Source: a virus
Taxonomy: Duplodnaviria > Caudoviricetes
Direction: 5' to 3' (one strand)
Length of the DNA stretch: 64,000 nucleotides
Virus record (IMG/VR): IMGVR_UViG_3300044537_000257
Coordinates: 1-64,000 of that record
The position numbers were made by a program, and so were the translations under genes. The first letter of the stretch is position 1, and each line of letters opens with the position of its first letter. Under the pieces are notes generated by a model. The model searched no databases. It saw only the letters and a list, made by a program, of their open reading frames with translations, and was not told the origin of the DNA. Below are positions 1 through 64,000 of this stretch, one piece after another.

Positions 1-65
1 GCACAGTCGGGTGATTTTTGGTATTAAATCATCAAGTGGGAGCTTCAAATTTTATCGCGATAATT

Positions 66-92
66 AAAAAACGCCTTGCATCAACAAGACGT
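66..92 (-). terminator. Host-side intrinsic terminator, probably of the tRNA used as attB
   Basis: Minus strand reads ACGTCTTG-ttgatg-CAAGGCGT-TTTTT, just downstream of the tRNA-like core. Confidence 0.65.
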
Positions 93-110
93 CAAACTCA
101 AAATTATTTA

Positions 111-126
111 TGCGCCTGGAGGGAAT
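111..126 (-). other. att core of segment A (3' end of a tRNA; intact tRNA expected at the far right end, outside the window)
   Basis: Minus strand ATT-CCCTC-CAGGCGC-A = end of T-loop, T-stem 3' strand, acceptor 3' strand, discriminator; 14 nt from the integrase stop; the rest of the tRNA is absent. Confidence 0.6.
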
Positions 127-139
127 CACCAGCCCTATC

Positions 140-1303
140 CTATTGGGCTTTAGCGGGTGCGGTTCTCAAATTGTTCTCAATTTTTTGAAGTGCGGTCTCG
201 ATGCTATCATCGGTTTGCACCTTATACTCATCAATCATGTAAGAATACACCTTTGATGTGATCCCAATATCCGCGTGGCCCAATCTTTTTGATATCGCGT
301 AAAGATCAATTTGGTTAGCTAGCAAATAGGCCACATGTGTGTGTCTAAGCGAATGGAAGTGGAAGCCTTGCCGATTTATCTTACTGGCCTTTAGCGCACG
401 TCTAAGCGCCTTATTTACCGCATTTGAGGTGGGTACGCCGGTTATCCTATTTAAGAATACCTGTTGTTTATCAGATTTTGGCTTTACCTGTTTTTTTAAA
501 TCCTTTAATATTGCCAGCAAATTAGTATTTGCTCGAACAATCCGCTTAGATGTTTCATTTTTTGGTTCTTTAAAATCATGCTCGACCTCGCTGTAGGCTC
601 GCTTGATGCTGATCGTTTTAAAGTTAAAATTAATATCGCGCCATTGTAGCCCTTGGATTTCGCCAAGGCGCATACCAGTGTAAACCGCAGTATAAATCAT
701 ATAGCTACTCATATTTTTAGGCGTAAGCCGCTGTTTAACGTGATCGGTCAAGCGGGTCATTTCGTCAATATTTAAATAGTCGATCTGTAGAGTACGTTTT
801 TGATCATATACGATCGTGGTGCGCTCGATAAAATCCTTTTTGATCAAATCATCATAGACTGCGTTACGAATACAGCCATGGATGCAGGTATCGACTTTAT
901 GGGCGGTCGCTTTGGCATGATCAACGCCAAATTTCTGTAAAAATTTTTGATAACTTTTGGCGTCAAGCTCAGCCAACTTTTTATCGGGCAGGTATTTCTT
1001 GATCACGTTATAAGTATATTCGTAGGCTTTAAGTGTCCGTGGTGAGACAACAGGCTTTTTATAAAGCTCGTACCATTCTTTAAAATAATCCAGTAAAAGT
1101 ATGTCACTACCAGGATCTAACTCATTTTTAAGGGCTAGATACTGATATTCTTGGACAAAGGCCCGTGCTTCCGCAATACGTTTAAATCCGGCCTTAGATT
1201 TAGCGTGCCGCTTACCGCTCTTATCGTAATAGTAAACCTTAGCTTGATACTTTCCATTTCTTAGAGTAATGCCTGGATCTTTTGGTTGTTTTGGTGCTGT
1301 CAT
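140..1303 (-). CDS. int: Tyrosine integrase 1 (arm-binding, SAM-like and catalytic domains)
   Basis: TGMRLGEI, FHSLRHTH, LGHADIGITSKVY catalytic motifs; start MTAPK at 1303 follows AAAGGA. Confidence 0.95.
   Translation of the reverse strand: MTAPKQPKDPGITLRNGKYQAKVYYYDKSGKRHAKSKAGFKRIAEARAFVQEYQYLALKNELDPGSDILLLDYFKEWYELYKKPVVSPRTLKAYEYTYNVIKKYLPDKKLAELDAKSYQKFLQKFGVDHAKATAHKVDTCIHGCIRNAVYDDLIKKDFIERTTIVYDQKRTLQIDYLNIDEMTRLTDHVKQRLTPKNMSSYMIYTAVYTGMRLGEIQGLQWRDINFNFKTISIKRAYSEVEHDFKEPKNETSKRIVRANTNLLAILKDLKKQVKPKSDKQQVFLNRITGVPTSNAVNKALRRALKASKINRQGFHFHSLRHTHVAYLLANQIDLYAISKRLGHADIGITSKVYSYMIDEYKVQTDDSIETALQKIENNLRTAPAKAQ
162..180 (+). repeat. Integrase-1 arm-type direct repeats GTTCTCAA x2
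   Basis: GTTCTCAA at 162-169 and 173-180 (11-nt period), 36 nt from the core, inside the int 3' end. Confidence 0.6.
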
Positions 1304-1338
1304 AAAAATCATCCTTTCATTGCCAATGGGTGACTTTA

Positions 1339-1432
1339 TGCTAAAATAGAGTATACAAAGACACCACGCTTGGCGTGAGTTTTTATTGGTTTAGCACATC
1401 CATTACTTTGGCGAGTGGGGATGTGCTTTTTT
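1339..1432 (+). ncRNA. Candidate antisense sRNA / structured int leader (Lacto-int-like)
   Basis: Extended -10 TGcTAAAAT at 1339-1347; terminator AGCACATCC...GGATGTGCT-TTTTT at 1393-1432; nearly identical copy at 42171-42266. Confidence 0.5.
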
Positions 1433-1437
1433 ATTTA

Positions 1438-1743
1438 TTAAACTTTTTTTATTGCATCAGCATAGACTGTTACACCAAAATCCACATTATCATGACCGGC
1501 CGATATTTGACTTATTCTGAGATTTGCATAACCGTCTGCATTGATTGCCTTTAGATTAGATACTAAGTCGTTCATAGCATCTTGTGTTGCGGCTTTCAAA
1601 TTCTTTTCATTTACAGTTGCAAACTTATAGATCATTTTAAAGCCCATCACTGGACCTAGAGATTCATACCCACTAGGGATTGCCCCCACAGTCTGTACTT
1701 CAAGTTTATTCATGGCGTTACTAAATAATCCCATAATATTCAC
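1438..1743 (-). CDS. Small accessory protein, YbjQ/UPF0145-like fold
   Basis: 101 aa; AMNDLVSNLKAINADGYANLRI...VTVYADAIK resembles the YbjQ pattern. Confidence 0.45.
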   Translation of the reverse strand: MNIMGLFSNAMNKLEVQTVGAIPSGYESLGPVMGFKMIYKFATVNEKNLKAATQDAMNDLVSNLKAINADGYANLRISQISAGHDNVDFGVTVYADAIKKV

Positions 1744-1759
1744 CTTATCTTTCTACGAG

Positions 1760-2668
1760 TTATTCCAATGCTCTTGTTAAGGCGGGATGTTGCCACCAGC
1801 TTGTAGCAAAAGTTGGAACATTTTTAAACATAAAATTCGTAACATTAAGTTGACTTAGTTTCTCAGGTGTTATACCAGATTTAATAACATATTCATTGGT
1901 TTCGTTTCCGCCATCATCTTGTAGAGGATACTTGACAGAAATCCCAATGTTAGAAAAATTAGACATGTCTGTTTTGCGAAAAGCTTTCCAGATACTACTG
2001 ATATCCATATACATCGACTGGACGGTCATCTTTTTAGTGAGATTTTCACTTCCTTGAATGGTGACTTGTACAGTACTTTGACCAGCTTCCGCAGCATAGT
2101 AGCCGTTTACTTCAAGAATTTTTACATTCGTGTTTTTCTTTAAGTATTGTTTAATACTAGCGTTGGAATTTAATGTTGCTGGTTTATCGCTTGAGCTGGA
2201 AGCAGCAGATGAACTTGCTTTAGATGAACTCGTTTTAGAAGGCGCTGTACTTGATTCTTCATCCCTGAATTTTGTTGCAGGCTTAATTATTACAGAGTCT
2301 GTGGCTGTCGTACCGCCCTTAGTTACTGTAATATTAACGGTCTTTGTTTCAGGGCTACTTAAATCATAGCTAACTTTAAACTTTCCCCTTGAGTTGGCCT
2401 TAGTTGTATGAGTGATTCCAGCAGTAACAGATGCGTCCGCACTTGTTCTTCCCGTAATGATTGCAACTCCGTCTGCATCAGTGGTAATTGTGGACTTATC
2501 TAATGTAATCTTTGGCTTGCTAGTAGTGGAACTACTTTCTGTTTTAGCAGTCTCATTTGATTCTGGGTCAACAATATTACCAATGGTTCCAATAATAAAT
2601 AAAACAGCTAAAGCGATAAACCACCAGCGTTTATAGAATGGTTTCTTTCCGTTATTTTCATTCCCCAT
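1760..2668 (-). CDS. Membrane-anchored extracytoplasmic protein (superinfection-exclusion candidate)
   Basis: KKPFYKRWWF plus TM helix, Ig-like segment, Ser-rich linker; start at 2668 follows GGAGG; typical position between int and cI. Confidence 0.7.
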   Translation of the reverse strand: MGNENNGKKPFYKRWWFIALAVLFIIGTIGNIVDPESNETAKTESSSTTSKPKITLDKSTITTDADGVAIITGRTSADASVTAGITHTTKANSRGKFKVSYDLSSPETKTVNITVTKGGTTATDSVIIKPATKFRDEESSTAPSKTSSSKASSSAASSSSDKPATLNSNASIKQYLKKNTNVKILEVNGYYAAEAGQSTVQVTIQGSENLTKKMTVQSMYMDISSIWKAFRKTDMSNFSNIGISVKYPLQDDGGNETNEYVIKSGITPEKLSQLNVTNFMFKNVPTFATSWWQHPALTRALE

Positions 2669-2682
2669 GACTATCCTCCGTA

Positions 2683-2756
2683 TGATAAAATAATGTTGTG
2701 AGCTTCCTATCATTGGAGGCATCCCTTACTCGTTACCGGCGGGTAGGGGATTTTTT
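2683..2756 (+). ncRNA. Candidate antisense sRNA with two hairpins
   Basis: TGaTAAAAT at 2683-2691; hairpin at 2702-2720; terminator at 2721-2756 with loop TTACCGG; G-U pairs form only on the + strand. Confidence 0.45.
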
Positions 2757-2758
2757 AT

Positions 2759-3244
2759 TTAGTAATAAAATTCGTGATCTGCAATATGCTTATTAATAAT
2801 TTTTTCAGCTATATTTGCAGCTGGATAAATTAATTTTGCGTCTAGACTAAATGTTTCGGCGAAATCCAGAATATTGAAATCGGCTAGGTTAATGCCTGTT
2901 TTTTCTAAGTACCATTTAGTCATAATATAAAAAGCGCCATTATTTGCCCTCGCCTCTATCTTGGTATTTGAAACGTAAGAACTTTCGAGTAGAGGTTCGG
3001 CATTGTTATCCAGTAAGCAATGAATAATTTCATGGCATTTTGGGTGTATCTCTGTCAGCTTTCCTAAATACTTACTATTAATAAAAAGTGTCCGTGTTAA
3101 CGGAAAAGTATAGCCGTTAATGTGATTAGGCATGTCATCCGAATAATTCAAATCCATATCAAAAGCACTGATAATTTCGTCCGGATCATATGTACCGAGT
3201 TGATCAATGGCCGTAAGTCCCTCACTCAGTGTGTCATAGATCAT
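2759..3244 (-). CDS. ImmA/IrrE-family metallopeptidase (anti-repressor protease)
   Basis: CHEIIH (HExxH), EARAN; adjacent to cI. Confidence 0.85.
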   Translation of the reverse strand: MIYDTLSEGLTAIDQLGTYDPDEIISAFDMDLNYSDDMPNHINGYTFPLTRTLFINSKYLGKLTEIHPKCHEIIHCLLDNNAEPLLESSYVSNTKIEARANNGAFYIMTKWYLEKTGINLADFNILDFAETFSLDAKLIYPAANIAEKIINKHIADHEFYY

Positions 3245-3248
3245 ATAA

Positions 3249-3638
3249 TCACTTCCCGTTTAACTTATCGTCCCCATATTTTTTCAATCTACGCTGTCCC
3301 TCCTTACTATTCAAATAGCCTGCGAGCATAGCTCTAATAGCATCACGATCCTCATCAGACAAAGCGTGATCGCGTGATGTTAGCATAGCTGCATCATTAA
3401 CAAGGTCTTCCACATCAATGTGATCGTTGCCTGCAGTATCACGCGAATTAGTTCTACCCAATAAATAATCGGTAGACACATGGAAATAGTCTGCGACTGA
3501 TTGTAATTTATCTATACCGGGATTTTTGGTTTTCCAACCATAAAATGAATTTTCGCCAAATCCTAGATCTAAAGCGACTGTTTTTAAACTTTTACCTTGC
3601 TCATCCGCTAAAACTTTTACCCTATCAAACAGCGTCAT
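3249..3638 (-). CDS. cI: CI-like XRE repressor
   Basis: HTH LKTVALDLGFGENSFYGW...VADYFHVSTDYLLGR; probable start MTLF at 3638. Confidence 0.9.
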   Translation of the reverse strand: MTLFDRVKVLADEQGKSLKTVALDLGFGENSFYGWKTKNPGIDKLQSVADYFHVSTDYLLGRTNSRDTAGNDHIDVEDLVNDAAMLTSRDHALSDEDRDAIRAMLAGYLNSKEGQRRLKKYGDDKLNGK

Positions 3639-3670
3639 ATCAGTCATCCTTTGAGGCTTACAAATAAATT

Positions 3671-3846
3671 TGTACAATATCGAATAATAACTGTTGACAT
3701 AAGTACAATATTGAGTAGAATAATATTTGTAAGCTAGATTGATAGCTAATTAAGTCAACAAAATAGAGCTAATGAATACCGTTCCCCAACGATTAATAGC
3801 TTTGTAAAGGCTTATTTAACTATGCATTGATTGTACAACATCGAGT
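3671..3846. promoter_or_regulatory. Genetic switch A: three operators WGTACAAYATYGART and the lytic promoter
   Basis: Operators at 3671-3685, 3702-3716 and 3832-3846; TTGACA at 3694-3699 with a -10-like TAGAAT at 3716-3721. Confidence 0.7.
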
Positions 3847-3925
3847 AAAAAATGACAATAGTTTATTCAAAGATATTCTAAATAGCTATCAATTTAGCTT
3901 ACATACATAAAAAGGAGGTGATTAA

Positions 3926-4135
3926 ATGCCAACAACTTTAAATGGCCGTCAGTTGATCAGTGAGTATCTGAATAAACATGATATCAGTACCACAAGTCTT
4001 GCTGCAGCTTACGGTGTCGGGAAGGTTTATATGGGGCAAGTGCTCAGCGGTGCACGACAATCAGCTGCAGCTAATGAGCTAGTTTTAAAGATTATTGATG
4101 ATTACAAAATTCGACCAGAAATAGGAGCTGAATGA
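3926..4135 (+). CDS. cro: Cro-like HTH protein
   Basis: 69 aa HTH, divergent from cI, strong AGGAGG. Confidence 0.8.
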   Translation: MPTTLNGRQLISEYLNKHDISTTSLAAAYGVGKVYMGQVLSGARQSAAANELVLKIIDDYKIRPEIGAE

Positions 4136-4152
4136 TAAGGAGGAAAAATAGC

Positions 4153-4917
4153 ATGAACGAATTAATCAAAACATTCCAAAATAAAAAAGGTAGCACTGTT
4201 GTTGACGGTCGCGACTTACATGGTTTTCTAGGAGTTGAAACACCGTATAGAAAGTGGTTCCCGCGAATGATTGAATATGGGTTTACTGAAGATACTGATT
4301 TTGTGGCATTCGGACAAAAAAGTCCGATTGCAAATGGGGGTTATAAAGAAATTGAAAATCATGCTTTATCTTTAGATATGGCAAAAGAGCTGTCTATGAT
4401 TCAGCGTACTGAGAAGGGTAAACAGGCCCGTAAATATTTCATTCAAATGGAAAAACAAGCTAAGCAAAATGAGCTTGATACTTCCCAATTATCACCTGAA
4501 TTGCAATTCATGAGCGGTGTAGTTAAGAAACTAGCTGCTAATGAATTGGCTCAAAAACAAATGAATAAAAAGCTTGATGGCATTGCTGATATTGTCGGGA
4601 CCTCAACAATGGATTGGCGCAATGCTACTAGTCATTTGATCAATGCAGTGGTGCGAGTACAAGGCGGTTCACCAGAAGCACATCGAACGGTCAGAAATGA
4701 TATTTACGATGAAGTTGATCGGCGTGGTGCGGTGTCACTTTCAACTCGACTGACCAATTTGCGCCGGCGTATGGCTGAGGAAGGCGCCGCAAAGTCTAAA
4801 CGTGACAAGACTAGCAAGGTTGATGTGATTGGCAATGATAAAAAGCTGATTGAGATTTACATGGCTGTTGTTAAAGACTTTGCAATTAAGTTCGGCACGT
4901 GGAAACAGGAATACTAG
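4153..4917 (+). CDS. AntA/AntB-family antirepressor
   Basis: VDGRDLHGFLGVETPYRKWFPRMIEYGF...LSLDMAKELSMIQRTEKGKQARKYFI. Confidence 0.9.
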   Translation: MNELIKTFQNKKGSTVVDGRDLHGFLGVETPYRKWFPRMIEYGFTEDTDFVAFGQKSPIANGGYKEIENHALSLDMAKELSMIQRTEKGKQARKYFIQMEKQAKQNELDTSQLSPELQFMSGVVKKLAANELAQKQMNKKLDGIADIVGTSTMDWRNATSHLINAVVRVQGGSPEAHRTVRNDIYDEVDRRGAVSLSTRLTNLRRRMAEEGAAKSKRDKTSKVDVIGNDKKLIEIYMAVVKDFAIKFGTWKQEY

Positions 4918-5000
4918 GTAGGGAAAGTGAGGTGGTTGAATTTTGTTCAAAAAAAAGAGAGCAAAAGGCTCTCATAAAAAACCGATAATTGCTAAGTTGG

Positions 5001-5591
5001 CTATCGCAGGAATGATTCTTTCAGGCGTTGGGATAATTCTGTCACTGATTCTATTAATTTATTCCTTGGTATCTTTATAGAATCACCGGTTGTAAGGATT
5101 TCTAGTGATGGTTTGTGAGCACTATTAATATCGGTAAAATAATCCGGTGTCTTAATGGCGATTGTGACAGAGGACGTTGTCATTGCGGGAATATTAACCG
5201 GAAACGGGGTTGAATATACTTCCTGAATTATTTTTTCGCTTCCATCGCTTGATGCTTGTTTCAAATAACTTATTCGTACTTTTTCGGACATACCATGAAA
5301 GACAGGATATGATAATTCATCTTTAAGATTACTAGCAACATTAAGTTTTAGTGTTGCTCCAGTCAGTGCAATGGGCAGTTTTGATTTATTGATTGCCACT
5401 ATATCAACAAATAAAAAACGAATACCACTTGTTGTCGCAGCATATGAATGTAAAAGTTCAATATCCAAATCCTGTTGTTCTTGTACGATAGTTCTTCGGT
5501 ATATGAGTAAAGAAATTATCATACTTGTAGCCGAAACAATTAAACCAATGACAGAGATAATTATTGGAACAAGTTGCATAATTTTCACCAC
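5001..5591 (-). CDS. Reverse-oriented moron, N-terminal TM protein of unknown function
   Basis: 196 aa with one hydrophobic helix; AT-rich; own RBS (GGTGGTG). Confidence 0.65.
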   Translation of the reverse strand: MVKIMQLVPIIISVIGLIVSATSMIISLLIYRRTIVQEQQDLDIELLHSYAATTSGIRFLFVDIVAINKSKLPIALTGATLKLNVASNLKDELSYPVFHGMSEKVRISYLKQASSDGSEKIIQEVYSTPFPVNIPAMTTSSVTIAIKTPDYFTDINSAHKPSLEILTTGDSIKIPRNKLIESVTELSQRLKESFLR

Positions 5592-5638
5592 CTTATATTG
5601 GAATAACTTAATTTTATCAGAAAGTGAGGCAATCGCAT

Positions 5639-5947
5639 ATGCCCGAAACAGTAGAACAGATGACTGAGAGGGTTATCCGTGAAGAGGTTCAACGTAAGCT
5701 TGATGATCAGGACTTTGGACTAATTGGTCGGATGTGGACAATCAAAGATTTACAGCAGTGGCTTGGTGGAAAATCGAAGGATTGGGTCAAAGACAACACA
5801 ATTTTTAACCCACGATTTAGTCGTGAGATCCAGACTATGATCGATGATCATATCATTGTTGAGGGACGCCAAGGAAAAGCTTGGCTGTTTAAGGCTACTG
5901 AATTTAGCCAGTGGCTAGAACAGCACTGGCGGGAATTTAATTGGTGA
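5639..5947 (+). CDS. DUF771-like HTH protein (excisionase/RDF candidate)
   Basis: GRMWTIKDLQQWLGGKSKDWVK...WLFKA; close paralog at 44567-44884. Confidence 0.7.
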   Translation: MPETVEQMTERVIREEVQRKLDDQDFGLIGRMWTIKDLQQWLGGKSKDWVKDNTIFNPRFSREIQTMIDDHIIVEGRQGKAWLFKATEFSQWLEQHWREFNW

Positions 5948-5970
5948 TTAAAAGAAAGAAGGAATTTTAA

Positions 5971-6201
5971 ATGAATCAATACAGTTTTGAAGGTTTTGCA
6001 GAGGTCGTTAAAAAGGCCCAAAGCAATGGTGTGATCAGTCAATTAAAGAACGATATCGAATCTGCCGCATTTATGGGTAAAAAGAGCTTAGTTGTCGACC
6101 AAAGCTTGAATGATGAAAGCATCGAGCAACTGGTGACAGAAGGATTTATTGTAACGAAACTACCCGATAAGTTGGTCATCAACTGGGAGGACTTGTCATG
6201 A
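5971..6201 (+). CDS. Hypothetical phage protein
   Basis: 76 aa ORF with RBS in the early operon. Confidence 0.6.
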   Translation: MNQYSFEGFAEVVKKAQSNGVISQLKNDIESAAFMGKKSLVVDQSLNDESIEQLVTEGFIVTKLPDKLVINWEDLS

Positions 6202-6398
6202 TTATTTTATGGGGTTTGAGTGTGCTAGGCGCCTACTATCTCGGCAAAGATGGCATTGAAGCATTCTTTGGCCTTGATAACACGCCGTCTGACCGTCGCG
6301 AAAAAGTCGTTAATAAATGGGTGAAAATTTGTGAGGACGACAAAAAGACCGCACGTACTGCCATACATGCGGTCAAACAAAATAATCATATTAAATAA
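6198..6398 (+). CDS. Hypothetical small membrane protein
   Basis: ATGA overlap with the previous gene; hydrophobic N-terminus. Confidence 0.55.
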   Translation: MIILWGLSVLGAYYLGKDGIEAFFGLDNTPSDRREKVVNKWVKICEDDKKTARTAIHAVKQNNHIK

Positions 6399-6439
6399 TT
6401 TTACGAGTTAAGTATAAAACAAAGTGAGGTCTTAAATCA

Positions 6440-7330
6440 ATGGCAAATGAAGTTACTGCAATTTTACCGCAGTTTACGATCGAATATAAGCCGGCGCCAA
6501 TCGTAATCACTAACGAAGTACAGCTGAAACAGGCAATCACTGATTATGCGGCGAAATATAAAGGTTTGGTCGTTACCGAGGATACCTTAGCAGACACCAA
6601 ATCAGTACGTGCCGAAATGCGCAAGGTCGTTGCTGAGCTCGATGATAATCGCAAGAGTATTAAACGCGGCTACAATCAGCCATTAAATGACTTTGAAGCA
6701 CGTATTAATGGCTTAAAGGCAACAATTAAACAAGTGATCACTCCGATAGATGACGGTATCAAGGAACTTGAAGAACGGCAACGTCAGCAACGCCTGCTGA
6801 ATGTTCAAGCCTTGATTGATGAAATGGCGCCCAATTATGGCGTTACCGCTACGGATGTTGAAGTTAATCCAGAATGGTTAAACAAGTCGATTAGTCACAA
6901 GAAAATCGTTGACGGTATTGCTGGGACAATGACGATGATTAAAGCTGAGCGTGATCGAATTACAACTGAAGAGTTATCTGTTCGTAAATATGCGGAAGCT
7001 AACGGTCAACAACCGGAGGGCTGGGTCACTCAAGTATCTGCTGGTGTAGAGCTAGTTGAGATTTTTAAGCGTATTGATCAGGCCGTTATTCGACAAAAAG
7101 AAGCCGCCGAGCAAGAGCGTAAGGCAGCCGAAGCCGCTGCGGCGGTCGAAAAATTGAAGCAGAAACAAGTTGGTAATAAAACAGTAGACACCGAAACCGG
7201 CGAAGTCGTTAATACTGTACCGGAACTGGTTGAAACGCGGTTAAGAATTCTGGGCACTCACGAGCAATTGATGGCGTTAAAGCAATTCATGGATGATTCC
7301 GCCATCGAATATGAATACTTGGAGGGATAA
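6440..7330 (+). CDS. DUF1351-family protein (Gam-like coiled coil)
   Basis: YKGLVVTEDTLADTKSVRAEMRK...LDDNRKSIKRGYNQPLNDFE; precedes ERF. Confidence 0.8.
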   Translation: MANEVTAILPQFTIEYKPAPIVITNEVQLKQAITDYAAKYKGLVVTEDTLADTKSVRAEMRKVVAELDDNRKSIKRGYNQPLNDFEARINGLKATIKQVITPIDDGIKELEERQRQQRLLNVQALIDEMAPNYGVTATDVEVNPEWLNKSISHKKIVDGIAGTMTMIKAERDRITTEELSVRKYAEANGQQPEGWVTQVSAGVELVEIFKRIDQAVIRQKEAAEQERKAAEAAAAVEKLKQKQVGNKTVDTETGEVVNTVPELVETRLRILGTHEQLMALKQFMDDSAIEYEYLEG

Positions 7331-7331
7331 C

Positions 7332-8027
7332 ATGGATCGTTCGGAAAGTATTAAAGAGATCACGGCGGCAATTGCAAAGGTTCAAGGAGAACTAAAGCCA
7401 ATTGCAAAAGATAGGGATAACCCAATCTCACATAGTAAATATGCAAATTTAGATAGTATTAACCAGGAATTGTTACCGTTGACTAGTAAAAATGGTTTGG
7501 CGGTCATGCAGTACCCCGTCACTAAGGACAATAAAATCGGCTGTGGCACCATCGTTACGCACACTTCTGGAGAATATTTACATTTTGAACCGTATTTGAT
7601 TACGGTTGCCGAGAACAAGCGAATGTCGGTCGCTCAGGAAGGTGGCGCTACGATCACGTACGCAAAACGTTATCAGATTTCAGCCATCTTTGGCATTGTT
7701 ACGGATGAAGATCAAGACGGAGCACAGCCAAATCCACCGCAACAAAGTAACCAACAGAATTATCATAAGCCAGGACAAGGTAACAGACCTAATAAACAGC
7801 AACGGAGTAAAAGTAGTTTAAGTAATGGAGCCAGCGGAATTTTAAATAATGCTACCAAGCTAATCAAACGAATCAGCGATAAAACACACGAGCCTGAGCC
7901 AGATATTTATCAACGTATTTTAGGCCAAGTGGGTTATGAGAGTTCTGAGTTACAAGAGGTCAGCAACGCCGCCAAATTTTTTAACGAAGTACAAACACAA
8001 TGGCGATCACTGGAGGGTAATAAATGA
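7332..8027 (+). CDS. erf: ERF-family single-strand annealing recombinase
   Basis: [38 protein letters not shown]. Confidence 0.9.
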
Positions 8028-8419
8028 TTAACAATGTTGTTTTAACGGGACGTTTAGCCCGAGATGTAGAACTACGGTATACCGGTAGTGGTGCAGCAGT
8101 TGCTTCATTCACTTTAGCAGTTAATCGCCAGTTCACTAATCGTAATGGTGAGCGTGAAGCCGACTTTATCAATTGTGTCATGTGGCGTAAATCAGCCGAA
8201 AATTTCGCTAACTTTACGCATAAAGGGTCACTAGTAGGTCTCACAGGACGTATTCAAACACGTTCTTATGACAATGATGCTGGTACCCGCGTTTATGTGA
8301 CCGAAGTTGTTGCTGATAATTTCTCGCTGTTGGAGCCGAAGTCAGATAATCAACAACCGACGCCCACATATCCTAGTGACACTGATGTCACAGTGGATGA
8401 CAAAGACATGCCATTTTAG
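8024..8419 (+). CDS. ssb: Single-stranded DNA-binding protein
   Basis: [20 protein letters not shown]...acidic tail ending DMPF. Confidence 0.95.
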
Positions 8420-8432
8420 AGGGGGTTAGATT

Positions 8433-9284
8433 TTGGCACAGCGAAGAATGTTTAGCAAGAAAATAACTGATACTGACTCATTTATGGAGTTGCCTCTGTC
8501 GTCACAGGCACTGTATTTCCACTTAAACATGCATGCTGATGATGATGGCTTTATATCTAATGCTAAGACGATTATACGTATGACCGGAGCCAGCACTGAT
8601 GATTTTAAATTATTAATAGCAAAGCAGTTCATCATCACATTTGAAACTGGGGTCATCGTGATTAAGGACTGGCGCATCCATAATTATATTCGTAGCGATC
8701 GCTATACAAAGACAGTCTATAGCGACGAAAAAGGGCAATTAGCGACCGACGAGAATGGCCGTTATATCAAGGATAAGCTGGCTGTGTCTACCAATGGTAT
8801 ACCAGATGTCATACCAGATGGATACCAAATGGATACACAGGTTAGGTTAGAGTTAGGTAAGGGTAGGTTAGGTAAGGACAGAGATAATATAAAACCTTCT
8901 CGTAAAGCACGCAAGCGTGTTTACCAGTCAGGCGAAATTGAATTTGAATTAGCCGACTATTTATTTCAAGCGATTAAAGGAAACAACCCCGAAGCAAAAC
9001 AACCGAACATGCAAACCTGGTCTAATGATATCCGCTTAATGATTGAACGTGATAAGCGGACACCAACACAAATTAGAAACATGATTGATTGGTGCCAGTC
9101 TGACTCGTTTTGGATGACTAATATCTTATCGCCGAAAAAACTACGCGAAAAATACGACCAGATGAAAGTCAAGGCACTGAAGCAACAGCAACCAGATAAA
9201 GCGGCGGTGCCACCGTTGCCGGCAAATACGCCAACAATTCCAATGTATGACTGGGCAACTGGAGGTGACGACAATGGAGCTTAA
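8433..9284 (+). CDS. Replication initiator (replisome organizer N-terminal domain)
   Basis: MAQRRMFSKKITDTDSFMELPLSSQALYFHLNMHADDDGFI; internal iterons. Confidence 0.9.
   Translation: MAQRRMFSKKITDTDSFMELPLSSQALYFHLNMHADDDGFISNAKTIIRMTGASTDDFKLLIAKQFIITFETGVIVIKDWRIHNYIRSDRYTKTVYSDEKGQLATDENGRYIKDKLAVSTNGIPDVIPDGYQMDTQVRLELGKGRLGKDRDNIKPSRKARKRVYQSGEIEFELADYLFQAIKGNNPEAKQPNMQTWSNDIRLMIERDKRTPTQIRNMIDWCQSDSFWMTNILSPKKLREKYDQMKVKALKQQQPDKAAVPPLPANTPTIPMYDWATGGDDNGA
8799..8877 (+). repeat. Iterons / replication origin A inside the initiator gene
   Basis: ATACCAGATG at 8799 and 8811, ATACCAAATG at 8822, then GTTAGGT repeats at 8841-8877. Confidence 0.65.
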
Positions 9285-10014
9285 CAATATTGGTCAACTG
9301 TCACAAGTCAGTCAAGACGGGATGGATATTATGGTCCATTTAAAGCAGCCATTTAACGCTTCTCTGGCTTATACATTATCTGGTGGAGTTACACCCACAA
9401 TTGCACTTAAAGTAGCTGATAACCGCATTATTTCGCCAGAACAGCGAGCTAAGGCGTGGATACTCATTAATGAGATTGCAAAATGGCAAGGAGACCGCAA
9501 TAATTCGCCTGATGTTGAACAGTCCATGAAGCAATTAGCAATGTCTGAACATGCTGAAATCACTGAGCACTTTAGTCTGAGCGACTGTAGCGTAACCGTC
9601 GCTTGCTTGTTCATCGAAACACTGTTAACGTTCTGCTTTGAAAATGACGTGCCGTTTGCATCAAAAGTCTGGGATGCGATCAGTAATGACTATTTTGCGC
9701 AAAAGAAGTGTCTGGAACACCGTGAGTGCGTCATTTGCCGCCGCCACGCACAATATGCACACGTTGAGACTGTAGGCATGGGAATGAGTCGAAAAAAAAT
9801 CGATCATAGCAAGCACCGCTTTATGGCACTGTGTGCGGTGCATCACTCTGAACAGCATACGATCGGAATCAATACGTTTATTGCTAAGTACCATATTAGG
9901 CCAATCAGCTTAAATTTTGATGAACTGGTTAAGCTAGGCATCATGCAAAGGGGTACCGCTTATTATTTCAAGGAACAGGAGGCGGTGCAGCATGAAACTG
10001 ACCGGCATCAATAG
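9274..10014 (+). CDS. Putative HNHc nuclease
   Basis: CVICRRHAQYAHVETVGMGMSR...MALCAVHHSEQH. Confidence 0.8.
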   Translation: MELNNIGQLSQVSQDGMDIMVHLKQPFNASLAYTLSGGVTPTIALKVADNRIISPEQRAKAWILINEIAKWQGDRNNSPDVEQSMKQLAMSEHAEITEHFSLSDCSVTVACLFIETLLTFCFENDVPFASKVWDAISNDYFAQKKCLEHRECVICRRHAQYAHVETVGMGMSRKKIDHSKHRFMALCAVHHSEQHTIGINTFIAKYHIRPISLNFDELVKLGIMQRGTAYYFKEQEAVQHETDRHQ

Positions 10015-10378
10015 TCATAAAAGTTACGGTTATTTCCGTGATAAGTGTGAAGCAAATGCTTGGTTGGTTGAGCACTATGACCATCCGTTGCCGACGCGAG
10101 TTTATAAAACGATTCATGGACCGCGACGGGCTCTATTACCCGAACCAATAGCGACAGGCGCTAACTTAGCGCCACATGATATCTGCTATTGGCTCAGCAA
10201 ATTGATTGATGAATATGGCAGTGTCTTTCTGGCGCCAGACAACCATCCGTACTTGCAGTTGATTAGGGTCAAAGCAGGCTTTAATCGTATCCGACAGCAC
10301 CCGTATAAAGAACGTGGCGTGTATAAAGGATGGTCGGCCCGCGTAGCGGAGAGGGTGGGCAAACATGAGGCATGTTGA
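9992..10378 (+). CDS. Hypothetical phage protein
   Basis: ORF in operon, overlapping its neighbours. Confidence 0.55.
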   Translation: MKLTGINSHKSYGYFRDKCEANAWLVEHYDHPLPTRVYKTIHGPRRALLPEPIATGANLAPHDICYWLSKLIDEYGSVFLAPDNHPYLQLIRVKAGFNRIRQHPYKERGVYKGWSARVAERVGKHEAC

Positions 10379-10580
10379 GATCAAATTAGTGTGTTTATTT
10401 GACGGATTAGTTAAGACTAAACACATCGAAATACATCTGCCTGAGAGCGAATATATTGGATTTGATGGGGATGTGTTTCGGATTGGACAAATGTATACGG
10501 TGGAGCGTTGGCGGGTGCTTAAAGCGCACATTATTGATCATGGCGTTATTGGAAAGGTGAGAAAGCTCAGTGAAGCGTAA
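10365..10580 (+). CDS. Hypothetical phage protein
   Basis: 71 aa ORF in operon. Confidence 0.5.
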   Translation: MRHVEIKLVCLFDGLVKTKHIEIHLPESEYIGFDGDVFRIGQMYTVERWRVLKAHIIDHGVIGKVRKLSEA

Positions 10581-10716
10581 AGGAAAGAAAAAATCAGTAA
10601 TCAAGAAGAAAAAGCGACGTATGGAGGCTAAGCGGCGCGAAAATGAACAGCCAGTTCCAGAGCTGTCACCGTTTGAAAAATCGCTGTATCGCGCAACCCA
10701 CACAACTTTAGAATGA
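10570..10716 (+). CDS. Small basic protein (48 aa, not in ORF track)
   Basis: GTG start, MKRKGKKKSVIKKKKRRMEAKRR...; fills the gap to the next RBS. Confidence 0.45.
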   Translation: MKRKGKKKSVIKKKKRRMEAKRRENEQPVPELSPFEKSLYRATHTTLE

Positions 10717-10726
10717 GGTGTTATTG

Positions 10727-11152
10727 ATGTCGAAAAAGCTGGAATTGAATATTAAATTATCCGAACTCGCTAATGGCGGCGCACAAGAAAAATTTAATCA
10801 CGAACTAAAACGGATTGCGGAAAACATTCTTGATCCTAACACGGACGCAAACAAGAAACGTAAAATCACGTTAACGACAACGTTTACGCCCAACGATGAT
10901 CGTAGCATTGTCACCATTGCCATTGATGTTAAGTCAACACTAGCGCCGGAGGTTGCTATTAATACGCTGATGATGGTTGGACGCAACAACAAGGGTCGAG
11001 TTGAGGCAAACGAGCTTAAATCGGGAACACCAGGTCAAACCTATTTTGATCCGGAGGACTCGACGCTAAAGGATGATAAAGGTGAGCCGGTCGATCAGGT
11101 TGAACAAAAAGCAAATAATGTTGTTGATCTGCAAGCCAAAAATAAAGCCTAG
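10727..11152 (+). CDS. Conserved phage protein, YfdP-like (often mis-annotated replication terminator)
   Basis: NGGAQEKFNHELKRIAENILDPNTDANKKRKITLT. Confidence 0.6.
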   Translation: MSKKLELNIKLSELANGGAQEKFNHELKRIAENILDPNTDANKKRKITLTTTFTPNDDRSIVTIAIDVKSTLAPEVAINTLMMVGRNNKGRVEANELKSGTPGQTYFDPEDSTLKDDKGEPVDQVEQKANNVVDLQAKNKA

Positions 11153-11164
11153 GAGGCCACGAAC

Positions 11165-11908
11165 ATGATTGAAAAAGCAGCATTGGAATATTTATCTGAG
11201 TTAGCGCAGGAAGCTGCCAGTAAGAAAATCATTAAGACTGAAGATGGTATCGAATACGGCATTGATGGGCAAGGCGATTTAACTCAATTACGACCGGCTA
11301 ACGGTGTCCGCAATGCACTGACCTTACACACATTATCTGGTGTAGTTGACTACGTTAAGAATAATGCTGAGCGCCAAACAGCTAGACTAATTTTGCACAT
11401 CGTTAACGAAACACACGTTGAATTACTTAACAGTTTAGATCAATACGATAACCGCGAAACATTAATTAAGTCTGATGCAATTGTGCCCGATATCTCTTTT
11501 GATAACTTTATCGCAGCAGAACAGTTGATCATTATTTTACAGTCACAGTTTGTTAACACATCTGACCGCGAAATTTTAATGAAAGTGCTGGGCAATTTGA
11601 AAGAAGAAAATGTTAAAAATGCGAGTGATGACGGCGTCTCTCAGGCGGTTACAGTTAAAACAGGCGTTGCCAGTGCGGGGGATGTACGTGTGCCTAACCC
11701 CGTTGAGTTACAGCCGTATCGGACGTTTGCCGAAATTGAACAACCCACCAGCAAGTTTATCTTTAGAATGCACGACGGGATGCGCGGCGCCTTAATTGAA
11801 AGTGACGGTGGCTACTGGCGCAACGATGCGATTCAGCGGATCAAAGAATACTTTGAAAAAGAGCTAAAAACTGAAATTGGTTCGAAGTATATCCGCATTA
11901 TCGCGTAA
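11165..11908 (+). CDS. Conserved phage protein, YfdQ/DUF2303-like partner
   Basis: VPNPVELQPYRTFAEIEQPTSKFIFRM...ALIESDGGYW. Confidence 0.6.
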   Translation: MIEKAALEYLSELAQEAASKKIIKTEDGIEYGIDGQGDLTQLRPANGVRNALTLHTLSGVVDYVKNNAERQTARLILHIVNETHVELLNSLDQYDNRETLIKSDAIVPDISFDNFIAAEQLIIILQSQFVNTSDREILMKVLGNLKEENVKNASDDGVSQAVTVKTGVASAGDVRVPNPVELQPYRTFAEIEQPTSKFIFRMHDGMRGALIESDGGYWRNDAIQRIKEYFEKELKTEIGSKYIRIIA

Positions 11909-11989
11909 TTAAAAGTAGTCGGGCCGTTAAGGACAAAGCTAACAATGCCTGAGCTTGCTCAAATCGGCTACTAGATGTGAGGTGAAAGC

Positions 11990-12349
11990 ATGAAAGAACG
12001 TGAATTGAAATTAATCAGACAACTTGAGGACCGTTATGGCAGTGTAATGAACGCGCCTGATGATGATCCGCGCTTGCTATTACTTAACAGGGAATTATCG
12101 GAAGACGAAGACGTTTATCTGTACCGTGTCACTGACCGTTACACGCATCGTAGTCGATATACTCAAAATATGACGGAATTAGCCAGCCTACTGAAGGTCA
12201 CCAGATCAGCAGTTTCTCAACAACTTAAAGTTGGTGGACCAATCAAGAGCCGTTATGTGGTATCACGTGGTGAGTGGTCAGAGCATGATGTTGGCACCTG
12301 GATTCAGGGCAAAAAGATCAGAAAGAGGAATAAAAACAACGGAAAATAA
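11990..12349 (+). CDS. Hypothetical HTH (NUMOD1-like) protein
   Basis: MTELASLLKVTRSAVSQ helix-turn-helix. Confidence 0.55.
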   Translation: MKERELKLIRQLEDRYGSVMNAPDDDPRLLLLNRELSEDEDVYLYRVTDRYTHRSRYTQNMTELASLLKVTRSAVSQQLKVGGPIKSRYVVSRGEWSEHDVGTWIQGKKIRKRNKNNGK

Positions 12350-12378
12350 TTAAAAACAATATTTAGGAGTGATAATGA

Positions 12379-12711
12379 TTGAAAAACCTAGGTGAAACAT
12401 TGAGAACAGTACAGCATGAAAGTTTTGAAATATGGTTTAATCGTTGGTTTGAGCATAATGACTTTCCGAAAACATTTGAAACTTCGGCAAAAAAAGGATA
12501 TTCAGCATATTCAATCGATGTGACTAAGTTTGACGATTACCTTAAACGTCGGTTAAGCGACGATCGGGTGCTGAAATTGCTTAAGAAAAAGTTGCCTGGC
12601 ATAAAAATTGAACGTGAACAAGGCAGTCTTACTAGACGGAATCTATTTAATATGAAATATACGAGCAAGTATAACCGCATTATTTTTAGCTGGGATGACG
12701 AAAAAAACTAA
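12379..12711 (+). CDS. Hypothetical cassette protein 1
   Basis: 110 aa, TTG start, between motif copies 1 and 2. Confidence 0.65.
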   Translation: MKNLGETLRTVQHESFEIWFNRWFEHNDFPKTFETSAKKGYSAYSIDVTKFDDYLKRRLSDDRVLKLLKKKLPGIKIEREQGSLTRRNLFNMKYTSKYNRIIFSWDDEKN

Positions 12712-12729
12712 GTTTAAGGGAGTGAAACA

Positions 12730-13005
12730 ATGCTTTTTAAAATTAAGCAAACGTCAATGTGGGATGACACAGTGACTGATGATATTTCAAAGATATTTAA
12801 TACTAGATTGTACAGTCAGCAAGAAATGCTTGGTGATGGTAAATCGGTACAGAAAACTGTCACAGTAACAGATATCTCAAATCTAGCTACTTTGATGGCA
12901 AAGCTGGAACAATACGGTGGTGAAGTTGTTATCGCATCATCAGACTGGGGTAGGCATAAACCCGAATTACCAGTGATAGAAATTTGTGATGATTTTCGTG
13001 AATAA
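12730..13005 (+). CDS. Hypothetical cassette protein 2
   Basis: 91 aa, ends IEICDDFRE, between motif copies 2 and 3. Confidence 0.65.
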   Translation: MLFKIKQTSMWDDTVTDDISKIFNTRLYSQQEMLGDGKSVQKTVTVTDISNLATLMAKLEQYGGEVVIASSDWGRHKPELPVIEICDDFRE

Positions 13006-13030
13006 AACTAGCTTTACGGAGGTTTAGTAA

Positions 13031-13270
13031 ATGAAAACATATATTGCTTTATGTGAATACACCACTTTGATAGATAATAAGTTTGTCAAAAAAACACATT
13101 ATATTCTCAATGCAGACAGCCCTGAACAAGCCTTTGACATGGCATGGTCTGCTATTGACGAATATCAAACTGATTTTAATAAAAAGAAGGATATAGCAGA
13201 GCACATTGATGGCTGTCCCATTGCTTTATATGAGTTGGCAACAGGTATCGAATTATCATCAGATTTATAG
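13031..13270 (+). CDS. Hypothetical cassette protein 3
   Basis: 79 aa, between motif copies 3 and 4. Confidence 0.65.
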   Translation: MKTYIALCEYTTLIDNKFVKKTHYILNADSPEQAFDMAWSAIDEYQTDFNKKKDIAEHIDGCPIALYELATGIELSSDL

Positions 13271-13304
13271 ACGTTAAAAGTTAAATTTACGGAGGAAATA
13301 GATT

Positions 13305-13661
13305 ATGAGTAAAACAATGATTCGCCGCATGAATGGCTTTATTAAATATCAGCTTAAAGGTGATGAGACAAATGATATTAGCGATGGCTCTCATACCTTT
13401 GGAGAACTTTATTACCACCGCGCAGTTTTGTTCGCGGTAGTCTGTAACAGCCATTCAGATGTATCTTGGAAGTCAAAACAGCACGAAGATGGCTCTATGT
13501 TCCCGGGTTACTTCGTTGTTGGCATTCATACACCGGAAGGAGATTACTCCTATCATTATGATCTGTCGGAATGGGATATGTTTAAAGTCCCAGAATTAGG
13601 CTATGCGCCTAAATGGGACGGGCATAGGCCAAGCGATATTGATCGGCTATTGTCGCTATAA
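13305..13661 (+). CDS. WDGH-domain protein (cassette 4)
   Basis: DGSHTFGELYYHR...SWKSKQHEDG...APKWDGH. Confidence 0.75.
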   Translation: MSKTMIRRMNGFIKYQLKGDETNDISDGSHTFGELYYHRAVLFAVVCNSHSDVSWKSKQHEDGSMFPGYFVVGIHTPEGDYSYHYDLSEWDMFKVPELGYAPKWDGHRPSDIDRLLSL

Positions 13662-13688
13662 AAGCTAACTTTAGAAAGGAAGATTGAA

Positions 13689-13832
13689 ATGAAATTAACA
13701 ATCGAAGGTACACCAGATGAAATTAAAAAAGTGCTCCAAACTGTCGGTAGCAGCGAGGAGCACAAATCAGATTCAAAATTAATGACGGAAGCGGAATACG
13801 AAAAACAAGTTAGTACAAAATGTGCTCATTGA
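13689..13832 (+). CDS. Small phage protein (47 aa, not in ORF track)
   Basis: MKLTIEGTPDEIKKVLQTV..., RBS AAGGAAG. Confidence 0.55.
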   Translation: MKLTIEGTPDEIKKVLQTVGSSEEHKSDSKLMTEAEYEKQVSTKCAH

Positions 13833-14097
13833 CATATTTCCACTCTTCTTCTGTTAGCCATCCGGCGTGAGCGTTTTTAACAATTTCAGATATAAAGAAT
13901 CTGTCATTACCGTCAGTTTTCTCTTTCAATTTGTTCATCATTTCTGAAGCTGTTAGGTTGCTTCTGAGCAGATATGTTGAATCCCAGTAATGGCACCATT
14001 CTCCAGTAGAAATATCCTTTTCGATAATTTTTCTAACTTCTGTATATCTTTGTCCGGGGTTATCAAGATCGTATGTCAGCATAAAAGGCTTACTCAT
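13810..14097 (-). CDS. Cas2/VapD-like ferredoxin-fold protein (commonly annotated 'SinR family')
   Basis: FMLTYDL...WCHYWDSTYLLRS...NDRFFISEI; RBS GGAGGTG. Confidence 0.6.
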   Translation of the reverse strand: MSKPFMLTYDLDNPGQRYTEVRKIIEKDISTGEWCHYWDSTYLLRSNLTASEMMNKLKEKTDGNDRFFISEIVKNAHAGWLTEEEWKYVNEHILY

Positions 14098-14127
14098 ATT
14101 GTTTCACCTCCCTTCAGAATTTAATTA

Positions 14128-14379
14128 TATCCGAATAAGGGATAGTAGAAAATAGCAAAAGAGGTGTGCCATGTCTTATTTAAAAGAAGTACGTAGGAAA
14201 AAGCATCTTACTCAAAAAGATGCGGCCGCTCTATTAGGCTTTTCCCGCTCTCGTTTTGCACAAATTGAGGGTGGCTTTATCACTCCGTCTTACAGATTTT
14301 TATTAGCGGTAAAAAAACAGTTCGGCAAGAACGTTGATATGAACAAGTTCTTTGAATGAAGTTATCCGGATAAAGGATA
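14128..14379. promoter_or_regulatory. Paired palindromic operators TATCC-N7-GGATA flanking the HTH gene
   Basis: 14128-14144 and 14363-14379. Confidence 0.55.
14171..14359 (+). CDS. XRE-family HTH regulator (62 aa)
   Basis: LTQKDAAALLGFSRSRFAQIEGG. Confidence 0.8.
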   Translation: MSYLKEVRRKKHLTQKDAAALLGFSRSRFAQIEGGFITPSYRFLLAVKKQFGKNVDMNKFFE

Positions 14380-14400
14380 GTAAAAAGTAATTTTCAGGAG

Positions 14401-14583
14401 GTGAATAAGATGAGTCCAACACTAAAGAAGGTATTAGGCTGGTTAATTATTGCGGTTTTTGTGAGTTTAGTTGTTACACTAACTGCCACAGATGTTGGCT
14501 GGTGGGCATCTATCCTTTTCTGGGCTGTTATACCTATTATATGCGCATTACTTACGGTTGCATTGTTTTGGGTCAGTCAATGA
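14401..14583 (+). CDS. Small two-TM membrane protein
   Basis: Two hydrophobic helices; likely start at 14410. Confidence 0.6.
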   Translation: MNKMSPTLKKVLGWLIIAVFVSLVVTLTATDVGWWASILFWAVIPIICALLTVALFWVSQ

Positions 14584-14586
14584 GAG

Positions 14587-14841
14587 GTGGTGATAGCTAT
14601 GAATGTTAAGAATAAGTACAAAATTGTTTTTGCTAAAAACGGCGTGACTATGAGTACGATCGTTTGGTCAGATAAAAGCTATTCCGAGTATATTGAGTGG
14701 TTCGACTGGAGAAATATGACCAACAAAAGCTACCAGATCGGTGGATTAATGGTAGCAGCTCCGGATATGATACAGATTCTTGATGCTAAAGTGACTTCCG
14801 GTGCGGCTAATGGTGATGCTGAAAAGGCGGTACCAGCATGA
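14587..14841 (+). CDS. Hypothetical protein ending in the shared NGDAEKAVPA tail
   Basis: 84 aa ORF; 3' end shared with 48161-48307. Confidence 0.55.
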   Translation: MVIAMNVKNKYKIVFAKNGVTMSTIVWSDKSYSEYIEWFDWRNMTNKSYQIGGLMVAAPDMIQILDAKVTSGAANGDAEKAVPA

Positions 14842-14969
14842 AGTTTTTAACTAATGTTTTAACAATAATCGCTGGCATAGTGATCTGCTGGTGGTTATTC
14901 GCAATCGTTGGGATGTTCTTATTGACCGTTCTTAAGTATTTAGTCTGGTTCTGGATGGTTATCAATTAA
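14838..14969 (+). CDS. 43-aa membrane peptide (not in ORF track)
   Basis: MKFLTNVLTIIAGIVICWWLFAIVGMFLLTVLKYLVWFWMVIN; homolog at 48304-48435. Confidence 0.7.
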   Translation: MKFLTNVLTIIAGIVICWWLFAIVGMFLLTVLKYLVWFWMVIN

Positions 14970-14985
14970 GGGAGTGTATTAAGCC

Positions 14986-16008
14986 ATGGAAACAGTTAGA
15001 ATCGCACCAGTTACTGATCAGTGGTTGCAGCATGAAGCACGTAAGTTTAACCGTAAGAAAATAGAGGAGTACCTGCAGCATTCGCCCCGGTTGGCACCGG
15101 CCACCTTACAGCAGTATCGATCATGTCTGCGCATCTTTGCCAAATGGATTCATGACTATTGCGGTAATAAAAAAATTATCGATCTAAAAATTAGGGATGG
15201 CAAGGCATATCAGGATTGGCTGTTAAGTCATAATGGCTCGACCAATAACATTAAGGTCAAGTTAGCCGCGGCTTCCGAACTTTGCGAGTACATTGAAAAA
15301 TATTACGAAGAAGAATACCCAGCGTTTAGAAATCCGATCCGCAAGGGACGTGAAGCTATGGTGCAGACGCCACGCAAAGAAAAGCATCCGATCACTCCAG
15401 AAGAATTTGAGCTATTAATTAAAACGTTAGAAAAGCGCCAGGATTATCAACGTCTGTGTTACTTAGTTTTGACTTACCAGACGGCCTGCAGACGAGCGGA
15501 ATCGGCCCAATTTGAGCGCCGAATAGCAAAGTATTCAGTGGGAGACATGCATTATTATCAAGATGCACAGGGGATGAACCATAATTATTTTTTGAGTAAC
15601 TCAATTCGATGCAAGGGTGCAGGTAAGCTAGGGAAGGTGCGCGAGTTTAAAATATCGACTGATACAATGCGCTATATCCGGCGTTGGGACAAGCAGCGTC
15701 GTGAGTTAGTGAATGGATTGGAACTAGGGGATGATGCTGCAAACTTATTCGTTCATATTGATCAAAGTGGTGTCACCGATTTAACACCAGCGGCATTTGC
15801 CTATTGGTTTTCTGATGATTTTAGCAAGATTTTGGGTCGTAATGTGCACCCACACGATCTTAGAACAACACGGGCAACAGACTTGGTAGTCCGTCAGCAT
15901 AAGCCAATTGAGGCGGTTAGTGTAATGATGGGTCATAATTCGACAGAGACGACTAAAACATTTTATGTGATCGACAATCGCAAGGACAGTGATGCCACAT
16001 TAATATAA
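14986..16008 (+). CDS. Second, stand-alone tyrosine recombinase (XerC-like, no arm domain)
   Basis: SAM-like N-terminus (LAPATLQQYRSCLRIF); catalytic R (ACRRAE), HPHDLR, GHNS, Y (TKTFY). Confidence 0.9.
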   Translation: METVRIAPVTDQWLQHEARKFNRKKIEEYLQHSPRLAPATLQQYRSCLRIFAKWIHDYCGNKKIIDLKIRDGKAYQDWLLSHNGSTNNIKVKLAAASELCEYIEKYYEEEYPAFRNPIRKGREAMVQTPRKEKHPITPEEFELLIKTLEKRQDYQRLCYLVLTYQTACRRAESAQFERRIAKYSVGDMHYYQDAQGMNHNYFLSNSIRCKGAGKLGKVREFKISTDTMRYIRRWDKQRRELVNGLELGDDAANLFVHIDQSGVTDLTPAAFAYWFSDDFSKILGRNVHPHDLRTTRATDLVVRQHKPIEAVSVMMGHNSTETTKTFYVIDNRKDSDATLI

Positions 16009-16091
16009 AAAAAGCCACCATTTGCATGGCAGCTAATCTCAGCAGATTAATTATAACATGGCTGATGCAAATCGGCGAGGGGTGAAAATGA

Positions 16092-16508
16092 GTGAAAGAG
16101 CTAACTAAGGCGGCCCTTGCGTGGCTAGACGATGAGTATATGAGATACACTAAAATCAATCACGATATTGCAGTGCGGAAACTAGAAATTGAGCATCCCT
16201 GGAAGCCCAACGATGACAATATCGGTGGCGGTCGTTCCAGTGTGATCACGCGGCCGCAAGAAAGCCTGGTATTAAAATATGATCAGGATAGGGTAATTAA
16301 TCGGCTGATTCAGTTACAGCGCGAGGTGGATGCCGCCAAAAGGCATATGGACGCGGAACAGTTAAAAATTTTTGAGATGCGCTATATTGGCACCAATTAC
16401 TATGACTGGGACACAATTGGTAGTCTGTTGCATTATGCGCACACGCCCATTTATCGCAAGCGATATAAATTACTTGAATTATTGGCCGAAGAAAAGGGAA
16501 TAATCTAA
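16092..16508 (+). CDS. ArpU/RinA-family late transcription activator
   Basis: DDNIGGGRSS...RYIGTNYYDWDTIG...IYRKRYKLLELLAEEKG; last early gene. Confidence 0.8.
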   Translation: MKELTKAALAWLDDEYMRYTKINHDIAVRKLEIEHPWKPNDDNIGGGRSSVITRPQESLVLKYDQDRVINRLIQLQREVDAAKRHMDAEQLKIFEMRYIGTNYYDWDTIGSLLHYAHTPIYRKRYKLLELLAEEKGII

Positions 16509-16564
16509 GTTGGTACTAGAATCGGTAGTTGTACCACTTAAAACCTGCTAAATTAGTATTATAG

Positions 16565-16639
16565 ATAAGTTAGTTTAAGGATGTCGTTAACCAAAATCTA
16601 AAAAAATTCAGTTCAATCGCAAGTCTTAAACTGATTTAT
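16565..16639 (+). ncRNA. Conserved structured RNA at the start of the late operon (copy 1)
   Basis: 16-bp outer stem; 48-nt core identical to 58777-58824. Confidence 0.6.
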
Positions 16640-16640
16640 T

Positions 16641-16670
16641 GGGAGCGCCCAGTATTGGGCGTTCCTTTTT
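16641..16670 (+). terminator. Intrinsic terminator after the late leader RNA
   Basis: GGGAGCGCCCA-gtat-TGGGCGTTCC-TTTTT. Confidence 0.75.
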
Positions 16671-16753
16671 GCGTACGTATGGCTACGTCTGTAGCACCGA
16701 GACAAAAATTTTCAGTGAATTAGAACATTGGTTGGCTGATAAGAAGAAACGTG

Positions 16754-16782
16754 AGCGTCGTGCTAAGAAGCATGGTGCTTTT
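16754..16782 (+). terminator. Second terminator-like hairpin
   Basis: AGCGTCGTGCT-aaga-AGCATGGTGCT-TTT (11 bp including G-U pairs). Confidence 0.5.
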
Positions 16783-16812
16783 AGTTTGGAGAAAAATAAG
16801 GAGGAATCAATT

Positions 16813-17082
16813 ATGGATTTTGGAGAAGCGCTTGAAGAATTAAAACGAGGTAATTGTGTTGCGCGTAAAGGTTGGAACGGCAAAGGCATCTTCATTAAAT
16901 TAAAAAAGGGAGAATCTTTGAACACTCCCAATAATCGTTTTAATGAGGTTATGACTCACGACTTCATTTATATTGACACGACTGGGCTACGCACGAACAA
17001 TCCGAATGCACCTATGGATCGAGTTCCATGGTTAGCTAGTCAAACTGACATGCTGGCTGATGACTGGGTCGTAGTCGAATAA
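16813..17082 (+). CDS. DUF2829 / Tad2-like cyclic-nucleotide sponge (anti-defence)
   Basis: MDFGEALEELKRGNCVARKGWNGKGIFI...PWLASQTDMLADDWVVV; GGAGG before ATG 16813. Confidence 0.8.
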   Translation: MDFGEALEELKRGNCVARKGWNGKGIFIKLKKGESLNTPNNRFNEVMTHDFIYIDTTGLRTNNPNAPMDRVPWLASQTDMLADDWVVVE

Positions 17083-17121
17083 CGATGACTAATTCCAATT
17101 AGACGGAGGTGTGGTGATTAT

Positions 17122-17916
17122 GTGATGACTAACGATAATCAGAAGAAAGCGGCTGTCGATTATGCTGCAGGGATGAAGTATAAGGATATTGCTGATAAGT
17201 ATGGTGTATCGCTCAACACGGTTAAGTCGTGGCGCAAGCGTAATGGTTGGTCGCGTGGTGCACCACCGATTAAAAAGGGTACACCCAAAAACAGTGAGAG
17301 GGTGCACCCTAAAAACGTGCCAAAGATTATCGAAGAATCGAATGCTACTGAAAAACAAAAGCTATTTGCACTGTATTATTTAGAACGATTCAACGGTACT
17401 TGGGCGTATATGAAGGCTTATAAAGTTGATGCGGACATAGCACGAGCAAGCGCCCCGCGATTGTTAGCAAATGTTAGCGTTAAGACTATGATTGATGAAC
17501 TCAAGAAAGAACAAGCGGCTGAGTTGCACATGACACAGCTAGATGTTCTTGCTGAGGCAGCCAAGCAAGTTAAGGCAGATATTGGGGATTATATCGAATT
17601 CGGTAGTGCTGACGAACCACTGGTTGATAAGCGCGGTCATAAAATTATTGATTCGAAAACAGGCAAGCAAAAGACCGCACACTTATCGCATGTTAATTTG
17701 CGCAATCAATCCCAAGTTGACACGTCCCTCCTTAAATCGGTGCACATTGGTCGAGATGGCGTCGTTGTTGAAATGTATGATAAACAAAAAGCAATGGAAA
17801 TGTTACTGCGGAATCTGCCTGAAACGATTGTTGATGATGGCAACGACGATGGGTTTATGGATGCGATGGATAAATTAGGTGATAAGGTCTGGGGTGATGA
17901 TGATGGTACAGACTAG
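17122..17916 (+). CDS. terS: Terminase small subunit A (HTH plus Terminase_2)
   Basis: [23 protein letters not shown]; [22 protein letters not shown]. Confidence 0.85.
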
Positions 17917-19186
17917 ACGACGCACAACTGTAACGTTTAAATTTGCACCCTTTTCGCGTAAACAGGCACAAGTCCTAACCTGGTGGCATCATCCCAAGAC
18001 ACGTAACTATAAGGCAATTGTCTGCGATGGTAGCGTTCGTGCTGGTAAGACGGTGATCATGTCACTTTCTTATGTGATGTGGTCAATGCAAGCTTATAAT
18101 GGACAACAATTTGGCATGGCCGGTAAAACGATTGGATCATTTCGGCGTAATGTCTTTAGACCACTTAAACAGATGCTGATAGGCCGCCATTATCAAGTGA
18201 TTGAGCACCGAACAGACAATATGTTTGAGGTTCGTAAGGGTAATAAAGCCAATTATTACTTTTATTTTGGCGGTAAAGATGAAGCATCCCAGGACCTTGT
18301 CCAAGGTGTTACACTTGCTGGCTTCTTTTTTGACGAAGTTGCGTTAATGCCCCAGTCATTTGTTAATCAGGCTACAGCACGTTGTTCTGTTGATGGCGCC
18401 AAGCTTTGGTTTAACTGCAACCCAGAGGGCCCTTACCATTGGTTTAAAGTTGACTGGCTAGACAAACTGGCTAAAAAGCATGCATTGCATATTCATTTTA
18501 CTATGGATGATAATCCATCCCTGTCGGACGAACGACGCGAGTATTATAGATCAATGTATACTGGCATTTTCTATTCACGCTTTATTTTAGGCCAATGGGT
18601 TTTATCTGATGGTATTGTTTACGATAACTTTGATAAGTCTAAAATGATTGTTCCAGGGCAACCCAGTCCAATAACTAAATACTATGTGTCATGTGATTAC
18701 GGCACACAAAACCCCACGGTATTCTTGCTGTGGGGTCTTTGTGCTGGCACATGGTACTGTTTAAAGGAGTATTACTATGATGGGCGCCATAGTACGCGGC
18801 AAAAGACTGATGATGAGTATGCAAGCGATTTGGACAATTTTGTTGGTGATATCCGTGCCAAGATAATCATTGATCCGTCTGCAGCATCATTTATCGCTAA
18901 GCTACGCTCTAAAGGCTATCAGATCATTAAGGCTGACAATGATGTTCTTAATGGTATCCGTGAGACGCAGACGGCGATGAACCTTGGCAAAATTAAGTTT
19001 GTTGATGGTTTAAACAGCCTATTTAAGGAATTTGCATCATACGTATGGGATGAAAAGGCGTCTCAGCGTGGTGAGGATAAAGTTGTGAAGGAGCATGATC
19101 ATGCTATGGACGCCATGCGTTATTTTGTGATGCAAGTTATTAAACAGCGCAATAAGGCACGATTGATCAAGAATACGTACTATTAG
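17879..19186 (+). CDS. terL: PBSX-family terminase large subunit A
   Basis: [36 protein letters not shown]. Confidence 0.95.
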
Positions 19187-19197
19187 GAGGTGTTATT

Positions 19198-20628
19198 ATC
19201 CAAATTACAGGTACAGTACAAGGGGCTGGCTCAGTTGATGAGCGCGGACTATTCTTTTATCCAGCGGAAGTCGATTTAACCGAACAGGATTTAAAGAACT
19301 TTATTGATTTTCACAATGGCAGTATGACCAAAGAATACAAAACGAATTATAAATTTTACTCCGGCAATCATGATGTGTTACACGCAAAGCCACGTGGCGG
19401 CAACCGCCCAGACAACCATATTGTTTATAATCTATGTAACTACGCCGTTGATTCGTTCAATGGCTATTTTATTGGCATCCCGCCTAAAATTGGATTCGAC
19501 GATCAAAAGGCTAACGCTGAGTTGCAAAGCTGGCAGGACTTAAATTCGTTTCAGGATCAGCTATCTGAACTGAGTAAGCAAGCGGATATTTATGGACGTT
19601 CTTATTTGCTCGCTTATCAAGATGAGGATAGCCAGACACGGGTAGCAGTTGTCAACCCACAGCAGGCGTTTATGATTTACGATGACTCAATCCAGCACAA
19701 ACGGATCGCGTTCGTACGTTATTGGTTTAATGACGATCAGCAGGTGCAAGGTGATATCTACTTTAAAGATCAGTCATATCATTTTGGCAATGATGGTCAT
19801 TTTGGCGATGAGACACCTAATCTGTTTCATATGGTACCAGCGATTGAATTTGTCGAAAATGAGGATCGCCTTGGTATCGTAGGACAAATTGAATCGTTGA
19901 ATGATGCGCTTGATCGGGCCATGAGTCAAAAGGCTAATCAGAATGAATACTTTGACAATGCCTATATGCTTATCCGCGGTATGCAATTGCCGGAAGACGA
20001 AGAAACAGGCTTACCAAAGCTTAATTTAGATGGCAACCAGATTATTTATGCGCCAGATGCAACAGACGGGGATGCGAGTTTCCTGACTAAGCCCGATGGC
20101 GATCAGATGCAAGAAAATCACATTAATCGATTGATTGATTCCATTTTTCAGGTGGCTAAGGTTGCCAACTTGAAAGATGAGTCGTTTGCCGGCGATAGTT
20201 CTGGTATCGCGATCAAGTACAAACTGCTGCCGATGCAGAACGCGGCTGTTAATAAAGAGCGCAAGTTTACGCAAGCGTTACGACAGTTTTATGAGATCGT
20301 CTTTGCTATCGCGTCTCCACAGCTCAACATTAAAGACTTATCCTTTAAATTTACCCGAAACTTACCCGTCAATTTAGCCGACGAAGCAGATACTGCTGGT
20401 AAACTAGCCGGCATTGTTAGCCAAGAAACGCAGCTTAAAACTTTATCAGTTGTTGATGATCCACAAGCTGAGATTAAAAAAATGGATAAGGAAAATCAAG
20501 CTAAAGTAAAAGCGGCTATGTCAGCCAGCCTGACCGACTATGAAGGGAGCAAATCAGATGAGCAAGAAAAGCAAGTTGACAGCAATCAGCGACAAGCACC
20601 AAGAAAAGGGTCGAGCACTGACCGTTGA
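19198..20628 (+). CDS. SPP1-family portal protein, probably initiating at ATC/ATT (19195-19200)
   Basis: Portal motifs; 42 open codons upstream of ATG 19324 conserved synonymously in copy 2; AGGAGG at 19185-19190. Confidence 0.9.
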   Translation: MQITGTVQGAGSVDERGLFFYPAEVDLTEQDLKNFIDFHNGSMTKEYKTNYKFYSGNHDVLHAKPRGGNRPDNHIVYNLCNYAVDSFNGYFIGIPPKIGFDDQKANAELQSWQDLNSFQDQLSELSKQADIYGRSYLLAYQDEDSQTRVAVVNPQQAFMIYDDSIQHKRIAFVRYWFNDDQQVQGDIYFKDQSYHFGNDGHFGDETPNLFHMVPAIEFVENEDRLGIVGQIESLNDALDRAMSQKANQNEYFDNAYMLIRGMQLPEDEETGLPKLNLDGNQIIYAPDATDGDASFLTKPDGDQMQENHINRLIDSIFQVAKVANLKDESFAGDSSGIAIKYKLLPMQNAAVNKERKFTQALRQFYEIVFAIASPQLNIKDLSFKFTRNLPVNLADEADTAGKLAGIVSQETQLKTLSVVDDPQAEIKKMDKENQAKVKAAMSASLTDYEGSKSDEQEKQVDSNQRQAPRKGSSTDR

Positions 20629-20827
20629 TGATGTGATCAGTGATCTGATCCAGGCCAGAAATGATGGCCACCTAGAAGGAATTGCCGTTGTCTGTCAATA
20701 TGTTAATGGTGATGATAATACCGTTAGTTTTGGCGGGTGGGCAACTAATGCCGACTCTAAGATCACTACTTTTAGCCTGATGGGTGGTGTCTCGCAGGCA
20801 TTACATGACATTGCAGGAAGTAACTAA
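20559..20827 (+). CDS. Hypothetical protein between portal and MuF (absent in B)
   Basis: 89 aa from MSKKSK, RBS AAGGGAG. Confidence 0.6.
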
Positions 20828-20829
20828 TT

Positions 20830-22545
20830 ATGGCACGTAGCTACTGGGAAGAACGCGAGCATCAAGAACAGAGCTGGATAAGCCGCAATATGCGTAATGA
20901 TGCCGATTTAAATAAACAATTGCAACAAATGTATGCTGACTCACTAAACGATATTAACAGTCAAATTGATCAGTTTTATATGCGTTATGCCGGTGCTAAC
21001 GGCATAACAAAGCAAGAAGCAATGAAGCGTGTGGCTGCTGAGGATGTGCAAGCTTTTAGTAAGAAAGCCAAGAAGCTTGTAGCATTTAAAGACTTTTCCA
21101 AGGAAGCTAACGAGCAGCTCAAGCTTTACAATGCTACTATGCGGATCAACCGACTTGAAATGCTTAAGTCTCAAGTTGGCGAACAGCTGATTGCACTTGG
21201 AAATGAGCAGCAAGCTGTTCTACAGAAAAAGTTTACCGCTGATTATTTGGACGAGATCAAGCGACAAGCTGGGATTCTTGGGCAAGACCGCAATGAAGAT
21301 TTAGTCGGCCGAGTTAATGCAGTCGTTAATGGGTCATGGCAAAAAGCAACTTGGTCTAGCCGTTTATGGGACAGTATGGCTGAATTACAAGCAACGATCG
21401 GTATTCAACTTAATCGTTTTATGGTGCAAGGACTAAATCCACGTGTTATTGCACGGCAGTTAAAGCCACTACTTAGTGAGACGGTACAGAACCGTACCGC
21501 CATTGCCGAGCGATTGGCAAGAACAGAGTCGGCTAGGGTGCAGGACGCTGCCAGCATGGCTATGTTTAAAAAGTACGGCGTTAAACAAGTCAAATGGGTT
21601 GCTGAGCCTAGCGCTTGTAAGCAATGCCGTGATATCTCTAGTTATAACCATGGCATTTATCAGCTTGATGATGTACCGATGATTCCAGCGCATCCGAATT
21701 GCCGTTGTGCTAAAGCAGCATACACAGCCAATGTTGATTTAACTGGCGAAAAGTCAGAAAGTAATGAACTTGTTAATGAGTTAAAGCAATCAAATTTATT
21801 TGATATGTATGGGAAAACACTGGGGAATAAAGCTGTTGATAAATTAGCAGGAGCACCGGATATTATTAAAAGACAGTATGAAACTCAAGGTAAGAACCTT
21901 TACTACACTACTAAAGATGCAAGTAAGCCGTGGACTAATGCAAACGGCATTCATATGACTTCTAAGCAATTTACTGCTGAACACCAAGAAGAAATGCAGC
22001 AGTTCTTCCATGAAACGGCGCATTATTTGGATTCAAAACCGTCTAAAATTGGAGCTTTACAGCCAAGTAGAACGGTTGAATTAAAAGAAACGCTACAAAA
22101 CGATTTTCATAAATACGTTTATGGTGATTTACCAACTCTGGAAGGATTAGGCAAACGGCCAAGAAAAAATTCAAAGAATTATGCAGAATGGGTACAGAAA
22201 AAGGATGATTGGTATTCTGCTACACAAGAAGCTGAAAAAGCATTTGAGTTTAAAATTGCTGAATGGAAAAAACTGGATTCTAAAATTACATCTGATTTAT
22301 CAGACATGATTGAAGCGGTGGATCCAATTAAATATAACAAGCCAATGAAATCTGGTCATGGGTATTCTTATTGGCAGACAGCCGGAAATCAAGAAATGGA
22401 ATTTTTTGCTGAATTGAGTTCTGAGCTAGTGGCAAACCCAGAAGCGCTTAAGCTTACTAAAGAAGTTTTCCCGAACGCAGTTAAAAAGTATGAAGAGATT
22501 GCAGCAAAAATTATTTCTAGAACCGATTTAAAACACGTTGATTGA
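20830..22545 (+). CDS. Minor capsid protein MuF/SPP1-gp7 with C-terminal metallopeptidase toxin-like domain
   Basis: RLARTESARVQ...PAHPNCRC MuF core, then FFHETAHYLD (HExxH)...EFFAEL. Confidence 0.85.
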   Translation: MARSYWEEREHQEQSWISRNMRNDADLNKQLQQMYADSLNDINSQIDQFYMRYAGANGITKQEAMKRVAAEDVQAFSKKAKKLVAFKDFSKEANEQLKLYNATMRINRLEMLKSQVGEQLIALGNEQQAVLQKKFTADYLDEIKRQAGILGQDRNEDLVGRVNAVVNGSWQKATWSSRLWDSMAELQATIGIQLNRFMVQGLNPRVIARQLKPLLSETVQNRTAIAERLARTESARVQDAASMAMFKKYGVKQVKWVAEPSACKQCRDISSYNHGIYQLDDVPMIPAHPNCRCAKAAYTANVDLTGEKSESNELVNELKQSNLFDMYGKTLGNKAVDKLAGAPDIIKRQYETQGKNLYYTTKDASKPWTNANGIHMTSKQFTAEHQEEMQQFFHETAHYLDSKPSKIGALQPSRTVELKETLQNDFHKYVYGDLPTLEGLGKRPRKNSKNYAEWVQKKDDWYSATQEAEKAFEFKIAEWKKLDSKITSDLSDMIEAVDPIKYNKPMKSGHGYSYWQTAGNQEMEFFAELSSELVANPEALKLTKEVFPNAVKKYEEIAAKIISRTDLKHVD

Positions 22546-22548
22546 TCG

Positions 22549-22573
22549 AGCGATGAAGTTCATCGCTATTTTT
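22549..22573 (+). terminator. Hairpin after MuF
   Basis: AGCGATG-aagtt-CATCGCT-ATTTTT. Confidence 0.55.
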
Positions 22574-22649
22574 ACGCCCTTTTTCCCGTGCTGCAGGGCT
22601 AAAAGAACGACCGGAGATTGTCTCCCTAGACGTTAAACTGGAGGGCCTT

Positions 22650-23258
22650 ATGGCAGATGTAGTAGACGAAAAGAAGGATCAAGTCCAAAAGCCAGCTGAA
22701 AATGAAGAAAATAACAATGAATCCACTGAAAATACTGATAATGCGCAGTCAGATGATAACAAAGCGGATAAAATTGTTGAAAAACTTCAAAAGCGGATTG
22801 GCGAAGAACAAGCTAAGAAAAATGAGTATAAGGATCAACTTGATGATGCGTTAAAACGAATTGCCAGATTAGAAAAGGGTGAAGACCCTGACAAACCAGC
22901 ACCAAAGGACGAAAAAGATGAACGAATTGCGGCCCTTGAAGCACAGATCAAGCGTCGTGATATCACTGAACAAGCCCGAGATGTGCTAGTCAGCAGTGGG
23001 ATGAACGTGCCATCTGATGTGTTAGACCGGCTGGTGTCGGATGACAACAAGGCAACGCTGGCCAACGTTAAATCTTTTGTGACTTATATCCAATTGGTGC
23101 GTGAAGATGCACGCAAAGAACTCTTAGCTGGAACCACGCCGAAGGATGCACCAACCGGCGGTACCACGAAGAAGTTAAAGGATATGTCTTTAGCTGAGCG
23201 TAGTCAGTTAGCATCCGAGGATATGACGCTTTATCAACAATTGCGCCAACAAAAATAG
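22650..23258 (+). CDS. Capsid scaffolding protein (DUF4355-like)
   Basis: Acidic N-terminus, coiled coil, ELLAGTTPK. Confidence 0.8.
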   Translation: MADVVDEKKDQVQKPAENEENNNESTENTDNAQSDDNKADKIVEKLQKRIGEEQAKKNEYKDQLDDALKRIARLEKGEDPDKPAPKDEKDERIAALEAQIKRRDITEQARDVLVSSGMNVPSDVLDRLVSDDNKATLANVKSFVTYIQLVREDARKELLAGTTPKDAPTGGTTKKLKDMSLAERSQLASEDMTLYQQLRQQK

Positions 23259-23274
23259 AAAGAAGGAAACTTAA

Positions 23275-24288
23275 ATGCCAGAATTTACTGGAGCAACCGA
23301 CAAATCGAAATTAATTGAACCCGTCGTATTTGCTGATTATATTATCGAAAAATCTACCGCCACTAATCGCTTATTAACTAGTGGTATTTTAACCAACGAC
23401 CCATTGATTCAAGCACAATTATTACAAGGTGGAACGTTTATTACGATTCCCGCTATGATGCCACTCGGCGCCGATGTCCAAACGTGGAATGACAGCAAAG
23501 ATATTGCAGTTAACGACTTGACGACTGAAAGCTCTAACGCAATTAAGATGTACCAAGCACAGGCTTTCGGCTACACTGATTTCGGTGCGTTAACGACGGG
23601 ATCACCGGTGGCAGAAGCCATCGCTGGACAGTTCAGTACCTACTGGAACATTCAAGATAACAAGTTGATCATTGCCGTATTAGCTAACGCATTTAAAAAT
23701 GCTGATTTACTAACGGCTAAATCCTATGGTACAGCAACACCTGTTGAATTAAAGGCTGGCGATTTCTTGGCTGCAATCTCGCGTATGGGAGATGTAGCGT
23801 CACCGACATTAGTTAAATTAATCGTTAACTCAGCAACTTTAGGTGCAATGCGTGAGCAGAACTTGATCGATGATATTCAACCATCTACAGGTGGTGCGCC
23901 AATTTCGACTTACAACAACATGCAAATTATTACCGATGATGCAATTCCGCTGGCAGATGATGGCACAACTGATGCTTATATTACCGCTAACGGCGCAATT
24001 GCCTATGGCTTAGCGTCACCAGCTAATGCAGTTGAAACAAAACGTGATGCGCTAGGTAATGGCGGTCAAAACGCAGTCATCAACCGCCGTGTATTGTCCA
24101 TGCAAGTTAAAGGGACCGGCTTTACGGATACAACTAAAGCAGCAAACGTTGGTATCAACACTTATAATGAATCTTCCACGTCATTATTTAGCATTGTCGG
24201 TGATCCACGGAATATTGGGGTTGTCGATTATCGCTTTAAAATTGATCCTAAGTTTGTAGTTGGTGGCATCAACAGCCCAAAAGCGTAA
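23275..24288 (+). CDS. Major capsid protein
   Basis: 337 aa after the scaffold; paralog starts at 63629. Confidence 0.9.
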   Translation: MPEFTGATDKSKLIEPVVFADYIIEKSTATNRLLTSGILTNDPLIQAQLLQGGTFITIPAMMPLGADVQTWNDSKDIAVNDLTTESSNAIKMYQAQAFGYTDFGALTTGSPVAEAIAGQFSTYWNIQDNKLIIAVLANAFKNADLLTAKSYGTATPVELKAGDFLAAISRMGDVASPTLVKLIVNSATLGAMREQNLIDDIQPSTGGAPISTYNNMQIITDDAIPLADDGTTDAYITANGAIAYGLASPANAVETKRDALGNGGQNAVINRRVLSMQVKGTGFTDTTKAANVGINTYNESSTSLFSIVGDPRNIGVVDYRFKIDPKFVVGGINSPKA

Positions 24289-24455
24289 CGCCACCGGCTG
24301 ATGGTGGCGCCACAAACTTTGATCCAGCCGGAGAAACAAAACCGACTGACGCTAATACTGTCGCTGAGATTACCGCCTGGTTAGACGCTCATGGTATTGA
24401 TCATACGGGTAAGACGACTAAGGCGGATTTACTAGCCCTAGTGCCAGCTAAATAG
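24276..24455 (+). CDS. -1 frameshift extension of the capsid (57 aa, HeH/LEM-like)
   Basis: C CCA AAA slippery site at 24276-24282, 6-nt spacer, hairpin CGCCACC/GGTGGCG; -1 frame open to TAG 24455. Confidence 0.8.
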   Translation, partial: PKSVTPPADGGATNFDPAGETKPTDANTVAEITAWLDAHGIDHTGKTTKADLLALVPAK

Positions 24456-24466
24456 GTGGTGATTGC

Positions 24467-24832
24467 ATGGATTATGTAACTGAGATTAGACCGTTATTAA
24501 TGCTTGATGATGCGGTGTTTAACGCTCAAGAAGAGACTATCAATAAGATCACATCTAACTCGGCAGCACGATTATTGATTAAGCTCAAGGGGGTCGCAAA
24601 AGCGGTACCTGATGAACTTGGTTACATTGTACTAGAAGTATCCATTAAGCGATTTAACCGGCTTAAAAACGAGGGCATGGCGTCCTATGGTCAAGAGGGC
24701 GAATCGATCACTTATAGTGATGATGACTTTGCCGAATTTGCCGATGACATTGCTGACTGGATCAATGCTAACGATGATCAGCGCAATAAGTCTGGTGTTC
24801 GTTTTATCAGTGGATACGGGGGTGGTAGCTGA
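24467..24832 (+). CDS. Head-tail connector (SPP1 gp15-like)
   Basis: IVLEVSIKRFNRLKNEGMASYGQEGESITY. Confidence 0.85.
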   Translation: MDYVTEIRPLLMLDDAVFNAQEETINKITSNSAARLLIKLKGVAKAVPDELGYIVLEVSIKRFNRLKNEGMASYGQEGESITYSDDDFAEFADDIADWINANDDQRNKSGVRFISGYGGGS

Positions 24833-25146
24833 TGCGCTACGACGCACTAGTCACCTTTGTCCATGAAGGTGCCGGCAACGTTTATAATCCGGTCACAGGC
24901 GAGTATGACGAAGATAAAACTTCATTTACCCGTTTGGCTAATGTGACTGATGTGGGTACTAGCCGCGCTATGGAGCTGTTTGGCGATCTGGACACGTCCA
25001 ACAAAGTTTTGCGCTTTGCTAACGGCGTAAAGTTGGCTGATTGGACGTATTTAACACTACCTGACAGTGATGCGCATTATGTAAAAGTAACGACACGGAA
25101 GCCACTTAAAAGCAATACTTTGATTGTAGGTGAGAGTCATGGCTAA
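24832..25146 (+). CDS. Head closure/stopper protein
   Basis: Position; MRYDALVTF...YNPVTGEY. Confidence 0.65.
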   Translation: MRYDALVTFVHEGAGNVYNPVTGEYDEDKTSFTRLANVTDVGTSRAMELFGDLDTSNKVLRFANGVKLADWTYLTLPDSDAHYVKVTTRKPLKSNTLIVGESHG

Positions 25147-25486
25147 GATGAAAATTTTAGGCTCAAAGGAATTAGCACGTGGGCTTGAAAAGCGGATTGG
25201 CATGGACGGCATTAAAAAGCTGGTCACAGCTAAAACGACACAGCTACACGGTGTCGCCGTGCAAAAAGCACAGTACACCAAAGGCTACTCCACAGGTGCA
25301 ACACGCCGCTCGATAGGCATGCAGATCTATGACGGTGGTTTGACGGGTGAAGTTGGTATGGGGAAAGATTATGATCCGTATCTTGAAAAAGGAACTCGGT
25401 TTATGGAAGCTCAGCCGGCACTAAAACCAGCTTATAATCAAGTTAAAGGTGCTTATATTCGGGAAATCCGTAACATTATGAAGTGA
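25130..25486 (+). CDS. HK97 gp10-like neck protein
   Basis: TGATRRSI...YLEKGTRFMEAQPALKPA. Confidence 0.85.
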   Translation: MRVMAKMKILGSKELARGLEKRIGMDGIKKLVTAKTTQLHGVAVQKAQYTKGYSTGATRRSIGMQIYDGGLTGEVGMGKDYDPYLEKGTRFMEAQPALKPAYNQVKGAYIREIRNIMK

Positions 25487-25487
25487 G

Positions 25488-25886
25488 GTGTCTGCTATTA
25501 AGTCAATTGATCAAGACCTTTTCGACACGTTATATGCGCTATCTCAGTCTTTAAATTACAAAACTTATGATGTGCGGCCACCTGAAAGTGCTGTTTATCC
25601 GTTTGTACAAATTGGCGACGTGCAACTCGTACCACGAGCGGCTGGTGATCGATTAGTTGGATCATTATTTACCACAATCGAATTATTCGGCTGTAGGAAG
25701 CAACGAAAGCTTTTGTCGGAAATGACGGAAGCTATTTTTATGCGCTCAATTAATTTGAGACGCACAACGAGTTACGGTATCGCTGCTAACGTCAAGGGAT
25801 GCTCAAAGCAAATGATAAAGGACACCTCAGTGCCGAATACAACATTATGGCATAGCATCATCGAATTAGAATACAGAATTTTATAA
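25488..25886 (+). CDS. Tail completion/terminator protein
   Basis: YDVRPPESAVYPFVQIG; position before the MTP. Confidence 0.7.
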   Translation: MSAIKSIDQDLFDTLYALSQSLNYKTYDVRPPESAVYPFVQIGDVQLVPRAAGDRLVGSLFTTIELFGCRKQRKLLSEMTEAIFMRSINLRRTTSYGIAANVKGCSKQMIKDTSVPNTTLWHSIIELEYRIL

Positions 25887-25898
25887 GGAGGGCTATAA

Positions 25899-26459
25899 AT
25901 GGCCAATGAATTTACTGCCGAACAAGGCATGGATAAAGTTATTTTTCTGCGGGAATTAGCTAAAGCTGCAGAACAGTCAGCAATGCGTTTAGCACTGCAA
26001 ACAACACATACGTTAACAATCAGCCGTGGTAGTGACTCAACTGCCACAAAAGACGGGAATGTTGCTACGACATCACCGGCTGAAACCGAATTAGAAGTTG
26101 AAAATATCGCTTCTGACGATGAAATGAATGATCTGTTATGGCGTTCGGTCAAAGACAACTTACCGGTAGAAGCTTGGGAAGTTAATCTGGCTAAAAAGAA
26201 CGCCTCAGGTCAATATTTTGCCCGCTATATGCGTGGCAAGGTTAATGAAATGGAATCCGATAACGATGCAGATGACAACTCAACAGGTGATGCATCATTC
26301 TCGATTGACGGTGTACCTGTTGATGGTTGGGTCACTTTATCACAAGACACGAAAGACGCGTTATCCTATGCGTTCCGTGGCTTAGATGCGGTAACTGAAG
26401 TTGACCCTACAGGCAATGGCGTTGCTGCAGATACCCCAACTCCAGCACCAGCTGGATAA
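25899..26459 (+). CDS. Major tail protein (TP901-1-like)
   Basis: QGMDKVIFLREL...TATKDG. Confidence 0.85.
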   Translation: MANEFTAEQGMDKVIFLRELAKAAEQSAMRLALQTTHTLTISRGSDSTATKDGNVATTSPAETELEVENIASDDEMNDLLWRSVKDNLPVEAWEVNLAKKNASGQYFARYMRGKVNEMESDNDADDNSTGDASFSIDGVPVDGWVTLSQDTKDALSYAFRGLDAVTEVDPTGNGVAADTPTPAPAG

Positions 26460-26526
26460 ATAATATAACTGTCGCCTAAGAAATACACAATACCTAGTGG
26501 GGCGGCTTTTAATGGAGGAAAATATA

Positions 26527-26877
26527 ATGCAATTAAAAATTAATGGTAAAGATGTTGAATTTAAGTTTGGAATTCGCTTTTTGCGTGAGTTAGACAAACA
26601 TTATTACATGGAAAAGAACGATATTAAATTTGGCTTGGGCTTAGATTTATCGTTAACACAAATCTTAGCTGGTTACCCTGAATATTTAGCCACTTATCTT
26701 TATTGCGCTAATAAGGCGATGAAGGTCAAAGTCACGCAAGACGATATTGACGAATACCTTGAAAGTCTAGATGATCTAGAACCAATTTTTGATGAAGTAA
26801 TTAAGGAACTATCTGAGGGGAACGCCACAAAGTCAAAAGTGACAGCCGCACAGGCGGCACTGAAACAAAACGAATAG
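26527..26877 (+). CDS. Tail assembly chaperone G
   Basis: MQLKINGKDVEFKFGIRFLRELD. Confidence 0.8.
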   Translation: MQLKINGKDVEFKFGIRFLRELDKHYYMEKNDIKFGLGLDLSLTQILAGYPEYLATYLYCANKAMKVKVTQDDIDEYLESLDDLEPIFDEVIKELSEGNATKSKVTAAQAALKQNE

Positions 26878-26924
26878 GACGAAAATTAAAGCCTGAAGAT
26901 TACAGTGAAAATGTTTATCACAGT

Positions 26925-27305
26925 ATGATCGTAACTGGCTTACGATTATTTGGATTGACAACTGTCGACGAGATCGGCCAGTTAACACTCGATGAATATG
27001 ATCTTTTGCTGGAAGCTGCTCAGCTACGGAATATTGATCAAGAACGCTTAATCCACATACAAGCGTGGGCTAATCAGATGGTACAAGCAACTGATCGTAG
27101 CGGCAAACGCGCCAAGTTTCGCAAGTTTAAGGAATTTTACGACGACGAAAAGATCATTCGAAAAATCACCTTGCAGCACGCTAATGGCCGCGTAATTGAC
27201 GAAAAGCAACGTCTTAAAGATGAACAACGGCGTAAGGCTGAGATTGTTAATCAGCGATTGAACGAATATTATCACAGGAAGGAGGAAAACAATGGAAAGC
27301 TATAG
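26925..27305 (+). CDS. Tail assembly chaperone T (GT partner)
   Basis: IGQLTLDEYDLL...AWANQMVQA; -1 frame relative to G and open upstream of 26925. Confidence 0.7.
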   Translation: MIVTGLRLFGLTTVDEIGQLTLDEYDLLLEAAQLRNIDQERLIHIQAWANQMVQATDRSGKRAKFRKFKEFYDDEKIIRKITLQHANGRVIDEKQRLKDEQRRKAEIVNQRLNEYYHRKEENNGKL

Positions 27306-30300
27306 TGTAACAGCGGTGCTTAGCGCCGTTGATAGCAGTTTTAGTAGTACCATTCGTAATGCCTCTAATGCTGTGGACGCTTTTCAGTTGGGCACTAGAA
27401 CAAGCTTAGGCAACGTCGGTAAAACGGTGGAAGGAATCGGCTCTAAGTTAACTAAGGGCGTTACATTGCCGTTAGGTTTAATGGCCGTAGCTGCGGCTAA
27501 AACATCAATGGATTTTGGCGCTCAAATGAGCCGAGTACAAGCCATTTCTGGTGCGACCGGCAAGCAGATGGGTGCGCTTAAAAATCAAGCAATTAAGTTA
27601 GGGGCTAAAACGGCCTTTAGTGCAAAGCAAGCAGCTGAGGGCATGGAAAACTTAGCATCGGCCGGCATGAACTCTCAGCAGATTATGAAAGCCATGCCTG
27701 GAGTTCTTAATTTAGCGGCTGTTTCCGGTGGTGACGTTGCAAAAGCGGCTGATAACATGTCAACATCACTAAACGCTTTTGGTTTATCAGCAGGCAAGTC
27801 CAGCCATGTTGCCGATGTATTCGCGGAAGCTGCGGCTAAAACGAATGCAGAAGCGAGTGATATGGGCGATGCCATGAAGTATGTCGCACCACAAGCCCAC
27901 GCTGCTGGTCTTTCACTCGAAGAGACTGCAGCAGCAATCGGTGTGTTATCAGATGCAGGTATTAAAGGCAGCACGGCTGGTACTACTTTAGCCCAAGCAT
28001 TGATGCGTGTTCAGAGTCCGTCAGCTGAGGCTAAAAAAGCAATGCAGCAAATTGGATTTAGCGCTTACGATGCCAACGGCAAAATGAAACCATTAGCTAA
28101 GCAGGTCTCCGAATTAAAAGGCAAGTTAAAAGGGATGACGGATGAGCAGAAGCAGAACACTTTAGCCACGATTTACGGCATGGAAGGCGGTCGGGCGATG
28201 AACGTCTTGCTGCAAGCACAGAGTGGTAAGCTATCGTCACTGACTAAAGCCTTGAAGTACTCTAAAGGTTCTGCGGCGGATATGGCTAAGATCATGCAGG
28301 ATAATGCAAAATCTGCTGTCGAACAGTTAGGTGGCGCCTTTGAATCTGCCGCCATTGCAATTGGCGATAAAATGGCACCAACTATACGGCGCGTTGCTGA
28401 TTTAATCTCAAATTTAATTGGTAAGTTTCTCGATGCTAGTCCGGCTGTACAAAACTTCATTTTAGTTGCTTTGGGTATTGCCGCTGCGGCAGGCCCTATT
28501 TTAGTTGTGATCGGTAAAATGATGCAGTTTACGGCAAGCACAAAAACAGCAATGGCTGCGTTGCGATCGATGAACGGTGAAGCTAAGCTAACTGGTGGCT
28601 TATTAAAGGCACTGCCTTGGCTAGTTGTAGCTGCTGGGATTGCTTTATTAGTGGCTGGCTTTGTTAAACTATATAAATCATCGGCTCAATTTCGTGATTT
28701 TGTTAACGATATTGGATCAGCACTTAGAAGTATTTTTGGCCCAGCTGTTGAGTGGGCTGGGAACTTACTAGGTGGGTTTGCAGACTGGTTTAAAAAAGCA
28801 TCTACATCAATGACTGATAGTCAAAAGGCGATTACTGCAATCGTGTCAGGGTTGTCTGTCCTAGGAGCGACTTTGGCCATAACACATGGTGGATTAGGTA
28901 AGTTAGTTGCCAAGTTATTTAGCTTTGGTGACGCCGCTAAAAAACCGACTGCTCCTATTCAGGGTCTTGGATCATCAATCCTAAAATTAGGCGCTAGTAT
29001 TGGTATTGCTGCAGCTGGCATCGGCACATTTATTTTTGCTGTTGCTGAGTTAGCTAAAACGGGCGACGCTGGTGTTGTAACACTAACCGCCGTAACTATA
29101 AGCATTGCTGCTTTAGCTGCTACGTTTGCATTATTAGGGCCAAGACTGACGGCTGGTGCCGCTGGTATGGTTGCGTTTGGTGTGACGGTAGCGGCTGTTG
29201 GCGTTGGCATTGGTGCGGCTGCGTTGGGTATTGCGGCTTTGATTGTCGCCTTTACCGGTTTAACAACTCACGTGAATGCCATTGTGCCAACATTTGCTGC
29301 TGTCGGTACTGGATTTATAGCTATGATGACAATTATGCTAAATGGTGTGATTTCTAACGCACCACTGATTGCACAAGCATTTATTGCACTAGGTACTGCT
29401 ATTTTAACTGCGATTAATACTTTAGCACCACAGATCAGCCAGACGTTTTTGCTTTTACTAACGACCTTAGTCAATACAGTTGTAGCAGCAACGCCGTTAA
29501 TCGCTAATGGATTTATGCAGATGCTAATGACGATTCTTAATACAATTTTGACTTACACACCGCAAATCGCAAGTAGTTTCATGCAGATTTTATCTGCACT
29601 ACTTAATGCGATAGCAACTTACATGCCACAAATTGTAGCTGGCTTTGCGAACATCTTAATTAATTTTCTTAATACTCTAACCAGTTATGTACCTCAGATT
29701 GCTGCTGCCGCAACGAATCTATTAATCGCAATCATGGATGCTATTGGTAATAATGCACCAGCAATTATTGCTGCATTTTTCGCAATGGTCGGTCAATTTG
29801 GCGAAGCGATTGTGCAACAACTGCCGATTGTGATTCAGTTGATGACCGCGTTACTTACAGCATTAGTTGCGACTGTGGTCAGTTACTCAAGCTCGTTCTT
29901 AAAGATCGGGGGTTTACTGATTCAATCACTCGGCGCTGGTTTGATGGGTAAAAAAGTCGATGTGGTCGGTAAAGCGACCGACATTATGAATGAAGCTGGT
30001 AGCAATGCGACTAAGACTGGGATGTCAGCCTTTGATTCTGCTGGTGGTAACAGTGCCATCAAGGCTTTGCAGGCAATTGCTAACAAGAATGGTAATGCTA
30101 GAACAACTGGTGGCGCTTTAGCTAGCTCTGCGGCTGGTGGTATTACTGATAAAAACGGTACTTTAAAAAATGCCGGTACAACAAATGGTACTAATGCAGT
30201 TAGCGGATTAAAGTCAAAATTAGGTCAAATGAAATCAACCGGTTCTTCGTTAGGCAGCAATGCGGCTAGCGGAATTTCATCTAAATCGGGTAGTGCAAGA

Positions 30301-30852
30301 AGTGCTGGCTCTAAACTGGGTAGTTCTGGATCTAGCGGTGCAAGAGGGCAACACGGCTCATTTAGTAGTGCCGGATCATATTTAGGCCAAGGTTTAGTCA
30401 ATGGTATTTCCAGCATGGCCGGTAGTGTTATGAGTACGGCGGCTTCTTTAGCAAGCCGTGCTGCGGCTGCTATTAGAAGCGCATTAAAGATTCATTCTCC
30501 GTCACGTGTGACACGAGAAATCGGTTATTATGTTGCCGCCGGGATGCAGGTTGGGATGATTAAAAATGCTGGCATGGTGGCAGATGCTGCTACTGATTTA
30601 GCGATGGCTGCAGTGCCCGAAGTAAGCGACTTTAATTTACGGGACGTTTACAGCAACATGGACAGCAACTTTAAAGGTAATACCTTTAGTGGAGCAATGC
30701 AGCACGAACTAAATTTGACCAACAAGACTGTTGTTGAAGTTCCCGTCAATCTGGATGGCCAGGAAGTGGCACGGATTACCGCAGAACCAATGGAAAGTGA
30801 ACTAGCTAAACGGTCACAACGAACAAACCGGATTTATGGCAGAAGAAGTTAA
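27292..30852 (+). CDS. Tape measure protein (TP901 family)
   Basis: MSRVQAISGATG, AGIKGSTAGTTL, long Ala/Gly hydrophobic tract, IHSPSRV. Confidence 0.95.
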   Translation: MESYSVTAVLSAVDSSFSSTIRNASNAVDAFQLGTRTSLGNVGKTVEGIGSKLTKGVTLPLGLMAVAAAKTSMDFGAQMSRVQAISGATGKQMGALKNQAIKLGAKTAFSAKQAAEGMENLASAGMNSQQIMKAMPGVLNLAAVSGGDVAKAADNMSTSLNAFGLSAGKSSHVADVFAEAAAKTNAEASDMGDAMKYVAPQAHAAGLSLEETAAAIGVLSDAGIKGSTAGTTLAQALMRVQSPSAEAKKAMQQIGFSAYDANGKMKPLAKQVSELKGKLKGMTDEQKQNTLATIYGMEGGRAMNVLLQAQSGKLSSLTKALKYSKGSAADMAKIMQDNAKSAVEQLGGAFESAAIAIGDKMAPTIRRVADLISNLIGKFLDASPAVQNFILVALGIAAAAGPILVVIGKMMQFTASTKTAMAALRSMNGEAKLTGGLLKALPWLVVAAGIALLVAGFVKLYKSSAQFRDFVNDIGSALRSIFGPAVEWAGNLLGGFADWFKKASTSMTDSQKAITAIVSGLSVLGATLAITHGGLGKLVAKLFSFGDAAKKPTAPIQGLGSSILKLGASIGIAAAGIGTFIFAVAELAKTGDAGVVTLTAVTISIAALAATFALLGPRLTAGAAGMVAFGVTVAAVGVGIGAAALGIAALIVAFTGLTTHVNAIVPTFAAVGTGFIAMMTIMLNGVISNAPLIAQAFIALGTAILTAINTLAPQISQTFLLLLTTLVNTVVAATPLIANGFMQMLMTILNTILTYTPQIASSFMQILSALLNAIATYMPQIVAGFANILINFLNTLTSYVPQIAAAATNLLIAIMDAIGNNAPAIIAAFFAMVGQFGEAIVQQLPIVIQLMTALLTALVATVVSYSSSFLKIGGLLIQSLGAGLMGKKVDVVGKATDIMNEAGSNATKTGMSAFDSAGGNSAIKALQAIANKNGNARTTGGALASSAAGGITDKNGTLKNAGTTNGTNAVSGLKSKLGQMKSTGSSLGSNAASGISSKSGSARSAGSKLGSSGSSGARGQHGSFSSAGSYLGQGLVNGISSMAGSVMSTAASLASRAAAAIRSALKIHSPSRVTREIGYYVAAGMQVGMIKNAGMVADAATDLAMAAVPEVSDFNLRDVYSNMDSNFKGNTFSGAMQHELNLTNKTVVEVPVNLDGQEVARITAEPMESELAKRSQRTNRIYGRRS

Positions 30853-30876
30853 AATTAAAATTTGAGGTGAAGTAAT

Positions 30877-33066
30877 GTGTACAATTTTCGTGATCTATCC
30901 CCGTATACGGGCACCGATGTGGCCGCTTGGCCGGCTGAGTCAATGGTCTTTAATGGGAAGTTGTTTGAACGCGAGATCCCAGAATATCGTACCTTACAAG
31001 TACAAGGGCGCGAGCTATTAGGCCAGTCACTAGACACACTGACCGTTGGTAATCAGAATGGTGAACGACTACGCTCACGGCGTTATCCAGCCCGTGAAAT
31101 CACCGTTAAATACCAAGTAGATGCGGCAACAACCGAACGGTTCCGCGAGATATTTTATCAGTTGAATGCTCTGCTGCAAGGTCAAGACAATAAATTTTAC
31201 TTTTTAGACGACACGACGAAATATTTTATCGGTACGTTATCGGAAATCGAAGCGGTACCTGGTGGGAGTAATTCGGTGGTATCGTCTTTTACTATCCTGT
31301 GCAATGACCCGTTTGCTTATGCCATGCGGGAGGATAGCTTTGCAGTCGCTAGTGCTGGGACTTATGATTTTAAGTTAGATTTTGCTAACAAGATCTTTGG
31401 TGATTTTAATAGTAATCCCAATATGATCTATGGTGCCGAATGGCACGAGATCGCAAGCCGCAAGCCCGACTCACTTTGGTGGGAATGGGAGCAAGAGAAT
31501 TACAATAAACTAGCTAAGCAGGATGGTGTATGCGGATCATATACGCGGACCGATGTTGGTAACTCGACGCGACTAGTGATGCGCTTTGATGTGATCAAAG
31601 CGATTGAGCAACAGATGCCAGGTTTTTGGCAGCGGCTAGGGCTGATCGAATTATCTGAGCGGCTAGCGTGGCTGAGTGATCATATCAAGAAGTTTTACAT
31701 CGAGGTGTGGAGCTACGGTCACGGTGCTAGTGGGTATGGCACGAAAGTGCAGACCTGGTCTGGTACCGAGTGGATCGGATCACAGGCTAATACCGCAAGC
31801 AAGCCGGACAAAAATACCTATAGTTTCGCCGGACAAGAAGCCGCTGCCGCCATGACAGACGGCTATTTTTATGCACTGACTGGTACCAATGATGCCGATG
31901 CTACAACACCGACTGTTAGTTATTTAGACTATGCCGCATTAAGTGTCAGTGTTGATGTGCCGGCAACTAAAAACGCAGTGACCATCACTAACGATGGTCC
32001 ATTACCGGTACCAGTCCGATTTGAGCTGACCAATCATGACGATAACGGCTTTTTTGGACTGACTAGTAGCCGCGAGAATATCCTGATTGGGAAACCTAAC
32101 GATATCGACGGCGGTGTGGTGGCTAAATCGGAACGGCTATTTACGACAAACCAAAACAACGCCAACGGCCTAAAGCAGTGGGTGCTCAATAAGGGCGTAA
32201 TCAATGAGTGGAACGAAAATCCGGTACAAAGCGGTAACTTTGAAGACCCAGCAGTGATCAAGGAAAGTCGCTGGCGTTTGCGAAATGCTCAACCAGATGA
32301 AACGACGGCTTGGGGACCACACGCGGCTAATGGTCGTGGCTGGCATGGGCCAAGTGCGACAGCAATTTTTAACCCAGATTCAAACGGAGCCGTTGGTGCA
32401 AAGAATTTTAAAGCGCGTTTTTATCTGCAATTTTTGTTCGGCAATATGTATGCCGGTGGGTTACAGCAGGTCAATCTAGGTGGCCCAGATGGTGAGCTTT
32501 TAGTATCCGTCCAATTTTGGAAAGGCAGGGGCACGCACGGATCGGTCAAAATCCGTGTAGGCAATAACTGGGCCTACATCGATGAAAATAACGCCCGCTG
32601 GGATAACTTTTTTGGCGCTGTAGTGATTATTCGTAGCGGCAACACCTACAGTATCCAGCTACAGTCGTCCGAGGGCTCAAATCGTGTCAACCAAACGATC
32701 AGTTACACCGATCCAGACAGCGCCAAGATTTTATGCCAGCAAGCGACTTACTGGAAAGCCATTTTCGGTGCCTATTCCGCTGCCGGCACTATGAATAATG
32801 ACCTCTACGATTTTTGGATCGAAAAGAACAACGTGGAAGACTATGTGGATATTCCAAACGTTTTTAGCGACGGCGATCAAGTTGTGATCGATGGTCAAGA
32901 CGGCAAAGTAACCACGAAGGTCAACGGCACGCTGAGTATTGCATTACAGGATGTCGGCAGCCAGCCAATCTTGGCTTATCCTGGCAAAAATGTGATCAAT
33001 GTGCTGTATTCTGACTTTGCCAGTGCACCAGATGTGACGGCTTATATCCGTAAAAAATATTTATAG
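30877..33066 (+). CDS. Distal tail protein (evolved Dit with inserted domains)
   Basis: Dit N-terminus (YRTLQVQGRELL), FTILCNDPFAY; 729 aa with large inserts. Confidence 0.85.
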   Translation: MYNFRDLSPYTGTDVAAWPAESMVFNGKLFEREIPEYRTLQVQGRELLGQSLDTLTVGNQNGERLRSRRYPAREITVKYQVDAATTERFREIFYQLNALLQGQDNKFYFLDDTTKYFIGTLSEIEAVPGGSNSVVSSFTILCNDPFAYAMREDSFAVASAGTYDFKLDFANKIFGDFNSNPNMIYGAEWHEIASRKPDSLWWEWEQENYNKLAKQDGVCGSYTRTDVGNSTRLVMRFDVIKAIEQQMPGFWQRLGLIELSERLAWLSDHIKKFYIEVWSYGHGASGYGTKVQTWSGTEWIGSQANTASKPDKNTYSFAGQEAAAAMTDGYFYALTGTNDADATTPTVSYLDYAALSVSVDVPATKNAVTITNDGPLPVPVRFELTNHDDNGFFGLTSSRENILIGKPNDIDGGVVAKSERLFTTNQNNANGLKQWVLNKGVINEWNENPVQSGNFEDPAVIKESRWRLRNAQPDETTAWGPHAANGRGWHGPSATAIFNPDSNGAVGAKNFKARFYLQFLFGNMYAGGLQQVNLGGPDGELLVSVQFWKGRGTHGSVKIRVGNNWAYIDENNARWDNFFGAVVIIRSGNTYSIQLQSSEGSNRVNQTISYTDPDSAKILCQQATYWKAIFGAYSAAGTMNNDLYDFWIEKNNVEDYVDIPNVFSDGDQVVIDGQDGKVTTKVNGTLSIALQDVGSQPILAYPGKNVINVLYSDFASAPDVTAYIRKKYL

Positions 33067-33081
33067 GAAGGGGGATAAACT

Positions 33082-36000
33082 ATGCAATTATATGTACTCG
33101 ACCGCGCCAAGAACACTTTGGCCACGACCTCAAGTTTTTATAGCGACAAGCACCATAAAGAGTTGACCGCCGGTGCATCGATCTTTGAGTTTACGATTGA
33201 TAAATCTGACTCAGCCGCCCAGTATATGACGACCGGGAATTACCTAGTGTTCCAGGATGACCGTGGGCGGGCGTGGTCGTTTACGATTTTGAGCTACGAC
33301 GAAACGCAGACGACTAAGACTGTTGCCGCCGAAGATGTCAGTATCGAATTGCTTAATAAAGCCATGGACGTCTGGAATACTGATCAAGCTTATCCGTTTA
33401 GCTATTATTTTGACTTAGTGACAAAAGGCACACCGTGGACACTTGGTGTTAACCAGCTGACCGATTTATCACGTAAACTAGTTTACACAGGCCGAGACAC
33501 TGGCTTAGGCCGATTGCTGTCCGTTTTAAAGGGCTTTGATAATGCGGAGTGTCAGTTTAATATCAAAGTAAAACAAAACAGTCCTATCGAGTTTACCGTC
33601 GACGTTTATAAATCAATCGGCACCGTGCAGGATAATATCCAAATTGTCTATAACAATGAGTTAAATGACATTAAAAAGACAGAGAGCCGCGCCCAATTTG
33701 TTACTGCATTAGCCGGTGTGGGTGGCTTGGTCGAAAATCAAGCAACAACTGATCCTGGGCTGGAGAAACATATTGATTTTACTGATATTGACTATAAAGA
33801 CGATAACTTTGTGTCGCCAAAGGGCGATAAATTTTTACGAGCGGTTACGGCTAACCGAACATTTAATCCAGGGACAACCACTTATATTGAGGACTTTTAC
33901 GACTACGATACACAGAGTAGCCAGGAGCTGCTTAACCGTACGCTGACACAACTTAAGGAGCGCTCAGAACCACAGTACACCTACAATGCTGACGTTAAAG
34001 TGATTGACCCCACACTGGATATTGGCGATACGGTGACCATTATCGATCACGATTATAACCCAGCACTCTATTTGCAAGCACGGGTGGCCACGTTGGATAA
34101 GTCATACACGGATCCCACGCAAGGCGCGATCACGTTTTGTAATTACCGGGTGCTTAACAGCAACCTATCCGATCAGCTACGAGCAATGCAAAATATCATT
34201 GATCAGCTGCCAACCAGCGCATCAATCAAGGTAATTAACAATAATATTGTGCAGATGATTACTCAAAATGAGGAGCTTAAAAAGCAAGTCGCCCTATCGT
34301 TTGAGTCAGCCAACGGTAAGAGCCGGGTATGGTTTAGCCGATCATCAACCGCGCAAAACGGCGATGTTGCTTTTATCAAAAACGCTGACGGCGCCACTGA
34401 GATTTGGAAGTTTGTTGAGGGCGCCTGGAAACTGGACACCGGTTTAGCCACATTTGATGACGTTAAAAAAGCCGCGAGTGCGGCGGCAGATGCTGGCAGT
34501 CAGGCAGTTACTGCTGGCCAACAGGCGAGCGCCGCTGGTAGTCAAGCCGCTGTTGTAGGATTGCAGGCAAGTACAGCCGGAAGCCAAGCAATTTCTGCCG
34601 GCAATCAAGCCAGTTTAGCTGACAGTCAAGCTGCTATAGCTGGCAGTCAGGCAGTTACTGCTGGTAGTCAAGCCAGTTCTGCTGGTAGTCAGGCAGTTGT
34701 TGCAGGATTGCAGGCCAGTGCCGCAGGTAGCCAAGCGATTTCTGCTGGTAGTCAGGCCAGTTGGGCCGGTAGTCAAGCCGCTGTAGCTGGTAAGCAAGCA
34801 AGCGCCGCTGGTAGTCAAGCAGTTATTGCTGGTCAACAAGCTAGTACAGCCGGAAGCCAAGCGATTTCTGCTGGTAGTCAGGCCAGTTGGGCCGGTAGCC
34901 AAGCTGCTGTAGCTGGTAAGCAAGCGAGCACTGCTGGCAGTCAGGCAGTTACTGCTGGCCAACAAGCCAGTGCTGCAGGTGCCGATGCTAAATCAGCTGG
35001 AGACTTTGCGGCTAGTGCCGCTAGTCAATCTACAATCGAGACGTCAGCAGCACGATCGACAGCTAATAGTGCGGTGGATCAAGCTAATTTAGCTGTCTCA
35101 CAAGCAGGCTTTGCCAATAATGCTGCAGATCAGGCTAAGTCAGCTGCGGCTAGTGCGCAGAGTGATGCTGCCGGTGCTTTAGGAAAAGCTAGTACAGCAA
35201 TCACTAATGCTAGTACCGCCATAAACGCGGCCACTGATGCGCAGACTAAGACCAACTCACTGGTCACCAAGGTTGACGATATTGCTGGGACAATTAAGAC
35301 CCTAGCAACTACTGAGACCGTTGACCAGTTGGCAGGTACCGTCGCGACCACTCAAAGCTTAGCGCAGTTTGCGGCTGACGGTCTCAAGCTCAAGGCAGAT
35401 ACGACCACAGTCGATAAGATCAATGGCACAGTCAACGATCTTAAGGGTGAGCTTGATGTGCAGGCGGATAAGATTGCCGCCACGGTTACCGCTAGTGATG
35501 TGACTGGAATGCTTGGTAATTACGCTACTCAGTCATGGTCTCAGGGGCAGATATCTGCTGCTAAAAATGAGATTTCCGCGTCGGTTGAGACGGTGCAAAC
35601 TCAGGTTAAAAACAGTGCGGTTGGCACTAATTTATTAACAGGAACGAGTTCGTCAGAACAGTCATACATGAATGACTTTTCAACCGTTCCCGGTTGGATT
35701 TATAGTAACTTTCTACAAGGGTCACAACCTGCTGTTAATGTCGGAAGCACCTATACCTACTCGATATATTTAACGAAATTAACGGGGTCTTTTGCTTTGG
35801 GGTATTGGGGATATGACAGCAATAAAAAATATGCTAGATGGTTCCCTAGTCCTATTTATTCTTCATTGGGTAAAGTTTCATGGACGTTCACGATTCCTAG
35901 TGGAATATCTTATATAGTTCCACATGTTGTGCACGCTTCTGATGATTTTACTTGTACAGCAAAAGAAGAAAAACTTGAAAAAGGGTCCGTAGCTACTGAT

Positions 36001-38091
36001 TGGTGCCTAGCGCCGGAAGATCAGGCGACTGTTGATTGGACTAAATCTCAACTAGATATTAAAGATGGCAAAATTTCTGCTGCTGTGACTAGCTTAAAGA
36101 GCGATATAACCAACGCCACCGCAGGTATGGCGACACAGACGTGGACACAAGGGAGGCTTGATTTAACGGCTGAGGGTTTTACCAGCCAGATTAGCAGTGT
36201 GCAGACAAATCTAGATAACATGCAAATCGGCGGTCGTAACTATATCTTAAACAGCGGCCAGCCCATTACGATTAATGGCGATACTGATCACTTTAAGATA
36301 CTGTATTATAATTTAACGCCAGGGACTTGGACATTTAGTGCTAACGCCAAATATACTCGTGGCACCGATACCTCAGTTTTTCTGGCTATTTATTCGGCCG
36401 ACACAGCAATTGGCTATAATAACGCATCCGTACCAATTGTTAACGGTAAAATCGCTTGGACATTTAAGCCAAACAATCCGGCCGGCGTACTGCTATTAAT
36501 GTACGCTGGTTCAGGGTCTTGGGGGACAACGCCTGGGAAAACGCTGGAAGTCAGCCATCGAAAGCTAGAAAAAGGCAACAAATCGACAGACTGGTCTCCA
36601 GCACCGGAGGATCAAGCTACTGTAGCAGACGTATCTAGCCAATTTACCCAGCTCCAAAACGACATTAATCTCCGCGTTAAAACGGGTGATTTAGTTAGTC
36701 AAATTGATGTTAACGCCAAACGGATTTTACTCGATGGCGCAAGCACCTATATTACAAATACAACTCACATCGACACCGGTGTGATTAAAACAGCCATGAT
36801 CGCTGATGCCGCCATTACAAACGGTAAGATCGCTAATGCGGCGATCGATAATGCTAAAATCGCTGACGCGTCAATCGACAATGCTAAAATCGCTGATTTA
36901 GCTGTTAGCACGGCTCAAATAGCCGACGGCGCTATAACAAATGCCAAGATCGGTAACGCATCGATCACGACGGCAAAAATCGGCGACGCACAAATTAATA
37001 GTGCTAAAATTGGTGCATTAGCCGTAAACACTGCACAAATTGCCAATGGTGCGATCACAACCGCAAAAATCGGTTCACTAGCTGTTGGCACGGCTCAAAT
37101 AGCCGATGGTGCAATCAATAGCGCCAAAATCGCGTCACTGGCTGTAGGCACCGCCCAGATAGCAGATGGTGCAATCAGCAATGCCAAAATTGGTAAAGCG
37201 GCAATCTTTTCTGCGCAAATTGCCGAATTAGCTGTGGGTACCGCCCAGATCGCTGATGCCGCCATCACAAATGGCAAAATCGCTAATGCGTCAATCGACA
37301 ATGCTAAAATCGCAAATGCGGCGATCACGGCTGCTAAGATCGCTGATTTAGCCGTAGGTAGCGCACAGATCGCCGATGGTGCCATTAGTAGCGCTAAGAT
37401 AGGTAATGCCGCGATCACATCTGCACAAATTGCCGATGCATCGATTATTGATGCCAAAATTGTTAATTTAGATGGTAGTAAAATTGTCGCTAACTCGATC
37501 ACAGCAGATAAGCTAGATGTTAATGCGATTGAAGTTGGGCTAAACACTTACGGGATTGGTTGGCAGATTACGCCGGCAAGCATTAAATTTTTACCATCTG
37601 CCAGCAGCACTAAGGCTAGCTTAATTTTAACCGGTGAAGGCATCATCTTGGGCGATACTACCACCGGTGAAATGCTGGGAGAAATTACTGGATCACCTTT
37701 TGATTTGACCAAAGACACCTGGTTCAATGGATTTAACCTATTGCTTAAATACAACGGTGGTGATTTTGTGCATCTAGGTCGAGAGAAAGCAGATGGCACC
37801 ATGAGCAGTAAAATGATCTGGAGTAACGCTGATGAGAGTAGTTTTGGTATTTATTCGGGTTTTAATTTTTACGATCATGTGCATTTTAATACTATTGGCC
37901 CATTTGATCCTGATGATAATGCGCAAATGCACGTAGTCCGAACGCAGATTGATGGCCATTGGTGTACCGGATTTATGGCGCACGACGGGCTTGCTGGCGT
38001 GGCATTTGGCGATGGTGGCTGGCTGTATCTTGAGCGAGATAATAAATGGATTGATTTTTGGAACATTGTCAACAAAATCGGACTAGCGTGA
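33082..38091 (+). CDS. Tal / tail spike-fibre (endopeptidase-type N-terminus, repeats, putative binding modules)
   Basis: 1669 aa; TLDIGDTVTIIDHDYNPALYLQARV; two GxNL/Y...KLEKG..TDW.PAPED modules. Confidence 0.9.
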   Translation: MQLYVLDRAKNTLATTSSFYSDKHHKELTAGASIFEFTIDKSDSAAQYMTTGNYLVFQDDRGRAWSFTILSYDETQTTKTVAAEDVSIELLNKAMDVWNTDQAYPFSYYFDLVTKGTPWTLGVNQLTDLSRKLVYTGRDTGLGRLLSVLKGFDNAECQFNIKVKQNSPIEFTVDVYKSIGTVQDNIQIVYNNELNDIKKTESRAQFVTALAGVGGLVENQATTDPGLEKHIDFTDIDYKDDNFVSPKGDKFLRAVTANRTFNPGTTTYIEDFYDYDTQSSQELLNRTLTQLKERSEPQYTYNADVKVIDPTLDIGDTVTIIDHDYNPALYLQARVATLDKSYTDPTQGAITFCNYRVLNSNLSDQLRAMQNIIDQLPTSASIKVINNNIVQMITQNEELKKQVALSFESANGKSRVWFSRSSTAQNGDVAFIKNADGATEIWKFVEGAWKLDTGLATFDDVKKAASAAADAGSQAVTAGQQASAAGSQAAVVGLQASTAGSQAISAGNQASLADSQAAIAGSQAVTAGSQASSAGSQAVVAGLQASAAGSQAISAGSQASWAGSQAAVAGKQASAAGSQAVIAGQQASTAGSQAISAGSQASWAGSQAAVAGKQASTAGSQAVTAGQQASAAGADAKSAGDFAASAASQSTIETSAARSTANSAVDQANLAVSQAGFANNAADQAKSAAASAQSDAAGALGKASTAITNASTAINAATDAQTKTNSLVTKVDDIAGTIKTLATTETVDQLAGTVATTQSLAQFAADGLKLKADTTTVDKINGTVNDLKGELDVQADKIAATVTASDVTGMLGNYATQSWSQGQISAAKNEISASVETVQTQVKNSAVGTNLLTGTSSSEQSYMNDFSTVPGWIYSNFLQGSQPAVNVGSTYTYSIYLTKLTGSFALGYWGYDSNKKYARWFPSPIYSSLGKVSWTFTIPSGISYIVPHVVHASDDFTCTAKEEKLEKGSVATDWCLAPEDQATVDWTKSQLDIKDGKISAAVTSLKSDITNATAGMATQTWTQGRLDLTAEGFTSQISSVQTNLDNMQIGGRNYILNSGQPITINGDTDHFKILYYNLTPGTWTFSANAKYTRGTDTSVFLAIYSADTAIGYNNASVPIVNGKIAWTFKPNNPAGVLLLMYAGSGSWGTTPGKTLEVSHRKLEKGNKSTDWSPAPEDQATVADVSSQFTQLQNDINLRVKTGDLVSQIDVNAKRILLDGASTYITNTTHIDTGVIKTAMIADAAITNGKIANAAIDNAKIADASIDNAKIADLAVSTAQIADGAITNAKIGNASITTAKIGDAQINSAKIGALAVNTAQIANGAITTAKIGSLAVGTAQIADGAINSAKIASLAVGTAQIADGAISNAKIGKAAIFSAQIAELAVGTAQIADAAITNGKIANASIDNAKIANAAITAAKIADLAVGSAQIADGAISSAKIGNAAITSAQIADASIIDAKIVNLDGSKIVANSITADKLDVNAIEVGLNTYGIGWQITPASIKFLPSASSTKASLILTGEGIILGDTTTGEMLGEITGSPFDLTKDTWFNGFNLLLKYNGGDFVHLGREKADGTMSSKMIWSNADESSFGIYSGFNFYDHVHFNTIGPFDPDDNAQMHVVRTQIDGHWCTGFMAHDGLAGVAFGDGGWLYLERDNKWIDFWNIVNKIGLA
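34490..34985 (+). repeat. 7/14-aa AGSQA repeats in Tal with a 126-nt near-perfect duplication
   Basis: GSQAVTAGQQASAA units; approx. 34727-34825 vs 34853-34951. Confidence 0.85.
36790..37500 (+). repeat. 5/10-aa (AKIAD/AAITN) repeats in the Tal C-terminal half
   Basis: Over 200 aa of xKIxx/xAIxx periodicity. Confidence 0.85.
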
Positions 38092-38108
38092 GAAAGGAAT
38101 TTTTTAAC

Positions 38109-38546
38109 ATGAAAATTATTTTAGCAAACGAAGTATTGGCTCCATCGGTAAACTTTTTAGGCACAATTAAATTAAAAGGCAAGGATAGTCGGGCTCGCAC
38201 GAAGCTCGTTAATCTTTTGACACAGCAAGTGCGCGAATTGCAAGAAAGCGAACAAGCGTTAATTGACGAATATGCTAAAACCGATGAAAACGGCAAGCCA
38301 GAAAAAGCTGAAAATGGCAATGCCAAAATTGACCCCGATCGGGCCAAAGAATATCTAATTGAACATAGCAAATTGATGTTGGAACGGGTTGAAATTGAAG
38401 GCGGTACCTATGTTAACCACATTGATGACTGCGAAAAAATCTTAAATGACTATGACGGCGAACTAGAGGGAGCAAATGCCCAAGCCTACGATGCACTGCT
38501 AGATGCGTTTGAAGCTGCACAAAAATCAGAAAAGGCAGGTAAATAA
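38109..38546 (+). CDS. DUF1617-like protein
   Basis: LKGKDSRARTKLVNLL...LIDEYAKTDENG. Confidence 0.65.
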   Translation: MKIILANEVLAPSVNFLGTIKLKGKDSRARTKLVNLLTQQVRELQESEQALIDEYAKTDENGKPEKAENGNAKIDPDRAKEYLIEHSKLMLERVEIEGGTYVNHIDDCEKILNDYDGELEGANAQAYDALLDAFEAAQKSEKAGK

Positions 38547-38548
38547 TT

Positions 38549-39052
38549 ATGCTAGAAGTTAACACACGATCGGTCACCTATAACTTAGATGACACAGTTG
38601 CCACAACGGGCATCGTTGTGAGCTTAGAAGGGTATAATAATAGCCGTGAATCAGCCAACATGACGATTATTTTAGCAAGTGAGGATTTACCGTCCGGCAC
38701 TAAGTTTGACGACCTTACCCGCACACAGATCATTGAGTTGGCACGCAAAAAGGCGGTCAGCTTTATCAATCCGGCAGCAGATACGACCCCAGCGCTTGAT
38801 GTGGATGTGGACTCAATCGCTTATGTACTGGATAAAGCATCCAGTAACACGGAGTCGATCACAATTGCATTAAAAGGTTACAGCACTGAAAATCGTAATA
38901 ACGTCAATCTGTCGGTCAACCTGACTACGGAAGATTTAAAAGATGGTGTTGGTCTTGATGACTTAAGTCGTAAGCAGGCCGAAGCCTTGGCACGTAAAAA
39001 AGGTGCTGACTACGTTAATCCACCGGCAGAAGAACCAGCGCCAAAAGCCTAG
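38549..39052 (+). CDS. Hypothetical protein with an internal tandem domain duplication
   Basis: Two units ending DDLTRTQIIELARKK / DDLSRKQAEALARKK. Confidence 0.65.
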   Translation: MLEVNTRSVTYNLDDTVATTGIVVSLEGYNNSRESANMTIILASEDLPSGTKFDDLTRTQIIELARKKAVSFINPAADTTPALDVDVDSIAYVLDKASSNTESITIALKGYSTENRNNVNLSVNLTTEDLKDGVGLDDLSRKQAEALARKKGADYVNPPAEEPAPKA

Positions 39053-39069
39053 GAGGCTGGTCTAGATGA

Positions 39070-39381
39070 TTGGAAGTGATGCGGTTGGGACCACACGTAG
39101 TTTTTGGCTTTACAGTATCGGAGTGGGTCGGAATCATCGGAATTTTATCCGGCACTTACGGTTTTATCGTTAAGCCATTATTGACAAAATTAGAAACGTT
39201 AAGTAAATCAATTGATCAAATCAGCGAGAACTCATTGATCGAACATAATCGGCTGTGGCATCACTACGATATCCATGATAAACAACTATGGAAGCATGAT
39301 CAGGAGATTGGGATTTTATACGATAAAAATCACTTAAAACGTAGTGATATTAAATATGATGATAAGAAGGACGATAGATAA
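39070..39381 (+). CDS. Lysis-cassette membrane protein (holin accessory)
   Basis: One TM helix followed by coiled coil, before the holin. Confidence 0.6.
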   Translation: MEVMRLGPHVVFGFTVSEWVGIIGILSGTYGFIVKPLLTKLETLSKSIDQISENSLIEHNRLWHHYDIHDKQLWKHDQEIGILYDKNHLKRSDIKYDDKKDDR

Positions 39382-39611
39382 TGAATTGGCAAACACGAAT
39401 TAAAAATAAGACTTTCTGGCTGGCCCTGGTGCCGGCTATTTTATTACTCGCGCAAGTTGTGGCGGTACCATTCGGCTATAAATTTGATATTGATCTAATT
39501 AATAAACAGCTATTGGATATCGTTAACGCGGTTTTTGGCGTTTTGACGATTGTCGGGATTGTGGCTGACCCGACCACCGCGGGTATTACGGATAAGGGGG
39601 CTACTAAATAA
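39381..39611 (+). CDS. Holin (phiLC3-like)
   Basis: MNWQTRIKNKTFWLALVPAILLL...GIVADPTTAGITD. Confidence 0.9.
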   Translation: MNWQTRIKNKTFWLALVPAILLLAQVVAVPFGYKFDIDLINKQLLDIVNAVFGVLTIVGIVADPTTAGITDKGATK

Positions 39612-40630
39612 TGGTAACAATCAATAAACAATTTGCTTTTGGTGCCAACGAAGGCTCTAGTCAAAAAACGCAAAGTCTTTATATCATTTTGCACGAGGTT
39701 GGGGTGGATAACTCTAGTGCCCAGGCTAATGCAGCGTATTTCAAAAATAACTGGTCTACCGCCGAAACCTATTCTACCTTTGTTGTAGGTGCGGATGGAA
39801 TTTATCAAGTCGGTGAACCAGGCTATGTAGCTTGGGCGGCGCTGAACGCTAACCCTTATGCACCAGTCCAGATTGAATTTGAACGGACTAATGATGCTAA
39901 TCGATTTAAAAAAGGCTATGCCAATTATATTGCTCTAGCTCGTGAAATGGCTGATAAATACGGCATACCTAAAACTTTAGATGCAGGTGGCGCCGGAACA
40001 CCAGGTATTAAATCACATTTGTGGGTGACTAATAATTATGGTGGTGATCATGTTGACCCATATGGCTATTTAGCCTCACATGGCATCTCTAAATCACAAT
40101 TAGCAAAGGATTTGGCTAATGGTGGTACAAGCCCAGCTACTATTGCGCCGGTAGCTAGCAATGCTAAGACAGTCGGCACTGATGTCACGTATGCGTTGCG
40201 CAGCCTTAATGGTGGCTGGCTCGATAATGTCACTAACTTTGGCGACGGTGACAATGGTTATGCGGGTGTCCCGAACCACCAGCATGATTATTTAACGGTA
40301 AGTGTTGATCATGGATCAATCAAGTATCGAGTTAAAACGGCGCAAGATGGTTGGCTTGGCTGGGTCACTAAAGGTGATCGTAATGATTTGACCAATGGTG
40401 CCGCTGGTGTCACTGGTCACGCGATTACTGGCGTGCAAATCGTTTATAATACCCCAGTCGGCGAAGCCTATCAGCAAGCCTATTATCGGTCTCAAACGAC
40501 TAAACGCGCCGGCTGGCTTGGTGTGTGCGCCGATGACGGCTCAATCGCTGGTTTTGATAGTTGGGCCGGCGTCGATGGTGAGCCATTAGATCGGTTACAG
40601 ATCAAAATTGCACCAGCTAACCCGTTTTAA
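39611..40630 (+). CDS. Endolysin, N-acetylmuramoyl-L-alanine amidase with C-terminal wall-binding repeats
   Basis: IILHEVG, QIEFE, SHLWV...DHVDP amidase motifs. Confidence 0.9.
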   Translation: MVTINKQFAFGANEGSSQKTQSLYIILHEVGVDNSSAQANAAYFKNNWSTAETYSTFVVGADGIYQVGEPGYVAWAALNANPYAPVQIEFERTNDANRFKKGYANYIALAREMADKYGIPKTLDAGGAGTPGIKSHLWVTNNYGGDHVDPYGYLASHGISKSQLAKDLANGGTSPATIAPVASNAKTVGTDVTYALRSLNGGWLDNVTNFGDGDNGYAGVPNHQHDYLTVSVDHGSIKYRVKTAQDGWLGWVTKGDRNDLTNGAAGVTGHAITGVQIVYNTPVGEAYQQAYYRSQTTKRAGWLGVCADDGSIAGFDSWAGVDGEPLDRLQIKIAPANPF

Positions 40631-40698
40631 AAAAACAAAGGTCGCTTCCTTAATCGGAGGTGGCGTTATTCGTACGTGTTGACTATAGTAAGTATTTG

Positions 40699-40728
40699 GT
40701 CTATCCCTTGCGGGGTAGGCTTTTTTTT
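40699..40728 (+). terminator. Terminator after the lysin
   Basis: GTCTATCCC-ttgc-GGGGTAGGC-T8. Confidence 0.7.
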
Positions 40729-40821
40729 ATATCCTGGATTATTTAAAAGTAGATATCCTAGCTTGATAGATGTTTAGCTATCTTATTAGGCATATATAAT
40801 AGTAGCTTTTTTATCAGCGGC

Positions 40822-41021
40822 TGTGCAAAATTTGTGCAAAATGATTTAGTTTTATATCTGTCTTTATCTGTAAATAAAAAATAAGAACCTTACTAAACGT
40901 TGATTTAGCAAGGTTCTTATTTTTTATAATTTTGTTTAACTGCTTATAAAATGGAGGCGGCGGGCATTTTGAATATTGATGTGACGCTACTTTAACGGGC
41001 CTTGTGCAAAGTTTGTGCAAA
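40822..41021. other. attP-like junction of integrase 2: arm repeats on both sides of a tmRNA-type core
   Basis: TGTGCAAA x2 at 40822/40833 and at 41003/41014; core TGGAGGCGGCGGG at 40952-40964 (minus: CCCGC-CGCCTCC-A). Confidence 0.7.
40876..40925. terminator. Bidirectional terminator hairpin in the att region
   Basis: AAAAAATAAGAACCTT...AAGGTTCTTATTTTTT. Confidence 0.7.
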
Positions 41022-42134
41022 ATCATTGCTGAAATTTTCTGGTTTTAAATCTGACAACGCGGTGATGATTTTGTCATCGGTTTTTTGCTTATACTCATCG
41101 ATTAAATAGGAGTAGACACGGCTGGTCACGGTGATATCCGAGTGGCCTAATCGTTTAGAGATTGCATACAGATCAACCCCGTGTGATAAAAGATAAGCAA
41201 CATGGGTGTGGCGGCAGGAATGGAAATGGAAGCCTTTACGATTAATGCCAAGCTCTTTCATCGCCGCGCGTAAAACCTTATTGACCGCGTTTGAGGTGGG
41301 GATCGTTTTAAACTGGTTGGCAAAGATCCGGTACTGTTTATCCTCATGTGGTAACTCACTGATTAGCTCAAGCAACCATTTATCGGTGCGAATTGTACGC
41401 TGAGAAGCATCGTTTTTTAAATCCTCAAAGGCTTTAGCGGACTCACTCCACGATTGATTAACTGAGATCGTATTAAAATTTTTATTAATATTTTCCCAGG
41501 TCAAGCCACCAATTTCGCCGGGGCGCATCCCCGTAAATAGGGCAGTAATGATCATATATTTTGATGTATAATGCGGGTTACGCGTTTTCATGAGATAATC
41601 GACTAACTGTTTAGTCTCTTTTTCGCTTAAATATTCAATATCCCAAGTTTTATCTTTATCATAGACCAGCACTGATTTTTCGATAAAATCTTTTTGGATC
41701 ACACCATCATAGACCGCATCTTTTATACTGGCGTGGTAAAGCGAGTTTAGCTTAGACACGGTAGATTTAGCCCGATGCTTGCCAAAATTCTTGATAAACT
41801 TTTGATAAGCGCGCCGATCCATTTCATCAATACGTGCATTAGGTAAAAACTGTTTAAGCACCTTATGCGCGTAAACGTAGGTGCCAACGGTCCGGTTACG
41901 GATGCTAGACTCCTTATAAGTCTCGTACCATTCCCAAAAATAGTCGGCAAAAAGCGGTGGCCGCTTTGATTTTAATTCGCCGTTGTCGGCTTTTATCTCA
42001 TACTCGTTTGCAAAAAGCTGGGCTTCGCGCTTGGTTTTAAAACCAGCTTGGCTCTTTGTGCGAAATTTACCGGTCTCGTCTTTATAGCTGACTCGGACCT
42101 GCCAGTTGCTGCCACGTTTTTTTATGCTGGCCAT
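40992..42134 (-). CDS. int: Tyrosine integrase 2
   Basis: TGMRPGEI, FHSCRHTH, LGHSDITVTSRVY. Confidence 0.95.
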   Translation of the reverse strand: MASIKKRGSNWQVRVSYKDETGKFRTKSQAGFKTKREAQLFANEYEIKADNGELKSKRPPLFADYFWEWYETYKESSIRNRTVGTYVYAHKVLKQFLPNARIDEMDRRAYQKFIKNFGKHRAKSTVSKLNSLYHASIKDAVYDGVIQKDFIEKSVLVYDKDKTWDIEYLSEKETKQLVDYLMKTRNPHYTSKYMIITALFTGMRPGEIGGLTWENINKNFNTISVNQSWSESAKAFEDLKNDASQRTIRTDKWLLELISELPHEDKQYRIFANQFKTIPTSNAVNKVLRAAMKELGINRKGFHFHSCRHTHVAYLLSHGVDLYAISKRLGHSDITVTSRVYSYLIDEYKQKTDDKIITALSDLKPENFSNDFAQTLHKAR

Positions 42135-42170
42135 AATAAATCATCCTTTCGTTGCCAATAGGTGACTTTA

Positions 42171-42266
42171 TGCTAAAATAGAGTATACAAAAGACGCCAC
42201 GCTTGGCGTGAGTTTTTATTGGTTAGCACATCCGTTTACTTTGGTCGGTTAGGGGATGTGCTTTTT
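42171..42266 (+). ncRNA. Candidate antisense sRNA / int leader (copy 2)
   Basis: TGcTAAAAT at 42171-42179; AGCACATCC...GGATGTGCT-TTTT terminator. Confidence 0.5.
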
Positions 42267-42279
42267 ATTTTGTCTTGTG

Positions 42280-42555
42280 CTAGTAATCCGTCCAATCGTC
42301 GCCTTCGTTTTGATGGTGTGTTTCAGGAGTTTTTGCTGATTCTTTTTTAGCGCTGTTTTGCTGGATAAGAGTTAAAATATAGCGCTGAATACCTTTTGGG
42401 AAAATAAAATATGCAATAACCAACGAAACAACAAAAGTACCTAAGTTTTGCCATATTGGCCCAAATTGAAATAAAGATGAAAATCCTGCCACAACAAAAA
42501 TCACACCAGTGATTGTTCTAAACGCGGTTGTTTTATACCATTTGCTAGTTTTCAT
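42280..42555 (-). CDS. Two-TM membrane protein (91 aa)
   Basis: Start MKTSKWY at 42555, overlapping the stop of the upstream 58-aa gene. Confidence 0.6.
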   Translation of the reverse strand: MKTSKWYKTTAFRTITGVIFVVAGFSSLFQFGPIWQNLGTFVVSLVIAYFIFPKGIQRYILTLIQQNSAKKESAKTPETHHQNEGDDWTDY

Positions 42556-42721
42556 AAGTAACCATGGCAGATTCATTAGAAGTTTCTGTGCTGCTACTAT
42601 AGTCAATGTCAATGATATTGTGCTTTTTAGCAAATTTGTTAATTTGTTTATCAAGCCCGCGTTTAGTAAAAGCTGAAAATGTTTTAACCTGTTTTGTTGC
42701 TGTTTTCTTTTTTCCAAACAT
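42545..42721 (-). CDS. 58-aa protein, Cse60/DUF2758-like (not in ORF track)
   Basis: AGGGAGG RBS; MFGKKKTATKQVKTFSAFTKRGLDKQINKFAKKHNIIDIDYSS...AMVTYEN. Confidence 0.6.
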   Translation of the reverse strand: MFGKKKTATKQVKTFSAFTKRGLDKQINKFAKKHNIIDIDYSSSTETSNESAMVTYEN

Positions 42722-42737
42722 AGTAAAGCCTCCCTAA

Positions 42738-43310
42738 TTATTCTGCAGAACTGTCTGAATCTAAATTTAGTGGTGCCTCTTCTTGGAATTCACCGATTTT
42801 ATAAGTTTTTTGGCCTATTTTTTTGCCGTCAATGCCTTGGCTGGCTTTTAGTATGACTGGAGTAGTCGCACTATCTAAATTATAGACAGTAACGCCGTTG
42901 ACAGAGCCGCCTTTATTGATTTTTTGGGATTGATTCTTAAGCTCATCATCATAGCCATTTGGAGTTGATCCAACTTCTAATTGACCCTCAGTATTTTTGT
43001 TCTTTTGATATGCGTTAAAAACGGCCTGCCACCCAGTGATGGCATTAATATCTTTGTTTGTATTATTAGTGATTGTGTATTCAAAAACAATACGATTATG
43101 ATTGTCAGTATCGCTAGGTTTTAAGAATTTAACTTTATTAATCTTGATTTTCAGGTCATGAATTTTAGCAACATTTTTCTTGAATCTGTATTTTGCCGCT
43201 GCTTGAACAGTAGTAGTTGGTTGCGAAAATTGAACTAAATTGGGTAGTGGTGATAAAAACACGCCTAATGCTACAGCTCCACTTAAACCGGTTTTAACTA
43301 TTTTTTTCAA
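42738..43310 (-). CDS. DUF5067-like exported protein (superinfection-exclusion candidate)
   Basis: Signal peptide after TTG 43310; IVFEYTITNNTNKDINAITGWQAVFNAYQ. Confidence 0.7.
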   Translation of the reverse strand: MKKIVKTGLSGAVALGVFLSPLPNLVQFSQPTTTVQAAAKYRFKKNVAKIHDLKIKINKVKFLKPSDTDNHNRIVFEYTITNNTNKDINAITGWQAVFNAYQKNKNTEGQLEVGSTPNGYDDELKNQSQKINKGGSVNGVTVYNLDSATTPVILKASQGIDGKKIGQKTYKIGEFQEEAPLNLDSDSSAE

Positions 43311-43327
43311 AATGAAACCCCTCCATA

Positions 43328-43403
43328 TGATATAATAATTTATCGACTTCTTAATTATAGAAGGCAGTCCTCTATCCGTTACCGGCGAATAGGGGATTTT
43401 TTT
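43328..43403 (+). ncRNA. Candidate antisense sRNA with two hairpins (copy 2)
   Basis: TGaTATAAT at 43328-43336; terminator with the same TTACCGG loop as 2721-2756. Confidence 0.45.
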
Positions 43404-43833
43404 AGTTATTGGCAGTCTCAAATCTAGCTAAGCAAGCTTTACGTAATTCGCTTTTAACGGTGCTAGCTAAGTGACTAGGGATGGCAAAAATGTTCATAAA
43501 TTCAACGGGGTTGACCTGGTCCGCACGCCGATCTCGTAAGTAATAAGGCATGACCAGCTTGATCGCAGTCCGATTAGCCTCAAGCTCGATCCCCGTTTTC
43601 CCCGGTGTAAAATATAGGACTTGATTAGAGACGTCACCATTGATGATATGTGCGATCTCATGGGCTAACTGAAAAGCTAACTGTTTTTTGATATGCCAGT
43701 TTAAATTTAAAACTACAGAGCGAGCCTCTGTATCTGAGGCGGACGGTGTATTAGGACCTAACTTGCTGGTCGCCATAAAACTAATTTTATTTTCCAATGC
43801 AAAATTTGCCAAATCTGTCAAAATTTCGTCCAT
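43402..43833 (-). CDS. ImmA/IrrE-family metallopeptidase
   Basis: LAHEIAHII, IELEAN. Confidence 0.85.
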   Translation of the reverse strand: MDEILTDLANFALENKISFMATSKLGPNTPSASDTEARSVVLNLNWHIKKQLAFQLAHEIAHIINGDVSNQVLYFTPGKTGIELEANRTAIKLVMPYYLRDRRADQVNPVEFMNIFAIPSHLASTVKSELRKACLARFETANN

Positions 43834-43836
43834 ATA

Positions 43837-44211
43837 TTATTTCCCCCGCAACAACCGTTTAATTAATTCCCGATCCTCCTCCGGTATTGGCTTGCCTTCA
43901 AAAGTCATAATCACACTATCATCACTCAGCTCAACTGATTTTTGTTTATTTTCGTGTTTTTCGGGTAGACTATAAATCAGATTCCAGGAATCTATAAAAT
44001 CGTTTTTGTCTTCAAAATCTTCCATAAATACGGCTGCTTCAACATTAAAGGCTTTAGCAATTTTCTTGATGCTGGTGGGGCTAGGTTCGCGCTGACTTTT
44101 TATATAATAGCTAATTTGTTGGGGTGAGATTTTTGCGCGGCGTGCTAATTCAGCTTGACTCCAATGCTTTTGTTCTATTAAAATTTTGATTTTATCAGCC
44201 ATTGACAACAT
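43837..44211 (-). CDS. cI: CI-like XRE repressor B
   Basis: WSQAELARRAKISPQQISYY...KKIAKAFNV. Confidence 0.9.
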   Translation of the reverse strand: MLSMADKIKILIEQKHWSQAELARRAKISPQQISYYIKSQREPSPTSIKKIAKAFNVEAAVFMEDFEDKNDFIDSWNLIYSLPEKHENKQKSVELSDDSVIMTFEGKPIPEEDRELIKRLLRGK

Positions 44212-44281
44212 TTTGTAAGCCCTCCAATTATCTCGTTTCCTATATAGTATCACCAAATGTTTACATAAGCAAGAAAAAACA

Positions 44282-44557
44282 TAAACAAGTGTTGACAGTC
44301 AACATTTGTTGATGTATAGTTTAATGCATGGAGGTGATACAGGTGCCAAAAAAAATTAAATGGCTCGAAAAGGCAAGGCTAAATCAAGATTTATCCTATC
44401 TAGAGGCTTCCCGCAATATCGGTATCTCAAAGCAAGCCTACTGGAGTGTTGAGACCGGTAGACGCAACCCGTCCGTTAAAACCGCTAAGGCAATAGCCGG
44501 ATATTTTGGCTTTGATTGGACCAAATTTTTTTAAGCTGAATATCAACATATGTTGAT
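44282..44557. promoter_or_regulatory. Switch B operators TCAACA-NN-TGTTGA and lytic promoter
   Basis: 44299-44312; perfect palindrome ATCAACATATGTTGAT at 44542-44557; degenerate copy at 44282-44295; TTGACA at 44292 with TATAGT at 44315. Confidence 0.7.
44328..44534 (+). CDS. cro: Cro-like HTH protein B
   Basis: IGISKQAYWSVETGRRNPSVKTAKAIA. Confidence 0.85.
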   Translation: MEVIQVPKKIKWLEKARLNQDLSYLEASRNIGISKQAYWSVETGRRNPSVKTAKAIAGYFGFDWTKFF

Positions 44558-44566
44558 AAACCCGAG

Positions 44567-44884
44567 GTGATAACGATGGCAGAAACAATTGAACAAATGA
44601 CCGAACGAGTTGTTCGCGAGGAGGTTCGTCGCAAACTTGACGCGCAGGACTTCGGATTAGCCGGACGGATGTGGAATATTGACGATCTGCGCCAGTGGCT
44701 TGGCGGCAAAGATAAAGCCTGGGTTAAAGACAACACCGTCTTTAATCCTCGGTTTAGCCGAGAAATCCAAGCAATGATCGATGATAAAACGATTATCGAG
44801 GGTCGCCGCGGTAAGTCATGGCTGTTTAAGGCCGATCGATTTGCTGCGTGGCTAGACAAGCATTGGCAAGACTTTAACTGGTAA
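44567..44884 (+). CDS. DUF771-like HTH (RDF candidate)
   Basis: Close paralog of 5639-5947. Confidence 0.7.
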   Translation: MITMAETIEQMTERVVREEVRRKLDAQDFGLAGRMWNIDDLRQWLGGKDKAWVKDNTVFNPRFSREIQAMIDDKTIIEGRRGKSWLFKADRFAAWLDKHWQDFNW

Positions 44885-44897
44885 GGAGGTGATTTAA

Positions 44898-45011
44898 ATG
44901 GTTTGGACAGTGGACATGGCAAGTTTTACGTTTGGTATTTTGATTGGTTTTTTACTCTTTACGGCTTTTCGGGGCCTTTATCATCTGGGGAAAAATAGCC
45001 CAAAAAAATAA
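44898..45011 (+). CDS. 37-aa membrane peptide (not in ORF track)
   Basis: AAGGAGG RBS; MVWTVDMASFTFGILIGFLLFTAFR... Confidence 0.55.
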   Translation: MVWTVDMASFTFGILIGFLLFTAFRGLYHLGKNSPKK

Positions 45012-45110
45012 GCCACTGGCGGCAACCAGTGACTAAACCGCGAATAAATCGCGGACAAACAAAATATATTTACACCTTGAGTATAACATACTCGAGAATG
45101 GAGGGACAAC

Positions 45111-45725
45111 ATGAGATGGACGGAGGAAAATTGCAAAAAATTAGTTAAGAAAATTGATTTAGCCGAAACTAATGAAGTTTTGAATACCAAAGCGCTAGCA
45201 AAATATTTTGGTGTTAGCAACCAAGCAATCGGTAAAAAGGTGTGGGAATTACGCCAGGCCGGACGTTTACCTAAGGTTGATAAATCACTGCAAATTGATG
45301 CTTACCGACGGCCTTACACTAGCCGCGAACTACGTTTTATCATTGGCGCAATAAACGCGGGCCAAACCTGTAGCCAGGTCGCGGAACTGTTAGACCGTAC
45401 TTATGCTGGGATCAATAGGCAGGTCTGTAATTTGATCCGTACTGGTCAACTTGCACCACGTACGACTAGCTGGTCACCAGAACAAGATGACTTGATCATG
45501 AGTACAATTAAGCTTGATGCTAACGGATGCGTGGACAATTACCCAGAACTAGCAAATGCACTAGATCGATCTTACGTTGTGATCCAACGCCGGATATACC
45601 GCCTAAGAAAGCTGGGTAAGTTGCCGCCAGTGACCGGTCCATCGATAAGAGGACTAGAGGCGTGTCGGCGCTCGCATCAACGTATCTTTGCCAAAGCTTC
45701 ACGGGGGGGCGTACTAAATGGATGA
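45111..45725 (+). CDS. Protein with three Myb/HTH-like repeats
   Basis: RWTEEN, PYTSRE and SWSPEQD repeats, each followed by an HTH-like segment. Confidence 0.6.
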   Translation: MRWTEENCKKLVKKIDLAETNEVLNTKALAKYFGVSNQAIGKKVWELRQAGRLPKVDKSLQIDAYRRPYTSRELRFIIGAINAGQTCSQVAELLDRTYAGINRQVCNLIRTGQLAPRTTSWSPEQDDLIMSTIKLDANGCVDNYPELANALDRSYVVIQRRIYRLRKLGKLPPVTGPSIRGLEACRRSHQRIFAKASRGGVLNG

Positions 45726-45793
45726 AAATTTTGACCATGGAACGGAATATGAGTCAGCCTTAGTGATGCTTAAAGAAGCAGGGAAGTGACTCA

Positions 45794-45982
45794 ATGGATA
45801 AATGGCTAGCCTTTTTAAATGGGCTTTGGACTATGTTGTCTATCATTACACTAGCGATCGTGTTGATAGCTGATGAAGTCACCGTTAATCATATCCCCAT
45901 TGTAGGTAGACTAAAACTGATTGTGATAGCGACATGCATCATTGTCATTGCTTGGAATATCGTAAAGATGATCAGACTGTAA
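45794..45982 (+). CDS. Two-TM membrane protein
   Basis: 62 aa, hydrophobic. Confidence 0.55.
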   Translation: MDKWLAFLNGLWTMLSIITLAIVLIADEVTVNHIPIVGRLKLIVIATCIIVIAWNIVKMIRL

Positions 45983-45998
45983 AAAACTAAGTTTAGGA

Positions 45999-46262
45999 GT
46001 GATTGATGTGAAAGTTAGAATCACTACTGTTGATGATGACCAAGGCTGGTTAGATGCCGCCGGGATACCTTATAAAGCCAACGATATCATAGAAATGACC
46101 AGAGATGAGTTTGATCAATTAAATCGCTATGCCGCTAATATCAACAACGAAGTTTGCGGGCCAGCAATCAGTGTAGAAGACGTTACCACGTTACAAGAAA
46201 ATGGTGCCGAAGCAATTGAATTAATGCAACGCTTTGATGAAAAAATTAATTTAGGGAGATGA
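45999..46262 (+). CDS. Hypothetical protein
   Basis: 87 aa, after the boundary motif at 45982. Confidence 0.55.
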   Translation: MIDVKVRITTVDDDQGWLDAAGIPYKANDIIEMTRDEFDQLNRYAANINNEVCGPAISVEDVTTLQENGAEAIELMQRFDEKINLGR

Positions 46263-46495
46263 TCCGGGTGGCTTCTAGAGGGAAACACAAACGTATTTAT
46301 GCGCTCTACCGCGGCGATCAATATATCTGTGACGGCACAGCGTACGAGCTGGCTACTGATACTGGTTTAAAAGCCGCAACCATCTTATGGTATGCCACAG
46401 GTGTCCGTCGGCGCCGGGTAGATAGCCAACAGAGAAAATCAAAGAAATCAATCATTGTTGAGCCGATTGGCTGGGACGATGGCGACGATGATTAA
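46259..46495 (+). CDS. Small HTH protein (NUMOD1-like)
   Basis: RIYALYRGDQYICDGTAYELA; paralog at 53355. Confidence 0.6.
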   Translation: MIRVASRGKHKRIYALYRGDQYICDGTAYELATDTGLKAATILWYATGVRRRRVDSQQRKSKKSIIVEPIGWDDGDDD

Positions 46496-46527
46496 GTTTA
46501 GAGCTGGATAAAAAAGGAGGCGGATAA

Positions 46528-46701
46528 ATGAAAATTAAAACCTTTTGGACGAATTGTACAGAGGACTCTGAATTTGATGATAAAGTCAATCAATTTATTG
46601 AAGAAAAGCAAGTTATCCAGATTTCATCAAGTGACACAATATTGCCCTATGATGACCATAATCATACGCTAACCGTACTTTACAAGGAGGCGGAAAAATG
46701 A
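46528..46701 (+). CDS. 57-aa Cse60/DUF2758-like protein (not in ORF track)
   Basis: AAGGAGG RBS; MKIKTF...FDDKVNQFIEEKQVIQISSS...LTVLYKE. Confidence 0.6.
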   Translation: MKIKTFWTNCTEDSEFDDKVNQFIEEKQVIQISSSDTILPYDDHNHTLTVLYKEAEK

Positions 46702-47057
46702 GCGTGCACAATTTAGAGCTTGCTAAAGAAAAAGACAAATTAAAACATACAATTTATCACGACTTTGTAAATACGATAAACAAAAACAGCATTTACAAAT
46801 CAATTTCTCTCGTGAAAATCAATAATGGCACTGATTTTTATGAGTGCGAGCCATATGATAGCGCGTATCGTTGCTCAAATGATGATCAATTCTTTGAAAC
46901 ATGCCAAAAAATAGAACGTGCTTTTAAGAGATATTATAAGAAAATTTTCGAAAAATATAATGTGAATAATATCGCTGTTGACATATACGATGAGTGGTCA
47001 TGCAATGCCGGTTTAAGCGTATATGAGGATGGCAGTATAGATACAAGCAATTTTTAG
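46698..47057 (+). CDS. Hypothetical protein
   Basis: 119 aa, AT-rich. Confidence 0.55.
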   Translation: MSVHNLELAKEKDKLKHTIYHDFVNTINKNSIYKSISLVKINNGTDFYECEPYDSAYRCSNDDQFFETCQKIERAFKRYYKKIFEKYNVNNIAVDIYDEWSCNAGLSVYEDGSIDTSNF

Positions 47058-47085
47058 CATTATTTTTCGATGGGGAGGACGAAAA

Positions 47086-47598
47086 ATGAGCGAAGAAAAA
47101 CTGTACGCGGTAAAGAACGATGAAGGCGAATACTGGGACACGGGTATGCCACCTTGGTGGAACGATAAGACAGGAAGTGTTTTCAAAAGAATTGATCTCG
47201 CGCTTAGGTGGGCAAAAAAATATGACGGTCATGTTGTCACTTTGATTGAGGAGCCTGAAAAGGTAGTCCTAACCAAAGAGCAAGCCGAAATCGTTGAAAA
47301 TGCGCATGATGAAGAATTTCCGGCAACTTATATTTCTGGACATGCTGGTGGTGAAGAAGAGCTGTTGATGAATGCTTACGTCAACGGATACACCGTGGAA
47401 AAGGAGAAGAAGTACAGTGTGTGGGTGCCACACGTCAAAGGAAAAATGTACTACAAAGATGGGCGTGGAAGCGACGACCTTGATATTACAAGTGCATATT
47501 TCATGAACCACAAAAATCAGCAGTTCACCGAAGCAGAGATCGAACATTACGGACTGGGAGACTGCCAGAAAGAAGAGGTGACTGACGATGAGCAATGA
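47086..47598 (+). CDS. DUF1642-like protein
   Basis: PEKVVLTKEQAEIVE...LLMNAYVNGYTVEKEK. Confidence 0.65.
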   Translation: MSEEKLYAVKNDEGEYWDTGMPPWWNDKTGSVFKRIDLALRWAKKYDGHVVTLIEEPEKVVLTKEQAEIVENAHDEEFPATYISGHAGGEEELLMNAYVNGYTVEKEKKYSVWVPHVKGKMYYKDGRGSDDLDITSAYFMNHKNQQFTEAEIEHYGLGDCQKEEVTDDEQ

Positions 47599-47935
47599 GA
47601 CGAAGCGGGACGTGTTGGTAGATGCTGTTGACGCGCTGGCTGATGCACAGGCAAGCGGTGGCAATGTCGGACACCAAGATGCAAATTTATTCATGGCTGA
47701 ATACGAAAACGCCTTGCCAGATAATATGCCGGTTATTCCGCAGGCCGTGGGCGAGTACATCAAATGGTGTCAATCTGTTGGTGGCGTTCTAATCGATGCT
47801 TTCGCATTTACAAAAGGAGGCATCACGGAGAAGTGGATCTATGAACACGGCGATACTTTTGCCCGTGCATGGTTGCTGGGCGTCTGTAAGGTCGAAGAAA
47901 CAGGCGAAATCGTGAAGTTGGAGGTGAACTTATGA
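47588..47935 (+). CDS. DUF1642-like protein
   Basis: PVIPQAVGEYIKW...TFARAWLLG. Confidence 0.65.
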   Translation: MSNETKRDVLVDAVDALADAQASGGNVGHQDANLFMAEYENALPDNMPVIPQAVGEYIKWCQSVGGVLIDAFAFTKGGITEKWIYEHGDTFARAWLLGVCKVEETGEIVKLEVNL

Positions 47936-48141
47936 AGGAACCAGTTAATTGGTCAATATTTAATATTGATCCTTGGAATGGTAGCCAAGATGTAACGAAA
48001 GCTCAACTACAGGCTGAGTTTAAAAAGTATTCAGGAACGCCTAGAGAGTTTGCAAAAGAATTAGCACACCGTTTTGAATGGTCGGGATATATGTGTGAGC
48101 TTGCAGAGCAATGGGCTAGCCAAATTACTGATAAAAAGTAA
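47932..48141 (+). CDS. Hypothetical protein
   Basis: 69 aa, ends at the boundary motif at 48132. Confidence 0.55.
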   Translation: MKEPVNWSIFNIDPWNGSQDVTKAQLQAEFKKYSGTPREFAKELAHRFEWSGYMCELAEQWASQITDKK

Positions 48142-48160
48142 TTTTCAGGAGGTGAATCAT

Positions 48161-48307
48161 TTGGAAAGTTTAACATCTAATCCACCACAGTGGGACCAAT
48201 TACCGTGTCCTTACTGCGGTGGCAAGGTAATCTATGCAACCAACGCGAGAATTTATCATGGACGGATCTATGGTAATGGTGATGCTGAAAAGGCGGTACC
48301 AGCATGA
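48161..48307 (+). pseudogene. Truncated zinc-ribbon (DUF3268-like) gene fused to the NGDAEKAVPA tail
   Basis: CPYCGGKVIYATNARIYHGRIYGNG, then the tail shared with 14587-14841; second CxxC missing. Confidence 0.55.
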
Positions 48308-48435
48308 AATTTTTAACTGATGCTTTAACGGTTATCGCTGGCGCCGTGATTTGCTGGTGGACAATGGCGCTAGCAGGGATGTTCTTCCTGACTGTATTTA
48401 AGTACCTGGTCTGGTTCTGGTGGGCTATTAATTAA
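48304..48435 (+). CDS. 43-aa membrane peptide (not in ORF track)
   Basis: MKFLTDALTVIAGAVICWWTMALAGMFFLTVFKYLVWFWWAIN. Confidence 0.7.
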   Translation: MKFLTDALTVIAGAVICWWTMALAGMFFLTVFKYLVWFWWAIN

Positions 48436-48527
48436 AGGAGGTGAGGCAAATGGTGGTAATTAAAGCGATGCGGCAACATCGCGGATAAACAAAATATAAT
48501 TTACTCAAAAATCGGAGGTAACAAAAA

Positions 48528-48938
48528 ATGAAATTAACAGTTGATCTAAATAGTGACACAGATATTAAGGCTTCAATCACTTTTTTGCAGCGCTTGCTTG
48601 GGGTGGATACGACCAAAATTAAAATGACAGTTGACGATAAACCTGCAGAAACCATCAACAGTGGAACCCTTAGCGCGAATCCAGTGGGGATTGCAGATAA
48701 GCCTAAACCTGAAACTAGCCCAGAAAAAAACGGTCCTGATCCAAAAACAACCGAAGCGGATGTTGCAGAACCAGAAGTCACCAAAGAGATGGTCCAAAAG
48801 CGCATGAAGACCATGCTTAAAGAGCAAAAACGTGCGGAGATGGTCGAGGCCCTATCCGAGTTCGGTGTCAAAAAATTAAGCGAAATGACTGCCGATGTTT
48901 ATCCAGAATTTTACGCCAAAATGGGGGAGCTGATGTAA
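48528..48938 (+). CDS. Conserved first gene of the PolA module
   Basis: Acidic linker plus C-terminal ALSEFGVKKLSEM motif. Confidence 0.65.
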   Translation: MKLTVDLNSDTDIKASITFLQRLLGVDTTKIKMTVDDKPAETINSGTLSANPVGIADKPKPETSPEKNGPDPKTTEADVAEPEVTKEMVQKRMKTMLKEQKRAEMVEALSEFGVKKLSEMTADVYPEFYAKMGELM

Positions 48939-48939
48939 T

Positions 48940-50100
48940 ATGGCCAGTCCGACAACACACGCCAAGCTCAGCGCTTCGGGAGCGATGAAGTGGATCAATT
49001 GCCCACCAATGCTGTGGATGGAAGAAGGCTTGCCCGACACTACCAGCCCATATGCAGCGGAAGGGACCTTAGCCCACTCCTTAGTCGAGGCTAAGCTAGC
49101 CCGTGAGACAGGTAAGATCACCGCTGCCGAGTACGATAAAAAACTAGTGCATATTAAGCAGAGTCAGTTTTATAACCAATCTATGGAGGATTACACCGAC
49201 GACCATGTCGCCTTAGTCCTAGAGGATTTTAATGGCACACCTGATGCCGATATATACCTGGAAAAGCGGGTCAATTTCAGCGACTGGGCTACTGGCGGTT
49301 TTGGGACTAGTGACACGATTATCGCTAGCGACGGTCAACTCCAGATCTGGGATTTAAAATACGGCAAAGGTGTTAAGGTCAATGCTGATCATAACTTCCA
49401 GTTGATGCTATACGCACTCGGCGCTTACGCTTTTTACGACGTACTGTACGGCTTTGAGTCAGTTAAGATGACCATCTCACAGCCCCGTATCGGCAATTTG
49501 AGCCAGTTTGAAATGAGTATGGACGATTTACTCAAGTGGGGCGAGGAGGTCGTTAAACCAGCCGCTGACGACGCAATGAATGGTCGTGGTGAATGGGACT
49601 TTGAAGACCCGCACACTTGGCGCTTTTATAAGGCCGCTGGGTTTTGCCGGCACCTTGCTGAGAAAAATCTGGAGATCCGCAAGTATGAGTTTAAGCAGGC
49701 CAACACACTTAAACCCGATGAAATTGCTGATATCCTTGATCAAAAAGCGGATATCGAACGCTGGCTTAAAGCCGTTGAGTACTATGCCATGAGCCAAGTT
49801 AAAGACGGTAAGCTAGTGGTTCCCGGCTATAAATTGGTCGAGGGTCGCAGTAATCGTAAGATCACCGATCCCGTCGCTGCCGAAACTGTTTTGCGTAAGC
49901 ATGGCTTTAATAAGCGCGATATCACGGAGACAAAACTTTTATCGTTGACTGCACTGGAAAAGGTCACTGGTAAAGATAAATTTACTCAGCTGCTTGGTGA
50001 TTTAATACTCCGTCCAACGGGAAAGCCAACCTTAGTAACTGATGATGATAAACGCCCCGCGTTAAATTCAACTGCGGCGGCACAAGAAGATTTCGACTAA
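48940..50100 (+). CDS. DUF2800 PD-(D/E)XK (Cas4-like) exonuclease
   Basis: HAKLSAS...[35 protein letters not shown]. Confidence 0.9.
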
Positions 50101-50119
50101 AAGAAAGAGGTATTTAATT

Positions 50120-50722
50120 ATGACTGAAAACACAAACACAACTAAGGTAATCACTGATATTGTTCGCTTTTCATTTGTCCACTTGCTAGAACCCACATCA
50201 TTCGAGGGTCAAGAACCAAAATACTCCGTTATGCTGCTGATCCCGAAGACTGATTCTAAGACATTAGGTAAGATCGAGGCCGCTCAAAAAGCAGCCGCTG
50301 AATTAGGTAAAAGCAAGTTCAAGAATAACAAAATCCCCGCTAAATTAAAAACGACGTTGCGCGATGGTGATGAGGAGATGGACACAGAAGAGTATCCAGA
50401 GTTTAAAGGGATGATGTTTATCAATGTCTCAAATAAAAACAAAGTCGGGATGGTCGGTACTCAGCGCGACGAACACGGCAAATTAAAGCGGCTTGCCGAA
50501 GACCCCGAAGAAGTTTACTCAGGAATGTACGGTCGTGCGTCAATTAACTTTTTTGCCTTTAACACCGCCGGCAATCAGGGTGTGTCCGCTGGTTTAAATA
50601 ATATCCAAAAAACCCGTGACGGTGATCACTTGGGTGGCGGCGCTGCGAAACCAGAAAATGATTTTGATGACTGGGAAGATGACACCGAAGATGCCGACAT
50701 GGATGACGATTTATTAGATTAG
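50120..50722 (+). CDS. DUF2815 ssDNA-binding protein
   Basis: [40 protein letters not shown], acidic tail. Confidence 0.9.
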
Positions 50723-50736
50723 GGAGGTGCGGAAAA

Positions 50737-51357
50737 TTGAAATTAATTACAAATCAAAAATTAGAAGCAGCCTTTAAAAAAGTAGTTACAAAAGACGACG
50801 CACGAACGGCATTACAATGCTTACATTTTGATAAAGATGGCAGTGTTGTTGCTACGGACAGTCATGTACTGTTGCGCATTGAAGAGTTTCATAATCTAAA
50901 TCAGAGTCTTAATTTAAATCTTAAAACGTTTTTGGAAGATGATTTGGATCGCTACCCAGAGACTAAGCGATTGATTCCTGAGTCGTTCGATTTTGAGCTA
51001 CGAGTTGATAGCGACGAACTGGCGGATGCGTTGCCAGTAATTACTGGTATGACCAAGACCCGGGATAAGCAAGCACTAGCGACCTTAAGTTGGGATGTTG
51101 AAGATCGTAAGCTAATGATCACCAGCGGTCAAGTTTCCCTTAATATTCCCGCTATTCAGACTGACGACTCTTCTTATGACACTGATACAGATGTACTTGC
51201 TACCGTTAACCCAAAATATCTGGCACAGGCGATCGAATTTTATACCCAAGTTGCCGAAGTACCGGAAGTCACTTTCGGGTTTAATGGAGCACTGCGACCA
51301 ATTGCTTTGACTTATGAAACGGCAACATACTTGATCACACCCGTACGAACTTTTTAA
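50737..51357 (+). CDS. Beta sliding-clamp-like protein (about two domains)
   Basis: VATDSHVL, VNPKYLAQAI and LRPI...YLITPVR resemble DnaN motifs. Confidence 0.65.
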   Translation: MKLITNQKLEAAFKKVVTKDDARTALQCLHFDKDGSVVATDSHVLLRIEEFHNLNQSLNLNLKTFLEDDLDRYPETKRLIPESFDFELRVDSDELADALPVITGMTKTRDKQALATLSWDVEDRKLMITSGQVSLNIPAIQTDDSSYDTDTDVLATVNPKYLAQAIEFYTQVAEVPEVTFGFNGALRPIALTYETATYLITPVRTF

Positions 51358-51365
51358 AAAACGAG

Positions 51366-51395
51366 AACAGGGACCTTTAACCGGGTCCCTGTTTT
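51366..51395. terminator. Hairpin between clamp and polymerase
   Basis: AACAGGGACC-tttaacc-GGGTCCCTGTT-TT. Confidence 0.65.
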
Positions 51396-51411
51396 AGGAA
51401 GGAGGTTAAAA

Positions 51412-53358
51412 ATGGAACGCTTAAATATCGATATCGAAACATACAGCGAAGCTAACTTGCCGAAAGTCGGCGTTTATCGTTATGTAAATGATCCCAGTTT
51501 TGAAATTCTGCTGTTTTCCTATGCCATCGATGGCGGTGAAGTAACCTGTATCGACCTCGCTAGCGGGGCCGTGATCCCCATTGAAATTGTCGCGGCTATA
51601 ACCGATCCGGGGATTATCAAAGTCGCCTTTAACGCCCAGTTCGAACGAGTGGCGTTATCTAAGTTTTGTGGTCAGACACTAGACCCGGAACAATGGCATG
51701 ACACAATGGTCACCGCCAACGAATTAGGGTTAGGCGGCGGTCTAGGTCAAGTCGCTAAATTTCTAGGCATTGATCAGCAAAAGGACACCCGTGGCACAGC
51801 GTTGATTAATTATTTCTCAAAGCCTTGTAAGCCGACAAAAGCTAACGGGATGCGCACACGTAATCGACCAAGTGACGCGCCCGACAAGTGGCTAATTTAT
51901 ATCACTTATAATCAGCAAGATGTGCGCACGGAGATGGCCATCGCCGACAAACTTGTAGGTTTTCCGGTTAAAAAATCAGAGTGGCAACTTTACAGTATGG
52001 ATCAGCGCATCAACGACCGTGGAGTAGGTGTGGACCAGCAGCTGGCTAGCGGCGCCGTCGAGATCATGACAGAGCTTAATAATCAAAACATTGCCCAGCT
52101 CAAAAAAGTGACTGGCTTAGATAATCCTAACAGCCTGGTGCAGTTTAAAGGGTGGTTAGCTGATCAGGGTTATCCCTTTGACAAGCTTGGTAAGGCGGTT
52201 GTGCAAGAGGCACTTGATAAAGGCGATTTATCTAACACGGTCGCGGAAGCATTAAGACTGCGGTTGAGCTTGTCTAACAGCAGCACTAAAAAGTATCAGA
52301 CCATGATCGGTGCCGCCGGTGATGACGGTCGCGTGCACGGACTGATGCAGTTTTACGGCGCCAACCGCACCGGGCGCTGGGCTGGACGGCTTGTCCAAGT
52401 CCAAAATTTACCGCGAAATTATCTTAACCCAGAGTTATTAGACTTTGCCCGTGAGTGCGTCAGAAACGGAGATACTGAGTCGATTGACTTGGTCTATGAC
52501 TCAGTGCCGGACACACTTAAACAGCTCATACGGACAGCACTGGTGCCGGCAGACGGCAACAAACTTGTGATCTGTGATTTTAGCGCCATCGAAGCCCGCG
52601 TGATCAGCTGGTACGCCAATGAGACCTGGTCGCTAGAAGAATTTGCCGACAATGAGGATATCTATAAGGCAACAGCTAGTCGTATGTTTGGGATTCCAAA
52701 GGCCGACATCGATAAGAAAATCCGACAACGGGGGAAAGTCGCCACATTGGCGCTGGGCTATCAAGGTAGCGTAGGCGCGTTAAAGGCAATGGGTGCGCTT
52801 GACATGGGCATTCCCGAAGATGAGTTGCAAGGTCTAGTTGATGCTTGGCGTAAGGCTAGCCCACATGTCGTTAATTTTTGGCATGATGTGCAGCGCGGCG
52901 TAGTCGATGTTGTCGAAAATGGTGGTGTCGCTCACATGCAGCGAGGGCTTAAAGCATTCAAAAAATCGGGCTTTTTGTTTATCCAGTTGCCGTCTGGACG
53001 ACGTTTGGCCTACGCCAAAGCAGCGCTAGAGGACAGTGACTATGGTCCACGAATCACTTATATGGGTCAAGGGACACACGTTGGTTTTACGAAACTGGAG
53101 ACCTACGGCGGCAAATTGGTGGAAAACATTGTACAAGCGACCGCGCGCGATTTACTGGCTCAAGCGATGTACCGCCTAGAAAAAAATGGATATCCAGCAG
53201 TTTTCCACGTCCACGATGAGGTCGTAGCGGAAGTACCAGACAGCGATGATTTTAGCGTGGCTGCGATGCGTGAAATTATGTGCCGGCCGATTAAATGGGC
53301 TGACGGATTACCGCTGAACGCAGCGGGATTTGAAACTTATTACTATAGAAAGGATTGA
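51412..53358 (+). CDS. Family A DNA polymerase (3'-5' exonuclease plus polymerase)
   Basis: NIDIETYS, DFSAIEARV, RQRGKVATLALGY, HVHDE. Confidence 0.95.
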   Translation: MERLNIDIETYSEANLPKVGVYRYVNDPSFEILLFSYAIDGGEVTCIDLASGAVIPIEIVAAITDPGIIKVAFNAQFERVALSKFCGQTLDPEQWHDTMVTANELGLGGGLGQVAKFLGIDQQKDTRGTALINYFSKPCKPTKANGMRTRNRPSDAPDKWLIYITYNQQDVRTEMAIADKLVGFPVKKSEWQLYSMDQRINDRGVGVDQQLASGAVEIMTELNNQNIAQLKKVTGLDNPNSLVQFKGWLADQGYPFDKLGKAVVQEALDKGDLSNTVAEALRLRLSLSNSSTKKYQTMIGAAGDDGRVHGLMQFYGANRTGRWAGRLVQVQNLPRNYLNPELLDFARECVRNGDTESIDLVYDSVPDTLKQLIRTALVPADGNKLVICDFSAIEARVISWYANETWSLEEFADNEDIYKATASRMFGIPKADIDKKIRQRGKVATLALGYQGSVGALKAMGALDMGIPEDELQGLVDAWRKASPHVVNFWHDVQRGVVDVVENGGVAHMQRGLKAFKKSGFLFIQLPSGRRLAYAKAALEDSDYGPRITYMGQGTHVGFTKLETYGGKLVENIVQATARDLLAQAMYRLEKNGYPAVFHVHDEVVAEVPDSDDFSVAAMREIMCRPIKWADGLPLNAAGFETYYYRKD

Positions 53359-53594
53359 TTCAAATGGCTTCAAGGGGGCAACACCATAAACGTATTTACG
53401 CCCTTTACAAGGGTGACACAAACCTTTGCGATGGAACAATCAAGGAACTAGCTCAGCAGCTGGGCGTCGCTGTCACGACAATGAAGTTTTATGCATCGCC
53501 TACGTATCAGCATCGTAATCTAAAGCCCGGCCACGAAGCAGTAAATCGAATTATAGTGATACCAATTGGGTGGGATGATGACGATGAGAATTAA
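53355..53594 (+). CDS. Small HTH protein (NUMOD1-like)
   Basis: RIYALYKGDTNLCDGTIKELA. Confidence 0.6.
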   Translation: MIQMASRGQHHKRIYALYKGDTNLCDGTIKELAQQLGVAVTTMKFYASPTYQHRNLKPGHEAVNRIIVIPIGWDDDDEN

Positions 53595-53781
53595 GCCAAT
53601 TTATGCCGTCGCTTACGCCGATGATCCGACCGGGCCTACTAGAGATTATCTTTATCGGACCTATCACACAGCAGTCAAAAAGGCAGCTAAGCTAAATCAA
53701 CGCGACGACACTGACAAATGGCGAGTCCTAGTCAGTATTGAGTGGCTTGATATTAAGTACCTTGGCGGAAAGGAGGGCTAA
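53584..53781 (+). CDS. Hypothetical protein
   Basis: 65 aa ORF. Confidence 0.5.
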   Translation: MRIKPIYAVAYADDPTGPTRDYLYRTYHTAVKKAAKLNQRDDTDKWRVLVSIEWLDIKYLGGKEG

Positions 53782-53782
53782 C

Positions 53783-56194
53783 TTGGACGCAAAACAACAA
53801 GCAACAATTGCACCGGCGCATGATCAAGAGTTAAATCTAGCCACCGCAACTTCGCGGCATGTTAAAAAATGGAAAAACAAGCCAATGACTTGGAGCGCAT
53901 TCTTACAAAAGCTACAAACACCGGTTGTGACACCGGAATCGTTAGAAGAGTTCTTAAAACTATCCAAGGCAAAGCAAGATGATATTAAAGACGTTGGCGG
54001 CTATGTTGGTGGCTTTTTAAAAGAGGGTCGCCGTAAAGCAAATTATGTACAGTCTCGATCGATTTTAACCCTAGATGTGGACTTTGCTACGCCAACCTTA
54101 ATCGACGATATTAAGCTGCTGTTTGATAACGAGATGGCGATTTACTCAACACACAAGCATAAGACAGATAAGCCGCGACTGCGGTTAATTATCCCACTTA
54201 AACGGCCTGTGACGCCAGACGAGTATCAGCCTATTGCGCGTAAAGTCGCTGAGCTATTCGGGATGGACTTGTTTGATGACACTACCTATCAGCCGGAACG
54301 GTTGATGTACTGGCCCAGCCATAGTAGTAACGGAGATTATGTTTTTGAGTATCTACCCGGCGACTGGCTGGATCCGGACGAAGTGTTAGCTCAATACGAT
54401 AACTGGCGAGACTCGACTTTTTGGCCTGAGTCATCGCGGCAACGAGAAATATTTGTCAGCGATGCTAAAAAGCAGGGTGATCCGTTAACTAAAAAAGGTG
54501 TGATCGGTGCCTTTAATCGGACTTACGATATTCGCAGCGCGATCGAAAAGTTTCTTCCAGATATCTATACGCCGACAGATCACGAAGATCGTTTTACTTA
54601 CGCGGCAGGGAGTACCGAGGGCGGCTTAGTCCTGTACGATGATAAGTTTGCCTATAGCCACCATGGGACTGACCCAGTTGGCGATACGCTTAATAACGCG
54701 TTTGATCTTGTCCGTAAACAGCTCTTTGGCGATCGTGATGACAAGGCAAAAGACGGTACCACACCGACAAAACTGCCAAGTTATAGAGCGATGATGGAGT
54801 TTTTAAACGATGATGAGGCAACTGTAGCCCAGCTTAAAAGCGAGTTAACCGGTGGCGCTCAAGCGGATTTTGATAGCACTGATAACGCCGAAAATGACGA
54901 ACCCGAGGAATGGCTGTCCTTTAGTCTAAATGGTCAACCGATAATCAACACCTATTTACTAGCGCAGCATGTGCTGGAAAAAGTGCCACTGTTTTATAAT
55001 GGCCACGAATTTTTATGGTATGACGCTAAGACCGGTATTTGGCGCGACGGAACTGAGGAATTTTTAAAGGGCTACATCACGAATGAGTACCTACAAAAAT
55101 TAACTAAGATCAGCCCTGTACGCGAAACTATTGCTGCGGCACAGGGCATCATCCACGAGGCAAAAGATTTTCCCAGCGGTAACCTAAACAAGTTAGTCCT
55201 AAAAAATGGTGTCTACGATATCATGACTGATGAATTTACCGCTGGCTTTGACCCAGATATCTACGCCCGAACCGGTCACCCAGTGAAATATGATGCAGCC
55301 GCAACGGCACCGACTTTTGATGGTTTTGTGAAGTTTGTGGTCGGCGAAGAAAATGCCCCATTTATTTACGAATGGTTCGGCTATAGTTTATATCGCCGCT
55401 ACTCAATCCAGAAAATGCTATTTCTTTACGGCAAGGGTGGCACGGGCAAATCTACCTTACTAAATCTGGCTAAGGACATGATTGGTACCGAAAGTTACTC
55501 CGCAGTGTCACTGGAGGCTTTGATGACTAAAAACTTTGCCGCGGCTAACTTGTACCAGAAAACAGCTAACTTTGACACAGATGCAAAGCCCGAATTTCTT
55601 GGCGACGCAGCTATATTAAAGTCGTTGACTGGCGAGGACACACTTTACGCAGATGTTAAGTTTGCGGATCCATTAATGTTTTACAACTTCGCAAAATTGA
55701 CATTCGCCATGAACGATTTGCCACCGATGCGGGACTTTAGCGGCGGTCTGGAGCGGCGGGCCATTATATTGCGAACACCGAACAAAGTGACAAACAAAAT
55801 CAAAAAACAATATCCATTGTCAAAAATGCGACAAGAAATTCCAGGTATTTTTAACGCAGCGATGGACGGACTGCGGCGAGCACTGAAACAGGGTCACTTT
55901 ACCGAGACCAAAGCGATGCAAGCAGAACTGGATAGCTGGTTACGCGGTAATGACCAGGTGGGTCGCTTTATTGATGACATTTGTGAGACCGATGCCAAGG
56001 CAAAAACTCCGGTTGAAGATCTTTATAATGCCTACAGCGATTACAGCAGCACGTCGGGTGAAAAACCTTTAGGCAAGTACAAGTTTTATCGCCGAATTGA
56101 GGAGCTCGGATTCGCAAAAGAACAGGGCTCGTCACGTAACGATCGTGGTTGGTACTGGGTCGGAATCAGAGTGGCAATTGGCGACTTTAAATAG
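53783..56194 (+). CDS. Primase-polymerase / SF3 helicase (P4-family primase)
   Basis: LTLDVD, YSTHKH, RLRL prim-pol motifs; GKGGTGKST Walker A; TTG start after AGGAGG. Confidence 0.9.
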   Translation: MDAKQQATIAPAHDQELNLATATSRHVKKWKNKPMTWSAFLQKLQTPVVTPESLEEFLKLSKAKQDDIKDVGGYVGGFLKEGRRKANYVQSRSILTLDVDFATPTLIDDIKLLFDNEMAIYSTHKHKTDKPRLRLIIPLKRPVTPDEYQPIARKVAELFGMDLFDDTTYQPERLMYWPSHSSNGDYVFEYLPGDWLDPDEVLAQYDNWRDSTFWPESSRQREIFVSDAKKQGDPLTKKGVIGAFNRTYDIRSAIEKFLPDIYTPTDHEDRFTYAAGSTEGGLVLYDDKFAYSHHGTDPVGDTLNNAFDLVRKQLFGDRDDKAKDGTTPTKLPSYRAMMEFLNDDEATVAQLKSELTGGAQADFDSTDNAENDEPEEWLSFSLNGQPIINTYLLAQHVLEKVPLFYNGHEFLWYDAKTGIWRDGTEEFLKGYITNEYLQKLTKISPVRETIAAAQGIIHEAKDFPSGNLNKLVLKNGVYDIMTDEFTAGFDPDIYARTGHPVKYDAAATAPTFDGFVKFVVGEENAPFIYEWFGYSLYRRYSIQKMLFLYGKGGTGKSTLLNLAKDMIGTESYSAVSLEALMTKNFAAANLYQKTANFDTDAKPEFLGDAAILKSLTGEDTLYADVKFADPLMFYNFAKLTFAMNDLPPMRDFSGGLERRAIILRTPNKVTNKIKKQYPLSKMRQEIPGIFNAAMDGLRRALKQGHFTETKAMQAELDSWLRGNDQVGRFIDDICETDAKAKTPVEDLYNAYSDYSSTSGEKPLGKYKFYRRIEELGFAKEQGSSRNDRGWYWVGIRVAIGDFK

Positions 56195-56200
56195 CGATTA

Positions 56201-56478
56201 TGTGCACAACATTTTTTGTTCAATTGTTGTGCACCTTACTAAAAGTAAGTATAAAAAGTAAGAGCTAACTAAAAGTAAGCGAAATGTGCACAGGATTGTT
56301 GTGCACCAGTAAAAAAGTTGTGCACATCAGAACGTTATCATATCAAGGCTAACTGACTGATGTGCACAACAACTTAACTTTTTCTACTATTATATATAAA
56401 AATCAAATAAAGGGTATATAGAGAGATAAATAGTATATATACAGAGTAATAGTAATTAGTTGAAAAATGTTGTGCACA
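56201..56478. repeat. Putative origin B: seven GTGCAC iterons, three AAAAGTAAG repeats, AT-rich tract
   Basis: GTGCAC at 56202, 56229, 56286, 56301, 56320, 56362, 56472; AAAAGTAAG at 56241, 56254, 56271. Confidence 0.7.
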
Positions 56479-56488
56479 TAAAAGTGAG

Positions 56489-56791
56489 GTGATTTTTTTG
56501 GAGCTAGAAAAGGACGTGGAAAGCTACCTAAAACGAAAGGTTAAAGCTCAGGGTGGTTTGTCTTATAAATTTGTGTCACCCGGTCAACGCGGTGTGCCTG
56601 ATCAACTGATCCTGTACCAGGGACAAGTCATGTTTGCTGAGATCAAAAAATCCGATGGTGCACTACGGCCAACGCAAAAGGTCCAAATACGTAAAATGCA
56701 ACAGCACGGCGCCAGCATTTTCGTACTGTGGTCCAAGCATGATGTGGATGAGATGATCAAAAAAATGCGACGACTTTATAAAGGACGGTGA
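56489..56791 (+). CDS. VRR-NUC domain nuclease
   Basis: KFVSPGQRGVPDQL...FAEIK. Confidence 0.9.
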   Translation: MIFLELEKDVESYLKRKVKAQGGLSYKFVSPGQRGVPDQLILYQGQVMFAEIKKSDGALRPTQKVQIRKMQQHGASIFVLWSKHDVDEMIKKMRRLYKGR

Positions 56792-56798
56792 TTAAAAA

Positions 56799-58181
56799 AT
56801 GCAAGCAACACTACACCCATATCAACGGTATTCAGCAACTTGGATCGAGGAACATCCATACTGCGCCTTACTGTTAGATATGGGACTTTAACTAGGCAAA
56901 ACCTTATCCACGTTGACGGCACTGCACGAATTGATGAAAGATTTTGAGTTGATCGATAAAACACTAGTGATCGCACCACTTAAAGTTGCTATCGAGACTT
57001 GGCCGGCCGAGCTTAAAAAGTGGGACGCCTTCCATGATTTCTCCTGTTCCGTGATCACGGGTAAACCCGCCAAACGATTAGCTGCTTTAGACCAACCCGC
57101 CGACCTTTATATCATTAACCGAGAAAATGTAGTGTGGTTGGCCGAACTTTATAAAAAGCAGTGGCCATTTAAAACAGTGGTGATCGATGAGCTATCCAGC
57201 TTTAAATCTAGCAAGTCCAAGCGGTTTAAAGCTTTACGTAAGGTTCGACCATTAATGGATCGCGTGATTGGGCTAACAGGGACACCAGCGCCTAACACCT
57301 TAATGGATCTTTGGCCACAAATCTATTTATTGGATGGTGGCCAACGTTTAGGCAAGACGATCACGGCATATCGCAATCGATATTTTTATCCGGCATCCTC
57401 ATCGGGTCATGTTGTTTACAGTTGGGCGCTTAAGCCCGGCGCCGAGGATGAGATCTATAATGCCATCGCTGATATTTGTGTCAGCATGAAGGCCAAGGAC
57501 TATTTAAAATTGCCGCAGCGGATTAATCAGACGATAATGGTGACCTTAAAACCTAAAGAGCGACAACAATACGACGAGCTGGAAAAGTCCTTAGTATTGG
57601 AGTTAAACGGGACTGAGGTCATGGCCGCCAATGCGGCAGTTTTAACCAATAAATTACTGCAAATGGCTAACGGTGCAATTTATGATGATGACCATAAAGT
57701 CCAATTGATCCACAACGCCAAGTTAGATGCTTTGGAGCAAATTATCGAGGAGGCAAATGGTCAGTCGGTGTTAGTGTTTTACAATTATCAGCATGATCTA
57801 GATCGGATCAAGCAGCGACTGCCACTAGCCCATAAATTGGAAACCGGCGATGTCGAAAAGTGGAACCACGGTGAGATCCCAATCTTATTAGCCCACCCGC
57901 AGTCATCGGGACACGGGCTTAACTTACAGCAGGGTGGCCACATTATTGTCTGGTTTAGCTTGACATGGTCTTTAGAGTATTATCAACAGGCTAATGCCAG
58001 GTTAGACCGACAAGGCCAAACCAAGCCCGTGACTGTTTACCATCTAGTCACCAAGGGCACCCTAGACGAAAGAGTAATGACCGTTTTACAAAGCAAAGCC
58101 GCTGGCCAAGATGAGCTTTTAAACGCTGTCAAAGCCAGGATTAAATCAATTAGGGGTGAAATAGGTGGAAAAATTAAGTAA
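56799..58181 (+). pseudogene. SNF2-family helicase with an in-frame TAA inside Walker A
   Basis: MQATLHPYQ...LLDMGL*LGKT; VIDELS; GHGLNLQ; TAA at 56889-56891. Confidence 0.8.
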
Positions 58182-58689
58182 AGAGCAGTTAAGTATCATC
58201 ACTTCAGAGGTTATTAAAAATTTGGACCACGAGAAACGTAAACGGGTGACTGCTGAAAAAGATTCACGTTTACGTAACACACGGATTTTAGTGCGATCAT
58301 ACCCCAAGCTTAAAGCGCATACGGCAACACAGCCGGAGGTGTTTCTTGATGACGATATCTATGAGATGATCACCGGTGTCAAAATCAGCGATCACGAACT
58401 CGCAAAATATCACATTAAAACCAAGCATTTGCTGGAGTATGTCGATACAATTTTAGCTGCCTATAAACAGGTTTGTCTTGGTGGTGACGAGAGTGATAAG
58501 CGTCGGTGGCAGATTATGTATGACACGTATTTAAGCGATCATCGTTTACGTATGGCGGATCAAGCAAATAGGTGGAATGTAGACAAAAGCACGATTAGCC
58601 GGGAGTGCGCAAAAGCAATCCAAGAGTTATCGGTAACCATGTTTGGGATAGCGGGGTTAGCTGATTTTTTATCTGACTGGATCGCCTAG
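58165..58689 (+). CDS. Late transcription activator (ArpU/RinA-like position)
   Basis: RLRNTRILVRSY; C-terminal HTH VDKSTISRE; precedes the late promoter. Confidence 0.7.
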   Translation: MEKLSKEQLSIITSEVIKNLDHEKRKRVTAEKDSRLRNTRILVRSYPKLKAHTATQPEVFLDDDIYEMITGVKISDHELAKYHIKTKHLLEYVDTILAAYKQVCLGGDESDKRRWQIMYDTYLSDHRLRMADQANRWNVDKSTISRECAKAIQELSVTMFGIAGLADFLSDWIA

Positions 58690-58765
58690 CCCATGCAACA
58701 AATCCGCACCCAAATGCGTATGAATAAATGATATTATGATATTGTCAAAATAAACTGATGACAGG

Positions 58766-58840
58766 GCTAGCTTAACTAAGGATGTCGTTAACCAAAATCT
58801 AAAAAAATTCAGTTCAATCGCAAGCTTTAGTCAAGCAAGT
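58766..58840 (+). ncRNA. Conserved structured RNA at the start of the late operon (copy 2)
   Basis: 48-nt core identical to copy 1, closed by a stem of different sequence. Confidence 0.6.
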
Positions 58841-58890
58841 CGAGTCCCTCCAAACCAATTTTTGACACAGTTTAATTATAGTTGCCGCTT

Positions 58891-58919
58891 AGGAGCGTCC
58901 AGTAATGGGCGTTCTTTTT
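58891..58919 (+). terminator. Intrinsic terminator after the late leader RNA
   Basis: AGGAGCGTCCA-gtaa-TGGGCGTTCT-TTTT. Confidence 0.7.
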
Positions 58920-58943
58920 ATACATATTTAGCCAGAAAGCGAG

Positions 58944-59378
58944 GTGGTAAGAGTGGGACTAACGGTTAAACAGCAAAAATTTATCGACGCTTTTATTGAG
59001 CAGGGTAATGCCACCCAAGCCGCTATCAGCGCTGGCTACAGTAAAAAAACAGCAGCACAACAGGGCGCAGAAAACCTTAAAAAACCTTATGTTAAGGCTG
59101 CAATCGATGATAGGATGGCTAAAATTGAGTCGGACAAGGTTGCCGGCCAAAAAGAAGTTATGGAATATCTGACTAGGGTATTGCGCGGCAAAGAAACCGA
59201 GACAGTGGTCACGCCTAAGGGCTTAGTTATTGATGATGTACCGCCAAAAATATCGGACCGGAACAAAGCAGCGGAATTGATCGGTAAGCGACACCAGATG
59301 TGGACTGATAATGTTAATGTCAATTCCGGTGATATCAAGATTACAATTGGCGGAGATGATAAAAATGGCATTGATTGA
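58944..59378 (+). CDS. terS: Terminase small subunit B
   Basis: LTVKQQKFIDAFIEQGNATQAAISAGYSKKTA. Confidence 0.9.
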   Translation: MVRVGLTVKQQKFIDAFIEQGNATQAAISAGYSKKTAAQQGAENLKKPYVKAAIDDRMAKIESDKVAGQKEVMEYLTRVLRGKETETVVTPKGLVIDDVPPKISDRNKAAELIGKRHQMWTDNVNVNSGDIKITIGGDDKNGID

Positions 59379-60624
59379 GATTAATATCCCTAAGCCAGAT
59401 AAAGTCTTTAATCCGCAATTTTATCAACGTTTGTTTGATTATGACAATTTTACTGAGGTTTATTATGGTGGTGCCAGTTCCGGCAAAAGTCACGGTGTGG
59501 TTCAAAAAGTCATTATAAAGGCATGCCAGCCATGGAAGTTTCCCCGCAAGGTATTATGGTTACGTAAAGTCGGGACTTCAGTCCGTGATTCCATTTTTGA
59601 GGATGTTAAGCAGGGGCTGGAAACATTAGGTTTGTTAAAGTATTGCAATATAAATAATTCAAATTTTGAGATACGGTTACCTAATGGTGCCATATTTCTG
59701 TTTAAAGGGATGGATGATCCCGAAAAAATCAAGTCAATCAAAGGCTTATCTGATGTAGTAATGGAGGAGGCTACCGAGTTTACTCTAGAGGATTACACTC
59801 AGTTAACTTTGCGTGTCCGTGAACGCAAGCATCCCCATAAGCAGCTATTCTTAATGTTCAATCCAGTTAGTAAACTTAACTGGGTTTACAAACATTTCTT
59901 TGAGGTGCAGCAAGACGATACAAAGGTTATCCAGTCAACTTATCACGATAATCATTTCCTCGATGACCGGACACGGCGAAACATTGCAGCACTGGAAAAA
60001 ACAAATCCTGCTTATTATCGGATCTACGCATTAGGCGAGTTTGCAACTTTGGACAAATTAGTATTTCCAAATTTTGAAGTACAACGGCTTAATCGGGATG
60101 CTAATGATCTGGTGCGATTACCGTCAATGTTTGGACTTGATTTCGGCTACACTAATGATCCGTCCGCCTTTATTCACGTAAAAGTTGATCAACAAAATAA
60201 AGTTATTTATTTTGTTGAAGAGTATGTCCGCAAGCATTTGCTTAATGATCAGATCGCCCAAGCTATCCGACAAATGGGTTATGCCAAGGAAGTAATTACA
60301 GCTGATGCAGCCGAAAAAAAGTCAATTGCTGAAATTAGACGCGACGGTGTGCCTAGAATCCGTGAAGCTAAGAAAGGCCCTGATTCTATCGTTCAGGGCA
60401 TCGGCTTTTTACAGCAATATAAATTTATTGTTGATGATCGATGTGTAAAGTTAATCGAAGAGCTGGAGAATTATACGTTTATCAGAGATAAAAAGACCGG
60501 CGAATATACTAACAAGCCGATTGACTCTTATAATCATGTGATTGATGCAGTGCGCTACGCTGTGGAAGAGATCAATGGTAAGGCAACGCCGAAAGCGCGG
60601 CTAATTAGAAATATGTATTATTAG
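59365..60624 (+). CDS. terL: PBSX-family terminase large subunit B
   Basis: YGGASSGKS, VMEEATE, LDFGYTNDP, NHVIDAVRY. Confidence 0.95.
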   Translation: MALIEINIPKPDKVFNPQFYQRLFDYDNFTEVYYGGASSGKSHGVVQKVIIKACQPWKFPRKVLWLRKVGTSVRDSIFEDVKQGLETLGLLKYCNINNSNFEIRLPNGAIFLFKGMDDPEKIKSIKGLSDVVMEEATEFTLEDYTQLTLRVRERKHPHKQLFLMFNPVSKLNWVYKHFFEVQQDDTKVIQSTYHDNHFLDDRTRRNIAALEKTNPAYYRIYALGEFATLDKLVFPNFEVQRLNRDANDLVRLPSMFGLDFGYTNDPSAFIHVKVDQQNKVIYFVEEYVRKHLLNDQIAQAIRQMGYAKEVITADAAEKKSIAEIRRDGVPRIREAKKGPDSIVQGIGFLQQYKFIVDDRCVKLIEELENYTFIRDKKTGEYTNKPIDSYNHVIDAVRYAVEEINGKATPKARLIRNMYY

Positions 60625-60635
60625 GAGGTGTTATT

Positions 60636-62009
60636 ATCCAAATTACAGGCACAGTACAAGGGGCTGGCTCAGTTGACGAACGGGGACTATTCCTTTATCC
60701 GGCGGAAGTCGATTTAACCGAACAGGATTTAAAGAACTTTATTGATTTTCATAACGGCAGTATGACCAAAGAGTACAAGACAAATTATAAATTCTACTCC
60801 GGTGATCATGATGTGCTACACGCAAAGCCACGTGGTGGCAATCGCCCGGACAACCATATTGTTTATAATCTATGTAACTACGCCGTTGATTCATTCAACG
60901 GTTATTTTATTGGTATCCCGCCTAAAATTGGATTCGACGATCAAAAGGCTAATACTGAGCTGCAAAGTTGGCAGGACCTGAATTCGTTTCAGGATCAGCT
61001 ATCTGAGCTGAGTAAGCAGGCAGATATTTACGGACGTTCTTATTTACTCGCTTATCAAGATGAGGATAGCCAGACACGGGTGGCAGTTGTTAACCCACAA
61101 CAGGCGTTTATGATTTATGATGACTCAATCCAGCACAAACGGATCGCGTTCGTACGTTATTGGTTTAATAATGATCAGCAGATGCAGGGGGATATCTACT
61201 TTAAGGACCAGTCATATCATTTTGGCAATGATGGTCATTTTGGCGATGAGACACCTAATCTATTTCATATGGTGCCAGCGATTGAATTTGTCGAAAATGA
61301 GGACCGTCTCGGTATCGTAGGTCAAATTGAATCGCTGAATGATGCACTTGATCGGGCCATGAGTCAAAAGGCAAATCAAAACGAGTACTTCGACAACGCC
61401 TATATGCTTATCCGCGGCATGCAATTACCGGAAGACGAAGAAACTGGCTTACCGAAGCTTAATCTGGATGGTAATCAGATTATTTATGCGCCAGATGCTA
61501 CAGACGGGGATGCGAGTTTCCTGACTAAGCCCGACGGCGATCAGATGCAGGAAAATCACATTAATCGGTTGATTGATTCCATTTTTCAGGTGGCTAAGGT
61601 TGCCAACATGAAAGATGAGTCCTTTGCCGGTGATAGTTCTGGTGTAGCCATTAAGTACAAACTGTTGCCGATGCAGAACGCGGCTGTTAATAAAGAGCGC
61701 AAGTTTACGCAAGCGTTACGGCAGTTTTATGAAATCGTCTTTGCTATCGCGTCTCCACAGCTCAACATTAAAGACTTATCCTTTAAGTTCACCCGCAACT
61801 TACCAGTGAATCTAGCCGACGAAGCCGATACGGCGCAAAAGCTGGACGGCGTTGTCAGTCAAGAAACTCAGCTTAAGACACTGTCAATTGTTGACGATCC
61901 GCAGGCCGAAATTAAAAAGATGGCTGCGGAAGATGAAGTGAAAATGAAGTCAGCAATGCTGTCAAGCCAGACCGGTTACCCAAAAGTGGGTGATAATGAT
62001 GGCGAGTAA
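60636..62009 (+). CDS. SPP1-family portal protein, probable ATC/ATT start
   Basis: Near-identical to 19198-20628 except at the C-terminus. Confidence 0.9.
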   Translation: MQITGTVQGAGSVDERGLFLYPAEVDLTEQDLKNFIDFHNGSMTKEYKTNYKFYSGDHDVLHAKPRGGNRPDNHIVYNLCNYAVDSFNGYFIGIPPKIGFDDQKANTELQSWQDLNSFQDQLSELSKQADIYGRSYLLAYQDEDSQTRVAVVNPQQAFMIYDDSIQHKRIAFVRYWFNNDQQMQGDIYFKDQSYHFGNDGHFGDETPNLFHMVPAIEFVENEDRLGIVGQIESLNDALDRAMSQKANQNEYFDNAYMLIRGMQLPEDEETGLPKLNLDGNQIIYAPDATDGDASFLTKPDGDQMQENHINRLIDSIFQVAKVANMKDESFAGDSSGVAIKYKLLPMQNAAVNKERKFTQALRQFYEIVFAIASPQLNIKDLSFKFTRNLPVNLADEADTAQKLDGVVSQETQLKTLSIVDDPQAEIKKMAAEDEVKMKSAMLSSQTGYPKVGDNDGE

Positions 62010-62883
62010 TAGTTATTGGATCGATCGCGAAAAAAAGAATATCCAGCAAAACCTAAAGGCAGACGCCAGCTTTGCTAAGGAATTACGAAATGAGTATTCC
62101 GCTGCGCGGAAGGATATTCAAGCAATGATTGCCGAGAATTATGAGCGTTTAGCAGCTAAAGAACATATTTCGTTGGCTGAGGCAAAGAAACGGGTCTCAA
62201 AACTAGATGTACAGGATTTTAGTGACACTGCCGCGAAGATGGTCAAAGAGAAAGACTTTTCACCGGAAGCTAATGAACGATTACGGCTTTATAATGCGAC
62301 GATGCGCATTAATCAGCTTGAGAATCTAAAAAGTCAGATTGGGTTAAAACTGATTGGTACCCATTCAAAACTGATTGAGAAAATTGCCACATGGCTAACT
62401 AAAAAGTATCGTGGTGAGATCGAGCGTCAAGCCGGTATCTTAGGTGAGGATCGTTTAAAGATTTCCGATGATGAAATAAAACAGATCATCAAAGCTTCGT
62501 TTCATAACGCCACATGGTCACAACGTATCTGGGCAAGTCAAGATGAGCTTAAAGCACGACTGGATGTTTTGCTACGGCGATCGCTGATTAATGGTACTGG
62601 GCCACGTGCACTAGCTGGTCAATTACGGCAGACGTTTGATGTTAGTGCCGCCCAGGCAGAGCGATTAATGCGGACGGAGACGGCTAGAGTCCAGGATTCG
62701 GCCAGTATGGATATGTTTGAAAAATATAACATTAAGCAGGTCAAATGGGTTGCAGAACCTAGTGCTTGTCGAATTTGTCTTGATATAGCTAGTCATAATG
62801 ATGGGATTTATGACTTAGACGATGTACCAATCATCCCAGCACACGCAAATTGCCGCTGTGCTAAAGCAGCATATGTTGATTAA
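61996..62883 (+). CDS. Minor capsid protein MuF (short form, no toxin domain)
   Basis: RLMRTETARVQ...PAHANCRCAKAAYVD*. Confidence 0.9.
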   Translation: MMASNSYWIDREKKNIQQNLKADASFAKELRNEYSAARKDIQAMIAENYERLAAKEHISLAEAKKRVSKLDVQDFSDTAAKMVKEKDFSPEANERLRLYNATMRINQLENLKSQIGLKLIGTHSKLIEKIATWLTKKYRGEIERQAGILGEDRLKISDDEIKQIIKASFHNATWSQRIWASQDELKARLDVLLRRSLINGTGPRALAGQLRQTFDVSAAQAERLMRTETARVQDSASMDMFEKYNIKQVKWVAEPSACRICLDIASHNDGIYDLDDVPIIPAHANCRCAKAAYVD

Positions 62884-63000
62884 AAATAGCTAGCACCTGT
62901 CAAAAAACGATGAGTGCTATTTTTACGCCCTTTTTCCCGTGCTGCAGGGCTAAAAGAACGACCGGAGATTGTCTCCCTAGACGTTAAACTGGAGGGCCTT

Positions 63001-63612
63001 ATGGCAGAACTGAACGAAACAAACAACCAAAAGCCAATTGAAAATGAAGAAAATAACAATGAAACCGTAGATACAACTGCTGCAGAAGTTGAAAATCATC
63101 AAGAAACTGATGATAAAGCGGATAAAATTGTTGAAAAACTTCAAAAACGGATTGGCGAAGAACAAGCTAAGAAGAATGAGTATAAGGATCAGCTTAATGA
63201 TGCGCTAACTCGTATCGCAAAGCTTGAAAAGGGTGAAGACCCTGATAAACCAGCACCAAAAGACGAAAAGGATGAACGAATTGCGGCCCTTGAAGCACAG
63301 ATCAAGCGTCGTGATATCACTGAACAAGCCCGCGATGTGCTAGTTAGCAGTGGGATGAACGTGCCATCTGATGTGTTGGACCGGCTTGTGTCGGATGACA
63401 ACAAAGCAACGCTGGCCAACGTTAAATCTTTTGTGACTTATATCCAATTGGTGCGTGAAGATGCACGCAAAGAACTCTTAGCTGGGACCACGCCTAAGGA
63501 TGCACCAACCGGCGGCACCACTAAGAAGTTAAAGGATATGTCTTTAGCTGAGCGTAGTCAGTTAGCATCCGAGGATATGGCGCTTTATCAACAATTGCGC
63601 CAACAAAAATAG
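63001..63612 (+). CDS. Capsid scaffolding protein
   Basis: Near-identical to 22650-23258 after the N-terminus; ATG 63001 after GGAGG. Confidence 0.85.
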   Translation: MAELNETNNQKPIENEENNNETVDTTAAEVENHQETDDKADKIVEKLQKRIGEEQAKKNEYKDQLNDALTRIAKLEKGEDPDKPAPKDEKDERIAALEAQIKRRDITEQARDVLVSSGMNVPSDVLDRLVSDDNKATLANVKSFVTYIQLVREDARKELLAGTTPKDAPTGGTTKKLKDMSLAERSQLASEDMALYQQLRQQK

Positions 63613-63628
63613 AAAGAAGGAATTTTAA

Positions 63629-64000
63629 ATGCCAGAATTTACTGGAGCAACCGACAAATCAAAATTAATCGAACCTGTTGTGTTTGCCGATTATATTATC
63701 GAAAAATCTACCGCCACTAATCGCTTATTAACTAGCGGTATTTTAACCAACGATCCATTGATCCAAGCTCAATTACTACAAGGCGGAACCTTTATCACTA
63801 TCCCCGCTATGATGCCATTAGGTGCTGATGTCCAAACGTGGAATGACAGCAAAGATATCGCAGTTAACGACTTGACAACTGAAAGCTCAAATGCAATTAA
63901 GATGTACCAAGCACAGGCTTTCGGCTACACCGACTTTGGTGCATTAACGACGGGATCACCCGTTGCTGAAGCCATTGCTGGGCAGTTCAGTACCTACTGG
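63629..64000 (+). CDS. Major capsid protein (partial, runs off the window)
   Basis: MPEFTGATDKSKLIEPVV..., same protein as 23275 with synonymous changes. Confidence 0.9.
   Translation, partial: MPEFTGATDKSKLIEPVVFADYIIEKSTATNRLLTSGILTNDPLIQAQLLQGGTFITIPAMMPLGADVQTWNDSKDIAVNDLTTESSNAIKMYQAQAFGYTDFGALTTGSPVAEAIAGQFSTYW

Follow-up and report, generated by a model that had tools for sequence, protein, structure and literature searches.

The window analyzed here, a 64,000-nucleotide stretch of viral DNA, contains two prophages in tandem, referred to as A and B. The early operon of prophage A carries an array of small accessory genes separated by short repeated sequences, here called linkers, and its last gene, located ahead of the late regulator, encodes a second tyrosine recombinase. 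Linkers also occur in prophage B. The relevant features are:

140–1312, minus strand: integrase of prophage A
7332–8027, plus strand: Erf-family single-strand annealing protein, prophage A
8024–8419, plus strand: SSB, prophage A
12352–12378, plus strand: linker a, AAAAACAATATTTA followed by GGAG and a spacer; precedes the 110-aa gene
12379–14969, plus strand except for one gene: ten small accessory genes between and after the linkers (ORF calls, family scans)
12703–12729, plus strand: linker b, AAAAACTAAGTTTA followed by AGGGAG; the spacer TAA is the stop of gene 12379–12711
13003–13030, plus strand: linker c, TAAAACTAGCTTTA followed by CGGAGG; the left TAA is the stop of gene 12730–13005
13276–13304, plus strand: linker d, AAAAGTTAAATTTA followed by CGGAGG; precedes the WDGH-domain gene
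13660–13688, plus strand: linker e, AAAAGCTAACTTTA followed by GAAAGGAAG; left end of a 743-bp block shared with related prophage L002
14381–14409, plus strand: linker f, TAAAAAGTAATTTTC followed by AGGAGGTGAAT; right boundary of the L002 block (14401)
14986–16008, plus strand: second, non-integrative Xer-like tyrosine recombinase, 340 aa (PF00589 and SAM-like N-domain)
16013–16034, strand not assigned: inverted repeat/hairpin, 5 nt past the recombinase stop codon
16092–16508, plus strand: ArpU/RinA-type late transcription regulator (phrog_36)
40992–42134, minus strand: integrase of prophage B
45982–46007, plus strand: copy of linker b in prophage B, with AAAAACTAAGTTTA at 45982
46240–46267, plus strand: linker g, prophage B, AAAAAATTAATTTA followed by GGGAG; the preceding gene overlaps it with its 3' end
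48132–48160, plus strand: copy of linker f in prophage B; the spacer TAA is the stop of gene 47932–48141

The accessory genes encode, in order, proteins of 110, 91, 79, 118 (WDGH), 47, 95 (13810–14097, minus strand), 62 (HTH), 57, 80 and 43 aa. They are mostly ORFans, and the same slot of related phages mostly lacks a homologue.

Motif sites and linker anatomy

The first-pass annotation had described six AAAA-N6-TTTA-type sites in this array, and all six are present, at positions 12352, 12703, 13003, 13276, 13660 and 14382 (the last ending in TTTC), with site-to-site distances of 351, 300, 273, 384 and 722 bp. The proposed phasing was likewise borne out, a stop codon lying at or just before each site and GGAG or GGAGG following 0–2 nt downstream. 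The sites do delimit gene units, but these are not uniformly one-gene units, as the 722-bp unit holds three genes, one of them on the minus strand; nor does the array run directly into the recombinase, three small motif-less genes (14410–14969) intervening after the last site.

Taken alone, the 14-mer is weakly enriched in the window, with 31 matches against 16.7 ± 4.8 in shuffles (~2-fold). Enrichment is strong and strand-specific for a composite motif consisting of WAAA-N6-TTT[AC] plus a Shine-Dalgarno sequence: compared with 200 dinucleotide shuffles, the plus strand carries 10 matches against 0.69 ± 0.78 expected (maximum 3 in any shuffle; ~14-fold) and the minus strand a single match, while 6 matches against 0.05 expected fall within 11901–14900. 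Late genes are free of the composite motif. Nor does the motif belong to the host: in the 2.7-Mb L. zhaoyuanensis genome, the strict pattern has two matches, both inside the prophage. In a control set of 109 unrelated viral contigs having one match, none contained a motif cluster. Two of the sites, as had been noted in the first pass, recur verbatim in prophage B between unrelated genes (45982 and 48132), and a 26-nt block (14381–14406 and 48132–48157) is 100% identical between flanks without homology.

The linker consensus reads G-N4-T-AAAA-R-N-TAA-N-TTTA-(N0-2)-GGAGG-spacer-start. In a logo of 69 distinct sites taken from 17 phages, the supposedly free spacer contains T-A-A in 53–55 of the 69, and the gap between TTTA and the Shine-Dalgarno sequence is 0–2 nt in every one. 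A purine at spacer position 1 and an A at position 4, proposed as invariant, characterize all six window sites but only 87% and 80% of the 69. A long upstream ORF is found at 62 sites: 26 of these ORFs actually end at the spacer stop (23 of them with TAA at +6), 16 at the left-arm TAA and 17 at a codon further upstream of the motif. The dyad is limited to AAA/TTT, making the arms 4 bp long with no symmetry beyond, and conservation is asymmetric, continuing past the motif through the Shine-Dalgarno sequence up to the start codon. All linkers sit in one orientation and are confined to non-structural early genes; sigma-70-like promoters and stable hairpins were looked for at the linkers and none were found. 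The sites are probably the upstream halves of 20–30-nt junction linkers, each of which takes up all of the space from one small gene to the next in a polycistronic early operon.

Linker order and gene exchange among related prophages

In a comparison set of 17 related Loigolactobacillus-type prophages, linkers sort into about eight sequence variants with a nearly constant order, g-a-h-b-c-d-e-f (136 concordant versus 12 discordant pairs in 18 phages, a concordance inflated by the shared descent of the phages compared). The slots between given linkers hold alternative, unrelated genes from phage to phage. Exact matches are 5–10 nt long between different linkers of prophage A and 14–35 nt for the same linker across phages, and exact islands of 20–27 nt reappear between unrelated genes in many phages. 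Linker a is also found in L005, L009, L017, L021 and L039, and a stretch of 94%-identical homology with L009 stops at 12370, inside the linker. Linker b forms a 25-nt exact island in L010 with other genes around it, linker c is matched exactly over 20 nt in L017 and L038, and linker d recurs as isolated islands of 19–27 nt ahead of unrelated genes in L001, L004, L022 and others. Linker g is also present in L009 and L017, with a near-match, TAAAAATTAATTTA, in L002.

One check suggested in the first pass was whether gene gain and loss fall at the motif. Homology between related prophages ends at 38 of 54 linker junctions, compared with 68 of 301 other gene starts (odds ratio 8.1, p = 2e-11), a p-value that is also inflated because the compared phages are related and a count to be read against the fact that gene boundaries are expected to carry breaks anyway and that linkers occupy the most variable region. 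Single cases illustrate the pattern. Linkers e and f form the two ends of the block shared with L002 (13659–14401), which shows 96.6% identity, as against 69.8% for the adjoining recombinase genes; the window has this e-to-f module (47 aa, 95 aa, HTH) in common with L001 and L002. Divergence among four near-identical prophages begins inside a linker, directly after GAGTTGTAAAAC, and for L004 and L006 it ends in linker e. The view of the sites as boundaries of exchangeable gene units is therefore upheld, one and the same linker parting different genes from phage to phage. The retained variant order, the differing slot genes and the homology breaks at linkers all support gene exchange at the motif. 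For islands to be kept on both sides of unrelated genes, exchange would have to recur or the sequence itself would have to be under selection, and such selection could reflect a binding factor.

We hypothesize, with better than even confidence, that the linkers are translation-junction linkers which also serve as short stretches of homology for recombination by phage Erf/RecT. Each linker would provide two TAA stops in separate frames, a leader that is rich in A/U and unstructured, and a strong Shine-Dalgarno sequence, so that any upstream gene would be terminated and any downstream gene translated. Since the same variants occur in the same order, each would match its counterpart in a co-infecting or co-resident phage exactly over 14–35 nt, while linkers within one genome share just 5–10 nt with one another. 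Homologous recombination at linkers could then replace the contents of one slot at a time, whether one gene or several, and leave the neighboring genes in place. As likely catalysts we propose Rad52-like annealing proteins encoded by the phages themselves: Erf in prophage A, which also encodes SSB, and RecT in L002, where it is accompanied by YqaJ. Both the translational role and the Erf/RecT-mediated exchange are what we infer from these arrangements. Erf and RecT recombine diverged sequences efficiently, and minimal efficient pairing segments are 23–27 bp for Red-beta and 31–34 bp for RecA (PMC3945230); many same-variant matches are 14–22 nt and thus below the Red-beta range, so that efficient homologous recombination is not assured.

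The second recombinase and alternative explanations

The recombinase is intact, as had been claimed, with conserved R, K, HxxR, H and Y residues and an N-terminal SAM-like core-binding domain preceding PF00589. No arm-binding domain was detected in its 340 aa, and prophage A has a separate integrase at 140–1312 (minus strand), in agreement with a protein not needed for integration. Homologues lie at the same position in Loigolactobacillus prophages. The hairpin at 16013–16034 is single-copy in the 72-kb record and 100% identical in L004–L006, though the recombinase genes there are just 66.5% identical, and in an L011 variant both arms have changed together. It may serve the recombinase as its own site or, alternatively, be a terminator of the minus-strand type. 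The enzyme probably does not act on linkers; most likely it would have a single dedicated site of action, with a role such as multimer resolution or circularization.

The first-pass annotation had instead proposed that WAAA-N6-TTTA represents core sites of this orphan recombinase, by which one-gene cassettes are captured, excised or reordered in an integron-like manner. An intact recombinase does end the array downstream in 10 related prophages, the sites coincide with breakpoints, and constant A/T ends around a variant-specific 6-nt center resemble heterospecific lox-type sites. Arrays and recombinase occur independently, however. Prophage B and proviruses G003, G005 and G006 (93–100% complete) carry arrays without a second recombinase, the sole PF00589 hit in the three proviruses being the terminal integrase (the window's own record has three hits); just 2 of 9 contigs found via the motif itself encode the recombinase; and L011 and L018 have a recombinase but no array, as do large phages with homologues in the tail region. 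In L002 the recombinase gene is itself cargo, following linker f like other genes. The 4-bp arms, conservation running asymmetrically to the start codon with 0–2 nt Shine-Dalgarno phasing in one orientation, and linkers that hold their positional order rather than move with cassettes also speak against such a mechanism, which we consider very unlikely. As no finding connects the sites with the extra recombinase close by, they are an example of phage mosaic linkers, here in prophages of lactic acid bacteria, and not a phage integron. A regulatory origin deserves more weight, even if we judge it improbable: the linkers could resemble the start-associated sequences (SAS) of mycobacteriophages, with factor-bound RNA or DNA controlling early-gene translation or stability and breakpoints arising as a by-product. 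Their single orientation 0–2 nt from the Shine-Dalgarno sequence, restriction to early non-structural genes, lack in the host genome and position ahead of unrelated genes all agree with the SAS features described by Pope et al. (PMC3203893), and the 17 of 62 ORFs that stop upstream indicate that the motif is kept where it is unneeded as a stop. Yet the array-bearing phages share no candidate factor, prophages A and B differ in replication and immunity modules, and some eight discrete, ordered variants would be unnecessary for one common binding site; such control would, moreover, be compatible with a role in recombination.

Extremely unlikely, in our view, is that the linkers are stoperator-like sites at which a dimeric repressor or Cro-type protein keeps the operon silent during lysogeny. 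Like L5-type stoperators, which the SAS report mentions (PMC3203893), the 14-mers are intergenic quasi-palindromes that all point the same way, but the dyad is just 3–4 bp and the genetic-switch operators have other sequences than the linkers: GTACAAYATYGAGTA repeats at 3670–3850 in prophage A and TCAACA-N2-TGTTGA at 44290 and 44543 in prophage B. Because these operators differ, A and B have different immunity specificities, though linkers b and f are common to both. The ~2-fold enrichment of the bare 14-mer and a sequence made of A/T runs, stop codons and Shine-Dalgarno elements would fit chance, or an AT-rich context that is generic to ribosome-binding sites and has no specific meaning. The strand-specific enrichment of the composite motif, its absence from late genes and from host genes outside the prophage, the long exact islands between unrelated genes in many phages and the array-free control contigs leave this explanation a negligible probability, and it was rejected.

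Comparison with known systems

The closest known parallels appear to be the boundary sequences of lambdoid phages, the PeSLs of T4-type phages and the SAS of mycobacteriophages. In lambdoid mosaics, as captured in the modular model of Susskind and Botstein, short conserved intergenic boundary sequences with ribosome-binding sites lie at module-swap points. Linkers likewise carry ribosome-binding sites and sit where gene modules were swapped, but belong to another host group and form ordered series of 6–8 within 2–5 kb, with many occupants per slot.

The promoter-early stem-loops (PeSLs) of T4-type phages are regulatory cassettes (Arbiol et al. 2010, PMC2839356; Comeau et al. 2014, PMC4122927). 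Like linkers, they are short conserved regulatory sequences repeated between small ORFans in a hyperplastic early region; the ends of insertions, deletions and replacements between related phages fall in the repeats, homologous recombination has been proposed, and the authors themselves liken the arrangement to integrons. PeSLs are ~100 bp long and contain a strong sigma-70 promoter and a terminator stem-loop, whereas linkers are 20–30 nt long, lack a promoter or stable hairpin, bring stop codons and a Shine-Dalgarno sequence, and come as position-specific variants in fixed order. PeSL mini-circles were demonstrated by inverse PCR (PMC2839356, PMC4122927).

The SAS and ESAS of Cluster K mycobacteriophages (Pope et al. 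2011, PMC3203893) are short and asymmetric like linkers, with symmetric outer parts (GGG-N7-CCC, compared with AAAA-N6-TTTA in linkers). Both lie in one orientation a few nucleotides before start codons, overlap or abut the Shine-Dalgarno sequence, sometimes include the upstream gene's stop codon, and precede non-structural genes of varied families only, with essentially no copies in the host genome. They differ in sequence and host phylum, and SAS have one consensus instead of an ordered variant series; the passages describing SAS report no role at mosaic breakpoints.

Integrons (IntI, attI, attC) share with the array mostly promoterless small genes in one direction, imperfect palindromes and an adjoining tyrosine recombinase. 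The array, however, has neither an attC-like folded site of 57–141 bp nor an attI; its recombinase is Xer-like, co-directional and at the downstream end, and arrays occur without it as well. Linkers stay put while genes change, whereas attC sites move with their cassettes. The recombinase is 35–43% identical, over its full length, to Tyrovirus gp50 and Lactococcus phage 949 ORF131 (PMC9703825), all three being two-domain Xer-like proteins without a known integration role, and gp50 is likewise followed by an inverted repeat directly past its stop codon. In 949-like and Tsamsa-like phages, large phages of Lactococcus and Bacillus, the homologue lies between tail genes and the tape-measure gene, whereas in the window it lies at the end of the early operon.

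Two prophages in tandem and a region of small genes

The 72-kb IMG/VR record of which the window is a part contains two related prophages in tandem, referred to as A and B. The host is Loigolactobacillus-like, and the closest genomic relative of the non-integrative tyrosine recombinase of prophage A (91%) is encoded in L. zhaoyuanensis 187-3. The features relevant here are:

140-1312 (-) to about 40.9 kb: prophage A, starting with its integrase
Upstream of the small genes, rightward: early operon of prophage A (antirepressor, DUF771, DUF1351, Erf, SSB, HNH-type nuclease)
11990-14969: ten small genes of prophage A, following the HNH-type nuclease
14986-16008 (+): tyrosine recombinase (340 aa), following the ten small genes
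16092-16508: ArpU-type late regulator, following the recombinase, with the packaging genes next
40992-42134 (-): integrase with which prophage B begins

A megablast search of 11000-17000 against GenBank phages returned a lone 182-bp match to an L. brevis phage, indicating that this interval has no annotated close relative among them.

Several non-coding or repetitive elements were observed elsewhere in the two prophages. Direct repeats containing GTGCAAA-N-TTTGTGCAAAAT are found at the A/B junction beside the prophage B integrase (40805-40846 and 40986-41027) and may be attachment-site copies. A and B also share, 5' of their packaging genes, a 53-nt non-coding block at 96% identity (16576-16628 and 58777-58829) within differing flanks; it may represent a late promoter or ArpU target, or a packaging site. 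A 93-nt block just 5' of a head gene (22565-22657 and 62916-63008) is 100% identical, exceeding the conservation of the adjacent coding sequence (75-92%). The gene for a 1669-aa tail protein (33082-38091) contains long, in-frame periodic repeats of 21 nt and 30 nt at 34471-35021 and 36790-37471.

Composition and specificity of the linkers

The first-pass annotation described six WAAA-N6-TTTA sites at gene boundaries of prophage A, and all six were found as described (linkers a to f, at 12352, 12703, 13003, 13276, 13660 and 14382). As a bare 14-mer, the motif is only about 2-fold enriched in the window (31 matches vs 16.7 in shuffles). The composite pattern, WAAA-N6-TTT[AC] followed after 0-3 nt by a Shine-Dalgarno sequence (SD), occurs 10 times on the plus strand against 0.69 +/- 0.78 expected from dinucleotide shuffles, and once on the minus strand; 11901-14900 alone holds 6 matches (0.05 expected). 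The motif is absent from the other gene starts of the window, including all late genes. Prophage B contains three copies (45982, 46240, 48133), and the noted recurrence between unrelated genes was borne out by a 26-nt stretch (14381-14406) that matches 48132-48157 in every base, while neither flank shows homology.

Loci of related Loigolactobacillus-type prophages were gathered by two independent routes, one starting from the recombinase and the other from linker sequences. The logo, built on 69 distinct sites in 17 phages, reads G-N4-T-AAAA-R-N-TAA-N-TTTA-(N0-2)-GGAGG. A conserved TAA occupies the 6-nt spacer that had been taken for free sequence. A long upstream ORF is present at 62 of the 69 sites, and its real stop lies in the spacer in 26 cases (TAA at +6 in 23), at the left-arm TAA in 16 and further upstream in 17; stops in at least two frames are found at 64 of the 69. 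Islands common to several phages extend through the SD and sometimes as far as the start codon, so that the unit is the whole intergenic junction and not the symmetric 14-mer.

Within the L. zhaoyuanensis genome (2.7 Mb), the strict pattern has just two matches, both located in a prophage upstream of the recombinase, which rules out a generic host ribosome-binding context as the source of the motif. No clusters of matches were found in 109 unrelated viral contigs with one match each. Viral contigs contained no match to the exact 23-mer of linker f, and a scan with linker b gave a single, unrelated-looking match. Matches to the linker e pattern in nine further loci (L026-L034) were excluded because they represent a stretch conserved in a different phage group, which has a lower GC content and lacks arrays. 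No promoter-like or terminator-like site coincides with a linker, and the idea of promoter/terminator cassettes was discarded for this reason.

Linker order, slot contents and homology breakpoints

About eight linker variants recur across phages in the order g (AAAAAATTAATTTA), a, h (TAAAACTAAATTTA), b, c, d, e, f, with 136 concordant and 12 discordant pairs, a count over related and thus not independent phages. The same pair of linkers encloses different genes in different phages. The slot between c and d holds singletons of 79, 100, 107, 168 or 89 aa, or members of small 69-aa or 75-aa families. Between d and e, prophage A encodes a WDGH gene and loci L001, L010 and L021 an unrelated family. 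In L004 (5403-7658) and L017 (6940-9198) this slot contains a three-gene module encoding a 212-aa protein, a 229-aa N6-methyltransferase-like protein and a 312-aa additional tyrosine recombinase, and these two prophages consequently hold three tyrosine recombinases. The WDGH gene occupies the slot between e and f in L017, where A, L001 and L002 carry a different three-gene module:

13689-14359: in prophage A, a 47-aa gene, a 95-aa gene on the minus strand (phrog_1090) and a divergent 62-aa HTH gene

In the L001 version, an unrelated 72-aa gene replaces the minus-strand gene, with breakpoints at 13763 and 14095, off the linkers. Most cargo genes are ORFans; those identified include DNA methylases and a 'host nuclease inhibitor' PHROG. 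The latter is a 75-aa gene of prophage B (46268-46495; PHROG 803, E = 4e-14) which, like an L001 gene with a weak match to the 'Sequestin' Pfam (2179-2397), fits host-takeover or anti-defence cargo.

Homology between phages frequently ends at the linkers. The 94% identity between prophage A and L009 stops at 12370, in linker a. Four otherwise identical loci (L004, L005, L006, L010) split inside one linker directly 3' of GAGTTGTAAAAC, and homology between L004 and L006 resumes in linker e. Block 13659-14401, with linkers e and f at its ends, is 96.6% identical to L002, whereas the adjacent recombinase genes share just 69.8%, indicating a recent exchange of this slot. Overall, a homology end is found at 38 of 54 linker junctions (70%) compared with 68 of 301 other plus-strand gene starts (23%; odds ratio 8.1), and linker windows, making up 1.1% of the sequence, hold 15.7% of all homology ends. 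Homology between related phages thus often breaks at the motif, as had been predicted; the predicted co-occurrence with the recombinase failed, arrays and recombinase being found apart. The off-linker breakpoints, which besides the two in L001 include one in L005 within the gene preceding the recombinase, show that ordinary homologous exchange inside genes occurs too.

The recombinase had been annotated as an intact XerC-like enzyme, and this description was confirmed: it is a two-domain Xer-like protein with complete catalytic residues. It matches PF00589 with 37.2 bits (cut-off 27.1) and a SAM-like N-domain weakly, below cut-off. The motifs ACRRAES, IRCKG, HPHDLR, GH and FY are conserved among homologues and align with HxxR, GH and Y of XerC-like 4a8e. 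Catalytic residues and domain layout, as predicted from sequence, place it among the tyrosine recombinases (PF00589). The best matches in a profile search of the PDB are of Xer type (XerC-like 4a8e, 1.6e-11; XerA; XerD), with IntI4 at E = 0.037; phmmer against the PDB gave no matches.

In integrons, an IntI-type integrase adjoins attI and is usually divergent from the cassette array, while attC sites, imperfect palindromes measuring tens of bp, fold in single-stranded form and move along with the cassette. The recombinase of prophage A, in contrast, is Xer-type, co-directional with the array and located at its downstream end. The sites are 14 nt long with a dyad of only AAA/TTT, and each linker variant stays in place between flanking genes that vary from phage to phage. 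Nor do the linkers fit a tyrosine-recombinase core site, which generally consists of two inverted 7-13-bp arms around a 6-8-bp crossover region and is free in its orientation relative to neighboring genes: their arms are 4 bp, conservation runs asymmetrically through the SD, and SD phasing and orientation are fixed. Arrays and recombinase also occur without each other. Prophage B has three linkers and no recombinase homologue, and in proviruses G003, G005 and G006 (93-100% complete; 4-7 linkers each), as well as G004, the one PF00589 match is the terminal integrase; searched likewise, the window's own record gives three matches. The recombinase is present in 2 of 9 contigs ascertained via the motif. 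Conversely, L011 and L018 encode the recombinase (67% identical) and lack an array, and in L002 linker f lies immediately 5' of the recombinase gene, which therefore behaves as cargo there. Integron-like action on the sites is not supported by these distributions, and the recombinase, judged by its sequence, is genuine, yet not tied to the arrays. An attractive but unsupported phage-integron claim is thereby removed; what emerges in its place is a widespread family of phage tyrosine recombinases that are non-integrative.

In Lactococcus phage 949 and the Tsamsa-like 'Tyroviruses', homologues with 35-43% identity are flanked by tail genes on one side and the tape-measure gene on the other. In Lactococcus phage 949 (ORF131) and Bacillus phage Skywalker (gp70), the gene lies in the tail module of large siphophages, immediately 5' of the tape-measure gene, a place conserved in two unrelated phage groups.

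Five nt past the recombinase stop of prophage A begins a 20-nt inverted repeat, GCCACCAT-TTGC-ATGGCAGC (16013-16034), occurring once in the record. It is also present in L001 (3592), L004-L006 (9032), L009 (11029), L010 (11026) and L017 (11026), is identical in L004-L006 despite a DNA identity of just 66.5% between the recombinase genes, has both arms altered together in L011 and is missing in L002 and L012. Its shape is that of a minus-strand intrinsic terminator. An inverted repeat in the analogous position, right after the stop of Tyrovirus-type recombinase genes (gp50), has been proposed as the site of that enzyme (PMC9703825) and was also seen here in sequence. The repeat of prophage A fits a recombinase core site better than the linkers do and is a candidate, no more, its absence from L002 and L012 and its terminator-like shape arguing against it.

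Possible exchange mechanisms and relation to known systems

Exact matches between different linkers of prophage A are only 5-10 nt long, and copies of one variant in different phages match over 14-35 nt. Published values for the shortest pairing segment are 23-27 bp with Red-beta and 31-34 bp with RecA, and Erf and RecT work efficiently where homology is short and diverged (PMC3945230). Erf and SSB are encoded by prophage A, and RecT and YqaJ by L002. Based on these match lengths, pairing segments and recombination genes, we hypothesize that linkers are translation-junction modules joining consecutive genes, whose conservation across phages would make them preferred joints for relaxed homologous recombination, and whose dissimilarity within one genome would guard against deletions. 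It is possible that the linkers are additionally bound by a dedicated factor in a role similar to that of the start-associated SAS sites of mycobacteriophages, which they resemble in placement. Repressor-bound 'stoperators' would likewise be short sites repeated between genes; they are unlikely, as the switch operators of A and B differ in sequence, yet linkers are common to both, and the idea was dropped on this ground.

A bolder version, which we regard as improbable, holds that selection has shaped the linkers, with their fixed order and mutual dissimilarity, into a scaffold for exchange, comparable to recombinase-mediated cassette exchange but of natural origin. Identical variants would pair between phages and different ones within a genome could not, so that co-resident prophages would swap anti-defence and host-takeover genes one slot at a time while keeping the neighbors. 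In its strongest form, a dedicated site-specific enzyme would act instead of general homologous recombination, and this could be the integrases or, in trans, the orphan recombinase.

Anti-defence and host-takeover genes accumulate in phage accessory regions, and how these turn over quickly without damage to the genome is, to our knowledge, only partly understood. For lactic acid bacteria, the locus offers a small example that lends itself to testing, with 6-8 position-specific linkers, each uniting stop codons with a ribosome-binding site, and many alternative genes per slot. Because two linkers are common to both tandem prophages, it is well suited to experiment and could be used as it stands to measure exchange at the linkers and how far this depends on Erf or on the recombinase.

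The closest described systems are the PeSLs of T4-type phages (PMC2839356), the SAS of Cluster K mycobacteriophages (PMC3203893) and lambdoid boundary sequences. Each PeSL repeat carries an early promoter and a terminator stem-loop (PMC2839356), neither of which has a counterpart at the linkers; insertions, deletions and replacements ending in the repeats are common to both systems. Like the SAS, linkers occur in one orientation, a few nt 5' of start codons, where they overlap the SD or directly adjoin it, before varied non-structural gene families and in a host without the motif. This likeness is one of kind; the sequences of linkers and SAS are unrelated. New here are the group of hosts, the stop-stop-SD composition of the linkers, and the set order in which mutually dissimilar variants follow one another, each slot having many alternative occupants.

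Follow-up and report, generated by a model that had tools for sequence, protein, structure and literature searches.

The 64,000-nt stretch of phage DNA analysed here (the window) holds two prophages in tandem, and the same short element stands at the head of the late operon in each. We asked what this element is and what it might do. Prophage 1 reads, in order, ArpU/Alt-like late regulator (phrog_36), element, Tad2-like gene, terS and terL; prophage 2 reads phrog_1558 protein, element, terS and terL (Table 1). The product of the regulator gene directly upstream of the element in prophage 1 also matches phrog_2198 and phrog_248. Its counterpart in prophage 2 is presumed, from its position, to be the late regulator; the product is HTH-like at its C-terminus, with a weak match to HTH_38. 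For terS of prophage 2, the GTG at 58953, behind the ribosome-binding site, is more likely to be the start codon than the first in-frame GTG at 58944. The flanking genes had originally been described as unrelated, and by BLASTP the two regulators are indeed mutually unrelated, as are the two terS proteins; but both upstream genes occupy the late-regulator position, and both terS proteins belong to Terminase_2. Comparison with INPHARED phages returned no close relative of the two phages and no blastn match to the element. A second tyrosine recombinase gene lies in the middle of prophage 1 (14986-16008), just upstream of the late regulator, and the Tad2-like gene is the first gene past the leader in prophage 1, with no counterpart there in prophage 2.

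Table 1. Features of the two late leaders, the prophages that carry them and the CRISPR loci that match them. Positions refer to the window unless another locus is named.
Feature	Position	Strand	Basis or remark
Prophage 1	integrase 140-1312 to lysin near 40630
Late regulator gene, prophage 1 (ArpU/Alt-like, Ltr-type)	16092..16508	+	phrog_36, E 8e-20
Palindrome GGTAC-N14-GTACC, presumed regulator binding site	16512..16535	+	just after regulator stop codon
Shared -10 block, TGnTAAATT then TATTAT, likely late promoter (predicted), prophage 1	16546..16562	+	conserved in every regulator context
Hairpin RNA copy 1, short type	16564..16640	+	fold; covariance-model match 99.7 bits; covariation
Invariant 48-nt core, copy 1	16576..16623	+
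Intrinsic leader terminator, copy 1 (predicted)	16641..16671	+	11-bp stem (7 GC pairs), U5 tract
TAC(A/G)TA region	16672-16685; 58920-58929		also in L003, L027, L028, L029, L065, L083, L085
Tad2-like (DUF2829) gene	16813..17082	+	PF11195, E 1e-23
terS, prophage 1	17122..17916	+	Terminase_2, E 6.5e-30; phrog_2606
Prophage 2	integrase 40992-42134 to past window end
Presumed late regulator gene, prophage 2	58165..58689	+	phrog_1558, E 3e-43
Two tandem extended -10 words, likely late promoter (predicted), prophage 2	58729..58745	+	sequence
Hairpin RNA copy 2, long type, extra closing helix	58743..58867	+	folds; covariance model
Invariant 48-nt core, copy 2	58777..58824	+
Intrinsic leader terminator, copy 2 (predicted)	58891..58919	+	-15.6 kcal/mol, z = -3.5
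terS, prophage 2	58953..59378	+	Terminase_2, E 3e-34; RBS 58942-58948
Core-matching spacer	L024 8938-8967 (G001:C33 62937-62966)		protospacers at window 16578-16607 and 58779-58808
Self-targeted sites in strain 257-1	G001:C50 48567-48596; G001:C46 50911-50940		array L024 6794-13220

The two copies share a core of 48 nt. As the original prediction had noted, this string is identical in both; it occurs exactly twice in the window, both times on the + strand, with 0 matches in 100 shuffles, and there is no further copy elsewhere in the 72-kb record. Each phage has one copy. Copy 1 folds as a single hairpin, in which an outer stem of 17 bp leads to a bulged inner stem capped by an A-rich loop of 19 nt; together with its terminator this hairpin reaches -36.8 kcal/mol (z = -6.1). 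In copy 2 the apical part recurs on another stem (58760-58846, z = -3.4; the covariance model scores 58761-58845 at 107.9 bits), and there is an added closing helix in which 58743-58750 pair with 58860-58867, a long form that also occurs in L027. The fold thus agrees with the bulged inner stem and A-rich loop that had been proposed, and the closing stems differ yet pair, also as proposed: from one copy to the other, six pairs of the stem differ on both sides with pairing kept. Strong intrinsic terminators are predicted after both copies, again in line with the earlier description. The copy 1 terminator hairpin (16641-16666, -18.2 kcal/mol) abuts the element hairpin with no spacer and is the top terminator-like site within 15900-35800, about 20 kb of late genes; the copy 2 terminator is homologous to it and follows after a short spacer. 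No ORF of at least 40 aa overlaps either copy.

To find relatives of the element we scanned IMG/VR, reference genomes and metagenomes with patterns and then applied a covariance model. This gave 14 distinct variants, two of them in the genome of Loigolactobacillus jiayinensis 257-1 and the rest in IMG/VR contigs and two metagenome samples. In an alignment fitted to the covariance model, standard pairs fill 97.6% of pair cells, and 12 of the 24 pairs are changed on both sides among the 14 variants. None of 500 shuffles matched the observed pairing and covariation, and sliding the pairing partners lowered the paired fraction to 30-52%. The stem varies through compensatory changes, while the apical part of ~45 nt, comprising the bulged stem and the A-rich loop, is nearly constant; two core anchors were fixed by the search patterns, so that the "invariant" columns are partly invariant by construction, and one DNA run has a core variant outside these anchors. 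There are two core types, the C type differing from the A type at about ten core positions; strain 257-1 has one element of each. One inner-stem pair is U-A in some sequences and C-G in others (split 8 versus 6), and one variant (L055) is a hybrid with a C-type stem and an A-type loop. The hairpin measures about 80 nt in the short type and about 125 nt in the long type. Because G-U pairs are frequent in the stems, and would become C-A mismatches on the opposite strand, the structure is one of RNA from the + strand and not of DNA.

These data establish a conserved structured RNA that stands first in phage late operons and is uncatalogued: Rfam 15 gave no match at gathering thresholds across the whole window, including the element, and only chance-level matches, all far below gathering, in E-value mode. 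They also bear out the original prediction of a functional RNA. Recent exchange with no wider conservation does not account for the identity of the two copies, since the 14 distinct variants show compensatory changes in five regulator contexts. So far, the element is narrow in distribution, being confined to phages of Loigolactobacillus from fermentations, digesters and compost. DNA runs with the element are labelled in their run records as sludge, digester, compost, bovine gut and food. Covariance-model searches found it in 1 of 151 Lactobacillaceae genomes, 1 of 151 Lactobacillales genomes and 1 of 8 genomes of the genus, one genome overall; these searches used strict filters on samples of genomes, so sparse finds of this kind do not establish absence. 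A looser two-anchor pattern in IMG/VR returned mostly chance matches; L030 and L017, too, are matches by chance.

CRISPR arrays of three Loigolactobacillus species hold spacers against this virus record, which identifies Loigolactobacillus as the host genus. A type II spacer of L. jiayinensis 257-1 matches the core at 30 of 30 positions in both window copies. The flanks of the protospacers have the consensus TTRG at -8 to -5, equivalent to a 3' N4CYAA on the other strand; copy 1 carries the consensus inside its stem, and copy 2 lacks it. Two other Loigolactobacillus species (G152:C105, L086; G153:C28, L087) have several spacers against prophage 2 in arrays of type I-E and type II. At one of the element-bearing loci of 257-1 (L029; G001:C46, about 2870-2930, - strand), a stop codon interrupts the terS behind the C-type element after ~20 codons, which may mean that this prophage is defective.

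The surroundings of the element are constant too. In every variant the order is regulator gene, sites, -10 block, hairpin, spacer, terminator, conserved word and late gene, and this order is kept in five regulator contexts, of phrog_36, phrog_248, phrog_2198 and phrog_1558 types. Sites specific to the type of regulator, either the GGTAC-N14-GTACC palindrome or direct repeats, lie just past the regulator stop codon. The palindrome of prophage 1 recurs after homologous regulators in L027, L033, L055, L083 and L085, and by analogy with described Ltr sites (PMC3753634) is presumed to be the binding site of this regulator type. The -10 block that follows contains one to three -10-like words across the variants, several with a TGn extension, and is also found in Latilactobacillus phages; in prophage 2 it consists of two tandem extended -10 words (TGATATTAT and TGATATTGT), which recur in L028, L054, L065 and L031. 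Both blocks are likely to be the late promoters of their prophages, judged by sequence. The spacer between hairpin and terminator ranges from 0 to 45 nt. The predicted leader terminators, at -9 to -18 kcal/mol with U-tracts of four or five in the variants examined, are mutually homologous, with compensatory changes. A conserved TAC(A/G)TA word stands right behind the U-tract of every leader terminator, ahead of the first late gene; its position corresponds to that of the mapped RinA-dependent 5' end of staphylococcal phages.

This layout is that of the late-control (Ltr) regions of staphylococcal and enterococcal phages governed by RinA, ArpU or LtrC, which likewise have regulator-specific repeats, a terminator-containing block common to phages whose regulators differ, and terS (PMC3152322, PMC3753634). 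At the loci studied here the regulator gene lies upstream of terS, regulator-specific repeats follow its stop codon, and a terminator is predicted between the two genes. By contrast, a conserved structured RNA does not figure in the block as the Ltr papers describe it, and these papers map the late start downstream of the terminator, whereas here the block is a covarying hairpin whose apical part is near-invariant.

The late leader of phage lambda consists of the promoter PR', the 6S RNA and the terminator tR', and is controlled by Q; StxS, a small RNA of Stx phages, derives from 6S RNA. Lambda and the present phages have in common a regulator gene directly upstream and, by prediction for the present phages, a promoter, a short transcript and an intrinsic terminator before the late genes, and 6S RNA and StxS illustrate that a terminated leader can itself serve as a small RNA; a role in trans for the element described here is our proposal. 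The two systems differ in their regulators, Q in lambda and Ltr-type proteins here (phrog_36, phrog_248 and phrog_1558), and share no likeness of sequence or fold. None of the regulators had a match to a Q-family Pfam entry.

Sibling phages separate the leader from its hairpin. Several have the same palindrome, -10 block and terminator position, with other content where the hairpin sits. An IMG/VR phage (L085; 8560-8800, - strand) has an Rfam tRNA match of 42.9 bits, whose anticodon loop measures 8 nt, and a tRNA-like piece besides; Latilactobacillus phage TMW 1.1397 P1 (OP455938; L083, 1350-1560) has a tRNA-like piece in the slot. The RNAs in L083 and L085 lie between promoter block and terminator, as the hairpin does, and have a cloverleaf-like fold unrelated to it; one of the sibling pieces has D- and T-arms and was not called by ARAGORN. 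In L033 the slot is empty, but this phage is not a clean control, having a consensus promoter and a non-terS gene past its terminator. Because the siblings share the frame with other cargo or with none, the frame of promoter and terminator exists independently of the hairpin. The swapped contents make the late leader look like a slot for interchangeable RNA cargo, as far as these sequences tell, and passage of polymerase through the leader terminator is unlikely to be due to the hairpin.

We tentatively favour the reading that the element, set in the late-operon leader, encodes a small non-coding RNA that is released at the terminator and whose conserved apical part acts on a host factor. We favour it because the promoter-terminator frame exists in siblings that lack the hairpin. 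The late regulator would activate the promoter, and many transcripts would stop at the leader terminator, so that the hairpin would be set free in a stable RNA, ~100-170 nt long, resembling lambda 6S RNA and StxS. Within this RNA, the covarying stem would merely display the conserved apical part, which may bind a host rather than a phage factor and serve late in infection as a sponge, a decoy or a modulator. Transcripts bound for terS would pass the terminator independently of the hairpin, by means of the regulator itself or through leakiness. We also count in favour of a small RNA that the core is unchanged among A-type phages despite its 30/30 match to a host CRISPR spacer.

A food-fermentation metatranscriptome yielded a 168-nt contig that consists of adapter, window positions 58755-58888 with one mismatch, and adapter. 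The 134-nt insert, which begins 10 nt past the TATTGT word and stops 3 nt short of the terminator stem, would fit a discrete leader RNA; at a depth of ~4, in a strandless contig and with DNA carry-over possible, it is a hint only. Run X20 gave no other high-identity cover within 58100-59400, an absence that we did not count as evidence. Nor did we count run X19, which covers 58654-58803 and 58822-58926 and is labelled RNA-Seq but is probably DNA. As for a partner, the proteins common to all five element-bearing phages are only those of the integrase and lysis regions, and the lack of a shared dedicated phage protein points to a host partner. Words complementary to the element occur in the window at chance level, and no antisense site of at least 23 of 26 nt was found in four genomes of the host genus; that these searches gave no target in trans counts against the small-RNA reading.

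The original prediction had offered two functions, a decoy small RNA and a put-like antitermination element. The main rival to a small RNA is thus a cis-acting antiterminator of the kind represented by HK022 put and Tn916 canT, in which the nascent hairpin would make polymerase resistant to the leader terminator and to later ones. We regard this as possible, if rather unlikely. RNA antiterminators that act in cis are known from mobile elements of Gram-positive bacteria, and put, canT (PMC11658703) and conAn (PMC8191782) share with the element their RNA nature, their residence on mobile DNA and a location after a promoter and ahead of terminators. All are orientation-specific, and neither put nor canT needs a protein encoded by the element itself. 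The position of the hairpin, after the promoter block and before the strongest terminator among the late genes, is consistent with an antiterminator role, as are its strand-specific conservation at the RNA level and the missing phage protein partner in the five element-bearing phages. However, siblings with tRNA-like cargo or none keep the terminator at the same place, and read-through in these phages cannot need the hairpin. In addition, the copy 1 hairpin abuts its terminator with a spacer of 0, the late operon of about 23 kb holds few convincing internal terminators, and the element is a single long bulged hairpin, as opposed to the two stem-loops of put.

The hairpin could instead be a passive structure of the late mRNA, protecting it against 5'-exonucleases or offering a site for RNase III, with the terminator insulating the late genes from early and middle transcription. 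The long stems, almost perfectly paired over 12-17 bp and placed close to or at the predicted 5' end, would suit this role, and in the Ltr systems the terminator between regulator gene and terS does block read-through (PMC3753634, PMC3152322). A stabiliser or an RNase III site requires structure, however, and not a near-invariant apical sequence of 45 nt with a fixed A-rich loop; nor does it readily explain why the core is retained despite matching a host spacer. We therefore consider a passive role unlikely.

Mapping in staphylococcal phages argues for yet another arrangement, in which the hairpin is the 3' untranslated end of a regulator transcript from a middle promoter and the true late start follows the terminator. 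In phi11 and 80alpha, RACE placed the RinA-dependent 5' end after the terminator, 23 nt before terS (PMC3152322), with the RinA sites more than 155 bp upstream, a gap that the authors found puzzling (PMC3152322, PMC3753634). By analogy, this mapping speaks against the small-RNA reading, since the hairpin would be the 3' end of the regulator gene and not a product of the late promoter; the TAC(A/G)TA word behind every leader terminator points the same way. Against it, the regulator sites described here end ~10-15 nt before a conserved extended -10 block, as is typical of promoters that depend on an activator, and in copy 2 only ~22 nt separate the U-tract from the ribosome-binding site, with no good -10 there. 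The sole RNA fragment also starts past the -10 block rather than within the regulator gene, which is weak evidence. On balance, a 3'-end origin of the hairpin seems decidedly unlikely.

Strain 257-1 bears on a possible role in counter-defence. Both of its resident element-bearing prophages are targeted, at sites with the consensus flank, by perfectly matching spacers of its own CRISPR array, and there is also a match, at 29 of 30 positions, between a spacer and its own A-type element. Tolerance of perfect self-targeting spacers implies that Cas9 of this strain is inactive or inhibited, which makes 257-1 a candidate place to seek an anti-CRISPR; a tracrRNA anti-repeat was not found near its cas9 (G001). 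That the strain keeps two element-bearing prophages despite these spacers, one of them directed against the hairpin core, is the basis for supposing that the late leader is a slot for interchangeable counter-defence RNAs, namely tRNA-like decoys in the siblings and, here, a hairpin that would block a host nuclease or a Cas effector. We hold this to be highly doubtful. Self-targeting keeps a counter-defence reading alive, at low odds; that the RNA is itself the inhibitor is conjecture.

A more specific proposal of the same kind is that the element mimics a defence RNA, either a CRISPR repeat in the manner of a Racr, an option raised speculatively when the sequence was first read, or a type III antitoxin. 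The premise of the CRISPR option was correct, in that the A-type core shares two words of 7 and 9 collinear nt with the type II-A repeat of the L. casei group, a match reached by 1 of 5000 shuffles, and the tolerance of self-targeting in the one identified host strain would suit an inhibitor. For the C type, however, the match is at chance; the C-type variants keep the fold and lose both words, leaving half of the variants without them. Furthermore, the hosts are Loigolactobacillus, whose type II and type I-E repeats are unrelated, with no likeness to the core beyond that of shuffles, and no array with both words was found in 401 genomes of the family. An antitoxin mimic fares no better: the element is single-copy and not a tandem array, and ToxN was found in 0 of 8 genomes of the genus, which is weak evidence as control genomes were equally silent. 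Mimicry of either kind is thus unsupported and very improbable. That the element has no function of its own, its identity being due to recent gene conversion between co-resident prophages, is barely credible. The complete identity of the two 48-nt cores within a single cell would suit it, but this core also turns up in other genomes and metagenomes, in different contexts, and compensatory changes maintain the fold in a second core type.

Three further candidates were rejected. A leader peptide could be read from the A-type core (ATG plus five codons), but the C type has ACG at this position. A DNA-level site (pac, cos or a palindrome) was discarded because the pairing uses G-U, the apical stem is no DNA palindrome and the terminases differ. 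For a terminator/antiterminator switch, the AU-rich 3' arm of the hairpin has no complementarity to the GC-rich arm of the terminator.

The switch that turns on the late genes of temperate phages of Gram-positive bacteria is only half understood. Published work on RinA and other Ltr proteins left two puzzles, a conserved block that contains a terminator and the distance from the regulator sites to the mapped start, more than 155 bp. The element gives that block a covarying RNA in a defined layout of promoter block, hairpin and terminator. A leader with a terminator is an architecture of a known kind; this particular RNA, and the notion that the leader is a slot for cargo, are new. The practical value is modest, as the family is narrow and its function is one that we infer. 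If the slot reading is true, however, late leaders would be a systematic place to seek regulatory and counter-defence RNAs of phages.

Follow-up and report, generated by a model that had tools for sequence, protein, structure and literature searches.

A complete attP between two phage genomes on one contig, probably two phages joined during assembly

This locus raises the question of why a complete phage attachment site (attP) stands downstream of what looks like an integrated prophage. The DNA analysed here, which we call the window, comprises bases 1 to 64,000 of a 72,276-bp record classed as a virus. In this record an integrase gene (int1) is followed by a complete phage gene set, which closes with a holin and an Amidase_2 lysin (39611-40630), and the lysin is followed by 361 non-coding bases, a second integrase gene (int2) and a second phage genome extending up to the record end. 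We refer to the phage of int1 as phage A and to that of int2 as phage B, and name their attachment sites accordingly (attP_A and attP_B). Host-like DNA makes up at most 106 bp of the record, and no tRNA or tmRNA gene was found in the whole 72,276 bp. Simple tandem integration at neighbouring sites was considered and rejected, since no bacterial DNA (ssrA terminator or tRNA) lies between the lysin and int2. Two other features of the gene layout can be mentioned here. An ORF of 340 aa, the size of a tyrosine recombinase, lies in the middle of phage A (14986-16008), distant from any att site, and degenerate tandem or dispersed repeats of 70-90% identity are found at 34491-34980 and 36794-37462, within the gene for a 1669-aa tail protein.

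The stretch between the lysin and int2 contains all parts of an attP, namely the P arm, the core and the P' arm, at 40696-41023 (Table 1). The 21-mer TGTGCAAAnTTTGTGCAAAAT occurs exactly twice in the 64 kb, at 40822-40842 and 41003-41023, both on the plus strand; the chance expectation is 0.03, and none of 100 shuffles reached two matches. Each copy is a direct dimer of the octamer TGTGCAAA, and four of the six octamers present in the window fall within the two dimers. The final codons of int2 contain the right dimer, and the stop codon of this gene is 27 bp from the core. Between the dimers stands TGGAGGCGGCGGG (40952-40964), and an inverted repeat, AAAATG/CATTTT, encloses the core. The 14-bp extent of the core was set by a three-way comparison of the attP in the window, a lysin-side junction (L009) and an int-side junction (L003), and it marks the block of identity between attP_B and attB, not a mapped crossover point. 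Read on the ssrA strand, the core consists of CCCGC (the 3' half of the T stem), CGCCTCC (the 3' strand of the acceptor, with U70), A and T, and the tmRNA discriminator is included in it. A 70-aa minus-strand ORF that spans the attP (40814-41026) has no Pfam match and was taken as spurious.

Int2 has an N-terminal arm-binding domain (Arm-DNA-bind_4, PF14657, 5.6e-11, residues 11-52), by which it probably binds the TGTGCAAA dimers of both arms, and its sequence matches an integrase of Loigolactobacillus coryniformis at 98% identity. The int1-type arm motif, TGAGAAC-N3-TTGAGAAC, is found beside int1 only, at 162-179, with none near the lysin, and therefore the lysin-proximal DNA carries int2-type and not int1-type arms. 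The cassette also has a relative in another setting: a 3703-bp contig of SRR31968028 (L012) encodes the identical Int2 protein with nearly the same attP, beside an S24-type repressor and a Bro-N module. As the lysogeny module of that contig is different, the int-attP cassette appears to move between phages as a module. In a phage collection, no near match to the lysin-attP-int2 stretch was obtained, the matches being distant lysins and integrases, and int2 peptides had no match in a scan of a genome-contig collection from which very near records may be left out.

Table 1. Features of the two phages, their attachment sites and the shared 127-mers, in window positions
Feature	Position	Strand	Remarks
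Probable host DNA downstream of a tRNA-Arg-like gene (bacterial arm of attL_A)	1..106	-	terminator hairpin and U-run, z = -3.9
Core of the phage A att site	107..127	-	common to the window and attP_A contigs; resembles tRNA-Arg 3' end
int1, tyrosine integrase of phage A	140..1312	-	Pfam Phage_integrase 8.6e-26
int1-type dimer TGAGAAC-AAT-TTGAGAAC, P' arm of A	162..179	-	sole copy in the window
Tape-measure gene, A-specific	27292..30852		
127-mer V	31906..32032	.	equals the last 127 bases of the record, 72150-72276; exact, mismatch at base 128
Second 127-mer vertex, the point of divergence between the A and B tail blocks	33884..34010	.	equals the first 127 nt of L011, mismatches from 128
Endolysin of phage B, last gene before attP	39611..40630	+	Pfam Amidase_2 1.5e-12
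P arm of attP_B	40696..40950	+	opens with the lysin terminator (40698-40730), from a computed fold
Arm-type dimer TGTGCAAA-ATT-TGTGCAAA-AT, P arm	40822..40842	+	108 bp from the core
Long perfect hairpin with T-runs, P arm	40874..40927	-	18-bp stem, -23.3 kcal/mol, z = -6.9
Core ATGGAGGCGGCGGG, 14 bp	40951..40964	-	equals the 3' end of L. coryniformis ssrA
P' arm of attP_B with dimer 41003-41023	40965..41023	+	identical in integrated prophages L001, L003, L004
int2, tyrosine integrase	40992..42134	-	Pfam Phage_integrase 4.1e-24; stop 40992-40994

The target of attP_B can be read from integrated relatives in L. coryniformis. On the lysin side (AZDC01000001, L009), the lysin terminator, the TGTGCAAA dimer and the hairpin come in the same order as in the window, and the core then runs straight into a full-length tmRNA gene, which was found by ARAGORN with the tag AKNNNNSYALAA and by Rfam as RF00023 (194 bits, model positions 1-374 of 374), and which ends in the phage-derived core. 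P arm and core (40696-40964) are 98.5% identical to this junction (L009 11064-11332). On the int side (CP017697, L003; also L001 and L004), identity with the window extends from int2 through the P' dimer to ...CCCGCCGCCTCCAT, beyond which the sequence diverges into a GC-rich hairpin and T-run, that is, the displaced ssrA terminator. The L. coryniformis prophage thus splits the arms exactly at the core: ssrA borders the prophage at its lysin end, and the ssrA terminator at its int end. Because a prophage separates the P and P' arms in this way, they are apart in the lysogen and joined in the window. The P-arm dimer is kept in the integrated relative as well as in contigs of three SRA runs, and both integrated and attP forms of the ssrA-type site are present in public data. 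The hairpin in the P arm is flanked by A/T runs and lies about 25 nt downstream of the rebuilt 3' end of ssrA in the integrated relative, and it probably replaces the ssrA terminator which is displaced upon integration. A pattern of core plus ssrA terminator had no match in the scan of the genome-contig collection, from which very near records may be left out. An earlier note, made from the sequence, had described an intact attP with int2-type arms on both sides of the core (the right pair inside int2), had named ssrA as its target and had stated that the lysin-proximal DNA carries int2 and not int1 arms; the two dimers, the runs of P arm and core into the tmRNA gene and of P' arm and core into the terminator flank, and the single int1-type motif at 162-179 bear out each of these points.

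Judged from its sequence, attP_B shows every sequence-level hallmark of a lambda-type attP used by a heterobivalent tyrosine integrase. As in the lambda type, a short core is flanked by arm repeats, there is a separate N-terminal domain for arm binding in the integrase, the int gene adjoins the P' arm, and the integrated forms hold one arm at each prophage end. Unlike in the lambda type, the arm sites of B are two direct dimers with an 8-bp unit and an 11-bp period, and one of them is inside the coding end of int. The same can be said of the features expected for elements that integrate at the 3' ends of tRNA or tmRNA genes (Williams 2002, Nucleic Acids Res 30:866, as cited in PMC4234937), all of which are recognizable in attP_B at the sequence level. 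The 3' half of the T stem, the 3' strand of the acceptor and the discriminator all lie within its core, and phage DNA rebuilds the gene. It differs from those elements in that int is placed at the end with the displaced 3' fragment and old terminator, not beside the rebuilt ssrA, and in that the P arm has a strong hairpin as a putative substitute terminator. The nearest characterised phage, by sequence, is EV3 of Lactobacillus (Fructilactobacillus) sanfranciscensis, whose integrase is 53% identical to Int2. EV3 has a lys-attP-int layout and integrates Campbell-style into the 3' end of a tRNA-Leu gene (PMC4234937). The layout of B is the same, with about 360 non-coding bp between lys and int compared with about 430 bp in EV3, but the target of B is ssrA instead of tRNA-Leu. 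The ssrA prophage of L. coryniformis (CP017697/AZDC01000001; L003, L004, L009) is closer, with a 98% identical integrase, arms of about 98-100% identity and the same core and target. Unlike B, it is integrated, its lysin has 271 aa with SH3_5, and its tail genes are only about 80% identical, so that it is a mosaic relative of B and not the same phage.

At the left end of the record, a different attachment site is seen. Identity between the window and contigs that carry phage A in attP form (L011, L015) ends at window position 107. Together with the terminator hairpin in bases 1-106, this fits host DNA downstream of a tRNA, which would make the end of the window the attL of an integrated phage A. 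The core of A (107-127) resembles a tRNA-Arg 3' end, and in unrelated contigs tRNA-Arg genes have the 20-mer TTCGATTCCCTCCAGGCGCA at their 3' end. In the two JGI metagenome contigs with attP_A (L011 11114-11460; L015 1190-1500), a second dimer and phage genes are found beyond the core. There, TTGAGAAC dimers with an 11-bp period flank the tRNA-Arg-like core on both sides, whereas window 1-233 has the P' side only. Window 1-127 would be the last 127-mer in common with an empty attB, which suggests a further k=127 vertex at the left end of the contig, and lysogens occurring together with non-lysogens.

The join between A and B can be examined from the repeats of the record. The 127-mer V inside the window is repeated exactly at the record end (Table 1), and no other internal repeat of the record is longer than 94 bp, which is the next longest exact run. 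In the JGI metagenome workflow, 2x150-bp reads are assembled with metaSPAdes at k = 33, 55, 77, 99 and 127 (doi 10.1101/2020.09.30.320929). As the end repeat is 127 bp and all other runs are at most 94 bp, the contig ends at the first 127-mer that is met twice at k=127, and its path comprises a stem (1-31905) and a loop of 40,244 bp (31906-72149). Such a shape resembles the 'lollipop' contigs of SPAdes/metaSPAdes, in which the terminal repeat has the length of the largest k (127) and sibling contigs begin at shared 127-mers. Unlike in a simple circle, the repeat matches an internal position and not the contig start, hence a stem plus a circle. Several blocks of 90-93% identity, offset by about 40.2-41.4 kb, are common to A and B. 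The exact segment common to both, from 31906 to 34010, would measure at least 127 bp and might reach about 2.1 kb, more than the insert of a short-read library. Continuity from A to the attP block independent of a repeat was not found in the record, where the sole link is the 127-mer 31906-32032 = 72150-72276. The lysin, the 1669-aa tail protein and a 729-aa Dit-like protein had no record by exact look-up, and the lack of exact records for the 1669-aa and 729-aa proteins fits genes that were split or recombined at contig ends.

Sibling assemblies present the two phages apart. Contig Ga0455767_000385 of JGI 3300044542 (39,848 bp; L017) is 100% identical to positions 57638-72276 of the record (14,639 nt, no mismatch) and runs on from the left arm of B through V into window sequence 32033-33487 with 0 mismatches. 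A and B may, however, be identical in this stretch. The start of the contig was placed at 33884 by arithmetic, its length being that of 33884..72276 plus 32033..33487. With this start, computed from lengths, the contig has neither the left arm of A nor host DNA, and it shows B alone, which closes on itself but for 396 bp, with lysin, attP and int2 in the interior. Exact matches to int2 and to the holin have each been recorded on a contig of 20-50 kb, and exact int2 in attP form is present in Logan contigs of SRR31968028, SRR16377030 and SRR16377032. For phage A, contig Ga0455767_000610 from that metagenome, JGI 3300044542 (29,581 bp; L011), is 100.000% identical to window 107-11312 and joins int1 through attP_A, with int1-type dimers on both sides, to a right arm of its own. 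This right arm, which carries three extra genes, a 342-aa lysin, a holin and a 1546-aa tail protein, reaches no more than 82-91% identity with window 33884-40730. Scans of metagenome contigs for a 61-mer of V and for the attP core pattern gave no match, and neither did scans of viral contigs for attP_B and for the junction of B-left with V.

Further observations concern the cargo and co-occurrence of the two phages. The extra genes of A, which are on the minus strand between its lysin and attP_A (L011 11583-13099), encode products of 219, 154 and 127 aa; the 127-aa product matches Phage_Gp111, the trio resembles moron-like cargo, and B has nothing at the equivalent position. Logan contigs with the tape-measure gene represent A in SRR16377030 (L023) and B in SRR16377032 (L018). 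The end of L023 (window 30887) and that of L018 (71131) both fall 30 nt inside one and the same 62-bp run common to the two phages. These breaks are as expected for k=31 unitigs, which suggests a second variant, probably the other phage, in each run.

We propose that attP_B stands beside prophage A through a stem-and-loop assembly artefact, in which a stem of prophage A was joined to the circle of phage B, and we regard this as the probable explanation. B would be a temperate siphovirus-like phage of Loigolactobacillus coryniformis of ~40.2 kb, with attP_B at 40696-41023. Its Int2 would exchange strands within the 14-bp core shared with the 3' end of the host tmRNA gene, and integration would rebuild ssrA from the phage-borne core. 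The attP would be intact because the sequenced DNA held B in circular, concatemeric or virion form. During assembly, the stem (attL and the left arm of the related phage A, integrated at tRNA-Arg) would enter the B circle at a segment that is exactly the same in both phages, and the path would round the circle via attP_B until the contig stopped on regaining the 127-mer V. Phage A would consist of A-left, the shared segment, its own tail-lysis block and attP_A, and phage B of B-left, the same shared segment, the tail-lysis block seen in the window and attP_B. From these sequences, A and B are best read as physically separate molecules. The suggestion of the earlier note that the tail-lysis block of the window belongs to B is supported, as A has a block of its own that is 82-91% identical and comes with three extra genes and its own attP. 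The main proposal of that note, an attP inside the chromosome as part of a nested or cointegrate prophage, is not supported, as the link is a k=127 repeat vertex and an independent assembly closes B; misassembly through shared repeats, which the note had given as the alternative, is the better-supported reading, with B closing on itself through the same vertex.

Among the other explanations a true cointegrate is the likeliest, although we consider it unlikely overall. In this case a circular B would have recombined homologously with the tRNA-integrated A inside the shared Dit/tail segment, giving the order chromosome-attL_A-A left-B tail/lysis-attP_B-int2-B left-A tail/lysis-attR_A, with a live attP_B in the chromosome. 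This predicts precisely the contig order found, host DNA apparently stands at the left end, and A and B have exact common segments of at least 127 bp. Recombination functions are also present in both phages (ERF in A, and a PDDEXK/ssDNA-binding module in the relatives of B), and recombination in the shared segment would give a k-mer graph identical to that of the artefact. Moreover, the extension by the assembler from the left arm of A into the B block could reflect read-pair support, which would count against an artefact. However, A is connected to the attP block solely through a repeat vertex at the k-mer limit, attP-form B occurs in several runs, and a cointegrate with kilobases of direct repeat on both sides would be resolved easily. 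In the sibling sample, both phages assemble separately in attP form, each with its own tail-lysis block. Since the sibling assembly closes B through V and A has its own tail-lysis block, the artefact is favoured over the cointegrate. That the contig order is real, B having recombined into tRNA-Arg-integrated A in part of the host population to leave a functional attP_B in the chromosome, is in our judgement improbable. If it were true, the chromosomal attP_B could recombine with the attB of host ssrA, inverting or deleting the DNA between the two loci.

The closed B loop in the de Bruijn graph would likewise be given by a tandem B-B polylysogen at ssrA, arranged head to tail with an attP-like junction, in which case the join to A would still be an artefact. 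The relatives of B do integrate at ssrA, but neither attL_B nor attR_B junctions turned up for this B sequence, every readable contig with exact int2 shows the attP form, and the array is an extra assumption that adds no explanatory power; we hold it to be very unlikely. That the repeats are due to chance or regulation and form no att site is scarcely credible. A core-like 13-mer with up to 2 mismatches is indeed expected about 0.6 times per window, but the dimer pair is above chance expectation, the similarity break points in the integrated prophages fall exactly at the core, and the neighbouring integrase has an arm-binding domain. The probability that remains is left to other arrangements.

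In conclusion, attP_B most likely represents ordinary phage biology plus an assembly artefact, and the unusual nested architecture is most likely not real. Caution is needed with stem-and-loop contigs in virus catalogues, as they may be taken for tandem or nested prophages; such a path also inflates the genome length, here to 72 kb compared with two phages of roughly 40 kb each. The analysis provides a mapped attP/attB pair for a Loigolactobacillus phage, with ssrA as the target, a 14-bp core and defined arm dimers, and a second pair was mapped for the related phage A, with a tRNA-Arg-like core and TTGAGAAC dimers. Both att pairs could serve as integration tools in Loigolactobacillus and for setting prophage boundaries.
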